This document shows positions 1-64,000 of a DNA stretch of 64,000 nt, one piece after another; positions within the stretch are counted from its first letter, which is position 1; each line of letters begins with the position of its first letter. The notes below the pieces were generated by a model. The model was not told where the DNA came from. It did not search any database and saw nothing but the letters and a program-made list of their open reading frames with translations. The translations under genes and the position numbers were made by a program. The DNA is from Cyanophora paradoxa CCMP329. Taxonomy: Eukaryota; Plantae; Glaucophyta. The DNA lies in the NCBI GenBank assembly GCA_004431415.1, contig QPMI01000068.1, forward strand, positions 62,001 through 126,000, given 5' to 3'.

Positions 1-11277: not shown

Positions 11278-14200
11278 CCCTGACGCGGACCCCAACTGCC
11301 CCCGGGATTCAGAGTATAACTATGGGGTGGAACTCGTCCATTACTGCCTCACCCCATATGATGGCCTCTCCTCGCGCGACCCCGGTCTTTCGGCGCTTGA
11401 GCTCGACCCCGCCTGGCGTGAACGCAGACTGGAATTCCAATTTTGCCCTCACCCAAAATACTGCGGCTCTGAACAGCTTCATCGCGAGCTGGGCCTTTCT
11501 ACGACTGCTTGCCGATGGGTCGAGTACGCATCTCACGTCCGCCGAATCCCGGCAGGCTCGTCGTGCGAATCGAAGGGCTGGTCTCCGAGCCTCTCCAATC
11601 TCAATAGGCCGGTGCCCACCCGCTCCCGGCAGCTGCCCGACTCCACCTCCGCCTTCACATGCTCCCACTCTAGAGGGCAGCATCCCCCCCGTGCTCAACC
11701 CACACGCGCAGCTAAAACAGCCCGCCTTGACCCCTCCTCAGCTACCCCTCCTGCTCAATATGACCCCGAACTCCCCCCTTCCAACCTCCCCCGCGAAATC
11801 ACACACATTGGCTTCATCGATCTCTGGCTCCGGGAAACTGACTGGTGGGACTCTTTCCGAGCGGAGGCCCAAGCTACCAATGTTGCCCTCGAGAGACGTC
11901 CACGCCTTATGACCCCCACATCACAAGCCGACCGCGCCTTCTATGAATCCCCGGCCGGGCTCGACTTCCTTTTCATTACCTCCCGAGCCCTTTTCGCAGA
12001 GCTCTGCCCTACACTCCGCGCACTAAACTCCCCACCCCTTCCCTCCGGAACTACTCCCCGGGTAATATACACGGACGCCAGCACACAAAAACAGGGCTCC
12101 GCCTCTGTCCGAACCACTTACGCCGGCCTTGCACCCCTCGAAAATAATCCCGACCTGCCTGACAAAATCGAGTTCGCCCACCGCCTCCCCGGCGTCCAAC
12201 ATAACGTGAACCTGGGAGAGCTAGCAGGCACAATCTCCGCAGCATTCACGTATTTCGGGCCCACGGGCGGGAAAATTATCACGGACAGTCAGAACACTAT
12301 CCGAGCCCTGACAGCCTTCGCCTTTCAAGACCCTTCATCTTTCTCCATCCCATCAACTTCCGCACCCTGCTCCGCCGAGAGGACGGGCCCTTCTCCTCAA
12401 CGCTCGAACGCAATACGCCATTCGTATCGCCCAAGACCCGAACTTCCAAGTCACGCTTCAGTGGGTCCCCTCTCACCAACCAAAGACCATCCCGCGGCCA
12501 CCTGCAACGGCTCCGACACCAACGACGACCCGCCGCCCGGCCCCCTCTTCCCCCCGCCGACCCCGTGTCCCCCGCAGCGGACCAGCTGCCCCCCTTCCTA
12601 CCGCCCCGCAGACATTCCCTGCCTCGGCTCCTTACCACTATATTGGTGGAATGGACATCCCCGACGCCCGACTCCTCTTTTCGGACGACTCCTCCCCGCC
12701 CCTCCCTCCGTCACTATTCTCGTCCCTCCTCCCGCCTCGCCGGCACATTCGCACATATATCCTAGCTGACAGCCCCGCCGACTACCATTTCCTCCGCTGC
12801 CAAGCGGACCTTGTTGACTATGTAGATGCCTCCGAGACTACCAACACCCATCTGGTCCTTGACCTTGTCCCCCTCGCGTCCGCCAGACTTGAACGCGCCT
12901 TCATGGCGGAGGACACCGTCATCTGGAACCGCTGCATCCGACTTCCCAAAGCTCATACTCTCTTTCCTTCCGACGAACACCTGACTATCGTCTCGGACTG
13001 TGACATCCTCCGCGCCTACTCCGCTTTCCTTGCAGCCTTAGGACGCAGAGACATCACTCACAACATCTCCTTCCAGTGCTGCTCCCCTCCCAACCCAATC
13101 TTCCTTCAACCTCTCCCCGAGGACGCCCCTGATGTTGACCACCCTGATCCTGGGCCTACAAGGAAACTCGCCCTCGACTATTACTTAGCCCACCCTAGGG
13201 GCTCCGGCCCCACCTGGCACTTCTACCCCACTTCCCTCTGCAAACCCGCTGTCCCCGCCGACCGTGACACGCCTCTCCCCGCCTGGTACTGGGACGAGGA
13301 CCTTACACTCGCCCCCACCTCCCAGACCGAGGCTGGCACCCCTCTGGTCGCGTACCACTGTTGCGACCCTGGCATGTGGGGCACCCCTATTTCCTCCCTG
13401 ATCGCAGAACAATGGGCACGGGGACCCGCCCTCTCCTGCCCGCACTGCCACCCCACCCCCCCCGCCTGGCCCCCCACCCACGTTCCCTCTCCGCGACCAA
13501 ACCGGCGCCCTTCCTGTCTTATTCGAACGCTATGGACGCCGAGCCATCCCCTACTCAGCTGCCATCGACCCCGACGGCCCCAGGTATGATCGCCGAGTAC
13601 TTCCCCTCCTCGACGGCATAAAATCTCGCCTGGCTGCCCTTAAAGCGGCCCCCCTCTCCCTCATCGACCCCAACCCTCGGTCTGGGGCCCACCTGGCCAC
13701 ACCCGTTCTCCTCGCACAACCCATACCTGCAGAACCCGTCGACGCTTTCTTCAGACTTCTCCAAAACCGCCAAGTCTCCTTCCGCCTGCATGCCCCGACC
13801 ACCCCCAAGTGCCTCTTCCTCTCGTCCTCCCACGCAACCTCGATCCTCATGGGCACAGCCCCCACTGCCCTTTCTATCAAAGCCCGCGCAGGCCAGCCAC
13901 AACTGGACCGACCCTACGTCCCGCACCCTTTCTCCCCAACGGAATACGATTATATTCTCCTCCCCCTGCCCCCTCTGGGTCCCGACCCTGGCGACTAGCA
14001 ATCATCTCGGCCCGCCTCCGCGAAATCCGCATCCTGGACGTCACCCGCAAACCCGCCTCCGACGTCACGGCCCTCTTAAAGACTGGGTCATCAACTGGTG
14101 GACGGCGACTCTCCGCCCCGGCGACTCCTCCCACGCTCGGCCTGGAAGTACGACACCAGCACCTTCCCCACACAAGCCTGGAAAAACGTTCACACGGGTG

Positions 14201-17200
14201 AAGACGCTCTCTTCGTCATGACCGCTGCTGAGTTCATTGGCCGCGGTGAGGAAGTCCACCTGTACGGCAAAGGACGGGCCGCCCCATCCCCTTCCACGCC
14301 CCCATCTACCGGGAGCGTTGGGCGGCCGCTCTCCTTCTCCGGGACCCTGAGGTCCTCCTGGGGACAGTCCAGGCCAACGACCCGGCATTCACAACAAAAC
14401 GACAGCGCATGACCCCGCGCACCAGCTCCCGCCCTTCCCAGCACACGGCAGCCAAAGCCCGCCGTCCGGTTAGACGCAAGCGAGACCCCACCCCTCCTCC
14501 CTTCCGTCCTCCCTCCCCCCCCGTCCCTTACACCGGTAACCCCCGGTCCCCAATTCCCTCCCTCCTCCCCGCAGCTCCCCACCCCCCCCCACCCTGCCCT
14601 CCCCACCCCCACGCCCCCCGGCGCCGAGGCCCGACCAACTGCTTCCCCAGGCCGAACCCCCGCTCACCCGACTGAATTTCCCCTCCCTCGCCCCTGACGC
14701 TGGCGGAGAAAAGTTGGCTGGGGAATGCCTTCCGGTTTGCAGACAATGATTACTGCGCGGAGCAAACCCTCATGTCGAAACCCCCCTCCCACCCGCCCCC
14801 CGACCTGACCCTCACCGCCACTCCCTCATTCGACGAGGCGACCTTATCCACCTCCGGCCGAATGCCGCCCTCAGCCTCCCCTCGTGGAAGCCTTCCTTGA
14901 CATGCTCTCCTCCCGCGAAGCCGCCCTGGCCTCGCCTCACCCTACCTACTTCCTGTCGTCCAGCTCTTACCCCGCTAGTGCAGCCTCTCAATTTGACTCT
15001 CGGGCTCTGCCCCCTCCCCCTGCACCACTACCTTCCCCCCGGACGCCTTCTCGATGCCCGCCTCGTCCTTGTCCCCATCCTTACCTATCGCCCCACTCAT
15101 CATGCCCCACCAGCCCCCTCGCCGACCCTTCCCTCAGGCAGATCCCGGCACCCTCAGGGCCCCCCGGGACACTGGCACCTACTTGCTTTATTTCCTCAGA
15201 CGCGCTCGTTCTACATTCACAACGGCTCCCTCGACGTCCCTGATCACCTTGTCTCCTTTGCACAAGACTTGGCGGCCACTTGGAGTCAACGCGACTCTGG
15301 CTCTCCCCTCCCCCTCACTCCATTCTGCAGATGGACCTACCTACGCCCGGAGACATCCCTCTCCGTTCTCCAGCCTCCCAACAGCACGGCCTGCGGCCCT
15401 CTCCTCCTCCTCACAGCTGACCTACTCAGTCGCTCCTCAGCACTTGCCCCGTCGGACCTGCCCCGCCCCCCAGCCTACATTCAGGTCGACAATGCTGCGC
15501 TCCGCAGATACCGTGAATATATTGCCCTCAGCCTCTGCTACGGGTCCGTCACCCTCGACCCTATATGCTGTGGCCCTGCCCTCCCGGCCCTCAGACCCCC
15601 ACCGACCTTCCCGGGGCGCCACCGACCGCCACGCCGCCCCCCGGTCTCCACCGGCGGCACCCTCCCTACCCTCGACTCCCCACCACCCTCCCCCGACCGC
15701 CCAGCCCTCCCGCGCTCCCCAACTGTGCTTGAGTCTACCCCGCCTCGCCCTGCAGGGCCCGCCACCCCCTCCCTCCCGGTGCTCGCTACGCCCAAGAACT
15801 CGCCTCTCAGCTCGCCGACCTGGCCCGCAACGAAGCCTCCGCAACAGCACGCCGTCTCTTCCGGCCGTCCCACGTGACCCCACTCGAGGCGGCGACCATC
15901 CTAGCTGAAGCCGCTCACCGCGACGCCGCCCAGCCGCCACCACGGTCCGCCAAAGCATCTAAAACGGCCGCTAAGAAAGAGGCGGCCAGGACCCGGCCAA
16001 GAGCCGTATCCCGAACCCAGCCTATACTCCTGACAACTGCCACAATGACGCCGTTGACAAGCTCGCCAAAACGGCCCCAGACGCCCCCCTCTCAGCCCTT
16101 CTCTTCATTCCTCACAGTTTCAAATGCTTCCTCATCCGCGTTGGCCTCCCGCCCCCGTCATCCCAAGGCCCAGTTCCAGGAGCCGAGCCTTACAGAGGCA
16201 GACTCCATGCATACCGCGTTGAGGGGGACCCCCGCTCTCACTTCCTAGCCGAAGCCTCCCTCTCCCAATACCTCGACTGGCGCCAGCTTCGCAACGCGGG
16301 GGCCGTCCTCAGCAATCCTCACGTTACCCTCGCCCCAGCCCTCTCCCTCGTGTCCGACAAGCCACCGGACCGCCGTACCCCCACAGGCGATCACCTCCGC
16401 AAAGTCAGATTCCAGTGCATTCTTGGAGGCCTCCCTCCCTCACCGTCCGCCTCCTCCACGACCCCGACCTATACGGCCCTCTCTTTCCTGACGGTATCGC
16501 CCACTGCCCCTTCTGTCACCTCCCCCCACCCTGCCCCAGTCCCGAGGACCCTACTTCCCCACCCCCACCCTCCCGCCCCCTGCCACGTGCACCCCCCGGG
16601 CTCCCCCCGCCCTCTTCCCACCGAGAGCCGCAGACCCCAGACAGCCCGACCCTACAACCCACCCCCCGAAGACTTCATTCACATATTTACTTGCCCCGCC
16701 GCTCGCCTCCTCCTCCAAGCTTTCCAGGATGCACTCGTGACCTTCCTCCGCACCCGGGTTCTCCGCCACTCGCCCAAACCCTTAGGACACGACGACACTA
16801 TTTTTCAACTCTTTCCCTTCCTCCGCCTCGTCTCCCCTGACCCCGCCTCTCCCCTCCACTCCGCCCTCCTCTCCCCCACCGAAAATCCGGCCCTTTTCCG
16901 CCCCCAGGTCTTACCGATACCCTATGGACAAAGCTTAGCCCGGCCTTGGCTGACATACTCCCCTTCCCCGCCCCTGCCCTCCTGCGCCTCGGTACCCCGG
17001 CAGGATTGCCCGCCCTCTGCGCAGCCCTGGGCATCAACAAGACCACCACAATGTCAATCCAAAAAGATTTAGCGCTACTCCTCGACCAACACCTCCGTGC
17101 GATCTGGAGGGACCGCTGCGCCCGCAACCACGCCTGGGAGCTCCGACAAGGCATCACTGACAGAACCAAACGTCGATACCGCAAACATGCCGACACCAAA

Positions 17201-18831
17201 CCCTCCCGCTCGCCGCCAGTACAGCCGCCTAGTCCCTCCCCTCCCCCCCGCCCCCCCCACCCCCTCCCTCCATGATACCATCTCCATCACTGACTTCTGC
17301 TGCGGATTGGACTCGGAAGGCCAACCCTGGGTTCTCCTGGAAAATATCCGCCAAGCAATAGCACGACTCCCTGCCGCCCCCTCACCCAGGCCGCCCCCTC
17401 CCCTCAGGCCCTCCCTCCCCCCAACCGCCCGATGCAGGACCCACCGCCGGGACATCTGACTTCTCTTGCACCTGTGGCACCCAATTTGCCTCCGCAGCTG
17501 CCCTCCAGGCCCACTCCGACGCCAGACGGGGAAAGTGCCCCGCTCGCCCAGAGACCACCCCATACTCTCGACCTGCCTCCCAACCTGCTGCACCCCCAAC
17601 GCAGCCTTCCCACAAGAACCCCGACAATGGCACCCTGCCCGCTCGGCCCGCGGGCCCTACGTCCGCTACTCAACCTTCCAAGCGCCCCGCCCCAACGCTC
17701 CCCCTGGCCCCTCCCTCGAAACGAACTCGCCCGTTGCCTACCTCACGCAAACGGACAACCGCTACTCCCCCCGCCCCGGCACCCAAACGCCCGCGCCCCA
17801 TGACCCCTCCCCTTCCCGCCTCTGCACCCGCCCCACCCGTACCTACGGCAAAAAGAAAGGCAGCCGGTCGCAAGACCCCAAGCGCGGGACCAAAAAAGCG
17901 CGAACGGTGTCGATACCTGCTGGACAACCCACAATCACGTCCCTCTTCGCACCTGGAGTGTACAAACCACTAACGACGCTTCAAGTAGCCGACCCTCCCC
18001 CCCCTCCTCGCTTCAGCCGGCCCCCCGACCGGGACCCCGCACGGTGCCGCCCCGCGGCCCCTACGGTTCCTCCCCAGCCCCAACCGACTCACAAGTGCCG
18101 AACCCCTCGTTGACTCCGGCCACCCCTATGGCTTCGGCCCTCCCCTCGGCTTCGGCCCCCCCCTCGGCTTCGGCCACCCCATCGGCTTCGGCCCCCCCCC
18201 CGGCTTCGGCCACCCCATCGGCCTCGGCCACCCCTCTGGCTTCGGCCACCCCCCCTACTCAGACCGACCCCTCCTGACCCCTCGCGACCCGCCTCGCCTC
18301 CGCACTCCCCGCTCTCTGCGCCGCCTGTCAGTGCCCACGCTCACTCCACTCTGCCGTCCCGGCACCGCTCCCTGCCCTGCCCCGCATCCGCTGCCCACCC
18401 CCTACCGCTGCCTCCGCCCACTCCCTCTCCTTCCTCATATCTTCCTCCTACCACCTTCTTCACCTTGACAGAACGGGACACCGATTAATCGGGGTCCTGG
18501 GGCGCAGGTGAGGAGGAGGGAGGAGGCAGAGTGAGGAGGAGGAGGGGTGGCGGAGCGGCGACAAGGGAGGGCGGCGGACTGCGAGACATTTCACTTCCAG
18601 GGCTCATGAGGGATGGAGGAGTTGATCAAGGGGTGGGCGCGCGGGTCTGGTTACGGCTATCCCCGAAAACCATGGCTCCCCCACTCAGGCGAACCTCCCA
18701 TATTGAGCGACCCATGGCCGGCACCTCGCTAGCATCTTCGGCTAGATAGATGACCGGTCGGAAGGGCGCGTCACGTAGAACATTGATACATGTGCCGTGG
18801 TGTATCAATGCGACGTCCACTTTTGCAAAAA
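11278..18831 (+). mobile_element. GC-rich non-LTR retrotransposon-like insertion, probably 5'-truncated
   Basis: 21-bp TSD AGAAGAAATGGATTTACAAGA (11257-11277 and 18832-18852). RNase H motifs IYTDAS/GELAG/ITDSQ (~12060-12295). Ulp1-like GHWHLL...QPPNSTACG (~15165-15400). CPFC...HIFTC and IWRDRC motifs. Ends TTTTGCAAAAA. Many frameshifts; no RT motif seen. Confidence 0.8.
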
Positions 18832-18852
18832 AGAAGAAATGGATTTACAAGA

Positions 18853-20130
18853 ACGTTTTTAGATTTCAATTCGCCGGACGGTACACATACAGTTGCATTT
18901 GGAACAATATCAGGAAACACAATGGGGGTAAACTCCTATACAAGTAATGGAGTAAGTAGCCCAGCAGCACAAGTTAATTATACAACTTCGTATACTGACA
19001 TGTCGCCAAACTATTGGGACATTACAATTACTTCAAATACCATTAGTTTTGGTTGTAGTGGTCAAGAATTAGGCACAGTTACAGGAACAAACTACCTTCC
19101 ACCGTCTACTTTCAGTCGGATGGGTGTAAACAATTTTGTTGGCGTGATAGCTGAATATATTATATTCAACAGAGCATTGACATTTGAGGAGAAGCAAAGA
19201 GTGAGATTCTATATTCAGGATTATTACGGTTTCCCAAAAACGCAATCGCTTTATTATCCTGATAATCTACGAATTTCGTCTGAATTTGTGCATATAAGAA
19301 ACTTAATAGTTAGTTCAAATGCTACCATTCCAAACTATACTACATCTAATGTGGTTCAGGGTTGGATACAGAACCATACTCACACAAAAGCACAAATCAC
19401 AGACTTTGCCCATACTCACACAAAAGATCAGATCACAGATTTCGCACATACTCACACAAAAGATCAGATCACAGACTTTGCCCATACTCACACAAAAGAT
19501 CAGATCACAGACTTTGCCCATACTCACACAAAAGATCAAATCACGGACTTTGCGCATACTCATTTATGGGAGCATATCACAAATCCTCCATTAACGTTCC
19601 CACCTGATTCACATACTCATGATTATTCAGAGATAACCAATAGCAACCACAGACACCCATGGAGCGAAATAGACGAACAGCCCGTTTTTGCAGAATTAAG
19701 TGCAATCGGAAACGTTTTTAATGGAGTCACTCTTTACCAATCGATTAATACACCTGAAAGGCTATTTTTGAATGATCATTACGTAAATCTCAATGGGACA
19801 TTCACAGGTGAAACAGGCACACCGATGGTGGGAACTCTTGCTGTAAGATTACCACGGGATCCAATCGTAAACGGCGTGTATAGTGGTGATTTCAATGTGG
19901 GAGTAAATGATACTTTCCCCAGTATATATGTCACGAATTATCACCCAGGAGAAATAGGACAAGTAGAGAATTTTTCAGCAGCAATACAAGTAAACGTAAC
20001 AGATCAAAGCGCATATGATGGAGCAAGACCTAAAATAGTATTCACAAGGGAGAAAGTTGTAAACTATCTTCCTGTTGCGGGTCAACCCACAGATGATCAC
20101 GGGAAATGTGAGATGGCGTGGACTAAAACG
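18853..20130 (+). pseudogene. Fibre-like protein, 3' continuation (LamG-like motif, HTHTKDQITDFA x5), truncated at ~20130
   Basis: In frame with 8557-11277 (RRNGFTR|TFLDFN); GVIAEYIIFNRALT motif; 36-bp tandem repeats at ~19375-19563. Confidence 0.75.
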
Positions 20131-21554
20131 ACACCATGTAGCCCATCATTCACAGCATTACCTGCTGATGCGAAAGTAGGTTGCTGGTCGATTTCGTCCC
20201 AATCGTGTCTGTGGTCTTCTGGTGGGAACAATTCTGGTACATCAATTTCGTCCCAAGTGTGTCTATGGTCTGCTGGTGGAAATTCATCTGGTATTCCATC
20301 GATTTCTCCCCAATCATGCCTATGGTCCACAGGTGGAAATCTATCAGGTTTATTGTCAATCTCATTCCAAACGTGAGTGTGGGGATCAGGTGGGTATGTT
20401 TCTGGTTTGTTTCGAATATCTTCCCAATTAATGATAAAATCGAATAGATCAGGTGCGAAACCATCAGGTAAAAGCTGCTCATCAAAAGGTTCGTAGCGAT
20501 CATAAGTTACAAGATTTGGGTCGAAACCATCTGGTAAGACATTATCCTCTTCAAATCGCCTATCTTCAAGAGGTATAACATTTACATCTGGCGATAAAAG
20601 CTCCTCAGCTGGTTGTTTGTAATCTGTAAATACTGGTTTGTTTCTGACTTTTTCCCAGCTAACTATGTGCTGCCCAAAGGCTACATTTTCCTCTGCTGTG
20701 TATTCCCTCCCTGGTTGCTTCTTTGGTGTAAGGTCAGGTGGATCCCACGGAAGCGGAAAGGGGACAGGAACAGGACCGTAATGCTCAAAGATTTCCCTTA
20801 TAGTTTTCTCACTGACAAGCTTCTCACCATTGGCATACACATTGCTTCCATGGATATTTCGCCACTGCCTCGTCCTGATTCCAAGGTCTTTGGTGTTTGT
20901 GACCAATGGTAAAAGGTGCCTATCCATTTCGACAAGATCAGGGTGTAAATGGATTGCCACTGGTTGAGTGGGGCTACTATTGATGGTGATTGATGGCTTT
21001 TTCTGGTGGACATCATTTGGAGTAAAGAACCCAAAAGGTTCATTCATGGCAAAAGCATAAGTTATATCCTTGGGGTATACATCATTAGTTGAACAGACTT
21101 GATTTGTGTTCTGGAAATGGCCCACTTGTAATACTTGGGGAACCTCTGTTTTTGTGGTGCTGCCCTCATTATAAATTCTCAAACCTGTGTTCTGTTTGCC
21201 CTGCTCATCTTGTACATTGAAAATCAAACGGCCACTATCACACCTTGATGGATTGTCTGGATGGGTTCCACTTGGTTTGAGTTTTCTGGGTCTCTTTCTG
21301 GTTGCCTTTATCTCTGCTACTTGATTGGCTTTCACATTGCCCAAACTAAAAACTACACTGACCTCCTCCTTGTCTGGATCGGTTTGATTTAAGGAAAGGG
21401 CATGCTCCCTTGATTGAGTCTTTGAAGAACTGTCAGAGCTGTGGTCGATTGATATTGAACCTTTAACTTTTATATTATCAAAGTTCACATGCTTTGTGCT
21501 GCTGGAATTGTCATCTTGAATTGTTTCCAGATTTGGGGGGTAATTAAAGCTCAT
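20131..21554 (-). pseudogene. Fibre-like protein N-terminal part (second L copy), truncated
   Basis: MSFNYPPNL... homologous to 8557; homology stops after FASAGNAVNDGLHGV at a tail-to-tail junction. Confidence 0.8.
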
Positions 21555-22104
21555 GGCTTTTACTATATGAATTTATAAAATTCCTTATAAGTATTAGATG
21601 CCCTTGAAAGTATGTTTAGCATTGTCAGGCGGCGGGGCAAGGGGCATTATCATTACCAGACTGCTCAAAGAAATCGAAAATCGAACTGGCAGGCGTATAA
21701 TAGATCTTGTGGATCTTGTTAGTGGAACTTCCACGGGTGGGATCATTGCCATTGGGTTGAACATTAGGCATCCAGATAGGGCAGGCGAACCCAAACTCAC
21801 AGCCAATGATTTACATAATATATACCTCACTCAGCTGCCCTTGATTTTCGCAAATCCTCGAAATATAATCGAAAATGCCCTTTTTAACACCAAGTATGAT
21901 GTTGCTCCTTTAGAAAGCGCAATCAATTCTGTTACTGGCGAATCCCTTATTCAAGATTCCTTGAAGGACATTGTTATTACTTCGTTTGATACTCAGTACA
22001 TGAAACCTATATTCATCACAAACGATAACAACTACAACTTTCTGCCCTGTAAAATAGCAGCAAGGGCTACCTCTGCTGCTCCCACCTACTTTTCACCTGT
22101 GAGT

Positions 22105-24258
22105 TTTTTTGCAAAAGCCCAACCGGGCAATGTTCGTATTAAGGACAACAACCGCCGCCCCGTCGGTGACGTCGACCGGGGGGGCGCCTAGGCTAGCGCA
22201 AATGCTCTGCGGCATAGAAGGAAGACGTCCTGCTATCTTATCCTAGCTGTGAGCTATCGATCTACAGCTTTAGGAGGGCCTGATGCGTTGGTGTCCTTGG
22301 CCCTGTGGAAGAGAGGGGGGGAGGGGGGAGGCGAGGCGCACGGGGTGCTGGGGTCGGCGGGGGGCGAGGCGTAGGGAGGGGGAGAAGGGCAGGGAGTGGG
22401 GTACACGGAGCGCTGGAGGGTGGCGGGGGTGAGGCGCTGGGTCGGGGAGCTGGGGGCGGGCGGGGCGGGGCGGGCGGGAGGGTGACGGGCCGGGAGCGGG
22501 GCGGGGCGCCGAGGGTCGGGGCAGGGCGCTAGAGGGCGGCGGGGGCGGGGCGCTGGGGGCGGCGGGGCGGGGCGCTGGGGGCCGGGGCAAAGGGCGGGGG
22601 GCTAAGGGGTGGAGGAGCACTGGGGCGGGGCCCTGGGGAAGCGGCGGCGGAAGGGCGCTGGGGGCGGAGGGGCGCCGGGGCGACGGGGGAAGGGCACGGG
22701 GAGCAGCGGGGCACTAGGGCGGCGGGGCGCTGAGAGGGGTGACGTGGGAAGGGCACTGGGGGGCGGCGGGGCGCTGGGGCGACGGGGGAAGGGCGCGAGG
22801 AGCGGCGGGGCGCTAGGGCGGCGGGGCACTTAGAGGGGTGGCGGGGGTGGGGCGCTGGAGCCGGAGGGCGGGGGCGGGGCGCTGGAGCTGGGGGCGGGGC
22901 GGGGCGCTGGAGCCGGAGGCGGGGCGGGGCGCTGGAGCTGGGGGCGGGGCGGGGCGCTGGAGCTGGGGGCGGGGCGGGGCGCTGGAGCCGGAGGGCGGGG
23001 CGGGGCGCTGGAGCTGGGGCGGGGGCGGGCGCTGGAGCTGGGGCGGCGGGCGCTGGAGCCGGAGGGCGGGGGCGGGGCGCTGGAGCCGGAGGGCGGGGCG
23101 GGGCGCTGGAGCTGGGGGCGGGGGCGGGGCGCTGGAGCTGGGGGCGGGGGCGGGGCGCTGGAGCCGGAGGGCGGGGCGGGGCGCTGGAGCCGGAGGGCGG
23201 GGGCGGGGCGCTGGAGCCGGAGGGCGGGGGCGGGGCGCTGGAGCCGGAGGGCGGGGGCGGGGCGCTGGAGCCGGAGGGCGGGGCGGGGCGCTGGAGCTGG
23301 GGGCGGGGCGGGGCGCTGGAGCTGGGGGCGGGGCGGGGCGCTGGAGCCGGAGGGCGGGGCGGGGCGCTGGAGCTGGGGGCGGGGCGGGGCGCTGGAGCTG
23401 GGGGGCGGGGGCGGGCGCTGGAGCTGGGGGCGGGGCGGGGCGCTGGAGCCGGAGGGCGGGGCGGGGCGCTGGAGCCGGAGGGCGGGGGCGGGGCGCTGGA
23501 GCCGGAGGGCGAGGGCGGGGCGCTGGGGCGGGAGGGCGGGGGCCGGCTTGAAGGCCGGGTCCGGGCGGGCCTCGTCTGGCTCGGACTGCGGACGGGGGGC
23601 AGGGGGTCCGAGCGTACACGCTTCTGTACCGACCTCGGGGGGGAGGAGTCCAGGTGGGCGCCCTTTGGGCCCAGTCCGGGGGAAAGCGGGCGGGGGCGTG
23701 GGCCCGCGGGGCCTGGGCGCCGGCGAGCGTCGCGCAAGCACGGTCTACGTCGTTCGCCGGGCATGGCGGCGACATCCGGTGTGTCGTCCGTGGATGATCG
23801 GCTCATGTCTGCGGTGTGACAGGCAGTGAGTGAGTGTCAGCATCGGGGCGCAATGCGCGGGACTGGGCGGCAGTTCAGTTGCTTAAGAGCTCTTATCGTC
23901 TATCGGGAGAGGCAGGGCGATTGCTTTGCGCTCCGCGCAGGGCGCAGGTGGGGTCCGGGGTCCGTGGAATTCAAAAAAGATGACGCGGCGAGGTTGGCGG
24001 GGCTGCCTGGCGCTCCGGGGGCGGGCTACCGACTTCGGCGGTTGCGATTGGTGATGATGTGCTCGTGTCGGCTGTCCGTGCACGCCCGGCTGGTCTATCT
24101 AGCGCGTTCTGGCTACGGGGGTCGGGTGGAGCTGGCGCGCGACTTTCCGAGCAGCTTGACACGCAGCGTTATCAGGAACCCACGGGTGGGAAACCTGGCC
24201 CGCTGCGCCGCCGTAATCGTCGCGCTACCGTAAATTTTCCGTACCCCCCTTCATCACC
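22105..24258 (-). mobile_element. GC-rich non-autonomous retroposon-like insertion
   Basis: 16-bp TSD CTTTTCACCTGTGAGT (22089-22104 and 24259-24274); minus-strand 3' end GGCTTTTGCAAAAAA; internal minisatellite. Confidence 0.8.
22850..23530. repeat. G-rich minisatellite (GGGGCGGGGCGCTGGAGC variants)
   Basis: Many imperfect ~22-27 bp units built on GGCGCTGGAGC(CGGAG|TGG). Confidence 0.9.
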
Positions 24259-25130
24259 CTTTTCACCTGTGAGTATAGTTGACTTCAATCATGGGATAAC
24301 TGCTTGCCTTATTGATGGTGCTATCTCAGGAAACAATAACCCCAGTGTGTGTGGCTATAGCCATGCGAGGAAGATTTACAGTGATGATGATGACATTATA
24401 GTTATAAGCATCTCTTGTGGTGAGGTAGACCCATATTTAGAGTCTGATTATTTCGGCTATGCTTATGAGACTGTGAACAGTTGGGGCATTCTCTCATGGA
24501 TTGCCTCAACAGATGGAAGCCCATTGATTAACATGCTCATGGCAGCAAGTGAGCTGTCGGCTCTTGACAAGATGGAGGAGTTGCTACCTTATAACTACGA
24601 TCAGGATTATGTAAGGTACTATAGGCTATCTGTTCCTCTTCCAAATCACATAGTCAGGTCCCTTGATGATACCTCTAAAATCCCTGACATGCTTTCGTTC
24701 ACTGAGACATACATAGCAGCAAACAACAGCATGATTAATAAGCTTTGCGATTTGCTGGTAGCAAACTATGAATTAAAGAACCCATCAAAAGCATACATCT
24801 CTTCCACTCTCACCCTGTCACCACCTTTGGATGCTAATTGGTACAAACTTGCTGATGATGCCTTTACTGCCTCCTCCTCTGTGATAGGTAAAGAGCCCCA
24901 CATGGCTCGACCTTCATCATTTGGCTGGGAAGCTGGGGCATTTGCTCCAGAGCAGATATGGGAGACCCCCACTGAGTACCTTCAAGTTGCTTTCCCATAC
25001 ACTTTTGAACTCTCTTCAGTGGTTGCCTATGGGTCAGGGGACACCAATGCTTTTATAAAGACTTTCAGTGTGGCTACATCAACTAATGGGGTCAACTGGT
25101 CTTTTATTCGAGCAGAGGGGCAGAACAAAA

Positions 25131-25862
25131 CTATATATCTGCCATCTTATTGCTGTAATAAACAAAACTATATATCTGCCATCTTATTGCTATATAGGGG
25201 GTATACTGCTCAGCATTCATATCTGCCATCTTATTGCTGTAATAAACATATCTAAGAGGTGTGGACGAAAGTCTGGATCCCGAAAAGGTAGTTCCCCACA
25301 ATGGGTGATTGAGTGTGATAGGTTTGCCATCATACTTTAGAAAATTCTCAGGGCGATATGGAGATTGAGAGGGGGAATTGTCATCCATAAATGAAGACTG
25401 GAACTCAGTTGAGCTTAAACCCAATAGCTTACCAATGCGCTTATTGCTTGCTCTTATACGGAAAAATCTGTTACTGTAGAACTCCACTTTATAAGTGGTT
25501 GGATTGTAGTATAATTTGAATTCGAAAGCAACTGTTTTTCCTGCTATAGTTTCCTCATAGAACACATAGTTCAATCCATAGTTGTATGGTTGGGTGACCC
25601 CAAAATGTCCCTGATTGATATAACCGGTTGGCAGGGGGGAGATGTTGTAAGTTACTGTTTCAGTGACAGAACTATCCTGATAGGTGAATTCCACTATTAA
25701 ATGATCTGTTCCCACACTATTGTAAATGCTGTTTGGAATTTCTGCGTAAATAACCCTACACTCTCGAGGTCTCTCTACTGGTGTTGTGAGGGCAACCCTG
25801 TAAGAGTTTTCGGTTTCACCTTGGCTGCGATCCCTGCTATCAACATTGACAAGCCGGTTCAT
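25131..25862 (-). pseudogene. Penton-like protein B, second copy, C-terminus deleted or scrambled
   Basis: MNRLVNVDSRDR...; homology to 6022-6933 ends at KMADMNAEQY within locally duplicated sequence. Confidence 0.8.
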
Positions 25863-25891
25863 TTTAATATATGAATATAGATAAAAGGAGA

Positions 25892-26902
25892 ATGCCCGTG
25901 GACTACATTGAGGTGAGTTCTTTTAATACAATCTCTGGTGACGGTCCTACTTCCAGCTTTGTAGCTCGACTTCCAAACATATATGAGAATGTGAGGGCTG
26001 TCAGGCTGGTCTCAGCCGAATTTTATAATAGTATCCCTATGGTGAGTGGTGAAACGCAACCAGGGGATATTACAATTGATAATTCATTCAGCATTTTTTG
26101 GAGTGAAGAATTCAATGGTGCTGGCATTGATGGCATTCCAACTACTCGACCAGCGGCCGGCTTCGAACCTTGGAAGCAATTAATTATAAGCCGCAAAAAA
26201 CCCATTCAAAGCCACCAGCAATTGGTAAATGTAATTAATGCGAAATTCGATGATAGAGAGCCGGAACCATCTATTCGCTGTAAATGGGATGAGTCACTAA
26301 AACGGATTATATTCCACTCAGAGAAACCTTTCTATTTAGCCTTCTCTAACGCTGGAAATCCAAACCAGAAAACGATCCAAAAGTTACTGAGTGCTGCCCG
26401 ATTGCTTGGTCTTGATCCAGGAAGATATGGAAATTCCCCAATTCAATCACAGGTTTATAATGCTCTTACTGATGGCATCTTTACTGGTGAACGGGTGAAT
26501 GGTATTATATCTTCGTTTGAGCCTGAAAAGACAAGGGACAGTGTTTTATTTGTCAGAGTAAAAGAATTGGGAGATCTGGTTCAGTGTGGGGATGGTCTCC
26601 TGACAGGCTACTTCCACAAAATCGTGGTTCCTGACAAGGACTACGGTGAGCATGTGGTTTACAATTCAACAGAATCTCACCCACTTTACAAGTACTATAA
26701 CAAAAAAATGGGTTTGTCTACATTCTCTGTGGATATAGTAAATGCTATAAACGAACCAATCGATTTTGAGGGTCAACCTGTCCACCTCACATTTGAAATT
26801 CGATATGGGGAGGAGCCAGCAGGCGACCCTGTCTATGAATACTTTAAGATGCGGATGTCACAAAGTCATCCAACATATCCAATCATTGCGAGTTTTGGGT
26901 AA
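25892..26902 (+). CDS. Penton-like protein A, second copy
   Basis: Homologous to 4983-5993, with conserved ends and a variable middle. Confidence 0.75.
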   Translation: MPVDYIEVSSFNTISGDGPTSSFVARLPNIYENVRAVRLVSAEFYNSIPMVSGETQPGDITIDNSFSIFWSEEFNGAGIDGIPTTRPAAGFEPWKQLIISRKKPIQSHQQLVNVINAKFDDREPEPSIRCKWDESLKRIIFHSEKPFYLAFSNAGNPNQKTIQKLLSAARLLGLDPGRYGNSPIQSQVYNALTDGIFTGERVNGIISSFEPEKTRDSVLFVRVKELGDLVQCGDGLLTGYFHKIVVPDKDYGEHVVYNSTESHPLYKYYNKKMGLSTFSVDIVNAINEPIDFEGQPVHLTFEIRYGEEPAGDPVYEYFKMRMSQSHPTYPIIASFG

Positions 26903-27490
26903 ACACAAGGTTCATTCGTAATTTTTTTATGTTACAGTATAATAAAAGAGAAAACGGAAGATATGGAAATTCCCCAATTCAATCACAGGTTTATAATGCT
27001 CTTACTGATGGCATCTTTACTGGTGAACGGGTGAATGGTATTATATCTTCGTTTGAGCCTGAAAAGACAAGGGACAGTGTTTTATTTGTCAGAGTAAAAG
27101 AATTGGGAGATCTGGTTCAGTGTGGGGATGGTCTCCTGACAGGCTACTTCCACAAAATCGTGGTTCCTGACAAGGACTACGGTGAGCATGTGGTTTACAA
27201 TTCAACAGAATCTCACCCACTTTACAAGTACTATAACAAAAAAATGGGTTTGTCTACATTCTCTGTGGATATAGTAAATGCTATAAACGAACCAATCGAT
27301 TTTGAGGGTCAACCTGTCCACCTCACATTTGAAATTCGATATGGGGAGGAGCCAGCAGGCGACCCTGTCTATGAATACTTTAAGATGCGGATGTCACAAA
27401 GTCATCCAACATATCCAATCATTGCGAGTTTTGGGTAAACACAAGGTTCATTCGTAATTTTTTTATGTTACAGTATAATAAAAGAGAAAA
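26420..27490 (+). repeat. 535-bp direct tandem duplication (26420-26954 / 26956-27490)
   Basis: Apparently identical copies of the penton 3' half plus intergenic DNA; period 536. Confidence 0.9.
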
Positions 27491-27492
27491 TC

Positions 27493-28863
27493 ATGGATAT
27501 TACGTCGACCCTCCAGCGCCTTTCGTTGAAAGAAGCCCTAACAACCCCAGAGGAGGCCAAGGCCTTCTTTCTGGATAACTCCCTAATGCTTGGTCTTGAA
27601 TCCAAGTCTAAGCCCGTTCTTGTTGTTGTGAACCCGAGCAATACTTTTGAAAATAGTGTTGGAAATCGCATTTCATTCAAACTCCCTCGCTACAATTTCT
27701 GTGGCAAACTCGAACTTGCCTTCGACCTTCCAGCTATCACTTTTGGTGATGCTGATCTTGTTCGGAATGGGTACACTCGCCCAGTTGGTGCTTTGGTTCA
27801 GCGACTTGAAATTACCTATGGGTCATACACCTACCATATCCCTTCTGATTTCCTTGCTCATTTCCCTCTTGTCTATTATAGTGAGGATCAACTTGCCAAA
27901 AAGAAGCGATCAATGGGTATGCTTCACGGCATCCCCGCCCATGGAACCAACCGACTTGGTGGTTCTTTCTTCGTTGAAATTCCTGTGCCTTGGCTAAACC
28001 ACTACCTACCTCTTGGTGCTCTGTCTGGTGAAATGGTAGTAACTGTTTGGTTCAAGGATGTAGGGAAGGGTTATGTTGAGACTTCTTATGGTGGTCGTAC
28101 TCTTCCTAAGGCTGGGGACACAGCCATTGATGGGGACAAGGACGATGGGCGTGGCGTCGCACCTGCTGAATCTGTGCTGGCACATGTTGGCCAAAACATC
28201 ACCACTTTCAATCTTGGTGCGCCAAACGTTGAAATTAAAATTACTTCTCCTCGCCTTTATATGTATGCTGTTAATGTGTCTGATGAGCTTTTCGCTACTG
28301 TTATTGAGAAGGTAAAGACAACTGGCATGGCTATCCCTGCTCTGGATATTGGATTTGTGGATGTCAGTGATATGAAAGCCAAGGGTCTTGCCCAACCCAA
28401 TCGAGTTAACCTCTCCCAAATCTCAGGTCTTGTTTATGCTCTGCTTGTTTCAGTTCGTGATAACGCTACTGTTGACAAAGCTAATGGTTCCCACAGTGTA
28501 CTTAAGACCTATTCCAACTCCAAAGATATTACTTTCACTGTGGAAATTAATGGTCAACGTCTCTATGCCACTGAGCCTATTCCACTGCTCAAGGGTGCTG
28601 AGCTGATTGCTGATGTCTTCAAATGCTCTAATATGGATAAGGTTGCTGATCGCTATGTTCTTTCAGGGCTGCCATTCTGTCTTGATGGTGAGAAGGCTAT
28701 TCGCAATGTTGCCCAGTCTGGCTATGTTGACCTGACCAATTCTTCATCTTCATTCCTCACTCTCTACATGCCCACTGACAAGGCAATTGATGTCAATGTT
28801 CGCGCTCTCATGCATAGTTTCATCATTGTGGACAAGGATGGTCTCCGGCGTATCAATCTATAA
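27493..28863 (+). CDS. Major capsid protein (double jelly-roll), L family
   Basis: 456 aa; ISFKLPRYNFCGKLELAFDLP, EIPVPW..HYLPLGAL, C-terminal VNVRALMHSFIIVDKDG; lies between penton and ATPase. Confidence 0.8.
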   Translation: MDITSTLQRLSLKEALTTPEEAKAFFLDNSLMLGLESKSKPVLVVVNPSNTFENSVGNRISFKLPRYNFCGKLELAFDLPAITFGDADLVRNGYTRPVGALVQRLEITYGSYTYHIPSDFLAHFPLVYYSEDQLAKKKRSMGMLHGIPAHGTNRLGGSFFVEIPVPWLNHYLPLGALSGEMVVTVWFKDVGKGYVETSYGGRTLPKAGDTAIDGDKDDGRGVAPAESVLAHVGQNITTFNLGAPNVEIKITSPRLYMYAVNVSDELFATVIEKVKTTGMAIPALDIGFVDVSDMKAKGLAQPNRVNLSQISGLVYALLVSVRDNATVDKANGSHSVLKTYSNSKDITFTVEINGQRLYATEPIPLLKGAELIADVFKCSNMDKVADRYVLSGLPFCLDGEKAIRNVAQSGYVDLTNSSSSFLTLYMPTDKAIDVNVRALMHSFIIVDKDGLRRINL

Positions 28864-28916
28864 ACCATATTCAGTCACATCGTATTATTTTTATCTGGTT
28901 CTTTATAGAAGGAAGC

Positions 28917-29699
28917 ATGGGCGACTTGGACGAATTTAATGCTGGTGAGATGATAAATCCCCCTTTCCGCGTTTTGGCAATTGGCAAATCTGCTACTGGT
29001 AAATCAGAGGCTGTAAAGTATTGGCTCAAGCAGCTTCATGATGCCAAAAAGATTGATGTCGTTTTGGTGGTGAGTGGAACAAGCTTTAATCATTTCTGGG
29101 ATAAGGTGGCCACATTACAATTGGGGAAATGGGACGCCCCTTACATTGCTAAATTGCTGGATGAAAGGCAAGAGAAAATAGAAAAGGGGGAACCTGTAAA
29201 CCAATTATGTGTTGTTTTGGACGACCTTATTGACAACGAAATAGTAGATTTAACCCGAGATAAAATAATCGGAAGTCTTTACAGTCGTGGTAGACATTCG
29301 AAAATATCTATTATCTGTATCACACAAAAGCTGAGGAAAGTCTCATCGACCATTCGCATCAACTCAGATTATGCTATGTTCCTAAGCGCTGCCAATAGAA
29401 AAGAGCTTGAAGCCATTGAGGAAGAATACAATATAATGCGGGACAAAGATGTTTTCTATAAAATGTTTGAAGAATATGTACATTCCTATCAGTTTCTAAT
29501 TTGGTCATCTGCCGATTATTCTGTGAAATATTTCGTAGATAAAGCGGATTTGGTCAAAGATTTCCCATTTCCACGGTTCCACAGGAAGCCAAAGAAGAAA
29601 GAAGATGAGCTTAAACCACCAGAGAAAGAAGAAGGGCGAAAAGAAGTCAAAAGCCAAGTTCATAGTAATAAGTTAATGCGATATAAACGCGGTCTATAA
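28917..29699 (+). CDS. A32-like packaging ATPase, L family
   Basis: GKSATGKS, CVVLDD, RGRHSKIS, Q..VSSTIRIN. Confidence 0.9.
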   Translation: MGDLDEFNAGEMINPPFRVLAIGKSATGKSEAVKYWLKQLHDAKKIDVVLVVSGTSFNHFWDKVATLQLGKWDAPYIAKLLDERQEKIEKGEPVNQLCVVLDDLIDNEIVDLTRDKIIGSLYSRGRHSKISIICITQKLRKVSSTIRINSDYAMFLSAANRKELEAIEEEYNIMRDKDVFYKMFEEYVHSYQFLIWSSADYSVKYFVDKADLVKDFPFPRFHRKPKKKEDELKPPEKEEGRKEVKSQVHSNKLMRYKRGL

Positions 29700-29727
29700 A
29701 AATATCTCTCACTTTAATAAAGACACA

Positions 29728-30462
29728 ATGCCCCCCAAACGCAAAATAGGCATCCCTGCTGGGGCTGTTGGTTATTCAGGCGGTGGTAACAATGGCTCCA
29801 TTAACACAGACCCGCTTAAATTCAATGGAATGAATGAGATAAAGCCCTCACAACAGCAAGAGGATCCCCTTAATGCCGCCTATGAGGAATCTTTTGATGA
29901 CAAAGCCCCACAGACGTCCACCAGTGATCAGCTCAACATCTCCCCTGAAGCTTCTAAAATGAAGGCTGTGGGTGAGGGTGCCAGGCGAATTATAGGTGCT
30001 GCTGATGACAAAGGTCTTGGGCTCCAAGATCTATCACTCACTCGCAAAGGTGAGGGTCTCAGTAAAGAATCAGACAAGGTTATCCAGTCTATGGCGGGTG
30101 AAGTCACATACAAGACTGCTCCCACCCAGAATATTCATAGAGTTCCCAAGGCTCAATGGGACGAAATGACTGCCAAACTTAAAGATCTGGAAGCCAAATC
30201 AAGTGCCTTAGAGCAATATGTAACTGAGAAGAGAGAGAGATCCAAACTCAAGGAGATGCTAAGAAAGGAGGTGTTCAAAATGGGGATTACTGGGATTCCT
30301 GATAAACAGTTTATTGCCAAGAAAGAGACCCAAATCGATGAGCAAGCTGTTGATGAAATGAAAACAAAGACCCAAAAGGGGACTATTGAGCCAGGTGCCA
30401 CAAAGGCTGAGGTGGACAAAGGCGTAGCTCCCACAGTGTATAAACGACGGGTTTGGCTTTGA
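29728..30462 (+). CDS. Hypothetical protein (Lys/Glu-rich, coiled-coil-like)
   Basis: 244-aa ORF with AT-rich leader, packed tightly after the ATPase. Confidence 0.6.
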   Translation: MPPKRKIGIPAGAVGYSGGGNNGSINTDPLKFNGMNEIKPSQQQEDPLNAAYEESFDDKAPQTSTSDQLNISPEASKMKAVGEGARRIIGAADDKGLGLQDLSLTRKGEGLSKESDKVIQSMAGEVTYKTAPTQNIHRVPKAQWDEMTAKLKDLEAKSSALEQYVTEKRERSKLKEMLRKEVFKMGITGIPDKQFIAKKETQIDEQAVDEMKTKTQKGTIEPGATKAEVDKGVAPTVYKRRVWL

Positions 30463-30487
30463 AAGCGTTTTTCTATAGATATTATAA

Positions 30488-30718
30488 ATGGAGGATACGA
30501 TTAGTCTGGTGGAGTTCACTGTTGATAGCCCTGTGACTGAGAGTTATATTAAAAACGCTTTAGCAAACCAAAAAAGATACAGGGAAGACCCGGAATATAG
30601 AGAGTTTAAGAAACAGCAAGCCTTGGCATCATATTATCGCCGAAAGGCACAAAAAGAAGCAGGGAGGCCCATAGGGAGGCCAATTAAATATTATCTGACT
30701 ACTGAGAGCAGCAACTGA
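30488..30718 (+). CDS. Small basic protein (RYREDPEYRE...GRPIKY)
   Basis: 76 aa, AT-hook-like GRP motif; resembles 34496-34687. Confidence 0.55.
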   Translation: MEDTISLVEFTVDSPVTESYIKNALANQKRYREDPEYREFKKQQALASYYRRKAQKEAGRPIGRPIKYYLTTESSN

Positions 30719-30743
30719 GTTATTTTGTCCTGTTACTTGTAAG

Positions 30744-31085
30744 ATGTGGCAATGGTTTCACCAATTGCTGGATATGTTTCACATTCATGTGACCAGCAAT
30801 TATAAGAGTAGCTGTTGTGATACTACTATTGACGTCAGCATTGGATCTTCCTCCCCAAGTGGATCCAGGAGTGGGTCTCCCTATGATGTGGTGATGAGGT
30901 CAGGCTCAACTGAGGGGCAAAGGGTAAGCTTGGAGTGTATTGAAGAGGTGACAGGGGAGCAATTTGCTGAGGCTGTGAGTAGTGCTTTAAATGAGTACCA
31001 AGGGCACTTCCGGACAAGGCCTTCAACACCTGAAAGGAGGAACGTTTACGCTGCGCATATTATCGACCATCAGGGAAGGTATTAA
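30744..31085 (+). CDS. Hypothetical protein
   Basis: 113-aa ORF in a compact gene array. Confidence 0.4.
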   Translation: MWQWFHQLLDMFHIHVTSNYKSSCCDTTIDVSIGSSSPSGSRSGSPYDVVMRSGSTEGQRVSLECIEEVTGEQFAEAVSSALNEYQGHFRTRPSTPERRNVYAAHIIDHQGRY

Positions 31086-31296
31086 TCTCGTTTCCAAGCA
31101 TGAGAAGGTCGTTTGATATTTTTTGTAAGGCTGCTTTGATGTGTGGAGACAAAGGAGCTATGCGGTGTCCAAGGTTGTACAGTTCTATAGAGAGGCGATG
31201 TATGGAGTCACTCAATTCAGGGCTTGGAGACGTCAGTGCCAGATATGAGAGTTCAAAGGAGACCTCTACAAGGCGAGTATGGATTGGGGTGGCCAT
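31060..31296 (-). CDS. Hypothetical protein
   Basis: 78-aa ORF with ATG after an AT-rich leader. Confidence 0.4.
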   Translation of the reverse strand: MATPIHTRLVEVSFELSYLALTSPSPELSDSIHRLSIELYNLGHRIAPLSPHIKAALQKISNDLLMLGNEINTFPDGR

Positions 31297-31356
31297 TGGG
31301 CTCTACTTTTAAAAAAGCATAAAAATGTTGGGGTGCTGGGATGAGGGTCTCCACAT

Positions 31357-31593
31357 TTACGATTTTCTCCAGCTTAAATTTGCTTTGTGGAGTAGGGCAT
31401 ACCCCTCCATGCCAAAGTTATCACATATGATGTTCTCATATGCCTCCATCAATCTGCGCAATTCTTTACTTTTCTGGGGGTTGATGTCTTGGGGTGCCTT
31501 CCTATATTCATCATAGTACTGCTGCCTGACTGCCTCCCATAGTTCAACCATGTCCTCAAGGGGGATGTCATCATAGCTGCTGTCTGAATCCAT
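31357..31593 (-). CDS. Hypothetical acidic protein
   Basis: MDSDSSYDD...; AAAATTGA motif ~57 nt upstream (31650-31657). Confidence 0.5.
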   Translation of the reverse strand: MDSDSSYDDIPLEDMVELWEAVRQQYYDEYRKAPQDINPQKSKELRRLMEAYENIICDNFGMEGYALLHKANLSWRKS

Positions 31594-31674
31594 GGTGCTA
31601 CTGGTGGGCTGGTATGTAAGACTGTTTGGGGGTTGGAGGGTGGAAAGAATCAATTTTTTGGGACCCTACCCCCA

Positions 31675-31877
31675 CAGGGTAGACAGGAGGTAGACAGAAG
31701 GTAGACAGGGTAGAGGGTTGTTTGTAAACTTTCTTAGGAAAATCCCTCCTCGCGGGAAGTTTTACATACAACCCTCTACCCTGTCTACCCAGACCCTCTA
31801 CCCTCTACCCTCTACCCTCTACCCTGTCTACCCAGACCCTCTACCCTCTACCCTCTACCCCCTACCCTCTACCCTCA
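31675..31877. promoter_or_regulatory. Putative replication origin: inverted iteron arrays around a 64-bp core
   Basis: GGTAGACAG/GGTAGAGG repeats face CTCTACC/CTGTCTACC repeats, immediately downstream of the primase-helicase. Confidence 0.55.
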
Positions 31878-31882
31878 TATGA

Positions 31883-34360
31883 TTATTCACTATCACTTTC
31901 AATTCCACATTTTGACTTCAATCCCACATAGTAAATGGAATTCACACCATTCCTTTTCACCTGCTTCTTAGGAATCCCATTGATCACAGTCATAGCTGTT
32001 CCAAAGGCTGTTTGGCTCATTTCTTTATCCACTCTGGAATACTCTTTGAATAGATCAGCTGCCTTGATGACGTCACTGCTGCTGTGGGTGATTTCAAAGT
32101 TTGCCTGGAGCCATGTCAGCACTGGGTTATTCTCAGTAATATATTCCTTGCTGGCCTCCCTCACAGATTCAGGCACTGGGATGAAACCCATGGAACCCAC
32201 CTCTGTGGTGTAAATATCAATGAGCAGCCTCATGAAAGCCAGAGGGTACCTTTCATCATCCCTAATTCTGCCCATCAGGCTGGGGTCTGCCTTCGTTTGG
32301 CCTTGGATGGGATTTTCCTTGAACTGATATTCAAAGTGGGACACATGGAGGCGCCTTTGAATGCCTCCATCCAGTTTGGAGAGCTTTGGAATATCATTTG
32401 TGAGCAGGAATGGAATGAATTGAGGGCTGAATGTTATGGGGTTCCCATATAGCTGCCTTGCTGTGATTTTCTCACCTCCAGTGATCTCCTTTATTTTGCC
32501 CACCTGAAGCTTGTCACTGGCCTCTGGCTCATTGGAGAAGATCACCCTCACACCCTTTTTATCAGCCAGCTCAGGAACAGGGGCGCCAGACCTTGGCTTC
32601 CCACTCACCCAATAAGAGCTGTCAAGAGGCTGGGCATAATCACCAAGCGCCTTAAGTGCCAGCTCCTGAACAGTGGATTTACCATTGGAACCAGTGCCTG
32701 TCCATATGTGGAAGCGCTGGTCTTTGTTGCCCTTTCCAGACAGGGCTCCAGCCAATGTCCTGATCATGAACTGAGCAGTCTCTTGATCTTTGAATGGCTC
32801 ATATACAATTTTCTTAATTTCTTCCATGACATTCCCGTCAATCACAGAAGCATATGGATAGCCCACTGTCTTGCTGACATACTCATCAGCTTTGGCTGGG
32901 CGAAAGACCTTGTTTTGAAGGTCATAGACTCCATTGGTGAACCCAATCAGCTCCTTGGATTCATCCATTTTGGCAGCTATTTCAGTGTCAGCAAAGTGAG
33001 CCTTGGCCTCTTTGATGATGGAATTTTTGAATCCACATTTCAGGAGCTGTTTGGAAATTTCAAGGCATTTCTTGGCATTCTCCTCATACTTTGAGCTTTC
33101 ATCTGGATTAGCAGCAGCTGCGCGAGTATTTTCCATTGCCTCCTTCATGAAGAGCTTCATGACATCAGTGGATAGTACTTTGCGCAGTGTATGGGGCTCC
33201 CTTTCAGCTCTCCACAGTCCAGTGGCCTTATCCCTCACATACCAGATGTCTTTTTGATTGGCATCATAGCAGAATTGGTCTTTCTGTGTGTGGTACAGGA
33301 CTTCAGCCACATTGTAATGACCTCCATTAGAAGCAATGGCATTTTTAATGGCCTGCTTGAGGTCTCCCTTGTTGGCAAACAGCTGAATAAATAGATCCAG
33401 ATTATCAGCTTTGAGCCAGAAGACCAGAGAAGCATATGTCAGTGGCTTTGCTGAGCTGCCCTTTTGGAAGCTCTGCCAAGCCTTGTCACATGCCTCAGCA
33501 CTATATTTGCTGCTCTGTTGGCTGAACTTGTGCCAGATGGCCAGTACTCTGTCTTCAGGCATTTTCTTGTCCCCCATTGTGCTTGTCAGGGCCAACCCAA
33601 CATTAACCCAGTCAGCATAGCCATCAGCTCGTTTTTCGCTGAGCCCCATCACAAGCTTTTCCAGCTCATCACTGGTGATGATTTCGCTGGAATAAGCATT
33701 ATTTTTGGGCAGCTCCTGGGCAGGCTCCTCCTTCTCTGGAAGAGTGAGCAGGGCCTCCTTGCCAGTGAGAAGCTGGACAAAGAAATCAGTGTCCTCATGG
33801 GATGTTAGCTTGGTGAACACAGTGTCCCAGCAAGGTTCCTCATAGGTGCTGCTCTTGTCAGCAAGAGCCTTCTCTTTACAGCAACCAAGGCACACAAGCG
33901 CCCTGTTGTTGTTGTAAACAGATGGATCATAGTCCTCATGAGGCTTGAGCCCAGCCCTCTCAAGGAAAACAGGGAAATCCCTGTAGATGCCATGAAGGGT
34001 GGTACATACCATGTGGGCACTCACTTTGTAGCATGGATCCTGTGTGTCTTTTTTGATCAGCAGCCTTGATCTGGTGGATATGGCAATGGTGCTGATGTGG
34101 ACACCAAGTGCCTTGGCCAGCTTTTCAGCCTTGGAGTTAATTAGCCCAAGTCCCTCATCATCAACCTCATCAACAGGCAGAACCTGTTCGAAATCAATGT
34201 AGAGCTTGGTGAATTTATGGCCACTCAAGTACTCAGCCATGTGCCTGTTGCCTGAAGCAATCCTCTGGAGTGCCTCAGTGACTCTGATAGTCACAGTGCT
34301 GGCTTCGCGGCTGCCAATGATGCTTGTTAGGAAGGTGCCAATGATGCTGGTGGATGCCAT
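31883..34360 (-). CDS. AEP primase - PriCT-2 - D5-like SF3 helicase
   Basis: LYIDFE, SAH, DPSVY (AEP); YADWVNVGLAL...WHKFSQQSSKY (PriCT-2); GTGSNGKS, SNEP, KEITGGEKITARQLY (SF3). Confidence 0.92.
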   Translation of the reverse strand: MASTSIIGTFLTSIIGSREASTVTIRVTEALQRIASGNRHMAEYLSGHKFTKLYIDFEQVLPVDEVDDEGLGLINSKAEKLAKALGVHISTIAISTRSRLLIKKDTQDPCYKVSAHMVCTTLHGIYRDFPVFLERAGLKPHEDYDPSVYNNNRALVCLGCCKEKALADKSSTYEEPCWDTVFTKLTSHEDTDFFVQLLTGKEALLTLPEKEEPAQELPKNNAYSSEIITSDELEKLVMGLSEKRADGYADWVNVGLALTSTMGDKKMPEDRVLAIWHKFSQQSSKYSAEACDKAWQSFQKGSSAKPLTYASLVFWLKADNLDLFIQLFANKGDLKQAIKNAIASNGGHYNVAEVLYHTQKDQFCYDANQKDIWYVRDKATGLWRAEREPHTLRKVLSTDVMKLFMKEAMENTRAAAANPDESSKYEENAKKCLEISKQLLKCGFKNSIIKEAKAHFADTEIAAKMDESKELIGFTNGVYDLQNKVFRPAKADEYVSKTVGYPYASVIDGNVMEEIKKIVYEPFKDQETAQFMIRTLAGALSGKGNKDQRFHIWTGTGSNGKSTVQELALKALGDYAQPLDSSYWVSGKPRSGAPVPELADKKGVRVIFSNEPEASDKLQVGKIKEITGGEKITARQLYGNPITFSPQFIPFLLTNDIPKLSKLDGGIQRRLHVSHFEYQFKENPIQGQTKADPSLMGRIRDDERYPLAFMRLLIDIYTTEVGSMGFIPVPESVREASKEYITENNPVLTWLQANFEITHSSSDVIKAADLFKEYSRVDKEMSQTAFGTAMTVINGIPKKQVKRNGVNSIYYVGLKSKCGIESDSE

Positions 34361-34495
34361 TCTACTATAGGGTGAGATAATTATTTCAGTGAACTATACC
34401 CTTAAGTACTTTTCGAAAAAAGGAGTAACTCAAATCAATTTTTCGGGACCCCCCTCCCCCCTCCCCCCTCCCCCATCCCCCTCTCCCCTCTCCCC

Positions 34496-34687
34496 TCACA
34501 CATAGGGATCCCGCTTTCTCGGCCGCCCCCTCCTATCTGGGGTCGCCTCCTCAAACAGATACCTGATACACAGGAGAGCCCCAGCCTTGTATGTGCTGAC
34601 CCTCACGTATTTTTTGTGGAGCTCGCGAAACTCTGGATCGTTTTGGATCCTGCGCTTGATGTACCTCATTTGCTTGGTGTACGCCAT
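34496..34687 (-). CDS. Small basic AT-hook-like protein
   Basis: NDPEFRE...LLCIRYLF...RRGRPRK; similar to 56447-56701. Confidence 0.55.
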   Translation of the reverse strand: MAYTKQMRYIKRRIQNDPEFRELHKKYVRVSTYKAGALLCIRYLFEEATPDRRGRPRKRDPYV

Positions 34688-34835
34688 TGCTGGATGTGTT
34701 CCCCTTATAGTATAGTTGAGATTTCTTTTTAAATAGGGATCGCGGGGTTTATTCTCATTGAGCGCCGCGAATTTTCCAAAATATACCCATTTAAAGATTA
34801 TTTTCGTACCTATATATAAGATACAGCCCCCAGCA

Positions 34836-37800
34836 ATGCCCCGCCGCAGCCACTATCAAATTAAGGAGCTTCAGGATGAGATTATCGGGAATTTAGCCTT
34901 TCTACTTGCGAACCATTCCATTAGCGACGGAGAATACGAAGCTTATATTAAACAGACCAATAAAAAGCTCAAAGGGCTACAAGCCCTGAACCGAGAGCTG
35001 CTCGGAAAAATCGAGCTACTCGACGAAGGTGACCGCCTGGGACAGATTCAGGCCGACCAGACGACCACCACACAAGTTCGTGGAGAGGACTACACGGCCT
35101 TAATTAATGAGCACAGGGCGCTGAATAATAAATATATTGATTTCACGATCCGCGCCAAGCATCGAATCACAACCACCCAGGAATTTAATGACACATATGC
35201 TGAAGAGCTTCATTCGAGGCTTCAAGACGCCATCAACTCGCAGATGTCAATTAAAACGCGCTTCACATACATCTGCCGTTTTTCAAGGGCGAGTAGCCCC
35301 AGAGAATTCATTACCAAACATATTTACAGTAGCTACAATATAATTACCAGATCGCGCAGCCTCCAAAAGGAAACGTCAAAATTGGCCAGAGAATGCCAAT
35401 CCCAGATCGATGTCACTGACAGCTATCGTTTGGACAGCATTCAAGCGCTACGAGTGATTGTTCTCTCATACAAACCCATAGCAGGGGCAGGTTTTATTCC
35501 ACTCCCCGACTGGCTAAAGAATAAACGCGCAATTGTGAACGTAAATAACGCAGATGACAGGTGCTTTGAGTATGCCATCCTTTGCTACATTCATAAAGAT
35601 GACGTAAATAGTCACAAACGAAATGAACCCTGCCAGTACAGGAGGTGGTTCAAAAAGGAGTTGAATTTCGAGGGCATCGAATTTCCTGTAAAGGCGGATG
35701 CTGATACTATTGACCTGTTCGAAAGCCTCAATCCAGACATCTCTGTTAATATTTACGACACCTTCAACTCTACAGAAGAAATTAATCTGCTCCACAACAG
35801 CTCTTCGCGCAACAGGAAGTACCAAGTCGACCTGCTCCTAATTACAGGCGAAAATGGGAAAAGCCACTACACTACAATATTTAGTATGTCGCGACTGCTT
35901 GCGCAAAATGACAAACAGCGCCTACATTTCTGTAAAACGTGCTCAAATCATTTCAAGACTGAAGAGAAACTGCTTGCCCACATCCAAAGCAAACGCTGTG
36001 TGGATTGGAGGACCTCAGCAGGTGAAACCCCAAAGCAACCCACATTCATTGAGTTTGGACTGAAGCATCTAACCAAAACCGTATTTCTCCCAGTAATTGC
36101 GTACTGCTACTTTGATTTTGACACAGATCAAACGGGCATGTTCAAAATTAAATCTATCTCCATGATTGGCCTATAAAGTAGTCATCAAGAAAAAGCACAC
36201 CAGCATCTACGAGCTTTTAACTACACTCGACAAAGCAGCCCCTGAGCTACTTAAAGCCCTATTCACCAACGTCCCAATGTCACTGACAAAGGAGCAAAAG
36301 CACGCCCACTACCTCACCAAAATGTGCTACATCTGTGATGGTACGTTTTCCCAAGACAATTTTAAAGTCCGCGATCATGACCACCAAACGGGCGACTTTG
36401 TAGGTACAGCATGTCGCAGATGTAACCTTCACAGACGCACCAGCAATTTCACCAAGATTCCCATAGTGACCAATGACCTCTCACTGTCTGGAAACCAGCT
36501 ATTCAAGGCCATCGCGCTCAATTCCGAGAGGCGCGTGGACGTCCTTGCGAAATCGTTTGACAACTACTTGTCGATCACCTGGGGTTGTTTCAAATTCATT
36601 GACATCAAAAACTTTATCGATTTTGGCGTTCAAAACGTGGAAGAATTAAAGGAAAGGTTCCAGCTTTTCCGCCAGAAATCGCACAGAACCTATGGCATGG
36701 ATGCTGCCCATTACGTCTCAAGTCCTGGGCTATCATGGGACAGCGTGCTGTCGACCACCAGGCCAAAGATCGAGCTGCTTTCCAACTCTGATATGTACAG
36801 CATGGTTGAAGGTATGATTAGGGGAGGCCTTTCTATTATGAATCACAGGTACGCCAGAGCAGAGAAAGATGATCACATAATCTATTTGGACGCCAATAAT
36901 CTATACGGCTACGCCCTCTCGCAAAAGCTGCCCCTCTCAGGCTTCCAGTGGCACACAGATCCCGCTATCTATGACCTCACATCGCCAGAGGGCGCAATTT
37001 TGGAGGTGGACATTCATTATCCCAAAAATCTCCATGAAATTCACAAAGAGCTGCCGCTTGTCATCAAGAGAACAGAGGATGGACTACAAGCGGCCTGTGA
37101 AGACAGATCCAACAACGTGGTGTCTAAACCTCTGCTCCAATTCATGGTAGCACAAGGCTTAAAGGTCACCAAAATCCACAGGGTGTTAACATTTACCGAG
37201 GCTGCCTTTATGAAGCCCTACGTTGAATCCAATGCCCAAAACCGCAGAGAAGCCCCCTCTAAACCCGAAAAGGACTTCTTTAAAATTATGAACAATAGCC
37301 TGTTCGGTAAATCCATTGAGAGAGTGAGAGGGCGCTCCAATGTCAAGATTGCCACCACCGAAAAGCAATTTATGAAATATGCGCGATCCCCACTGCTCAA
37401 GGCCGAAACGAGACTGAGTGATTCAGCAGTTGCCTTCGAAATGCTACAGAAAGATGTCAAGCTGGACAAGCCCATATCAATCGGAGCAGTTGTCTTGGAT
37501 CTTGCCAAGCTGCGCCTATTTGATTATTACTATAACACCATCAAGCGCAAATGGCCGGACTGTAAATTGCTTTTCACAGATACGGACTCGCTGTGCTTAC
37601 TCGTCCGCTCGAAATCCATTGAAAACGACTTAAAGGACATTGATACCAACCCTACTGAGCTGGGGAAGTTCAAGAACGAGTTTGATGGCCGCACAGTAAT
37701 TGAATACGCTGGAGTGAGGCCGAAATGCTACAGCATCAAAACGGACGATGCTGAAATTAAGAGACTGGCGGGGGTCTGTAAAGAGACAGTTGGCGCCGAC

Positions 37801-37923
37801 CTATCATTCCAAGATTATAAAGATCACGTGTTGTGGCAGAAGCCGAAACAAATCGAAATGAACGTCCAAAAGAAGCTTGACAGTGAGACGTTCAATGTGA
37901 GGATGTCAAAGATTGCTTTCTGA
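34836..37923 (+). CDS. Protein-primed family B DNA polymerase (Polinton-type), one frameshift at ~36165-36176
   Basis: FIPLPDWLKNKRAIVN..N.DDRCF; endonuclease VII-like VRDHDH...CRRCN; motif A YLDANNLYG, motif B KIMNNSLFGK, motif C TDTDS, PKCY. Confidence 0.9.
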
Positions 37924-37934
37924 TATCAATATAA

Positions 37935-39284
37935 ATGACGTCAAAAATCACACGAAGACAGGTGGAGTATGATGTGAGTGTACTGCCCATCCCAATCCCG
38001 CAGGAGGAGAGAGGAAGTCGCATACAGAAGAAGAGTGACCTCAAAGCTTTAGTCCCCGCGGAAATTCCCACGGCAATCGCTGTCCCGCATTTAGACCCCG
38101 TCGCGAATACATTCTATGATACAAAGCTGGGGTTTAAAGGGCTCGCCTCACTGGCCAAAGAGCTCCCCAACGTGCCCAGAAAGATTTTGAGGCGCTTTTA
38201 CTACGCGCAGGAAATTAACCAAATTAATAAACCACTCCCGTCCGCCAAAAAGACCCCCTATATTCCAATTCGGCAGCCGCTTGACACTTATGCCATCGAT
38301 CTGATATTCTATCCCGCATACAGTAAACAGAATCAAGGTTATAACACGTTTCTAACCGCAGTGGAGAACACCACGAGACAGGGGTTTATTATTCCCATGC
38401 GGGGCAAGACCGCAGAAAGCACGTTGAACGCATTTAAGGAGCTTGAGCAACTGGTTCCGCGTCCAATCGTGAAGGTACAAAGCGACGCGGGAAGCGAATT
38501 CGTGAATAAAACATTTAAGGATCATTTGGAATCGCAAAAGATCGAGCAGCAAGTGTCGCAGGCCGGGGATCACAATAGCCAAGGCCGCATAGAGGCATTC
38601 AATCGCACAATCAAGAAACTAATCAATGCGTACTGCGTCGCCAACAATACTGTGAAATTCTTTGACAAACTCGATGATTTCGCATACAATTATAATAATA
38701 CGATCCACTCAGCGACGGGAATGAAACCAGCAGAGACCACGGAGCTACACGTGCCTGTAATAATCGCGAGAGAAAACGAGAAATTTATGAAGTCGATCGA
38801 ATACTTAAAGGATTTCCCAGCGGGAACCCACGTCCGAGCGAAAATAGAGAAGAGCCCGTTCGCCAAACAAGGCAACAACTGGAGCCGCGAGATATTCACA
38901 ATAGATGGAGCGGAGGGATTCAAGTTTAGATTGAGGGACAATTCTGGTAAATTAATCGATCGGCTGTACGCCCACTACGAGCTACAGAAAGTGGAAAGCG
39001 TCGAATTTCTGGAAGCCCCATCGATTAATGTGATCGAAGAGGCAAAGAAAGAGGCGCGCGCGGCGACTCGCATTGCGAGGGAAGGTATAGATATGGCGCC
39101 CTCAGTGCCCGAGGGCAGTTTACTGGAGGCTCGAGGCGAGACCAGCCGCAGGGTGGCGCGGGAACTGAGCAAGTTAGCCGTGGCAGGAACCCAGAGGCTC
39201 GCCCCGAGCGCTGTGCGCACAGAGAATATAACTCAGTACACATCAGCGACATCGAGGCTGCGATCTCGCGGGAGAGCGAAATAA
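37935..39284 (+). CDS. Retroviral-like (rve) integrase
   Basis: AIDL, QSDAGSEF, IEAFNRTIK (DDE); YNNTIHSATGMKP; FAK..NWSREIF. Confidence 0.92.
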   Translation: MTSKITRRQVEYDVSVLPIPIPQEERGSRIQKKSDLKALVPAEIPTAIAVPHLDPVANTFYDTKLGFKGLASLAKELPNVPRKILRRFYYAQEINQINKPLPSAKKTPYIPIRQPLDTYAIDLIFYPAYSKQNQGYNTFLTAVENTTRQGFIIPMRGKTAESTLNAFKELEQLVPRPIVKVQSDAGSEFVNKTFKDHLESQKIEQQVSQAGDHNSQGRIEAFNRTIKKLINAYCVANNTVKFFDKLDDFAYNYNNTIHSATGMKPAETTELHVPVIIARENEKFMKSIEYLKDFPAGTHVRAKIEKSPFAKQGNNWSREIFTIDGAEGFKFRLRDNSGKLIDRLYAHYELQKVESVEFLEAPSINVIEEAKKEARAATRIAREGIDMAPSVPEGSLLEARGETSRRVARELSKLAVAGTQRLAPSAVRTENITQYTSATSRLRSRGRAK

Positions 39285-39287
39285 AAT

Positions 39288-40419
39288 CTAGGCGGAGTCA
39301 GTGAGAGCCTCCATCATGGCCTCGTCGTCGACGTCGCCGAAGGGGAGCTCCGCCATCTCCTCGTCGCCGTCCGCGCCCTCCCCCTCGCCGCCATCCGCGC
39401 CCTCCCCCTCGCCAGCCGCGGCCTCCGCGCCCTCCTCAGCCCCCTCCTCGCCCTCTGCGCCCTCCTCGCCCCCATCCGCGCCCACCCACTCCGCGCCCTC
39501 CTCCTCCGCGCCCTCGGCCGCCCCCTGCGGCTCCAGATCCTCCTCCTCGCCCTCGGCCTCCTCTGCGACCGCGGGAAGGGTGGCCGCGGGCTTGGGGGCG
39601 GCCTTGGGGGCGGCCGCGGGCTTGGGCGCGGCCTTGGGGGCGGCGTCGGCCTTGGGGGCGGCGGCCGCGGTCTTGAGGATGGCGCCGGTCTTGAGGGCGG
39701 TCTTGATGAACTCGGGCGTCTTCGCCTTCTTGGCCTTGGGCAGCAGAGCTGAATAGCTGCTCTCGTCCCAGTACTCCTGTGTGGAGCCAGAGGCCGCCGC
39801 GGTCTGCTCGACGGGTCAGCTCGAATTAATAGCAATTATTTTATTTTTGCGCGAAGGGCGCCGCCACGCACCTCCACAGCCTCGGCCGCCCCCTCCATGT
39901 TCATGGAGTGGCGCAGAGACGCGTTCACAAGCCCCTGTGCCGCAGCTGCCCGTGAGCAGGGGCAGGTAGTTAATTAATATAAAGCGGGACGCACCCGTTT
40001 GACAGTGAGGCCGAATTGGATGACCTTCTTGTTGAACTGAATCGGTACCTTGCCGTCGACCTTGCGGATCAAATTCGAGTCCGCCATGCGATCGGCGACC
40101 CGCTTCAGGGACTGCGCCGCGGCCGTCGTTAGCTATATTTATATTCGCAATATTAATGTGTACACGCAGGGCGTACGGCAACGAGGTCGTTTGGAAGACT
40201 CTTGATCAACTCGATGCCTTTCGTAGCGATCTCGTGCTTTTCCTCGAGTTCGGCAGTCGCCGAGCCGCCGCCCAGCTGGCGCTCGAGCGCGGCCAGCCTC
40301 TCCAACATCGCAGACTCGCGTTGAGGAGCCGTCATATTGCGCCATACGTTAAGGCCGACGCCAACCATGGTGGCTTCGCGCCTCATGCGTTCGTTCCAAG
40401 CTGCCTTGCTGGAGCTCAT
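39288..40419 (-). CDS. Spliced 4-exon gene, 312 aa, with a Lys/Ala/Pro-rich segment and an acidic tail
   Basis: GT-AG introns 40112-40176, 39935-39994 and 39804-39871 (GTRCGY donors; GCTAAC/GCTCAC/GCTGAC branch sites) give an uninterrupted ORF MSSSKAAW...ALTDSA*. Confidence 0.8.
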
Positions 40420-40652
40420 GGCTATGCGTATACGTATATCTGCTATAGCTATGTTCGCACGATCGATATCGATATCGATATCGATGCTTATCGATATCGA
40501 TATATATGGTAGGCCGCGCACTGTGCCTACTACGGCCGCGCCCGGCCCAGTAGGCAGCGGCCAGTGCCTACTCAGTACTGCGGCCCGGTAGGCCGCGGCC
40601 CGAGTCTACTGCTGCCCGGTAGGCCGAGCACTGTAGCCTGTAGGCTGCGGCG

Positions 40653-40787
40653 CGGTGCCTACTCAGGCTCGCTGGGCCGCGCACGGTGCCTACTCAGGCT
40701 CGCTGGGCCGCGCACGGTGCCTACTCGGGCTCGCTGGGCCGCGCACGGTGCCTACTCGGGCTCGCTGGGCCGCGCACGGTGCCTACT
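40653..40787. repeat. 31-bp tandem repeat, ~4.3 copies
   Basis: CGGTGCCTACTCRGGCTCGCTGGGCCGCGCA units at 40653, 40684, 40715, 40746, plus a partial unit. Confidence 0.9.
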
Positions 40788-41189
40788 GCTGCCCGGTAGG
40801 CACAGGCCGGCGCCTACCGAAGCACTGCGCGCGCGCGTAGGCTGCTGAGCGGCCAGGCACTGGCAAAATTTACCACTCTGGGCCAAACACTGAAACAGTT
40901 CTGATTCGCGGACTGGCAGCCAAAGAAATTCCGAACCGGCCGCGGCCGGGGACTTCCACTCAAGCCTGAAGTTTGGCACGTCGACGTGAAATTGCTGCTG
41001 CGGAAGCCTTGATATTGGCCATCAATTCGAGTCCGAGGCAACTTGACCAAGCTAATTAAATCTGGATTTCGACTTGATTGATTTTACGAAGTTCAGCCTG
41101 AAGTTCAAGTTCCCCATTCGGGTGCGTACCGACCGTGGCGATTCGTGAATCGGCCGCACTGCGGTACGTAGTGCTACCGCAGTACCGTA

Positions 41190-41419
41190 CCGTAGACGAC
41201 TTAAATACTGCGCCACATATTACCGCGTTCTAAAATTTCGGCGCCGGTATGCGCTTTACCGCGCTACCAAATTACCGCGTTCCATCGTCTTCGAAAATGT
41301 ATTATTTGTTAGCAAAGGGGGTAATACTGCGCTACCAAATTACTGCGTTCTAAAAATTTTGAGCGCGGTAATTTGGCAGCGCGGTATTTAAGTCAGCGCG
41401 GTATATAAGTCGTCTACGG
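41190..41419. mobile_element. MITE (Tc1/mariner-like), 230 bp
   Basis: TIR CCGTAGACGACTTA...TAAGTCGTCTACGG flanked by TA on both sides; AT-rich non-coding interior. Confidence 0.7.
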
Positions 41420-41850
41420 TAGTACCGGAGCGCTAGCTTGCCTGCGCACACTGTAACAGCCTGGCCCAGTGGCAGGCGGCACAGTGCGCAGTACCGGCGC
41501 CCGTCACTGTCAGCCGCTCGATCGATCAGAATAATCAGATGCGGATGCGCATGAGCCGGGCGCGGCCCAGCGCCGACGGGAGAGTCACAGACTCACAATG
41601 TGGCTGCCCGGAGTGCCGGAGAGTCACTGTGGCTACCCTGAGTCCGGACCGTGACTCCGGATCCAGCACCGCCGGCGCCGCAGTCCGCCGGCCGGCCCGG
41701 CGGCACTGCGCATGCCCTGCGGCCGCCGGCCGCACTGCTTGTGCGACGGTACTGTAGTACGTAGTACACTGTAGTACCGTAGTACGCGAGGGTGCGCAGA
41801 CCGTCGGACAGTTCGCAGTTCCGAAGTTCGCAGCAGCAGCAGCAGCAGAG

Positions 41851-43054
41851 ATGTCGCGCGGTAGGACCGATATGCCGCTGAGCCAGCCCGTCGTCGAGGA
41901 ACTCCAAGTTATTCTCAGCAATGCGAAGTCACTTCTCCACGCCTGTGCCACGGACACACTCACTGATCTCCAGAACGCCGTCGCCAGCATGACCATCGCG
42001 ATCACTCACGAGCTGGGACAGCGTGCCGACGCGGTTAAAGCTGCTGAGGAAGCCGATGAGGACGTCCAGGATCTTCTGGTGAGCGGCGAATTCGCTTACA
42101 TACATTCATATTCATATAAATACGCGCAGAGCTCCATGGCCATCACGTACAAGCTGAAGAAGAAGCCGCTGCCGCCAGTGCCAAGCGCCAAGCCGGTGCG
42201 CCGCGGCGTCGCGTTGTATATATATATATGTATGAACACGAACATGAATATATATATGAATCGATCGCGAATACGCAGGCCACGCCCAAGCCCACGCCCA
42301 AGCCCACGGCCAAGCCCACGCCCAAGCCTGCGCCCAAGCCCGCCTCCGAGGATGAGGTTCGCAACCGTTTATATATACATATATAATGCGTACAAGCGAC
42401 GCCGCGACGCTTCAGGACGAGGAGGAGGAGCCGGAGCCGACGCCGACGCCCAAGAAGAAGGCGTCCGCGCCCAAGAAGGCGCCTGCGCCCGCCCCCGAGG
42501 TTCGATAATTGCGAGTAATTACGATGCGTAAATTTATGATCAAACAGAGCGATCCGGAGGAGGACGAGGAGGGGGAGGCCGTTAACGTTGGCGGCGACGT
42601 GAGTTCATATATTCTATAATTATCGTCGCGAGCAAATCGCTTTGGCAGTCGTCGGCAATCGTAGACGTGGTCGTCCAGGGTGCTGACAACAAGAAGTCCA
42701 TCGTCAAGGCGGTGCCAGCGTGGGCTCTGCTCGACCTCAACACGAATGCGAAGAAGATCACCGAGGACAAAGTCACCGTGCGCTCATTTCGATTTATAGA
42801 TCCAATATGCCCAGTTGCGATTGCGAGTTGAATATTTCTAATAATTATGTCAGCTGCTCAAAAACAAGATTCCTGGGTTCGAAACCATCAACAAGCGCTC
42901 AGCTATCAAGACTCTCGCCTCAGCGGGCAACGGCATGAAGAAGGCCTTCTGGGACACGACAGCCCACAATCCGAAGCCATTCTTCTGGTTCAAAGTTGAC
43001 GGCGGCGTGATTGTCAGCGCCACGAAGGCGGATTTCCGCAGCTGCGTTGTCTGA
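41851..43054 (+). CDS. Spliced 7-exon gene, 278 aa, with KPTP repeats and acidic patches
   Basis: GT-AG introns 42079-42129, 42196-42278, 42357-42415, 42500-42547, 42599-42648 and 42778-42853. AT-rich introns separate GC-rich exons; ORF open to TGA at 43052-43054. Confidence 0.8.
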
Positions 43055-43151
43055 ATTCCTTCGACAGCCATTGTGGCGTTCGACAGTCGCGATGTGCGAT
43101 TTTGAATTAATTAAAGACTGTGATGAGCATTCACTATTTACATACGAGAGA

Positions 43152-43257
43152 GAGTGTTGAGGGTGTTGAGAGTGTTGAGGGTTATATGTAAAAATTCCCG
43201 CGAGAGGGGATTTTCATAAGAAAGTTTACAAACAACCCTCAACACCCTCAACACCCC
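43152..43257. promoter_or_regulatory. Second origin-like element, inverted relative to 31713-31776
   Basis: Core 43177-43240 matches the first core at 59/64 nt (reverse complement); flanked by GTGTTGAG/CTCAACAC repeats. Confidence 0.55.
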
Positions 43258-43334
43258 CTGCTGGTGCCAAAAAGACATGATTAATACCCTAAGACCTGAA
43301 ATAAATGCTTACTACCCTAGTACCTGAAACGCGC

Positions 43335-43409
43335 ACACATAGGGATACCCCTGATCCAAGCCCTCCGGCCTTCGGCCTACAGGCTTGGATCAGGGGTATC
43401 CCTATGTGT
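43335..43409. repeat. Perfect 28-bp-stem hairpin at a junction
   Basis: ACACATAGGGATACCCCTGATCCAAGCC-N19-GGCTTGGATCAGGGGTATCCCTATGTGT, followed directly by codon ~7 of a fibre gene. Confidence 0.9.
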
Positions 43410-46400
43410 AGCAAATTTACAAACCATAACAGGTAGTGGTAAAGGAAACACTAAACATGTAAACTTTGATAATATCACCATTAAAGGGTCGGCGTCAATT
43501 GATCAGAGCGCCGATAAACCCAGTAAGACGCATCCCAGAATTCATGCTTTAACGGTGAATCAAACAGACCCAGAGAAAGAAGATGTAAGATGTAAGATGT
43601 AACTTAAAGCAAGTGGAACGCATCCCGATATTCCCACACGTTATGATAGCGGACGTTTGGTTTTTAATGTCCAGGATGAGAAGGGAGTTCATCGTAGCGG
43701 TTTGAGAATCTATAATGAAGGATCAAATTCGATAGCACAAATTCCCCAGATATTACAGGTAGCCCCACATGGTGAAGAGAATCAGATTCGCCACACCAAC
43801 AATGTTTACCCAAAGGACATCGTCAACAATTCAAACACTAATGCACTGTTTGGTTTCACTCTTCCACCGGATACTTCCAAAGAAAAGGATTCGATCACAG
43901 TCGACAGTAGTCCCAGTCAACCAGTTGCTATACATTTACATCCCGATCTTGTCGAAATGGATCGCCACCTTTTACCTTTGAAAACAAACACCAAAGACCT
44001 TGGTATTAGAACCCGACAATGGCGAAATATTCATGGTAGTAATGTTTATGCAAATGGGGAGCGGCTCGTTAGTGAAAAGACCATAAGAGAAATCATAGAG
44101 CATTACGGACCTACTCCGGTTCCGTTTCCACTTCCATGGGATCCACCAGATCTTACACCAAAGAAACAACCCGGTAGAGAATATACAGCGGATGAAACAG
44201 TAGCGTTTGGGCAACATTTTGTTAGTTGGGAAAAAGTCCATAATAAACCCGTTTTTAAAGATTACAAACCGCCAGCTGAGGAACTCTTAGCACCAGATAT
44301 TAATGTTATACCTCTCGAACACAAAGAATGTGAAGACGTGGAAGAATTACCCGATGGATTTGATCCTTACCATATGTTATATGATCGTTACCACAACTTT
44401 TACCACATGGATTAGATCAAACAACTTTTACCACATGGATTAGATCAAACATAGATTACGAACAGCCACATATACCAGATGAAGAGTTATTAGCAGACGG
44501 ATTACAGCCGGGATTTTTCGATTTTACCGTAGATTGGAGGGATATTATTAACAAACCCGACACATTCCCACCAGATCCCCACGAACACGAATGGGATGAC
44601 ATTCTAAACAAACCGGAAAGATTTCCTCCCACAGAGCATAGGCACGATTGGGAAGATTTAGATAACATACCTACTGAATTTCCACCAGCAGACCACAGGC
44701 ATAATTGGGACGAAATCGATGAGCAACCTACTTTCGCATCCGCAGGAAATGTATTAACAGATTTCCAACATGGTGTAAGTCTTTATAGAAATATTAACGT
44801 AGAAGAAAGATTACAATTAAATGACCACTACCTTAATCGCATGGGAATAGAAGCAGGAACAGGAATGGAAGCCGAATTATACATTAGACCACCCAGAAGA
44901 GAAGGGATTTTACCAATTAATGGTAATTTTGGTTTGTATGAGACGAAACCCGGAATTTATTTAACAAGCTTCTATTCTGAGGATATCCCGATGACAGATG
45001 TATTACCTCCTATACCGTCGCTTCCATTAGATCCAAATAGTTATGATAACAAAGACGCAGCAATACAAATTAATGTTACAGATGTAAGCGATTTTGACCA
45101 ATCGAGACCAAAATTAGTATTTACTCGGCAGCGTCTTTTACCTAATACTTTTATAGGAGATCGAGATGATTATAGAAGATGTGAGGTAGCATGGATAAAA
45201 ACAAATTATAATGGCGGAGTTGGTGAAGGTTTATTAGAAATCAATCAAAGAGCAAGCGCCAAAAACATACACAATGAAGATATATCGAGAGTGGTAACAG
45301 AGGATTATTTAGAAGAACAGGGATACATTGATGAAGGAGAACTTACTAATATTCTTTCATTATTCGTGATAAAAAATGATACAAACCTTACAGTCACAAG
45401 TAACATTTACACCAGTAATATTTCAGCAAGTAACATTTACACAAGTAACCTATGGGCGAGTAACATTTACACCAGCAACATTTCAGCAAGTAACATTTAC
45501 ACCAGTAACCTTTGGGCAAGTAATCTTTATTCCAGCAACTTAGTCGTCGATTATTTGACTGTGAATATAGAAGCAAACCTTCCACATCATCCTACTTCTA
45601 ATGTTGTTTTAGATTGGATAGCAAACCACACCCATACCAAAGATGAGATTGAGGATTTTGCCCATAGGCACATGTGGAGCGAAATAGATGACCAGCCTAA
45701 GTTTGCTTCGGCAGGAAATATATTAACAGATTTTACAGATGGTGTAAGTCTCTATCAGAGCAATACCATACCTGAAAGGTTACAATTAAATGACTACTAT
45801 GTGAATCGCAAAGGAATAGATGCAGGCACCACAATGGAAGGCGAATTATACATTAGACCCCCCACAAGAATGCAGATGATTGCAGCAGGCGGGAACTTTG
45901 GAGCATTGGACACCAAACCAGGTATCTATCTAACAAGCTACTACGCTGATGACATCCCGATGACAGGAGGTTTAATATCTCTACCATCTGATCCAGTCAA
46001 CTATGATGATAAAGATGCAGCAATACAAATCAATGTTACTGATGTGAGTGATTTGGATTCATCAAGACCGAAATTAATATTCAGCAGAGAGAGACTGTTA
46101 CCAGATGCACTTTTAGGAAATCGAGATGATTACAAGAGATGTGAGGTCGCATGGATAAAAACAAATTATAATGGTGGAGTTGGTGAGGGGGTTTTAGAAA
46201 TCAATCAGAGAGCCTCAGCGAAAAACATTCACAATGAGAATATTTCAAGAGTTGTAACAGAAGATTACCTTCAAGCCCAAAACTACATAGATGAAACAGA
46301 ACTAAATACAATTATTGCAGGTATAAATATTGGTGTGACAGGGGATTACCTTCCTCTCACAGGCGGAATTATTGATGGAACAGTAACGGCATGTAACTTT

Positions 46401-47573
46401 TTTGTCCATACTGAATGTAATCAAACCTTTCCTGTGGTTCATCCAGGAGGTGAGTATGTGATACCCGATGATCCAGCTATTATGCCCATTAAGATTGATC
46501 TCCCTTCTGATTATGTGGGAAGGGGTGAACTAAAAACTATTTCATTCACAGGAGATTATAATGATCTCATAAACAAACCCACCGCAGCAAATCTACACCC
46601 TGTTGCATTTTCAGGTAGTTTCCTCGACCTTAATAATAGATCACACACCAATACAAAGGCAGAAATCACAGATTTCGCACACACTCACACCAAGTCCCAA
46701 ATAACAGATTTCGCACACACCCACAGCCGAGCAGATATTACTAATTTTGCTCACACTCATTTTGAATCTGAAATCACAGATTTCGCACATACTCACACAA
46801 AGTCACAGATTACAGATTTTTCACACACTCATGTGAAGAGTGAAATTACAGATTTTGCTCACAATCACACAAAGGCAGAGATTACAGATTTTGCTCACAA
46901 TCACACAAAGGCAGAGATAACAGATTTTGCACACACTCATGATTGGAATACAGATATTTATAACAAACCAGCGATTTTCTCGGGCAACTACAATGATTTG
47001 ACCAATAGACCAACTCTTGATCCCTTCACAGCAACCACAATTAGAGCCAACAACACAATGTATGTAGGATCGGGTCAGATTGTAGAGCCAGCAGGACCTA
47101 TGTTTGAAGAAACATGGTTTTTCCACAATTCGCAAAATTACTTTGATAAGACCTTACTCGTTCGTGGAAATGCTTATGCAAGGAATTTCTATGCTATGAA
47201 CCCTTCAAATAATGCGACTATCAGTAGATGCATTACGGAAGCAGATCTTTCAAGTCAACTCAATTCATTTTTTAATGGGAAAATTCAAGCAGGTAAGTAT
47301 GTTTACACTACTCCTGTTTTAAATTACAATAATCTATATGTGTTCAATCTTACTATCTATTTTACCAATGCCTTTGCTTCTCCTCCTGTTGTTACAGCAA
47401 CTGTAAGGCATGAAGGACAAGAACCAAATTATCAAGTAACTCCCGTCGTTTTTACTGTGAACCTGTTGGAGGTTTACAGTAACTATTTCACTTGTGAACT
47501 TTTCACTGATCCATATGCAATGAATAATTCATCCAAAACTGTAACAATCCATTTCATTGCTGTCGCAATTTAA
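43410..47573 (+). pseudogene. Fibre-like protein, third copy; start lost, internal indels
   Basis: Homologous to 8557 from ANLQTI onward. Duplicated FASAGN...VTEDYL module, ~9 HTHTK-ITDFA repeats, and a C-terminal F..AF...PVV...IHFIAV tail-fibre/H-lectin-like head. Confidence 0.75.
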
Positions 47574-47592
47574 CTATTTCGTAAATATAAAG

Positions 47593-48648
47593 ATGACCTC
47601 ATTATTAGAGATCCCAAACTATGAACTTGCAGCCAAATCACTCCATAACACCTCTCATGGAGTAGTCGACTCTACACCCGGAAATATTTGCACTGAAACT
47701 TCAAGCAATACCTCTTTCACAGAGAACAATATACTCAGAGTCAAAGAAATTCGATGTGATCGCAATAATGGTAAGATAAGAACCACAGGTATTATTATCT
47801 CGAATAAAAATCAAGTTCAAGCGGGTCAAGTAGTCCCTGATTCATCAATTTACGATAATACAGGTGGATTTACCACAGCAGAGATAGTTACTTTTGGTAA
47901 CACAAGTAATAATTCCGCTCTTGTGGTTAAGAGTGGAGGAGCATACATTGGTGATGGGGCAAATGTTGCAGGGACTGTTACAGCAAACCAACTAAATGTG
48001 AGTGAGACAAGTTCATTTACAGGAGTGATATCTTTGAATGGTGGTCTCTCAGGAAGTGTCCAATATGGAACTCTCACAGCTACTACAAGATTAAATGCAC
48101 CCGAGATAGATAATGGATCAGATACCAATATGAACTATAAACGAAATGGTATAACGATTTTTTCTCTTGAAAAGATACCTTCCAATTTACAGACACCCAC
48201 TCATTATGAGACTCTGACGCTATCAAACGAAAAGTATTTGAAACGGAATGGTTGCCCAAGGTTTTTTGCCGCAAAGCAATCTCCAAATGGAGCTTTAACT
48301 TTTACTATACCTTCTGGATCTGGTCCAATAACTTCTTATGGGACAGAGTTGGTAGATCAGGGAAATTGCTTTGATCCTACAACAGGCACTTTTACAGCAC
48401 CAATCGCTGGATGTTATAGGTTCTTCTTCTCAATTGGAACTTCGTCGACTATATTCTATTTAATGTTATACACAAATGGAGCAGATACCGGATTGCAAGT
48501 GTATAACCAAGAAAAAGGTGGAGTCACTTGCTATGGACTTGATATTTTAATAAATCTTTCCCAAAATGATTCTATACAACTTTATTATCCTTACTCAACA
48601 TATCCCTCCCGTTTACTTTTTGGTGGAATGCTTGTGAGTTTAACATAA
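47593..48648 (+). CDS. Putative receptor-binding protein with C-terminal C1q domain
   Basis: FDPTTGTFTAPIAGCYRF...LSQNDSI...FGGMLV; N-terminus shared with three paralogues. Confidence 0.75.
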   Translation: MTSLLEIPNYELAAKSLHNTSHGVVDSTPGNICTETSSNTSFTENNILRVKEIRCDRNNGKIRTTGIIISNKNQVQAGQVVPDSSIYDNTGGFTTAEIVTFGNTSNNSALVVKSGGAYIGDGANVAGTVTANQLNVSETSSFTGVISLNGGLSGSVQYGTLTATTRLNAPEIDNGSDTNMNYKRNGITIFSLEKIPSNLQTPTHYETLTLSNEKYLKRNGCPRFFAAKQSPNGALTFTIPSGSGPITSYGTELVDQGNCFDPTTGTFTAPIAGCYRFFFSIGTSSTIFYLMLYTNGADTGLQVYNQEKGGVTCYGLDILINLSQNDSIQLYYPYSTYPSRLLFGGMLVSLT

Positions 48649-48670
48649 TATTGTCTGTCTAATATAAAGT

Positions 48671-49699
48671 ATGACCACTCAAATAGCAGTTCCTGTTTTC
48701 TGTTACGCAGCCCCAAAAATACATCAACTTAACCACACTGTTACAGATGCAACACCTGGGTTCATTTGCACAGAGACCACAGGAGCCGACTCATTCTCTC
48801 AGAACTCAGTCATAAGATGCAAAGAAATAAGATGTGATAGAAACGGAGGTAAAGTGAGAACCACAGGACTCATTGTATCAAACAAGAACCAAGTTCAATC
48901 AGGTCAGATTGTTTCTGATTTTGCAATATATGACGATGTGGGAGGAGTCACCACACCTAAAATAATAACTTTTGACAACACCATTAATAACTCAGCTCTT
49001 GTTGTAAGAAGTGGAGGTGCATACATAGGAGATGGTGCAAGAATTGATGGAACTCTTACAACTAATCAAGTAAACATTACAGGAACAAGCACATTTACAG
49101 GTTTGGTGACAGCAAATGCTGGTATCTCTATACCTAATCAGTCCCAACAGATAGTCCAAGCATCAACAAAAGTAATTACCCCTGAAATAGATACTGGCTC
49201 AGCCACAAATCTGCTTCTGAAAAGAAATAGCAATACCGTGGTGTCACTTGAATCCAACTGTCTGACAATCAACACACAGAACTATTTAAAATATCATTCC
49301 CAACCACGGTTTTGTGTTCAGCTAAATTATAACCATACAGCAACAAGCGCCACTGCTTTGATAAATTGGGGAATTGTTCATTTAAATCATCCTACAAATC
49401 ATTTTTCAGTTGCAAATGGGAGATTCACCGCACCTGTTTCAGGGCATTACCGTTTTTCAGCTGTTACCTACTCACAAGCCTCAACACTACCCATAGAGCT
49501 AACTCTTCAAGTAAATGATGCGAATCCAAGTGGTGTTGCAATAAATGTAATTGCTTCAAACACTGCTGGATACAAAACCATTTCGCTAAATTGCATTCTC
49601 TATATTGCTGCTAATGAGTATGTAACACTTGTAACAAATACAAATGGAGTTTATACTTCTAAAACAGCATTTTCAGGTGAGCTTATCAGCATTACATAA
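48671..49699 (+). CDS. Putative receptor-binding protein with C-terminal C1q domain
   Basis: FSVANGRFTAPVSGHYRF...ANEYV...FSGELI; paralogue of 47593. Confidence 0.75.
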   Translation: MTTQIAVPVFCYAAPKIHQLNHTVTDATPGFICTETTGADSFSQNSVIRCKEIRCDRNGGKVRTTGLIVSNKNQVQSGQIVSDFAIYDDVGGVTTPKIITFDNTINNSALVVRSGGAYIGDGARIDGTLTTNQVNITGTSTFTGLVTANAGISIPNQSQQIVQASTKVITPEIDTGSATNLLLKRNSNTVVSLESNCLTINTQNYLKYHSQPRFCVQLNYNHTATSATALINWGIVHLNHPTNHFSVANGRFTAPVSGHYRFSAVTYSQASTLPIELTLQVNDANPSGVAINVIASNTAGYKTISLNCILYIAANEYVTLVTNTNGVYTSKTAFSGELISIT

Positions 49700-49720
49700 T
49701 TTTCTCATCATTAAATAGGA

Positions 49721-49984
49721 ATGTCAAATATCTACCAAGTGGTTCTCTCAGATACTGAAAAATTGGGAATGGAATATTGCGCTGCTTCTGTTCAGGATTG
49801 GATTGATAATGCTGCCCACAACAGAGCAAGGATTGCAATCGAGGAGATTGTTCAGAAAGAAATTCAGTCTTGCATTTCTGTGGGAGTTCAAATACCAACC
49901 TCAAAGGAAGCGATTGTATTACAGGCGTTCCAAAGAGGAACTGTTATAAAAGCGATTGAGTATAACAATGTCACATTAGAGTAG
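49721..49984 (+). CDS. Small protein, possible fibre chaperone
   Basis: DWIDNAAHNRARIAIEEI resembles, from memory, small proteins that follow tail-fibre genes in marine phages; not verified. Confidence 0.5.
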   Translation: MSNIYQVVLSDTEKLGMEYCAASVQDWIDNAAHNRARIAIEEIVQKEIQSCISVGVQIPTSKEAIVLQAFQRGTVIKAIEYNNVTLE

Positions 49985-50022
49985 TGAACATTATTTTTCT
50001 TTCCTTCTTAGTAAAAGAAGCA

Positions 50023-50865
50023 ATGGGCGAATATAATCGTGTGCAATTACCAGTTTACGCTTTGGGATCGCCCGCGGTTCACTTTCGACAACATGAGGTA
50101 GCCGACGAAATCCGCGGTGTGGAATCTACGGAACGCGCTAATTCCGCGAATGCATTCGATAAAAACAGTATGATACGTGTTAAAGAACTACGAGCCGATA
50201 AGAATTCGGGAGTGGTTAAAACGACTCAACTTCTTGTTACAAATGCGAATTTTAACGCGGGTATTGGGCAACCTGATGCATGGGGTGTGGATATTAGAAC
50301 GTTAGATTTTGACGGAGAACGTGCCGCCGCTGTTGTCCGATCAGGAGGCGCTGTTATTGGTGGCGGTTGTCGTGTGTCGGGTATGCTTGCATCCTCCATT
50401 GCCGTCACCGATATTCCCGATACTCTACCTGAGCATGCGGAGAATCCACAACGTATCCGTATGTATACTCCATGTGGAGACTATCCTTACGTGTTTGGAA
50501 TGGTCAGAGTTGGGGTAGATAACGTAAATGCAACACAACCCGATGGAATTATGGGAAATTGGTTACTACCAAATATTGCTATTCCTAAATCTATTGAGTC
50601 TATATGTCGTTCACAAAATGGTATTATCGGACCGGCTTATACTTTCTTTGTTCAGGGAATCTGACGCGGTAGAGGTTGGGTGGAATTCGACAACCAGAAC
50701 CCCGCTACGTTTAATGTTTGGACGACAGAAGTAGGAGGTTACGATATTCTCATTTTCGGAATGCGAACAGATCCAGCCGCTGTGGCGGCTACACGTGGTC
50801 TCAATCCCGATAACAACCTAAATAACTTCTACGATGATCCGTTCCCAGGTGATCCCACACCATAA
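50023..50865 (+). pseudogene. Third paralogue of the KE(I/L)RxDxNxG family, in-frame TGA at 50662-50664
   Basis: RVKELRADKNSGVVKTT...VRSGGA.IG; ORF 50680-50865 continues in the same frame. Confidence 0.6.
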
Positions 50866-50929
50866 TTATGTTTTAATATATTAAATGGCGGCACCCGCTC
50901 CACCTGAGCGTATCTTAACAGCGCAACTT

Positions 50930-51120
50930 AGCTGAGCTGTGAGCATTACACCCAAAAATTACCCCAATATAATTTGCCCCTTCAAGCAATATCCGCATGA
51001 TTCCCAGTAACCCAATCCCCAATCTCAGTAAATCTCAGTAAGCCTCAGTCACAATCTATTTTATTTAATCGAAGTTATATCTAAAATCTAATCAATCGAA
51101 GTTATATGCATTACACCCAA
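50930..51120 (+). repeat. Left TIR of S2
   Basis: Reverse complement of 62204-62394. Confidence 0.95.
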
Positions 51121-51269
51121 ATTTTACCGCATTTTATTTACGACATTCAGTAACAACGAGAGATTCCCGATGATACACCCAATATACCCATATTTCTCGA
51201 TTGAATCCATAAAAAACAACAAACCATAACTAACACCCGTTACACTTTAAATTTTCCGATTGATTCACA

Positions 51270-51728
51270 TTACACCCATGAGTTGTAAGATGACATAATA
51301 CCCATTTCACGGAAGAGATTAACGCGCTGTTGACATACATAATATCTTCCTTTCTCTTTTGTGTAATTCACCAAATCTTTCCACGGGTTTCTACACATCA
51401 TATGTTTTTCATTCCATGTTAAATACTTTCTCGGAACCAGAGTAACAGTTAAACCACTCGAACGATTTTTAAATTCCTCTTCTATTTCCTTTCGTTTTAT
51501 TTTCAATTCGTCTAATCGTTTTTCGCAATCTATGTGGTTTAATATCCTCGAATTTCCCTCATCTTCTTCTCTGTTTTCTTCTTCTTTGGCTCTCTCTAAA
51601 TTCTGTTCCTCCCGGTGTTTCTCACAATAGACAGTATATCTTTGAGATTCATAGCTGAAAAAGTCATGGGATCTTCGAACTGTGCAGCATCCACAATCTT
51701 CATATGTTTCCGTCGTTTCCCACCCCAT
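51270..51728 (-). CDS. Cys/His motif plus coiled-coil hypothetical protein
   Basis: CGC...HDFF...YCEKH; AAAATTGA ~37 nt upstream. Confidence 0.7.
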   Translation of the reverse strand: MGWETTETYEDCGCCTVRRSHDFFSYESQRYTVYCEKHREEQNLERAKEEENREEDEGNSRILNHIDCEKRLDELKIKRKEIEEEFKNRSSGLTVTLVPRKYLTWNEKHMMCRNPWKDLVNYTKEKGRYYVCQQRVNLFREMGIMSSYNSWV

Positions 51729-51825
51729 CGTTATTACTACCTCTCAAATTCCTTTTAAACTCTGTCAATTTTTGTCCCGATGCAAAAAATGACGCTCTTT
51801 TTTAAGAGTTTATAACTTTGTAACC

Positions 51826-52293
51826 ATGGAACAATACCTTAACTTTTTCAAGCAAAACAACATAACCTATAAGGATGTTTCACATGTATTTGCGAAAAGT
51901 TTCGAAAGAGGATATATTATGATTGCACAGTTAGCAGTGAAAACACCAGAGATGGTTTATATTGCTCAATTGAAAAAAGACACGGCACCATGTTTCCGAA
52001 TTCAGGGTTACATTAAAAATGCTGTGGTTGTTATCAAAAATGACGATTTCATAGTTTCTCCTGAATTCAAAGAGAACCATGTAAGAGATTTTCTTAGCCA
52101 CCCATACAATTGTAATGTTTGTCTCGATGATAAGGAAAATGGGATAAGATGTGATACATGTAATGCTTCCGTTTGTTACAAATGTTGGGCGGAAATGAGC
52201 ATGAATACAAATAAGAAATGTCCGGCATGCCGTAAAGATTTAGATTACCCGTTTATAATCCAAAATGGACTTAATACATTCGTTGTTGTCTAA
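51826..52293 (+). CDS. RING-finger protein (putative E3 ligase)
   Basis: CNVC...CDTC...CYKC...CPAC. Confidence 0.7.
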   Translation: MEQYLNFFKQNNITYKDVSHVFAKSFERGYIMIAQLAVKTPEMVYIAQLKKDTAPCFRIQGYIKNAVVVIKNDDFIVSPEFKENHVRDFLSHPYNCNVCLDDKENGIRCDTCNASVCYKCWAEMSMNTNKKCPACRKDLDYPFIIQNGLNTFVVV

Positions 52294-53055
52294 ACTGTTA
52301 TCGTCGTGGGTTCATTACTAATTCTTATTGATTCTCTCTTTTTTATCGCTCGTCTCTTAACAAACTTCTTAAAGCCCTTCATATCATCGTCTGTTAGTAT
52401 TGCCCGATCAGTATATATTTTATATCATACCCTTGCAATCCAGTTATGACAGTTTGGTAATTGTAACCCATAGTCTATGAAGTTCCTTGTAAGTCTTCTT
52501 ATCGAGACCCCCATTATACTCATCAAAGGCGCAATTGAACTCTTTTTCGTTCCCAAGAATATTGAAAAATACTACGAACTCAACATTTCGACGAATGGTA
52601 GTAGAAATAGAGCATAAACGTTGAGTATTAATAATTACTGTAATCGAATAATGACGGGCTGTCGTAATCAATTTAGAAAGGACAGCTGAATTATGCATAT
52701 CCAAAGAAGAACCTATCATATCGTCTAAGATTATAACCAAATTATTACGCTTCTCATTATTCTCAATTCGTTTCTTTTGCATGCTAATGAGTTTCACTAC
52801 TACATTATCGTCCCATTCCTCATAGATATTATCAGGATGCGTTATATCTCTGAATTGACCAGTAAACGCAGTAGAACTAAAGACTACAATCTGATCGATC
52901 TTATCCCTCAGTTCATAAAGTAGATATTTGCAGTAAGTTGTCTTACCAGAATTGCTGCGCCCACATAATAAAAAACGCGTGCTTAATTTAACTGTTCTTG
53001 CAGGCTCAAACTCTGGGATGTCATTCAAATCAATATCCATTCCTGTGTTATCCAT
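52290..53055 (-). CDS. A32-like packaging ATPase (1-nt indels near the 3' end)
   Basis: GRSNSGKT, LVIILDD, ARHYSIT; homology to 2132-2890 continues past the GGG/GGGG slip at ~52468. Confidence 0.88.
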
Positions 53056-53134
53056 TACAGTAATAAGATAAAAAACAAAATAAACCCCTTACCTACTAAT
53101 TTTGCGCTTCCTACTCTAACGAAAGAAAAGAACT

Positions 53135-54361
53135 TTAAAAGTTCGAGACTTTCAGGGTAGAGATGTTGTAGCCATTGAGGACCATAACATTGTGTCGTAG
53201 GGCATAGATGTCAACCTGAACAGGAGCTGCATCAGTGCATCCCGAAACAGTGAGATCCATGTAGCTCGAACTGCTGTTGAAGAAATCCTGGTAACCCATA
53301 ACCGAATTGTGGAGCGAATCTTTTCCGGACTTGGAAAGAACAATCCCGTAAACGTTTCCAGACTCGAATCCATAAGTAGTATTGCCAACAGTAACACCCT
53401 TGTAATGAGAAGGAATGTGATTGATAGCCGAGAGGAAACCAGAAATGGGTTTGTTGGAGATATCCAGGGAGCGATTGTTGTGGAAGATCTGGAACTGATC
53501 GATCTTAACATCCGAAACATGACCACAGAAATCAGAGTGAGTGTAGGTGTTAAGTTTGTTCACCTCTCGAACTGTCATGAGAATCGAATGAACCAGACCA
53601 GAAACATTAGCGAGTGTCACCTCAACCGATTCACCAGCATCAGCTGTTTTGAGCGCTCGTGTCTTCTTGTGGATGACCTCTGTGATCGGAATGCGAATAC
53701 CACCTTGTTCATTTGCCATTTTCAAAAGTGTCTCAGCCTCAGCCGAAGCGATGTTTACAAATTGACAGATCAGGGAGCAATCCGCAAATGTAACAGATCC
53801 ACCAGCAGGAACTTTGACTATCCCAGCATCACGGAAATCCACCTCAATCGTTGGCATATCGGCTAACGTACATAATGGAAAGTAAGCATCATCCCAGAAA
53901 GCAGCGGGAATTTTCACAATGTATTCCATAGCCTCATCTGTGCTTTCACGATCAAGTTCTTTGAAGTAACCAAGAGAAGCATACATGCTGCTCATGGTAG
54001 CATGATCATTATCAATCAGAGCGTTAACAGTAATCCAGTCACCAGGGATGATATACTTGAAACCACCATGAACGAAACGGACCTCATTAATAAAAGAAGA
54101 ACCACCATTGGGGAGGGTGCAGGCTACACCACCACCAGTGGCAATCTTGAAATAGAGCGAAACACCAGCAAGGAGTTGCTTGCGAGGTAGATCAAAGTAA
54201 GCGGTATTCTTGAAGCCAAAAGTGTTGCCTCGGGGACGAACTTGCTCGAGGAATGGTTTGTATTTGGGGTTGGTTCCGATTTGGAGACCAGGGGAAAGAT
54301 AAATTTGATCGGAACCGGGAGTAATGAGGAGTTCCTTAAGGGTAGTTCCAGTGAGTGCCAT
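53135..54361 (-). CDS. Major capsid protein, S family
   Basis: 408 aa; 10 amino-acid differences from 788-2014 by my count. Confidence 0.8.
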   Translation of the reverse strand: MALTGTTLKELLITPGSDQIYLSPGLQIGTNPKYKPFLEQVRPRGNTFGFKNTAYFDLPRKQLLAGVSLYFKIATGGGVACTLPNGGSSFINEVRFVHGGFKYIIPGDWITVNALIDNDHATMSSMYASLGYFKELDRESTDEAMEYIVKIPAAFWDDAYFPLCTLADMPTIEVDFRDAGIVKVPAGGSVTFADCSLICQFVNIASAEAETLLKMANEQGGIRIPITEVIHKKTRALKTADAGESVEVTLANVSGLVHSILMTVREVNKLNTYTHSDFCGHVSDVKIDQFQIFHNNRSLDISNKPISGFLSAINHIPSHYKGVTVGNTTYGFESGNVYGIVLSKSGKDSLHNSVMGYQDFFNSSSSYMDLTVSGCTDAAPVQVDIYALRHNVMVLNGYNISTLKVSNF

Positions 54362-54413
54362 CTCTTATGTTTAAAATACCAAAAGAAATTTTTAAAATGC
54401 TTTATTAAACAGA

Positions 54414-55312
54414 ATGACGCGTCATTACCTTAATATTGATTCCAGGGACCGAGATGATGGAACCCCAACGAACTTTACTTACAAAATTCCCATGCAATCC
54501 AAAATGTGAGAGCCTGCAGAGTGACTAACTTTGAGATGTTCAATAACATTTACAATCTTAGCGAGAATGGAAGTTTGATTACAGGAACCTATGATGTTGG
54601 GGATGTAATTAAGACCAAGAGTAACACTATTTCGAAAGGGACATATACTTCGGATAGTTTGGTGAATCTTCTAAATGCCAAACTAGCTTCACAAGTGTAC
54701 GGAGCAGCGGGAACTACATATACTCGCCATTTCTACGTTACATATGATCCTGTTACCATGTTTCTACGGTTCATGTGCGATGCAACATTTACCCTCACCT
54801 TTGGAAGTCGGATCTTAGCGAACTTCCTTGGTTTCCCAGATCGCAGACCTGACAGTTCTGAAAATGGATACGCTTCTGCCCTGCTCGATTCACCTGTAAC
54901 AGTTGGAGCTTATACTTATAATTACTACATTGACAGTGTTATACCGCTCGATCTTCTGTTCAACTCTTACATCCTTCTACATGTCGATCCACTCAAAGGC
55001 AATTATGTTAGCAAGAATACCAGTGATGATAAAGCCCTCGCAAAAATCGAGATTGATCAAACGGTAGGCAGTCTGCTAAAATACGATTCATCGAATAATT
55101 CCATGATCCTGCATGAGCAAAATGGTTTAGTGGAAGTGGAAACGCTAAAAGTTCGTCTCACATACTGGAATGGTGCTGAAACGGATATTACCACTGACTG
55201 GTCGATGACTCTCGAACTCATTACGGAAGATGATAAAGATCTGACCAAGAAAGCATTGAAGAATGTCATTAAAGAGTTGGAGGGACTCTACTTGCCGTTC
55301 TCACGGTCATAG
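54414..55312 (+). CDS. Minor capsid (penton-like) protein, 1-nt slip at ~54490
   Basis: MTRHYLNIDSRDR... joins the 54506 ORF frame; C-terminal LKVRLTYWNG...WSMTLEL. Confidence 0.75.
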
Positions 55313-55488
55313 GAAATACTGTAGAATAAATTTGTCTCGATATTACAAATGGCAACTCGAAAGACCCAGCCAAAGAATTTCTTAGCCAAACCAGTTGAGC
55401 AAGCAGAACCAGAACGGAAACAGTTTAAGAAATCAAAAGAACCGCTGCATATGGAACTGGTGATCTCGATAAAAATGTTCACCAAACC

Positions 55489-56097
55489 ATGAATGCTCAC
55501 ACAATCGCGCTTACTTCAAACTCAAATGATGATAATGCCCTGGTTGACCAAGTCCCACTGAACCGCATGCCTGGAGCCAAACGAGGAATCAAGAAAGGAC
55601 AGTTCAAATCATCGACAAAGGACAAGGTTGCCTCATCATCAACACTGCTGAAACTGCTTGATGGTGGTGAGCGACTCTACTCAACCTATTCCGAGAAAGA
55701 CCATCGCAACCGCTACTTTATTCGTTCAACCACTGGTGGACTGAAATCTGTGACATACCAGTATGCTAAGAGTCTTGTTGATGGCATTGCAGCAGAGACC
55801 AAAAACGAAAACAGGATCAAGGAACAGCTAATCACAAAGGAAAAGGTGGAGAAGAAACCAGAAGTAACCCATGAAGTCATCCCTGAACCTGTTCATATCG
55901 TGAAAGAATCACCAGCCGAATTGATTGCAAAGACCATCGATTATCAAGAGTCCAACAAAACGGATTTGCCGGTCCTCAATAAATCGATCCTCCGGGTTGC
56001 CACTTCGCAGGCTGATCCAGTCAACTCGATTCCAAATGCTGCCCCAATGGTCTCAGGGTTTGCCAAGCTCGGTATTAAACCTGGATATCGCCGTTAA
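55489..56097 (+). CDS. Hypothetical basic protein (true start may be ~55349 with a frameshift)
   Basis: 202-aa ORF; a short upstream ORF MATRKTQPK overlaps it in another frame. Confidence 0.55.
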   Translation: MNAHTIALTSNSNDDNALVDQVPLNRMPGAKRGIKKGQFKSSTKDKVASSSTLLKLLDGGERLYSTYSEKDHRNRYFIRSTTGGLKSVTYQYAKSLVDGIAAETKNENRIKEQLITKEKVEKKPEVTHEVIPEPVHIVKESPAELIAKTIDYQESNKTDLPVLNKSILRVATSQADPVNSIPNAAPMVSGFAKLGIKPGYRR

Positions 56098-56446
56098 GGA
56101 TCATTTCGGAATAAAAAAATCTTGAATATTGTTAGCGCTACGTAACCAATCCTATCCCGTAGGCTCAAAACTTCTTCATTTTTATGGAGGCGTTGTAGAG
56201 CGAAGTGACTATCCATAGGTTAATCACTTTTCATCACCCGTTCTACCGGGTTCAGTGGTAGAAACTTGCAGCCGACAAGTGAACCTTTTGGGTATCGGTG
56301 GCTTTATCATTTTTCCAGCATTTTCTTTCGAACTGGATGCTCTGCGATTGGGACCAAAATTTGATTGGGTTCTTGAAAAAAGTATATACTGACAAGGAAA
56401 ACCATTTAAAGATTTCTCAGCCTATATTAAAAGAAGAAGAGCGAAA

Positions 56447-56701
56447 ATGCCAGTCAGTGAGGCTCAGAAGAGGGCTATTTACCGCTACCGCAAAACCGAA
56501 AAAGGACAGGAATACCTGAAGAAATTCAATGAGAGATTGGCAAAGCAAATGCGTGACTTGTATCACACTGATGAATGTTTCAGAGCTATGCGACTCGTTG
56601 ACAGTTCGCAGCGCCAGTATACCGCTAATGCCATTTGCTTCATCAAATACTTGTATGGAGTTCCGTACTCAAACCGTGGACGCAAGTCAAAGTATGTATG
56701 A
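56447..56701 (+). CDS. Small basic protein
   Basis: MPVSEAQKRAIYRYRK...ICFIKYLY...RGRKSKYV; similar to 34496-34687. Confidence 0.6.
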   Translation: MPVSEAQKRAIYRYRKTEKGQEYLKKFNERLAKQMRDLYHTDECFRAMRLVDSSQRQYTANAICFIKYLYGVPYSNRGRKSKYV

Positions 56702-56952
56702 ATCATTTTTCTCAGCGCGCTTGCTCTGAGAAACAATGCGGTAATCGCGCTCAAATAATACTCAATCAAAAGAGGCTCGTTAGCCGCATGTATTGCTCAT
56801 TTTTCGACCCTTCTTTATTTTTTTCGAATCTCAGTTCTCCGCTGAATTTTTATTGTTCGATACTTTTGGTTTTGCCGACAAAATTTGATTCGAGTATAAA
56901 AGTATTTAAAGAAAAAAATTGTAAGTATAGAATAAGAACAGTGAACAAAGAA

Positions 56953-59900
56953 ATGCCTCGTCCTTCAAATCTAAGATTGAAGAAGCGCAAGACAAAGTTC
57001 CTTGGTAGTTTATCCTATGGATATGCCAATGACCTGCTCACAGAAGAGCAGTTCAACTATTTCCTTCATGAGATAGCCTTCAAGAGACCGAGAGAGCAGA
57101 AGTTATTGGATCTTGAAGAAACTCTTGAGGGAATTCTCAGACCGAATGAAAGGGTGCAGAGATTTAATGATGAATTCGATAGGTTGGGCAACATTGATGC
57201 TGAGAGGCCCCAAGGGAGAACCAGAGAGGAGAGGAAGCAAGCCAAAAGAGCGGAGCGCTTTGATCGCAAGCAGAATAAGAAGGCTAAACGTTCCGCTCGT
57301 TCCCAGAAGAATGTGGAAAAGCAGCAAAGTAAGCAGTTCAAAGCGCTGGTAAGGAGAATCATAAGGGATATTGAGGCCCAGGATGGCGATACAGTCTCGC
57401 TTCGTGTGAGGTTTTACCGAATTCCTGAAGACTTCAATAACCTCCCAAACAACTACGATGTTGTTATCCACGAAGACACACCTTACATTGAAACACAAAA
57501 ATCCGGAAAACGCGCATTGATGCTTTCCTGCCCCAAGCAAGTGCTGGTGAGATTGCTTGAACAGGTGCAAGAGGACTTTAATAACTTCCTTGCATTGTGG
57601 ACTCTGAACGAGATTGCTTCCTTCCTGATTTCTATTGGGCAAAGCAACCCTCGCAATCGAGACTATCAATTCGTTAAGGTTTTCACGAATGATGCGCCCA
57701 ATGGATCAGACATCAAGTATCCAGAGGTGATGACAATCGAGGAGATTATTGTCAGCGATAACAAAACAGTATACCCTTTGAATGAACGAGTTCTGCGAGA
57801 TGGGCAGGCTCCAAAAATCGTTTCTCGTTTCGTGAAATACACCCTCAATGGTCAGGCTAAGTGTGTGATGGACCAAATATGTCCCGATGATTCACTTACC
57901 ATCAAAGATTGTTTAATCGAAGCATTACATCAGGTTCTATGCAAAGGGTTTGAGTATGCCCGCAGCATCAAGAAGTATAAGAAGGTCAACTACTCCGAAG
58001 ACTGGCTCTTTGCTCAGATCAAGGGATATGAACCTAAGCCTGATTCCGATTGGGGAGTGAGTTTTGATGAGCTTCTTCCTTTCTTGAAAAAGTGGCGCAT
58101 CAGGTTCATTGCAATTGGAAAGGATGACAAGGTTATTCATACTCTTTCCTTCAAACCGAATCGAACCAACTCTCACTTAGTTCCCGCAAGTGTTTATGTG
58201 CAGATTGCAAACGACCACGTTTATGTATTAAATAAGGATCTCAGTAAACTGGTTCGTTCTTTCAATGGAACTGGCGCCCGTGAAACCAAGAAGAGTATGG
58301 GTTCAGCAGCCATGAAATACAAGATCAAAACACAGTTCAACGATAACAGCTTCTTTGCTTACAGCGAGGAGGATATCATCAAGATCATTGCCAGAGAGAA
58401 AGATAGTAGTTCTGAAAAAATTAAGATCACATACAACAAGCCACTACTTGAGTTGTTGGGAAGCTTCCGAAAGGCTAATCACGAGGTTCACACTTCCATT
58501 ACTGATGAGGGAACAATAACCTACATTCACTACACAATAGAGGATAAAGATGTAATTATCCTTCCACCAGGCAACATGGTGGATATGGAAAATATTGATG
58601 TGAACCTTGCAGATGATGCGCATCGCAAGTTGTTTGATGAGATGAGTCAGATGATGTATAGGGCGCTTATCAACAAACCCTACAAGAGCAAATATAATCC
58701 AGAAACATATGCAGCATTTACTAAAGGGCAACAGAGTGCATTGACTGGGTTCTTTGGATCTGCCTCTGAGGTCCGAACAATGGTAGAGAACATTGCCTAT
58801 GGATCCATTGATACTCACAAGCTCGACATTTCCAAAGCATACACACACATCGTTTCGAAAGTGCTTAAGGTGTTTCCAGTTTTCAGTTCATTTGATAGAT
58901 TCGAAAAAGTCAAAGTGTCTTGCAGCTCGGACATCGAAGACAATTCGTTCTATTCCGTGAAAGTGAAAGCCAAACACTTCAAAGCATTCAGAAATTATGG
59001 TGAGGCGAATACCTTGAATCAATACAAGAGGATTCTCGTCGATTCAAAGTATAACCTGATGTATGGTGAGGTTTTGAAAGAGTTTTACGAGGATATTAAG
59101 GATGACATCAGCATTGAGGCAGTTCTAAGACCTTATCGGATTGCCGAGAATGTCACCTTGCAGGCTTTCAAGCAGTTGTATGCAAGTCAGCTTTCGACCA
59201 AGGAGAAGAAAGACATTGCCAACCATCACATTGGTCTATTTGGTAAGAAGTCCCAGCGAAAAGCAACCACCTACACCTTTTTCAATAAAAATGATGCTCT
59301 GAATTTCATTGAAGAGAATGGAGGGACCCTGAAGTTTATAAGTTTCGATCAAGAGAAGCCAACACACACATCAGTTAAGAATGAGAAGGACATTAAATCG
59401 CCCATGATTTGGTATGTGAACCAGGAAGAACAAGAACGGGCTTTCATTGATGGTTTCCTGCCAATGCAGTGCGTGATTTACTCCACCATGCGAGGCATCA
59501 TGTATCGCCTATGCAAGAAATTGCTCTCTGAGGGAGTGGGAGTCCTTGCAATCAAGACCGATGAGCTGACAATCGATAGACCATATCCATTCGAGCAGTT
59601 TGACCGAAACCTATTCGAGAACACTGGAAAGTTTGATGTGAAGCCAGCAAACATGAACTCGATAACCCACAGTAAGAGGACTTCCAAAAAACCAAAGAGC
59701 CACATGATCACATTTGATCGACTCAAAACTCGTTCCAAACCTTTCATCAATGTTGAAAAGATTGTTCACAAGGTTCACAAGTTCCAGGATGAGTATGACC
59801 TCCCAGCAATCGTAAATGCTTTGGATGGGCAAGGTAATGTGCTGATTAAAGGAGTGAAACCGGGAACTGGTAAGACTACTTTGGCAAAGGCAATGGCCAA

Positions 59901-61145
59901 GAAGTATGGTAAGAAATGCTTGTTCGTTGCGCCTACTAATAAGAGATGCAAGGATTTGCGAATGGAACTAAAAGCAGAGTGGGGCAGGATGCTCCTGAGG
60001 TGATGACTATTTATCGAGCCTTGAATTTGAATGTTGATGATGAGAGAATGAAGGGAAATGTTGGGAAGAAGGTTTCGGAATTATCTAAGTACGATTGCTT
60101 TGTTATTGATGAGATCTACCAGTTTGAGATTAGGGAATTGGAATCTCTGTGCGATGTGATGACTGTGCAGTTCCCAGACAAACTCTACATCGCAACAGGC
60201 GACCCCTACCAGAACCCACCCATCCAATTCATAACAGTCAATCAACGAGATTACTACAACAAGATCTTCGATAGACTATTCAAGAATGAGGTTTACCTGC
60301 AGGTTGGAAAGCGTCATAAACTGGCTGCAGATCAGAAGAAATTAGACCAGTTATGGGAGGACTTATTCAGGACTGAACTACCAGTTTCTATTGCTGCCAG
60401 ACGATTGGGCTTGAAAGTAGTTGATACATTGGAGAAGGGTGATATCTCAGTATGCAATTCAAACCGCAAGTGTGCAGAGGTGAACAACAAAATGCATAAA
60501 ATGATTCATGGAGAGGATCCTGTATATAAGACAGGTGTGGAGCTGATTGCAAAGGTGCGAATGACAACAAGTGAGGGCATCATTCAGCGGGGCTTTGTTT
60601 ACGAAGTGGTCGAATACAAAGCCAAGGAAATTCTCACTCTCAAAGACATTGATTCGGGTGAAGTGCATACTCTAAAAAGCGAAGATATCAAGTATTTCGC
60701 ATTGACCCATGCTTTCACCTGTCACATCATTCAGGGTGACACAATCAGGGATTCTCGTGTTGTAATTCACGAGACTGGGTCCCCATATGTTACTGCTGAG
60801 TGGTTCTATGTTGCAGCCACTCGAACCCAGAAACTCTCGGATACCGTGATTTTCGTTGATAAATCCGAGGCGGCTACAATGGTGAAAACGAAGGAGGATC
60901 AAGCTCAGAAAATCGATTCCTACAAATCCCAGGACAAACAAGCCAATCGGGAGTTCTCCTTGGCAGAGTATGTTGATTGGGACTGGTTCAAAAAGCAGTA
61001 TGGGAAGCAATTGGGGCGATGCAGAAGGTGCTTTGATATTATGGATTTCGAAGAAGCTACTGTCGATCGGGAGAACAATGCTATCGCTCACATTTCTCGA
61101 AACTGTTTCTTGTCACATTGTAGGTGTAACTGTTCAGCCCAGTAA
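56953..61145 (+). CDS. Divergent PolB - SF1 helicase - HNH-like fusion (frameshift at G-run ~59981-59985)
   Basis: PolB-like DISKAY, KDIANHHIGLFGK, IKTDE. Helicase GVKPGTGKT, VAPTN, VIDE, TGDPYQ, AFTCHIIQGDT, YVAATR. C-terminal C..C...VDR..N...H...N...CN. Confidence 0.85.
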
Positions 61146-62203
61146 TGGAGAATATTCTATCATACAAAAAATACAAACAGAAGCTCATTAGTGAAGGGAA
61201 GGAATTTGATGAGGCGGAACTGAGAAACAAGTATAAGAATTCCGAACTGCATCAAATTTTCAAGAAGCCTAGGAAAAAGACTACGTTTTTAAGAATAGTT
61301 GCCCAGCCATACTCATTTCAGGTTGATGTCATGTTTTTCAGAAAGTTTAAGACAGCAAATTATGGATATATTAAAGCGCTTAGTTTCATTGACATTCTAA
61401 GTAGAAAGGCATTTGTGTATGCTTTCAAGACCAGCGAAGAGATTCCGGGAATACTTAATAAATTCAAGGGCGAAGCAGGTAAGGTTGTAGGATTGGCAGG
61501 GGATAATGAGTTTTCCAGTGCGGTTTATCGAACTTGGTGCAGTGAAAATGGTGTCGAATTGTATACAGATGTTGCGAAAGAAGATCACATTTCTGCTGGG
61601 AATAAACTTGGGATAATCGATCGATTCACTCGAACCTTCAAACAATACATGAACAAACTCATGGTCTCGAGGAATACTTCGAAGTGGGTCGAATTAATCC
61701 CAGATGTGCTAAAGGCTTACAATAACTCGCCTCATTCATCACTGAACAATGATTCCCCAAACCAAGTGTTTGCAAGTCCACAGAAGCAAATGTTTATTTT
61801 CCTAAAAACCACCAAGCATAACATGGATGTTAAAGAGAATCAACCCGATAAAATCAAACCAGGAGATACTGTAAGAGTTTTAGAGGAGAGAGGTGCATTC
61901 TCAAAGGAAGGCCCCAGGTTTAGTCAGAAGATTTACAAAGTAGCTGGGAAAGATGCTAATCGATTCAAGGTGCTTGAAGATAATGGAGATGATGCAGAGG
62001 AATTAAAGAGACGTTTTAAGCAACAAGAGTTACAGAAAGTGAAACGAGATGAGATAATGAAAATTCCACAGCAAATGAGGATTCAAGCTGTAAAGAAAAC
62101 AAACACAGTGAATCGAAAAGTTGCAAAAGAGGGAATCAAACCAAATCGCAGCAAAGTTGTTAGAAAAAGGTATCAATTAAGAAGCGGATTAACTAAAAGG
62201 TAG
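61145..62203 (+). CDS. rve-type integrase (D-D-D triad)
   Basis: FQVDVM, IDILSRKA, GDNEF, IIDRFTRTFK, YNNSPHSSL, FSKE...FSQKIY. Confidence 0.9.
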   Translation: MENILSYKKYKQKLISEGKEFDEAELRNKYKNSELHQIFKKPRKKTTFLRIVAQPYSFQVDVMFFRKFKTANYGYIKALSFIDILSRKAFVYAFKTSEEIPGILNKFKGEAGKVVGLAGDNEFSSAVYRTWCSENGVELYTDVAKEDHISAGNKLGIIDRFTRTFKQYMNKLMVSRNTSKWVELIPDVLKAYNNSPHSSLNNDSPNQVFASPQKQMFIFLKTTKHNMDVKENQPDKIKPGDTVRVLEERGAFSKEGPRFSQKIYKVAGKDANRFKVLEDNGDDAEELKRRFKQQELQKVKRDEIMKIPQQMRIQAVKKTNTVNRKVAKEGIKPNRSKVVRKRYQLRSGLTKR

Positions 62204-62394
62204 TTGGGTGTAATGCATATAACTTCGATTGATTAGATTTTAGATATAACTTCGATTAAATAAAATAGATTGTGACTGAGGCTTACTGAGATTTACTGAG
62301 ATTGGGGATTGGGTTACTGGGAATCATGCGGATATTGCTTGAAGGGGCAAATTATATTGGGGTAATTTTTGGGTGTAATGCTCACAGCTCAGCT
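62204..62394 (-). repeat. Right TIR of S2
   Basis: Reverse complement of 50930-51120; begins right after the integrase stop codon. Confidence 0.95.
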
Positions 62395-62968
62395 CAACTT
62401 TCATTAGCCGCGCCAGCAAATCACGTATTACAACATGCCGTTATCGATAATGTCGATGGTTTAGAATCTACCGAACTTGCACCTACTCTTAATACTTTTG
62501 GTGATACGCATAAATTGCGACTCAAAGAGTTAAGATGTGACAAAAATAACGGAGTTGTGAAAACTACGAAACTTCTTGTTACAAATGCAAACTTTAACGC
62601 TTTTTATGGAGATCCCGATAGTTACAATGATGATAACAAGGTAACAAACTTTGCTTATGAATCGAGAAACGGAGCGATTAAATGTAGATCGGGTGGCGCT
62701 TACATTGGGGACGGACTAAGAGTTGGTGGTATCATTGGAGCGCCTCTTTTGGTTAATGATCAACCAAACCCCGATGATGAGAACACACGAATTAGGACGT
62801 ATTGCCCAGGTATGAATGAGCCTTACCTAATAAAGATTTATACAATCATTATTAGTTTACAAACAGCGGTAGCCGATGTATTAGAACCCTTAGGAAATCA
62901 TTATAGATATAGAGACACGATACCAGAGGACATTTACGCATTATGTAGAAGAACCGACGGAGCCGTAA

Positions 62969-64000
62969 GGAGCTGTTTCGCATGTCGCAGACGGCCCCGG
63001 ACGGACCTCGACGGGCCGAAAACGGCGCGACCTTTTGGACATCCCGCTAGTTCGCGAGCTTTAACAATGGATGGAATTTGAATTTTGAACACGGCCGTGT
63101 CACGGCGGCTATCAGCCGGCTGAGTTCGAGTTCGAGCTGGCTAGACCAAATTCTATATCCCCCCAAGCCATCTCCCCCCCCTTCCAAGCCACGGCCAGCT
63201 GCAGCTAGATTGCGGCCAGCCACGGACTTGCGCGGGAAAAGCAAAAGCGCTTATAGCTTAGCGTTCGGCGATCGAGATGCCGCTCTCTGTGCTGTCTGCC
63301 AAGGTCGGCTCAGCGTTCGGTTCCATTAGAGCGTGGCTGGGCGGCGCCAGCGATGGCAGGCCGCGGCACGGCCAGATTGGCGGCAGCACCTGCGGCAGCC
63401 AGGACGACCTCGGCGAGGACGTGAATCCAGACGACTTTGGCGACGCAGCTTTGAGCGAGCAAGTCGTTCAGCCTGCGCATGCAGCGCCAGCTGCGCATGC
63501 GACGGCCGCGGTCGCGCTGGCGCCTCCCGCGGCGGAGCCGGCGGGCGGGAGCGACTCCCACAAGTCTCGCCAGTACGCTCAGAGCTCGAGCAGAGCCCGG
63601 CAGCGGCTGCTGTGAGACGCCAGGGACGCCTTTGGGGGGGGGTACGCCTGTACAGCCGTGTACGCCGCCTGTCGCAGCTGCCTCATCAGCGACCCCCGTG
63701 TACACGCCTGATCGCCCGCGTCGCAAGCGGGTAGTAGCTGCGCCCTCGCAATCGCAGCCTTCGCATGATCAGCCGGCCACGCCTCCACGCACGCAGCCGC
63801 CGGCGGCAGCGGCCTCGCCAGCGACCCCCGTGGACATGCCTAAGCGCGTGAGTCGCAAGCGGGCAGCGGCGGCGACCTCCCAGCCTTCGCCCGCGGCGGC
63901 ACCGAGCGAGCAATATGAGGATCCCTTCGTTGCCATGGAGCGGTATATGGACGATCCCTCTGTCGCGCCGTCGCCTGCCAGCTCAGCCGCGAAGAAGCCA
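62969..64000. other. GC-rich non-viral sequence (host DNA or another transposon)
   Basis: Abrupt GC rise within a viral ORF after ...GCCGTAA; the other end is not in the window. Confidence 0.55.

What the first reader, a model, noticed from the sequence alone, without database searches (positions are those of the whole stretch)
39288..43054. Two intact intron-rich genes, all nine introns phase 0, embedded in a viral module
Seen: divergent 4-exon and 7-exon genes whose 48-83 nt AT-rich GT-AG introns all fall between codons. The minus gene stops 3 nt from the integrase stop, which is virus-like packing. The plus gene ends ~100 nt before a virus-type origin-like repeat. Both proteins combine Lys/Ala/Pro-rich (histone H1-like) and acidic tracts. 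Inference: host-style, nucleus-expressed cargo of the element (possibly chromatin-binding or anti-silencing), distinct from the intronless viral genes. Nine of nine in phase 0 suggests an unusual intron-gain bias.
Basis: partly seen in the sequence, partly recalled or inferred. Interest (0 to 1): 0.75.

Follow-up and report, generated by a model that had tools for sequence, protein, structure and literature searches.

The report
Spliced orphan cargo on algal transpoviron
Two intact genes with host-style introns and no detected relatives sit between the integrase and the end of a small virus-like DNA element in an alga's genome; they are likely passenger genes read by the host nucleus, a layout already known from worm Mavericks, and their all-between-codon introns remain unexplained.

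Summary
There are two open, divergent genes (278 and 312 aa) with nine 48-83 nt GT-AG introns, all phase 0; 46 of 48 frame-keeping alternative splice pairs are phase 0 too. An independent Cyanophora paradoxa gene model matches the plus gene except for skipping exon 5.

The genes fill a 3.8-kb GC-rich slot between an RVE integrase and the element's hairpin end, which is joined precisely into a fibre gene. The module (frameshifted pPolB + RVE, no capsid gene) is transpoviron-like and lies in a polinton-like-virus array. This is the cargo-slot layout described for nematode Mavericks.

Both genes appear single-copy and have no credible homologue. They are not histone H1: net charge is -3 and -26. 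Intron size and codon use are host-like, but the intron cores are AT-rich, whereas host introns are reported not to be GC-poorer than exons. Nine of nine in phase 0 exceeds generic baselines (P 0.0007-0.01), but I could not get the host's own rate. Splicing and function are untested.

The scan had no look-alike of this DNA; it did note other spliced genes on or near elements in this genome.

The parts
39288..40419 (-). Minus gene, 4 exons (40419-40177, 40111-39995, 39934-39872, 39803-39288), 312 aa: non-repetitive N-terminal ~160 aa, K/A/P tract (163-219), acidic tail (220-312, net -38)
   Evidence: exon searches found no homologue
41851..43054 (+). Plus gene, 7 exons (41851-42078, 42130-42195, 42279-42356, 42416-42499, 42548-42598, 42649-42777, 42854-43054), 278 aa: predicted helical N-terminus, K/P tract, acidic tract, ~110-aa C-terminal domain
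   Evidence: EukProt model P0001 lacks only exon 5; low-confidence folds
40420..41850 (.). Shared divergent promoter region, 60% GC, with ATCGAT repeats next to the minus start and a 31-nt tandem repeat (about 40650-40786)
41190..41419 (.). 230-bp high-copy MITE with terminal inverted repeats and TA on both sides (Tc1/mariner-like; that family label is recalled)
   Evidence: depth 1000-4000 against about 65 for the genes
37935..39284 (+). RVE (DDE) integrase, 449 aa, candidate catalytic D122, D184, E220; its stop lies 3 nt from the minus-gene stop
   Evidence: Pfam rve E 4e-7, just under the curated cut-off; PHROG transposases; motifs
34836..37923 (+). Polinton-type protein-primed DNA polymerase split into two ORFs (34836-36176 and 36277-37923) by a frameshift near 36170. 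Upstream part has vOTU-like Cys/His motifs (read by eye); downstream part has EndoVII and PolB motifs A-C
   Evidence: domain order from 10.1101/2024.03.18.585575 (passages); the break is present in contigs of 2 of 2 DNA runs
34498..34515 (+). Candidate left terminus: 16 of 18 nt match the right terminal arm; the CpG content changes at this point
   Evidence: 1.2% of 500 shuffles reach the score; no target-site duplication
43147..43260 (.). Subterminal inverted-repeat-flanked 88-nt motif; an inverted 84% copy lies at 31701-31788, after the primase gene
   Evidence: multi-copy by depth
43335..43409 (.). 75-nt terminal palindrome of a high-copy element family; right end of the element
   Evidence: fold about -39 kcal/mol; depth about 30 times the genes just inside it
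43409..43410 (+). Insertion junction within codon 6 of a fibre-like gene; other copies of that gene carry the intact start at this point
   Evidence: loose ends in runs X1 and X18; intact in-window paralogue at 8557
31883..34360 (-). Neighbouring AEP primase-SF3 helicase gene, CpG-depleted (o/e 0.13), about 5 times the depth of the cargo; likely a separate unit

Best explanation
The two genes are real host-style genes lying in a GC-rich slot between the integrase and the hairpin end of a capsid-less pPolB-integrase (transpoviron-like) element, likely as cargo that would be transcribed from their shared promoter by host RNA polymerase II and spliced by the host spliceosome while the element is integrated. 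Shown: the gene structures, the linkage, the right end and its target junction, single-copy status, and the pPolB frameshift. Inferred: the unit came from glaucophyte-type nuclear DNA and has lived in the element long enough to become tightly packed and to acquire AT-rich intron cores. Its products most likely act as nuclear accessory factors through alternating basic and acidic disordered blocks, but they are not histone H1. This copy probably can no longer copy itself. The phase-0 run most likely comes from the general phase-0 excess, the codon structure of these genes, and tolerance of frame-neutral small exons in disordered linkers, not from a new intron-making mechanism.
For: Linkage: unbranched contigs with no differences span integrase and minus gene (37500-40682) and plus gene to the terminal repeat (41397-43200) in runs X1 and X17; X18 shows the latter too.

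Right end: precise junction into a fibre gene and a high-copy terminus.

[quoted passage not shown] Capsid-less pPolB+DDE units are reported from a QPMI01 contig (10.64898/2026.10.13.758929, section 13 read), and QPMI01 is Cyanophora.

Host style: GC3 0.80-0.85 against 0.51-0.58 for pPolB and integrase. Intron lengths are close to host quartiles 57/66/85 (my reading of the PMC6142364 supplement row; column heads not seen).

Element residence: 3-nt stop-to-stop gap; AT-rich intron cores although C. paradoxa is the one species of 65 where exon GC does not exceed intron GC (PMC6142364 legend); no paralogue found.

Phase: 93-95% of AG|G sites and 72-83% of AG| sites in these coding sequences are phase 0. 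The annotated model drops exon 5 without losing frame.
Against: Splicing is not shown by reads. There is only one copy, so repeated linkage of cargo to the element cannot be shown.

The left end is weak (16 of 18 nt) and there is no target-site duplication, so the element's extent is inferred.

The host itself packs genes end to end with overlapping 3' UTRs (PMC6704402 section 3.1), and a MITE sits in the promoter; both fit a plain host insertion.

Only 1 of 9 junctions is AG|G and 3 of 9 are AG| today. Illustrative insertion-site models still give P of 0.003 or less for nine of nine, so my account of the phase bias is incomplete.

No domain, fold or homologue supports any function.
Confidence: 0.55

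Rival explanations
1. One-off capture or secondary insertion: a 3.8-kb piece of ordinary host DNA with two lineage-specific orphan genes landed in an already dead element and has no role in its life cycle.
For: Single copy, frameshifted pPolB, MITE in the promoter, host-like GC3 and intron size. The host packs genes tightly. The array is a graveyard of nested insertions.
Against: It would need a junction 3 nt from the integrase stop that spares both reading frames. No donor copy or paralogue was found. The intron cores are AT-rich, unlike the reported host pattern. The slot is the same one that Mavericks use.
Confidence: 0.25
2. A dedicated latency or anti-silencing module: element-evolved genes that gained host-type introns so as to be expressed while the virus-type genes are silent, with strict selection for phase-0 (symmetric) exons that makes the charge blocks skippable modules.
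For: [quoted passage not shown] Nine of nine phase 0 exceeds generic baselines. Plus exons 2-5 each encode roughly one charge block. Earlier unchecked notes list spliced H3 variants on or near other elements of this genome.
Against: No functional or structural evidence. The proteins are net acidic. There is a single copy with a broken polymerase. No isoform data.
Confidence: 0.15
3. The introns are artefacts: AT-rich spacers in degenerate sequence that were read as introns to force an open frame.
For: No junction reads were available; models of low-complexity genes are easy to over-fit.
Against: Consistent donors (GTGCG, GTGAG, GTTCG, GTACG) and CAG acceptors at all nine; third-position GC in every exon 68-96%; six introns shift frame and seven carry stops in the read-through frame; an independent annotation agrees.
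Confidence: 0.05

Closest known systems
Cargo region of nematode Mavericks (wasp/wosp proteases, krma kinases; 10.1101/2022.07.12.499685, passages seen)
   Same: A 2-5 kb GC-rich, poorly conserved region with intron-bearing genes between a terminus and the integrase, next to intronless core genes.
   Different: Glaucophyte host; no capsid genes inside the inferred unit; two divergent orphans with no known family and no evidence of horizontal transfer; terminal palindrome instead of long TIRs; all introns phase 0.
Transpoviron-like pPolB+DDE replication modules in polisuvirus arrays (10.64898/2026.10.13.758929, abstract passages and section 13 read)
   Same: pPolB paired with a DDE integrase, no morphogenic module, bracketing repeats, an adjacent stand-alone AEP gene; one example comes from a Cyanophora contig (EVE_QPMI01_83).
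   Different: The text does not mention spliced cargo (its one use of 'intron' concerns self-splicing introns). Whether EVE_QPMI01_83 is this locus could not be told, because figures and supplements are not held.
Punuivirus latency genes in Chlamydomonas (10.64898/2026.10.09.758095, passages)
   Same: Host-style spliced genes beside intronless virus-type genes in an integrated DNA virus.
   Different: That is a giant virus with 61 spliced genes and RNA-seq support. Here there are two genes in a ~9-kb unit, with no expression evidence.
Endogenous PLVs/virophages with terminal palindromes, Halocafeteria (10.64898/2026.07.28.741278, passages)
   Same: Palindrome at the terminus, RVE integrase, nested insertions.
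   Different: There the palindromes go mostly with non-pPolB replicases and sit next to TSDs; here only one end has a palindrome and no TSD is seen.
Linker histone H1 (features recalled)
   Same: Lys/Ala/Pro-rich disordered tracts.
   Different: Tracts of only 38 and 57 aa with net +10, followed by strongly acidic tracts; whole proteins net -3 and -26; no H15 match.

Membership tests
Maverick-type cargo region | Lies between an element terminus and the integrase | tested here: met
   Integrase stop 39284; terminus 43147-43409 with precise target junction
Maverick-type cargo region | 2-5 kb, higher GC than core genes, intron-bearing genes | tested here: met
   3.8 kb; 54-67% GC per kb against 45-50% for core genes; nine introns
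Maverick-type cargo region | Cargo belongs to families shared with hosts or moved between species | tested here: inconclusive
   No credible homologue; the exon-only searches are weak
Maverick/Polinton (complete) | Protein-primed PolB | tested here: met
   Pfam DNA_pol_B_2 and motifs A-C; frameshifted
Maverick/Polinton (complete) | RVE integrase | tested here: met
Maverick/Polinton (complete) | Capsid proteins, packaging ATPase and protease within the same element | tested here: inconclusive
   None in 34498-43409. An A32 ATPase and a putative major capsid gene (27493; no Pfam, PHROG or PDB hit) lie 5-7 kb to the left with different CpG content
Maverick/Polinton (complete) | Long TIRs and a 6-bp target-site duplication | tested here: not met
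   Only a 16-of-18-nt match at 34498; flanks differ
Transpoviron-like module | pPolB plus DDE integrase without morphogenic genes | tested here: met
   Gene content of 34498-43409
Transpoviron-like module | Replicates as a linear episome carried by a helper virus | not testable with these tools
   Needs infection experiments
Histone H1 | H15 winged-helix globular domain | tested here: inconclusive
   No Pfam hit for P0001 or for three single exons of the minus gene. The spliced minus protein was not scanned or folded; exon 2 resembles a helix-plus-wing by eye only
Histone H1 | Long, strongly basic C-terminal tail and basic protein overall | tested here: not met
   Net -3 (pI 5.8) and -26 (pI 4.5); the minus protein ends in an acidic tail
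Introner-derived introns | Repeated intron sequences with terminal repeats or target duplications | tested here: not met
   Best of 36 pairwise comparisons p = 0.003 before correction, consistent with shared composition; terminal-repeat scores low

The most novel reading that the evidence does not exclude
Small virus-like elements of protists carry their own spliced, host-transcribed regulatory module that prokaryote-style gene callers miss. Here it is a divergent pair of orphan genes whose AT-cored, strictly phase-0 introns evolved on the element, make each charge block a skippable unit, and keep the integrated element unsilenced or latent.
Probability: 0.15. Interest if true: 0.75.

Novelty: new variant of a known kind. 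Interest (0 to 1): 0.45.

Why it matters
Surveys of protist endogenous viruses call genes with prokaryotic tools on the stated assumption that these viruses 'do not contain introns' (PMC10120064, passage). This locus shows that the Maverick-style spliced cargo slot also exists in a glaucophyte transpoviron-like unit, so such cargo is likely being missed. If the genes prove to be expressed regulators, they would extend the split 'host-style latency genes versus virus-style lytic genes' from a giant virus to a 9-kb element. The contrast between these AT-cored introns and the host's GC-rich ones offers a small, checkable case of how introns evolve on a mobile element. As a single, polymerase-broken copy with orphan proteins, its present weight is moderate.

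Tried and rejected
Expression. No RNA holder was listed. These are contigs, so this is no evidence either way.

Genome. No whole genome is held, so the host phase distribution, paralogues and other element copies could not be counted. The supplement of PMC6704402 was too large to read and may hold expression data for this gene. Supplements of PMC10639083 and PMC6142364 gave no phase figure for the host. PMC10639083 includes C. paradoxa and names only Candida maltosa as an extreme major-intron outlier, which hints that the host is not nearly all phase 0.

Homologues. Viral-contig scans with integrase, plus exon 7 and pPolB found nothing. The metagenome scan gave one distant pPolB-RVE contig, L001 (26%), without the cargo. 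Of 12 phmmer hits to P0001, 11 were not self; those I inspected were low-complexity or summed FN3-like repeat matches of at most 11 bits per repeat, and one was a CheA linker, so all were rejected. PDB sequence searches gave only linker-type matches. The ESM Atlas was unavailable.

Structure. Single-sequence AlphaFold models were poor (pLDDT 46 and 45), and the fold search had no Z of 5 or more; uninformative.

Rejected readings. Histone H1 membership; introner origin; the two proteins being paralogues (no BLASTP match); an assembly error at the pPolB break; 31701-43252 as one TIR-bounded element (arms only 84% alike, primase at about 5 times the depth, and the true end lies at 43409). The sigma-70 promoter scan does not apply.

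Literature. 'polinton-like virus' + 'intron-containing genes' gave 0 papers. 'Polinton' + 'spliceosomal introns' + 'cargo' gave 6 (3 listed). 'Cyanophora' + 'Polinton-like' gave 3. None of the passages read describes this locus; subscription papers are not covered.

Full report
Verdict. The two genes are best read as spliced cargo of a capsid-less pPolB-integrase element, a layout known from nematode Mavericks. The H1 label fails, function is untested, and the phase-0 run is real but unexplained.

The genes. Splicing by coordinates gives two open genes: plus, 41851-43054, seven exons, 278 aa; minus, 40419-39288, four exons, 312 aa. The nine introns are 48-83 nt, start GTGAG, GTGCG, GTTCG or GTACG, and end CAG. 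They are 33-57% GC with cores of 26-44%, against exons of 55-75%. All are phase 0. Of 48 GT..AG pairs near the introns that keep both flanking frames open, 46 are phase 0. A search with exon 7 returned one protein, P0001 (EukProt tig00000262_g23072.t1), which is the plus protein without the 17 residues of exon 5. That naming style is the Cyanophora paradoxa annotation (PMC6704402 section 3.1 read), so the host is very likely this haploid glaucophyte. That model is a gene-finder prediction and does not prove expression.

The setting. The window is an array of polinton-like-virus pieces: three A32 ATPases, patatin, F5/8, C1q and fibre-like genes, a primase-helicase and two integrases, with nested insertions. 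Left of the genes lie an RVE integrase (37935-39284) and a polinton-type pPolB. Contigs of both DNA runs laid carry the same break with no differences, so it is not an assembly slip. The integrase and minus-gene stops are 3 nt apart.

The right end. Right of the plus gene come an 88-nt repeat-flanked motif and a 75-nt palindrome (43335-43409). In runs X1 and X18, contigs matching from 43410 continue leftwards with the intact start of the fibre gene, so 43409/43410 is an exact insertion junction. The terminus has about 30 times the depth of the genes.

Copy number and left end. The genes lie on unbranched contigs of 3,183 and 1,804 nt at the lowest depth in the region, so no near-identical second copy exists; the adjacent primase has about 5 times that depth. 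Depth is only a rough guide, and most of these runs may be the source of the window. A possible left end at 34498 matches the terminal arm at 16 of 18 nt (1.2% of 500 shuffles) and coincides with a change in CpG content, but no target duplication is present. The inferred unit is about 8.9 kb, with pPolB, RVE and cargo and no capsid gene. A 2026 preprint describes such transpoviron-like units and a lone AEP gene on a Cyanophora contig (section 13 read; QPMI01 = Cyanophora) without mention of spliced cargo.

Cargo or host insertion. Host-like traits: GC3 of 0.80-0.85 against 0.51-0.58 in pPolB and integrase; intron lengths near the host quartiles as I read them; a 60% GC promoter region with a 230-bp TA-flanked MITE. 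Element-like traits: the 3-nt packing, the position in the slot between integrase and terminus, no paralogue found, and AT-rich intron cores in a species singled out because its exons are not GC-richer than its introns (PMC6142364 figure legend). [quoted passage not shown] I put cargo at 0.55, a one-off capture into a dead element at 0.25, and a dedicated latency module at 0.15. The host's own tight, end-to-end gene packing weakens the packing argument.

The proteins. P0001 has no Pfam, PHROG or credible PDB match, and among 1.84 billion representatives only itself and 11 low-complexity or repeat-sum hits. Exons 1 and 2 of the minus gene found nothing; these are weak searches, and the spliced minus protein was not scanned. 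The basic tracts are 38 and 57 residues with net +10 each, followed by acidic tracts of net -12 and -38; whole proteins are net -3 and -26. That is not histone H1. Alternating charge blocks are compatible with nucleic-acid or histone binding, but this is inference. Folds were low-confidence and the fold search was uninformative.

The phase-0 run. Published baselines are 44.3% in aggregate (PMC10639083, passage) and 38-58% across ten species (PMC1574350, passages). These give P of about 0.0007 at 44% and 0.01 at 60%; it takes a rate between 70% and 75% to reach 0.05. Codon structure pushes the same way: 93-95% of AG|G sites in these genes are phase 0. But only 1 of 9 present junctions is AG|G, and my illustrative site-weight models still give P of 0.003 or less. 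No introner signature was found. Four small plus-gene exons cover disordered charge blocks where frame-neutral skipping would be tolerated. The host's own rate was not obtainable, and the pattern was picked after the fact. So it is more than generic chance, but not evidence of a new mechanism.

Novelty. Spliced cargo on Mavericks and spliced latency genes in a giant endogenous virus are known. I found no paper describing such cargo in a protist PLV or transpoviron-like unit, and a major survey assumes these viruses lack introns. The scan's own index has no look-alike of this DNA. Unchecked notes on the same genome mention spliced histone genes on or near other elements and a similar terminal palindrome. 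Rated a new variant of a known kind, interest 0.45.

Noticed in passing
window 50930-62394: An apparently complete 11.5-kb element with perfect 191-bp TIRs and a 6-bp target duplication (CAACTT), carrying putative capsid genes, A32 ATPase, a RING protein, a two-ORF replicase ending in an SF1-type helicase, and a second integrase.
   Followed up: partly
window about 11280-18850: A 7.5-kb C-rich insertion inside a fibre-like gene, flanked by a 20-bp direct repeat; looks like a decayed non-LTR retrotransposon. No protein test was run.
   Followed up: partly
window about 22110-24270: A G-rich, 26-27-nt tandem-repeat insertion splitting the patatin gene, flanked by a direct repeat.
   Followed up: no
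window 31883-34360: The primase-helicase gene is strongly CpG-depleted (o/e 0.13), while the pPolB-integrase module beside it is not (0.8-1.2), suggesting different methylation histories.
   Followed up: partly
window 26420-27490: An exact 535-bp tandem duplication of the 3' part of a putative minor capsid gene; recent duplication or assembly artefact.
   Followed up: no
window about 20050-20400: Two fibre-like genes from inverted, roughly 75% identical virus copies collide tail to tail.
   Followed up: no
window 43263-43362: An RNA-labelled contig of run X21 starts with 100 identical bases of this terminus and continues into unrelated sequence, so another copy of the terminus may abut a host gene.
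   Followed up: no
window 110, 4323, 31650, 34435, 51765: The motif TCAATTTT occurs five times, twice shortly upstream of minus-strand ORFs in the primase region; its reverse complement resembles the giant-virus early promoter AAAATTGA (label recalled).
   Followed up: no
window 63612-63679: A possible 68-nt GT..CAG intron of 69% GC in the host-like flank, contrasting with the AT-cored cargo introns; speculative.
   Followed up: partly
L001 275-2815: A 27% GC metagenome contig with the same pPolB-then-RVE order; its integrase is closer to the window's second integrase (38%) than to this one (26%).
   Followed up: partly

What the first reader, a model, noticed from the sequence alone, without database searches (positions are those of the whole stretch)
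50930..62394. Complete, very compact (11.5 kb) capsid-encoding integrating virus
Seen: matching 191-bp TIRs, a TSD, and about nine genes (Zn protein, RING, ATPase, MCP, penton, two hypotheticals, PolB-SF1-HNH fusion, integrase). No maturation protease or fibre is recognisable. This is small compared with typical 15-25 kb Polintons/PLVs, and the matching TIRs imply recent integration. The terminus AGCTG-AGCTG resembles the short terminal repeats used in protein-primed slide-back initiation (inference).
Basis: partly seen in the sequence, partly recalled or inferred. Interest (0 to 1): 0.7.

Follow-up and report, generated by a model that had tools for sequence, protein, structure and literature searches.

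The report
Compact polinton-like provirus in glaucophyte alga
An 11.5-kb integrated DNA virus with identical ends and genes for a capsid, for integration and likely for copying its own DNA sits inside a gene of a larger integrated virus in what is likely the alga Cyanophora paradoxa; it is unusually small but otherwise a member of the known polinton-like viruses.

Summary
The 11,465-bp element has identical 191-bp TIRs and a 6-bp TSD. It splits a 241-codon gene of a larger integrated polinton-type virus, and contigs of 2 of 4 runs hold an empty site. The MCP folds as a double jelly-roll (Z 29). Penton, A32 ATPase and rve integrase are supported. The replicase is one ~1,397-aa ORF: the window's frameshift is absent in 4 of 4 runs. 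By motifs it is a Tlr1-like vOTU-PolB-palm/SF1/HNH protein, a published PLV type (PMC5499653, PMC11161782). The likely host is Cyanophora paradoxa, where a near-identical MCP is already tabulated (PMC10120064, Table S2). Lack of a maturation protease is normal for PLVs (PMC4642659). Arm-to-TIR depth ratios argue against a deletion derivative, although copies differ near the start of the replicase. Three or four further one-base breaks are unverified. What stays notable is the size, below the usual 14-40 kb, the lack of any fibre or lipase gene, and that both family members in this window sit in genes of the larger virus. Verdict: new, compact member of a known kind.

The parts
50924..50929 (.). 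left copy of 6-bp target-site duplication
   Evidence: empty-site joint 50923->62395 with 6 shared letters in X2 and X16
50930..51120 (+). left TIR, 191 bp, starts 5'-AGCTGAGCTG
51270..51728 (-). 152-aa protein with Cys/His clusters (putative Zn ribbon) and a charged middle; function unknown
   Evidence: no family hit; homologue in the sibling's arm, 50% over 39 aa
51826..52293 (+). 155-aa protein with C-terminal C3HC4 RING finger (putative E3 ligase)
   Evidence: Pfam zf-C3HC4_2 E 4.4e-6, 26.8 bits against a cut-off of 27; not found in the sibling's arm
52290..53055 (-). A32-like packaging ATPase, about 255 aa; two one-base breaks in the window copy, near 52469 and 52421
   Evidence: Pfam Pox_A32 E 1.8e-14; tblastn with the sibling's 252-aa ATPase needs three frames; the end is read from the sequence
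53135..54361 (-). major capsid protein, 408 aa, double jelly-roll
   Evidence: AF2 pLDDT 67, pTM 0.75; Foldseek PBCV-1 capsid E 8e-19; VIA Z 29.2, rmsd 3.0, 336 aligned to faustovirus MCP
54414..55312 (+). minor capsid protein (penton), about 299 aa; one-base break near 54490 in the window copy
   Evidence: model residues 11-160 match EhV-201 and PBCV-1 capsid chains (Z 10.0, 8.6) and mavirus penton (Z 6.7, rmsd 4.1, 129 aligned); C-terminal half of the model is unreliable
55350..56097 (+). lysine-rich hypothetical protein (a 46-aa and a 202-aa frame, probably one gene); putative core protein (inference)
   Evidence: no family hit for the 202-aa frame
56447..56701 (+). 84-aa basic hypothetical protein, putative DNA-binding (inference)
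   Evidence: no credible family hit
56953..61145 (+). Tlr1-like replicase, about 1,397 aa: N-terminal region, vOTU-like Cys320/His422, PolB palm motifs A (D625), B (K753), C (KTD, D870), SF1B helicase (about 965-1300), C-terminal HNH-like motif
   Evidence: motifs; SF1 by Pfam PF01443 E 3.4e-5 and TIGR01447 recD E 3e-5; break at 59980 absent in 4 of 4 runs
61145..62203 (+). retroviral-type (rve) integrase, 352 aa, acidic triad D61-D120-D159
   Evidence: NF033577 IS481-family E 1.4e-8; Pfam rve weak; 25% identical to the neighbour's rve integrase, E 1e-17; triad
62204..62394 (-). right TIR, 191 bp
62395..62400 (.). right copy of target-site duplication
50885..63081 (+). interrupted gene of a larger integrated polinton-type virus (241 codons when empty; its last 40 or so codons run into GC-rich repeat DNA)

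Best explanation
This is an 11.5-kb integrated polinton-like virus (PLV) of the Tlr1 type, present at several sites in what is likely the glaucophyte Cyanophora paradoxa, which likely inserted itself with its own rve integrase, would copy its linear genome by protein priming with its single polymerase-helicase protein, and is predicted to package it into a double jelly-roll capsid. Steps: (1) Integration: the integrase would join the TIR ends to a target with a 6-base stagger. The TSD and an empty site are shown; the catalysis is inferred. (2) Release of a linear copy: inferred by analogy with polintons. (3) Replication: an N-terminal domain would prime at the AGCTG-AGCTG ends, the vOTU-like protease would cut it off, the exonuclease-less PolB palm would extend and the fused SF1B helicase would unwind. 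The motifs are shown; the activities are predicted, following PMC11161782. (4) Assembly from MCP, penton and A32 ATPase without a maturation protease. The folds are predicted; virions were not observed. The small size comes from keeping only four accessory genes and no fibre, lipase or methylase. Replicase plus integrase take 46% of the genome.
For: Identical TIRs, TSD and a restored target ORF. Empty-site contig in 2 of 4 runs. At least four other flanks behind the right TIR among the loose ends shown (table cut, 10 rows not shown). DJR MCP, penton, ATPase. The two MCP copies in the window differ at 66 synonymous and 10 non-synonymous codons of 409, as under purifying selection. The replicase is open in 4 of 4 runs, and one X2 contig spans 56343-62233. 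Cys-His spacing is 102 against 101, and motif A-B spacing 128 against 131, in the neighbour's canonical pPolB. Inner-TIR to replicase depth is 1.85-2.23 in 3 of 3 runs with both values; left arm to replicase is 0.69-0.94 in 3 of 3. Same architecture in print: Tlr1 has MCP, mCP, ATPase, rve and an SF1-fused replicase without protease (PMC5499653); KTD-type loss of the first motif-C Asp is compatible with activity (PMC11161782).
Against: No profile, homologue or structure supports the PolB palm or vOTU: Pfam, PHROGs and NCBIfam give no PolB hit, the homologue search gave none, hhalign to the neighbour's pPolB was not significant, and the protein was not folded. The window copy has breaks in the ATPase and penton that the contig tables shown did not clear (30 indel rows not shown). 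The integrase's third acidic residue is Asp where the neighbour has Glu. At 56335-57283 this copy's sequence has only 19-42% of the replicase depth in X1 and X16, so other copies differ there and may be longer. The filled junction was not seen among the contigs listed (tables cut). No virion, excised form or transcript was shown.
Confidence: 0.72

Rival explanations
1. It is a dependent satellite. It keeps its own capsid and replicase but needs a helper, either the larger co-resident polinton-type virus (fibres, patatin lipase, discoidin) or a giant virus, to make infectious particles.
For: No fibre, lipase or lectin gene among its nine genes, while the neighbours carry patatin, F5/8 and C1q-domain genes. 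Both family members in the window sit inside genes of the larger virus. PMC10120064 and PMC12220804 discuss helper-dependent elements (passages only).
Against: Two of two insertions is a tiny sample in a window that is largely viral. Two of the other flanks seen in runs look GC-rich and host-like (by eye). A penton can bind receptors itself (own knowledge). No helper was identified.
Confidence: 0.15
2. It moves only inside the genome as a self-synthesising transposon; the capsid genes are recent relics.
For: Multi-copy, several flanks. No particles known. No relatives in viral or metagenome contigs, though these are exact-pattern scans of low sensitivity.
Against: MCP divergence is mostly synonymous (66 against 10 codons). 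The whole morphogenetic module is kept in both copies. An RNA-guess run holds contigs of MCP/ATPase relatives (X18; not shown to be RNA).
Confidence: 0.07
3. It is a deletion derivative or a decayed copy of a longer virus.
For: Four or five frame breaks in the window copy. Short for a PLV. Heterogeneity at 56.2-57.3 kb.
Against: The placed breaks all lie in homopolymers. The one tested is absent in 4 of 4 runs, as are three more such deletions in the flank. Arms and TIRs occur in about 1:1:2 depth. All essential modules are present, with abutting genes.
Confidence: 0.06

Closest known systems
Tlr1 element of Tetrahymena and PLVs with Tlr1-like helicases (PMC5499653, parts 1-3 of 5 read; PMC11161782, passages and section 9 read)
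   Same: MCP, penton, A32 ATPase, rve integrase (Tlr1), no maturation protease, TIRs; a 1,000-1,400-aa replicase with vOTU, PolB palm lacking the exonuclease and the first motif-C Asp, C-terminal SF1 helicase and a homing endonuclease (HNH in PLVs); a Zn-ribbon-like gene.
   Different: HNH rather than Tlr1's GIY-YIG; a very divergent MCP; nine genes in 11.5 kb, against 18-28 kb for the complete PLVs of PMC4642659; no Tlr6F-like gene detected by Pfam.
Cyanophora paradoxa endogenous viruses catalogued in PMC10120064 (Tables S2, S4) and PMC12220804 (Table S6)
   Same: Table S2 row 24 lists a C. paradoxa MCP fragment nearly identical to this one, compared by eye. Table S4 counts 366 MCP hits in two clusters outside the named groups (272 and 94; clusters 21 and 29 by my column count). 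Table S6, as I read its columns, gives 156 glaucophyte elements: 0 with any of nine protease models, 34 with PIF1/AAA_30 helicase, 85 with rve.
   Different: I found no description of this 11.5-kb genome, its size or its nesting in the passages and table rows seen. Dataset S1 of PMC10120064 was not seen and may hold this very locus.
Polintons/Mavericks in the strict sense (PMC8097293, passages)
   Same: 6-bp TSD, termini starting with AG as a short tandem repeat, rve integrase, capsid module.
   Different: No canonical pPolB (PF03175 hits the neighbour, but not this protein), no maturation protease, pentamer rather than di- or trinucleotide terminal repeat.
Mosaic and tandem polisuviruses (bioRxiv 10.64898/2026.10.13.758929, results parts 1-2 and section 13 read)
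   Same: Tandem or nested integration, replicase turnover under one capsid module, PolB paired with DDE integrase; one of their examples is an EVE_QPMI01 contig, the C. paradoxa assembly prefix.
   Different: The sections read do not treat minimal genome size or insertion into genes of another polinton.
OmPLV of Oxyrrhis marina (PMC12721341, abstract and section 15 read)
   Same: Endogenous PLV with a fused SF1 helicase and pPolB.
   Different: Opposite domain order, intact exonuclease, about 25 kb.

Membership tests
Polinton-like virus, Tlr1-type | [quoted passage not shown] | tested here: met
   (Z 29.2, rmsd 3.0, 336 aligned)
Polinton-like virus, Tlr1-type | single jelly-roll penton | tested here: met
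   top three matches are EhV-201 and PBCV-1 capsid chains and mavirus penton (Z 10.0, 8.6, 6.7); only residues 11-160 are modelled well; Foldseek alone had no hit at E<=0.001
Polinton-like virus, Tlr1-type | A32-like packaging ATPase | tested here: met
   PF04665 E 1.8e-14
Polinton-like virus, Tlr1-type | no capsid maturation protease | tested here: met
   no protease family hit in three libraries; the 202-aa unassigned frame has no Cys and the 84-aa ORF is too short
Polinton-like virus, Tlr1-type | C-terminal SF1 helicase in a 1,000-1,400-aa replicase | tested here: met
   single ORF
Polinton-like virus, Tlr1-type | PolB palm with motifs A, B, C and upstream vOTU Cys/His | tested here: inconclusive
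   motifs are in the right order and spacing, but there is no profile, homologue or fold support
Polinton-like virus, Tlr1-type | linear genome with terminal inverted repeats | tested here: met
   191-bp identical TIRs; a free linear form was not observed
Polinton-like virus, Tlr1-type | MCP or helicase falls in a named PLV clade (Aquintoviricetes, GKS groups) | not tested
   no reference set could be fetched; five real homologues at 24-28% identity only; PMC10120064 leaves the C. paradoxa clusters outside its named groups
Polinton-like virus, Tlr1-type | virion formation | not testable with these tools
   needs culture work
Polinton/Maverick in the strict sense | canonical pPolB with exonuclease and DTD motif | tested here: not met
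   no PF03175 hit while the neighbour's pPolB scores E 6e-11; motif C reads KTD
Polinton/Maverick in the strict sense | rve integrase, 6-bp TSD, AG-starting repeated termini | tested here: met
   known motifs from PMC8097293
Polinton/Maverick in the strict sense | maturation protease (in most members) | tested here: not met
Virophages | virophage-type MCP | tested here: inconclusive
   the model is closer to nucleocytovirus MCPs (Z 28-29) than to Sputnik or mavirus (Z 16-17); no phylogeny was made
Virophages | maturation protease as core gene (PMC4642659) | tested here: not met
Transpovirons | no capsid module | tested here: not met
   MCP, penton and ATPase are present

The most novel reading that the evidence does not exclude
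A near-minimal polinton-like virus that lives as a satellite of another polinton: it has shed its fibre and entry genes, homes into the genes of the larger co-resident polinton family, and borrows that family's fibres and lipase to spread, which would make it a PLV that parasitises a PLV.
Probability: 0.1. Interest if true: 0.7.

Novelty: new member of a known kind. Interest (0 to 1): 0.36.

Why it matters
At 11.5 kb with nine genes it lies at the low end of PLV genome sizes while keeping capsid, replicase and integrase. If the host is C. paradoxa, it sits in a cultured alga. That makes it a convenient test object for two open predictions: that Tlr1-like polymerase-helicase proteins are active protein-primed polymerases (PMC11161782 reversed the earlier 'inactivated' reading of PMC5499653), and that MCP, penton and ATPase alone make a particle. 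It does not define a new system, and its capsid family is already in published tables.

Tried and rejected
No whole genome is held for this window, so copies could not be counted or measured. Homologue searches: MCP 0 hits among 4,543 candidates; replicase residues 250-1016, 0 among 7,995; MCP profile 2 among 7,992; representative library 6 hits, of which P0004 was dropped as a repeat artefact. Related-locus scans found no relative: viral contigs with MCP, replicase N-part, helicase part and integrase, metagenome contigs with MCP. These need exact 8-residue words, so the blank says little. The Atlas returned nothing. PDB sequence searches gave only weak Pif1-type hits to the Walker A region (E 0.016) and none for the helicase body. 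Single-sequence hhalign of the vOTU and palm regions against the neighbour's pPolB was not significant. No RNA holder was listed; that is no evidence on expression. The replicase was not folded: both prediction jobs went to MCP and penton, and no alignment could be built. Rejected: a programmed frameshift at 59980; the missing protease as a novelty; summed contig depth as copy number. Literature: seven searches answered. None listed a paper devoted to Cyanophora PLVs or to an 11-12-kb complete PLV; the library lacks most subscription journals.
Full report
Boundaries. The element runs from 50930 to 62394 (11,465 bp, GC 0.41). Its ends are 191-bp inverted repeats with no mismatch, and CAACTT stands on both sides. 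Without the element and one copy of that hexamer, the flanks read as one 241-codon ORF from ATG 50885; the piece to the right is 37-39% identical to the three genes just upstream. Contigs of 2 of the 4 runs laid join 50923 to 62395 with six shared letters. That contig differs from the window's flank at 4-5 places, so it may come from another copy of the larger virus. The TSD is real either way.

Surroundings and host. The window is an island of integrated viruses with GC-rich stretches between them. A larger polinton-type virus supplies A32 ATPase, D5 primase-helicase, canonical pPolB, rve integrase, patatin, F5/8 and C1q-domain genes. A sibling of the small element fills 1-4454: 82% nucleotide identity over the capsid module, MCP 97.5% identical. 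It ends in 5'-AGCTCAGCAC and cuts the larger virus's MCP gene at about codon 158. One MCP homologue is a Cyanophora paradoxa protein, and Table S2 of PMC10120064 lists a C. paradoxa MCP fragment that is nearly identical to this one by eye. The host is therefore inferred to be that glaucophyte.

Capsid module. The 408-aa ORF had no hit in Pfam, PHROGs or NCBIfam and none among 4,543 candidates in the word-indexed search. Five real homologues at 24-28% identity came from the representative library (a sixth, a repeat protein, was dropped). An AlphaFold2 model from eight sequences (pLDDT 67, pTM 0.75) matches PBCV-1 and EhV-201 capsid proteins at E about 1e-18. It aligns to faustovirus MCP at Z 29.2 (rmsd 3.0, 336 residues) and to Sputnik and mavirus at Z 16-17. 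It is a double jelly-roll. The penton model is reliable only for about residues 20-150. Foldseek found nothing at E<=0.001, but the wide search ranked EhV-201 and PBCV-1 capsid chains and the mavirus penton first (Z 10.0, 8.6, 6.7); the first two titles do not name the chain. The ATPase matches PF04665. The two MCP copies differ at 66 synonymous and 10 non-synonymous codons.

Replicase and integrase. The window shows two ORFs of 1,016 (from ATG 56953) and 399 aa. All four runs laid on this part hold one more base at 59980, so the family has one ORF of about 1,397 aa. Motifs in order: Cys320 and His422, 102 apart against 101 in the neighbour's pPolB; motif A D625; motif B K753; motif C KTD with D870; Walker A near 971; helicase motifs to about 1300; a C-terminal Cys/His motif like HNH. 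The helicase has profile support. The palm, vOTU and HNH rest on motifs only. This is the published domain order of Tlr1-like helicases (PMC5499653; PMC11161782), and the later paper predicts that such palms are active. The integrase matches IS481-family DDE enzymes (E 1.4e-8) and has a D-D-D triad.

Is it intact, and is the size real? Against the sibling, the window copy also has one-base breaks in the ATPase (two) and the penton, and probably one in the ORF at 55350. The placed breaks lie in homopolymers, like the four deletions that the run contigs corrected. I infer assembly error but showed it only for the replicase. Contigs cover 51094-52388 and 56343-62233 unbroken in X2. Inner-TIR depth is about twice replicase depth in 3 of 3 runs, and the left arm is 0.69-0.94 of it in 3 of 3, so most copies with this replicase probably carry the same arms. 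At least four other flanks follow the right TIR in the loose ends shown. Against uniformity: the capsid module draws several times more summed depth at 85% likeness, so relatives share it, and this copy's 56335-57283 stretch has only 19-42% of the replicase depth in X1 and X16. Copies differ near codons 100-110 of the replicase. No contig spans the whole element, so longer variants are not excluded. The window copy also differs from the run contigs at 13 places in 59700-62233, most of them in 60818-61064.

Comparison with print. Stated size ranges are 18-28 kb for complete PLVs and 15-20 kb for polintons (PMC4642659, passages), generally 15-30 kb (PMC10120064, passages), 14-40 kb (PMC12220804, passages) and 10-50 kb for MELD viruses (PMC8502044, passages). 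Table S3 of PMC12220804 gives TIR-bounded PLVs down to 6.8-12.9 kb in several species, reading the columns as minimum, maximum and median; whether those are complete I did not check. So 11.5 kb is below the usual range but not outside what is catalogued. No PLV in PMC4642659 has a maturation protease, and none of the glaucophyte elements in Table S6 of PMC12220804 has one (my reading of the columns). Termini of repeated AG-starting words and 6-bp TSDs are polinton traits (PMC8097293, passages). Tandem integration and replicase exchange are described in bioRxiv 10.64898/2026.10.13.758929. PMC7805220, PMC8547959 and bioRxiv 10.64898/2026.06.19.733378 were seen as passages only; the last names polB-SF1 fusions among typical PLV replication genes. 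Dataset S1 of PMC10120064 and preprint supplements were not seen and may contain this locus.

Verdict. This is a compact, recently inserted, probably intact Tlr1-type PLV. It most likely integrates by its rve integrase, replicates by protein priming with a fused polymerase-helicase and packages into a double jelly-roll capsid (confidence 0.72; integration footprint shown, folds predicted, enzyme activities and virions inferred). It is a new member of a known kind. The bolder reading, a fibre-less satellite that homes into and borrows from a larger polinton, rests on 2 of 2 insertions in one virus-rich window and is given 0.1.

Noticed in passing
window 1-4454: Sibling of the element: capsid module 82% identical, a different left arm (Zn-gene homologue, no RING, short tandem repeats, TIR-like block at 3761, 4115 and 4298), terminus 5'-AGCTCAGCAC; it truncates the MCP gene of a larger polinton-type virus at about codon 158. 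Its other end lies outside the window.
   Followed up: partly
window 31701-31788 and 43165-43252: An 88-nt inverted repeat (84%) brackets the neighbour's D5 primase-helicase, split pPolB, rve integrase and a GC-rich stretch; it resembles the repeat-bracketed replication modules of bioRxiv 10.64898/2026.10.13.758929.
   Followed up: no
window 34836-36176 versus 56953-57420: The N-terminus of the neighbour's canonical pPolB is weakly similar to the N-terminus of the Tlr1-like replicase (20% over 157 aa, E 0.001 in a two-sequence search): possibly a shared leader domain.
   Followed up: partly
window 4343-11283, 18790-29699, 43400-50929: Several copies or fragments of the larger virus's structural module in both orientations: two penton-like genes, F5/8 protein, patatin, long repeat-rich fibre-like genes, C1q-domain genes.
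   Followed up: no
window 26420-26719 and 26956-27255: Identical duplication 536 bases apart inside a penton-like gene of the larger virus; a real tandem duplication or an assembly error.
   Followed up: no
window 62964-64000: Abrupt switch to GC 0.66 DNA that is multi-copy in the runs; the larger virus stops here without a matching TIR in the window. Three homopolymer deletions (63158, 63556, 63595) are absent in the run contigs.
   Followed up: partly
window 60818-61064: Eight of the 13 differences between the window copy and the run contigs in 59700-62233 fall in this 250-base patch, as if from gene conversion or recombination with a variant.
   Followed up: no
window 22316-23600: Very G-rich array of about 26-27-base units between two viral modules.
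   Followed up: no
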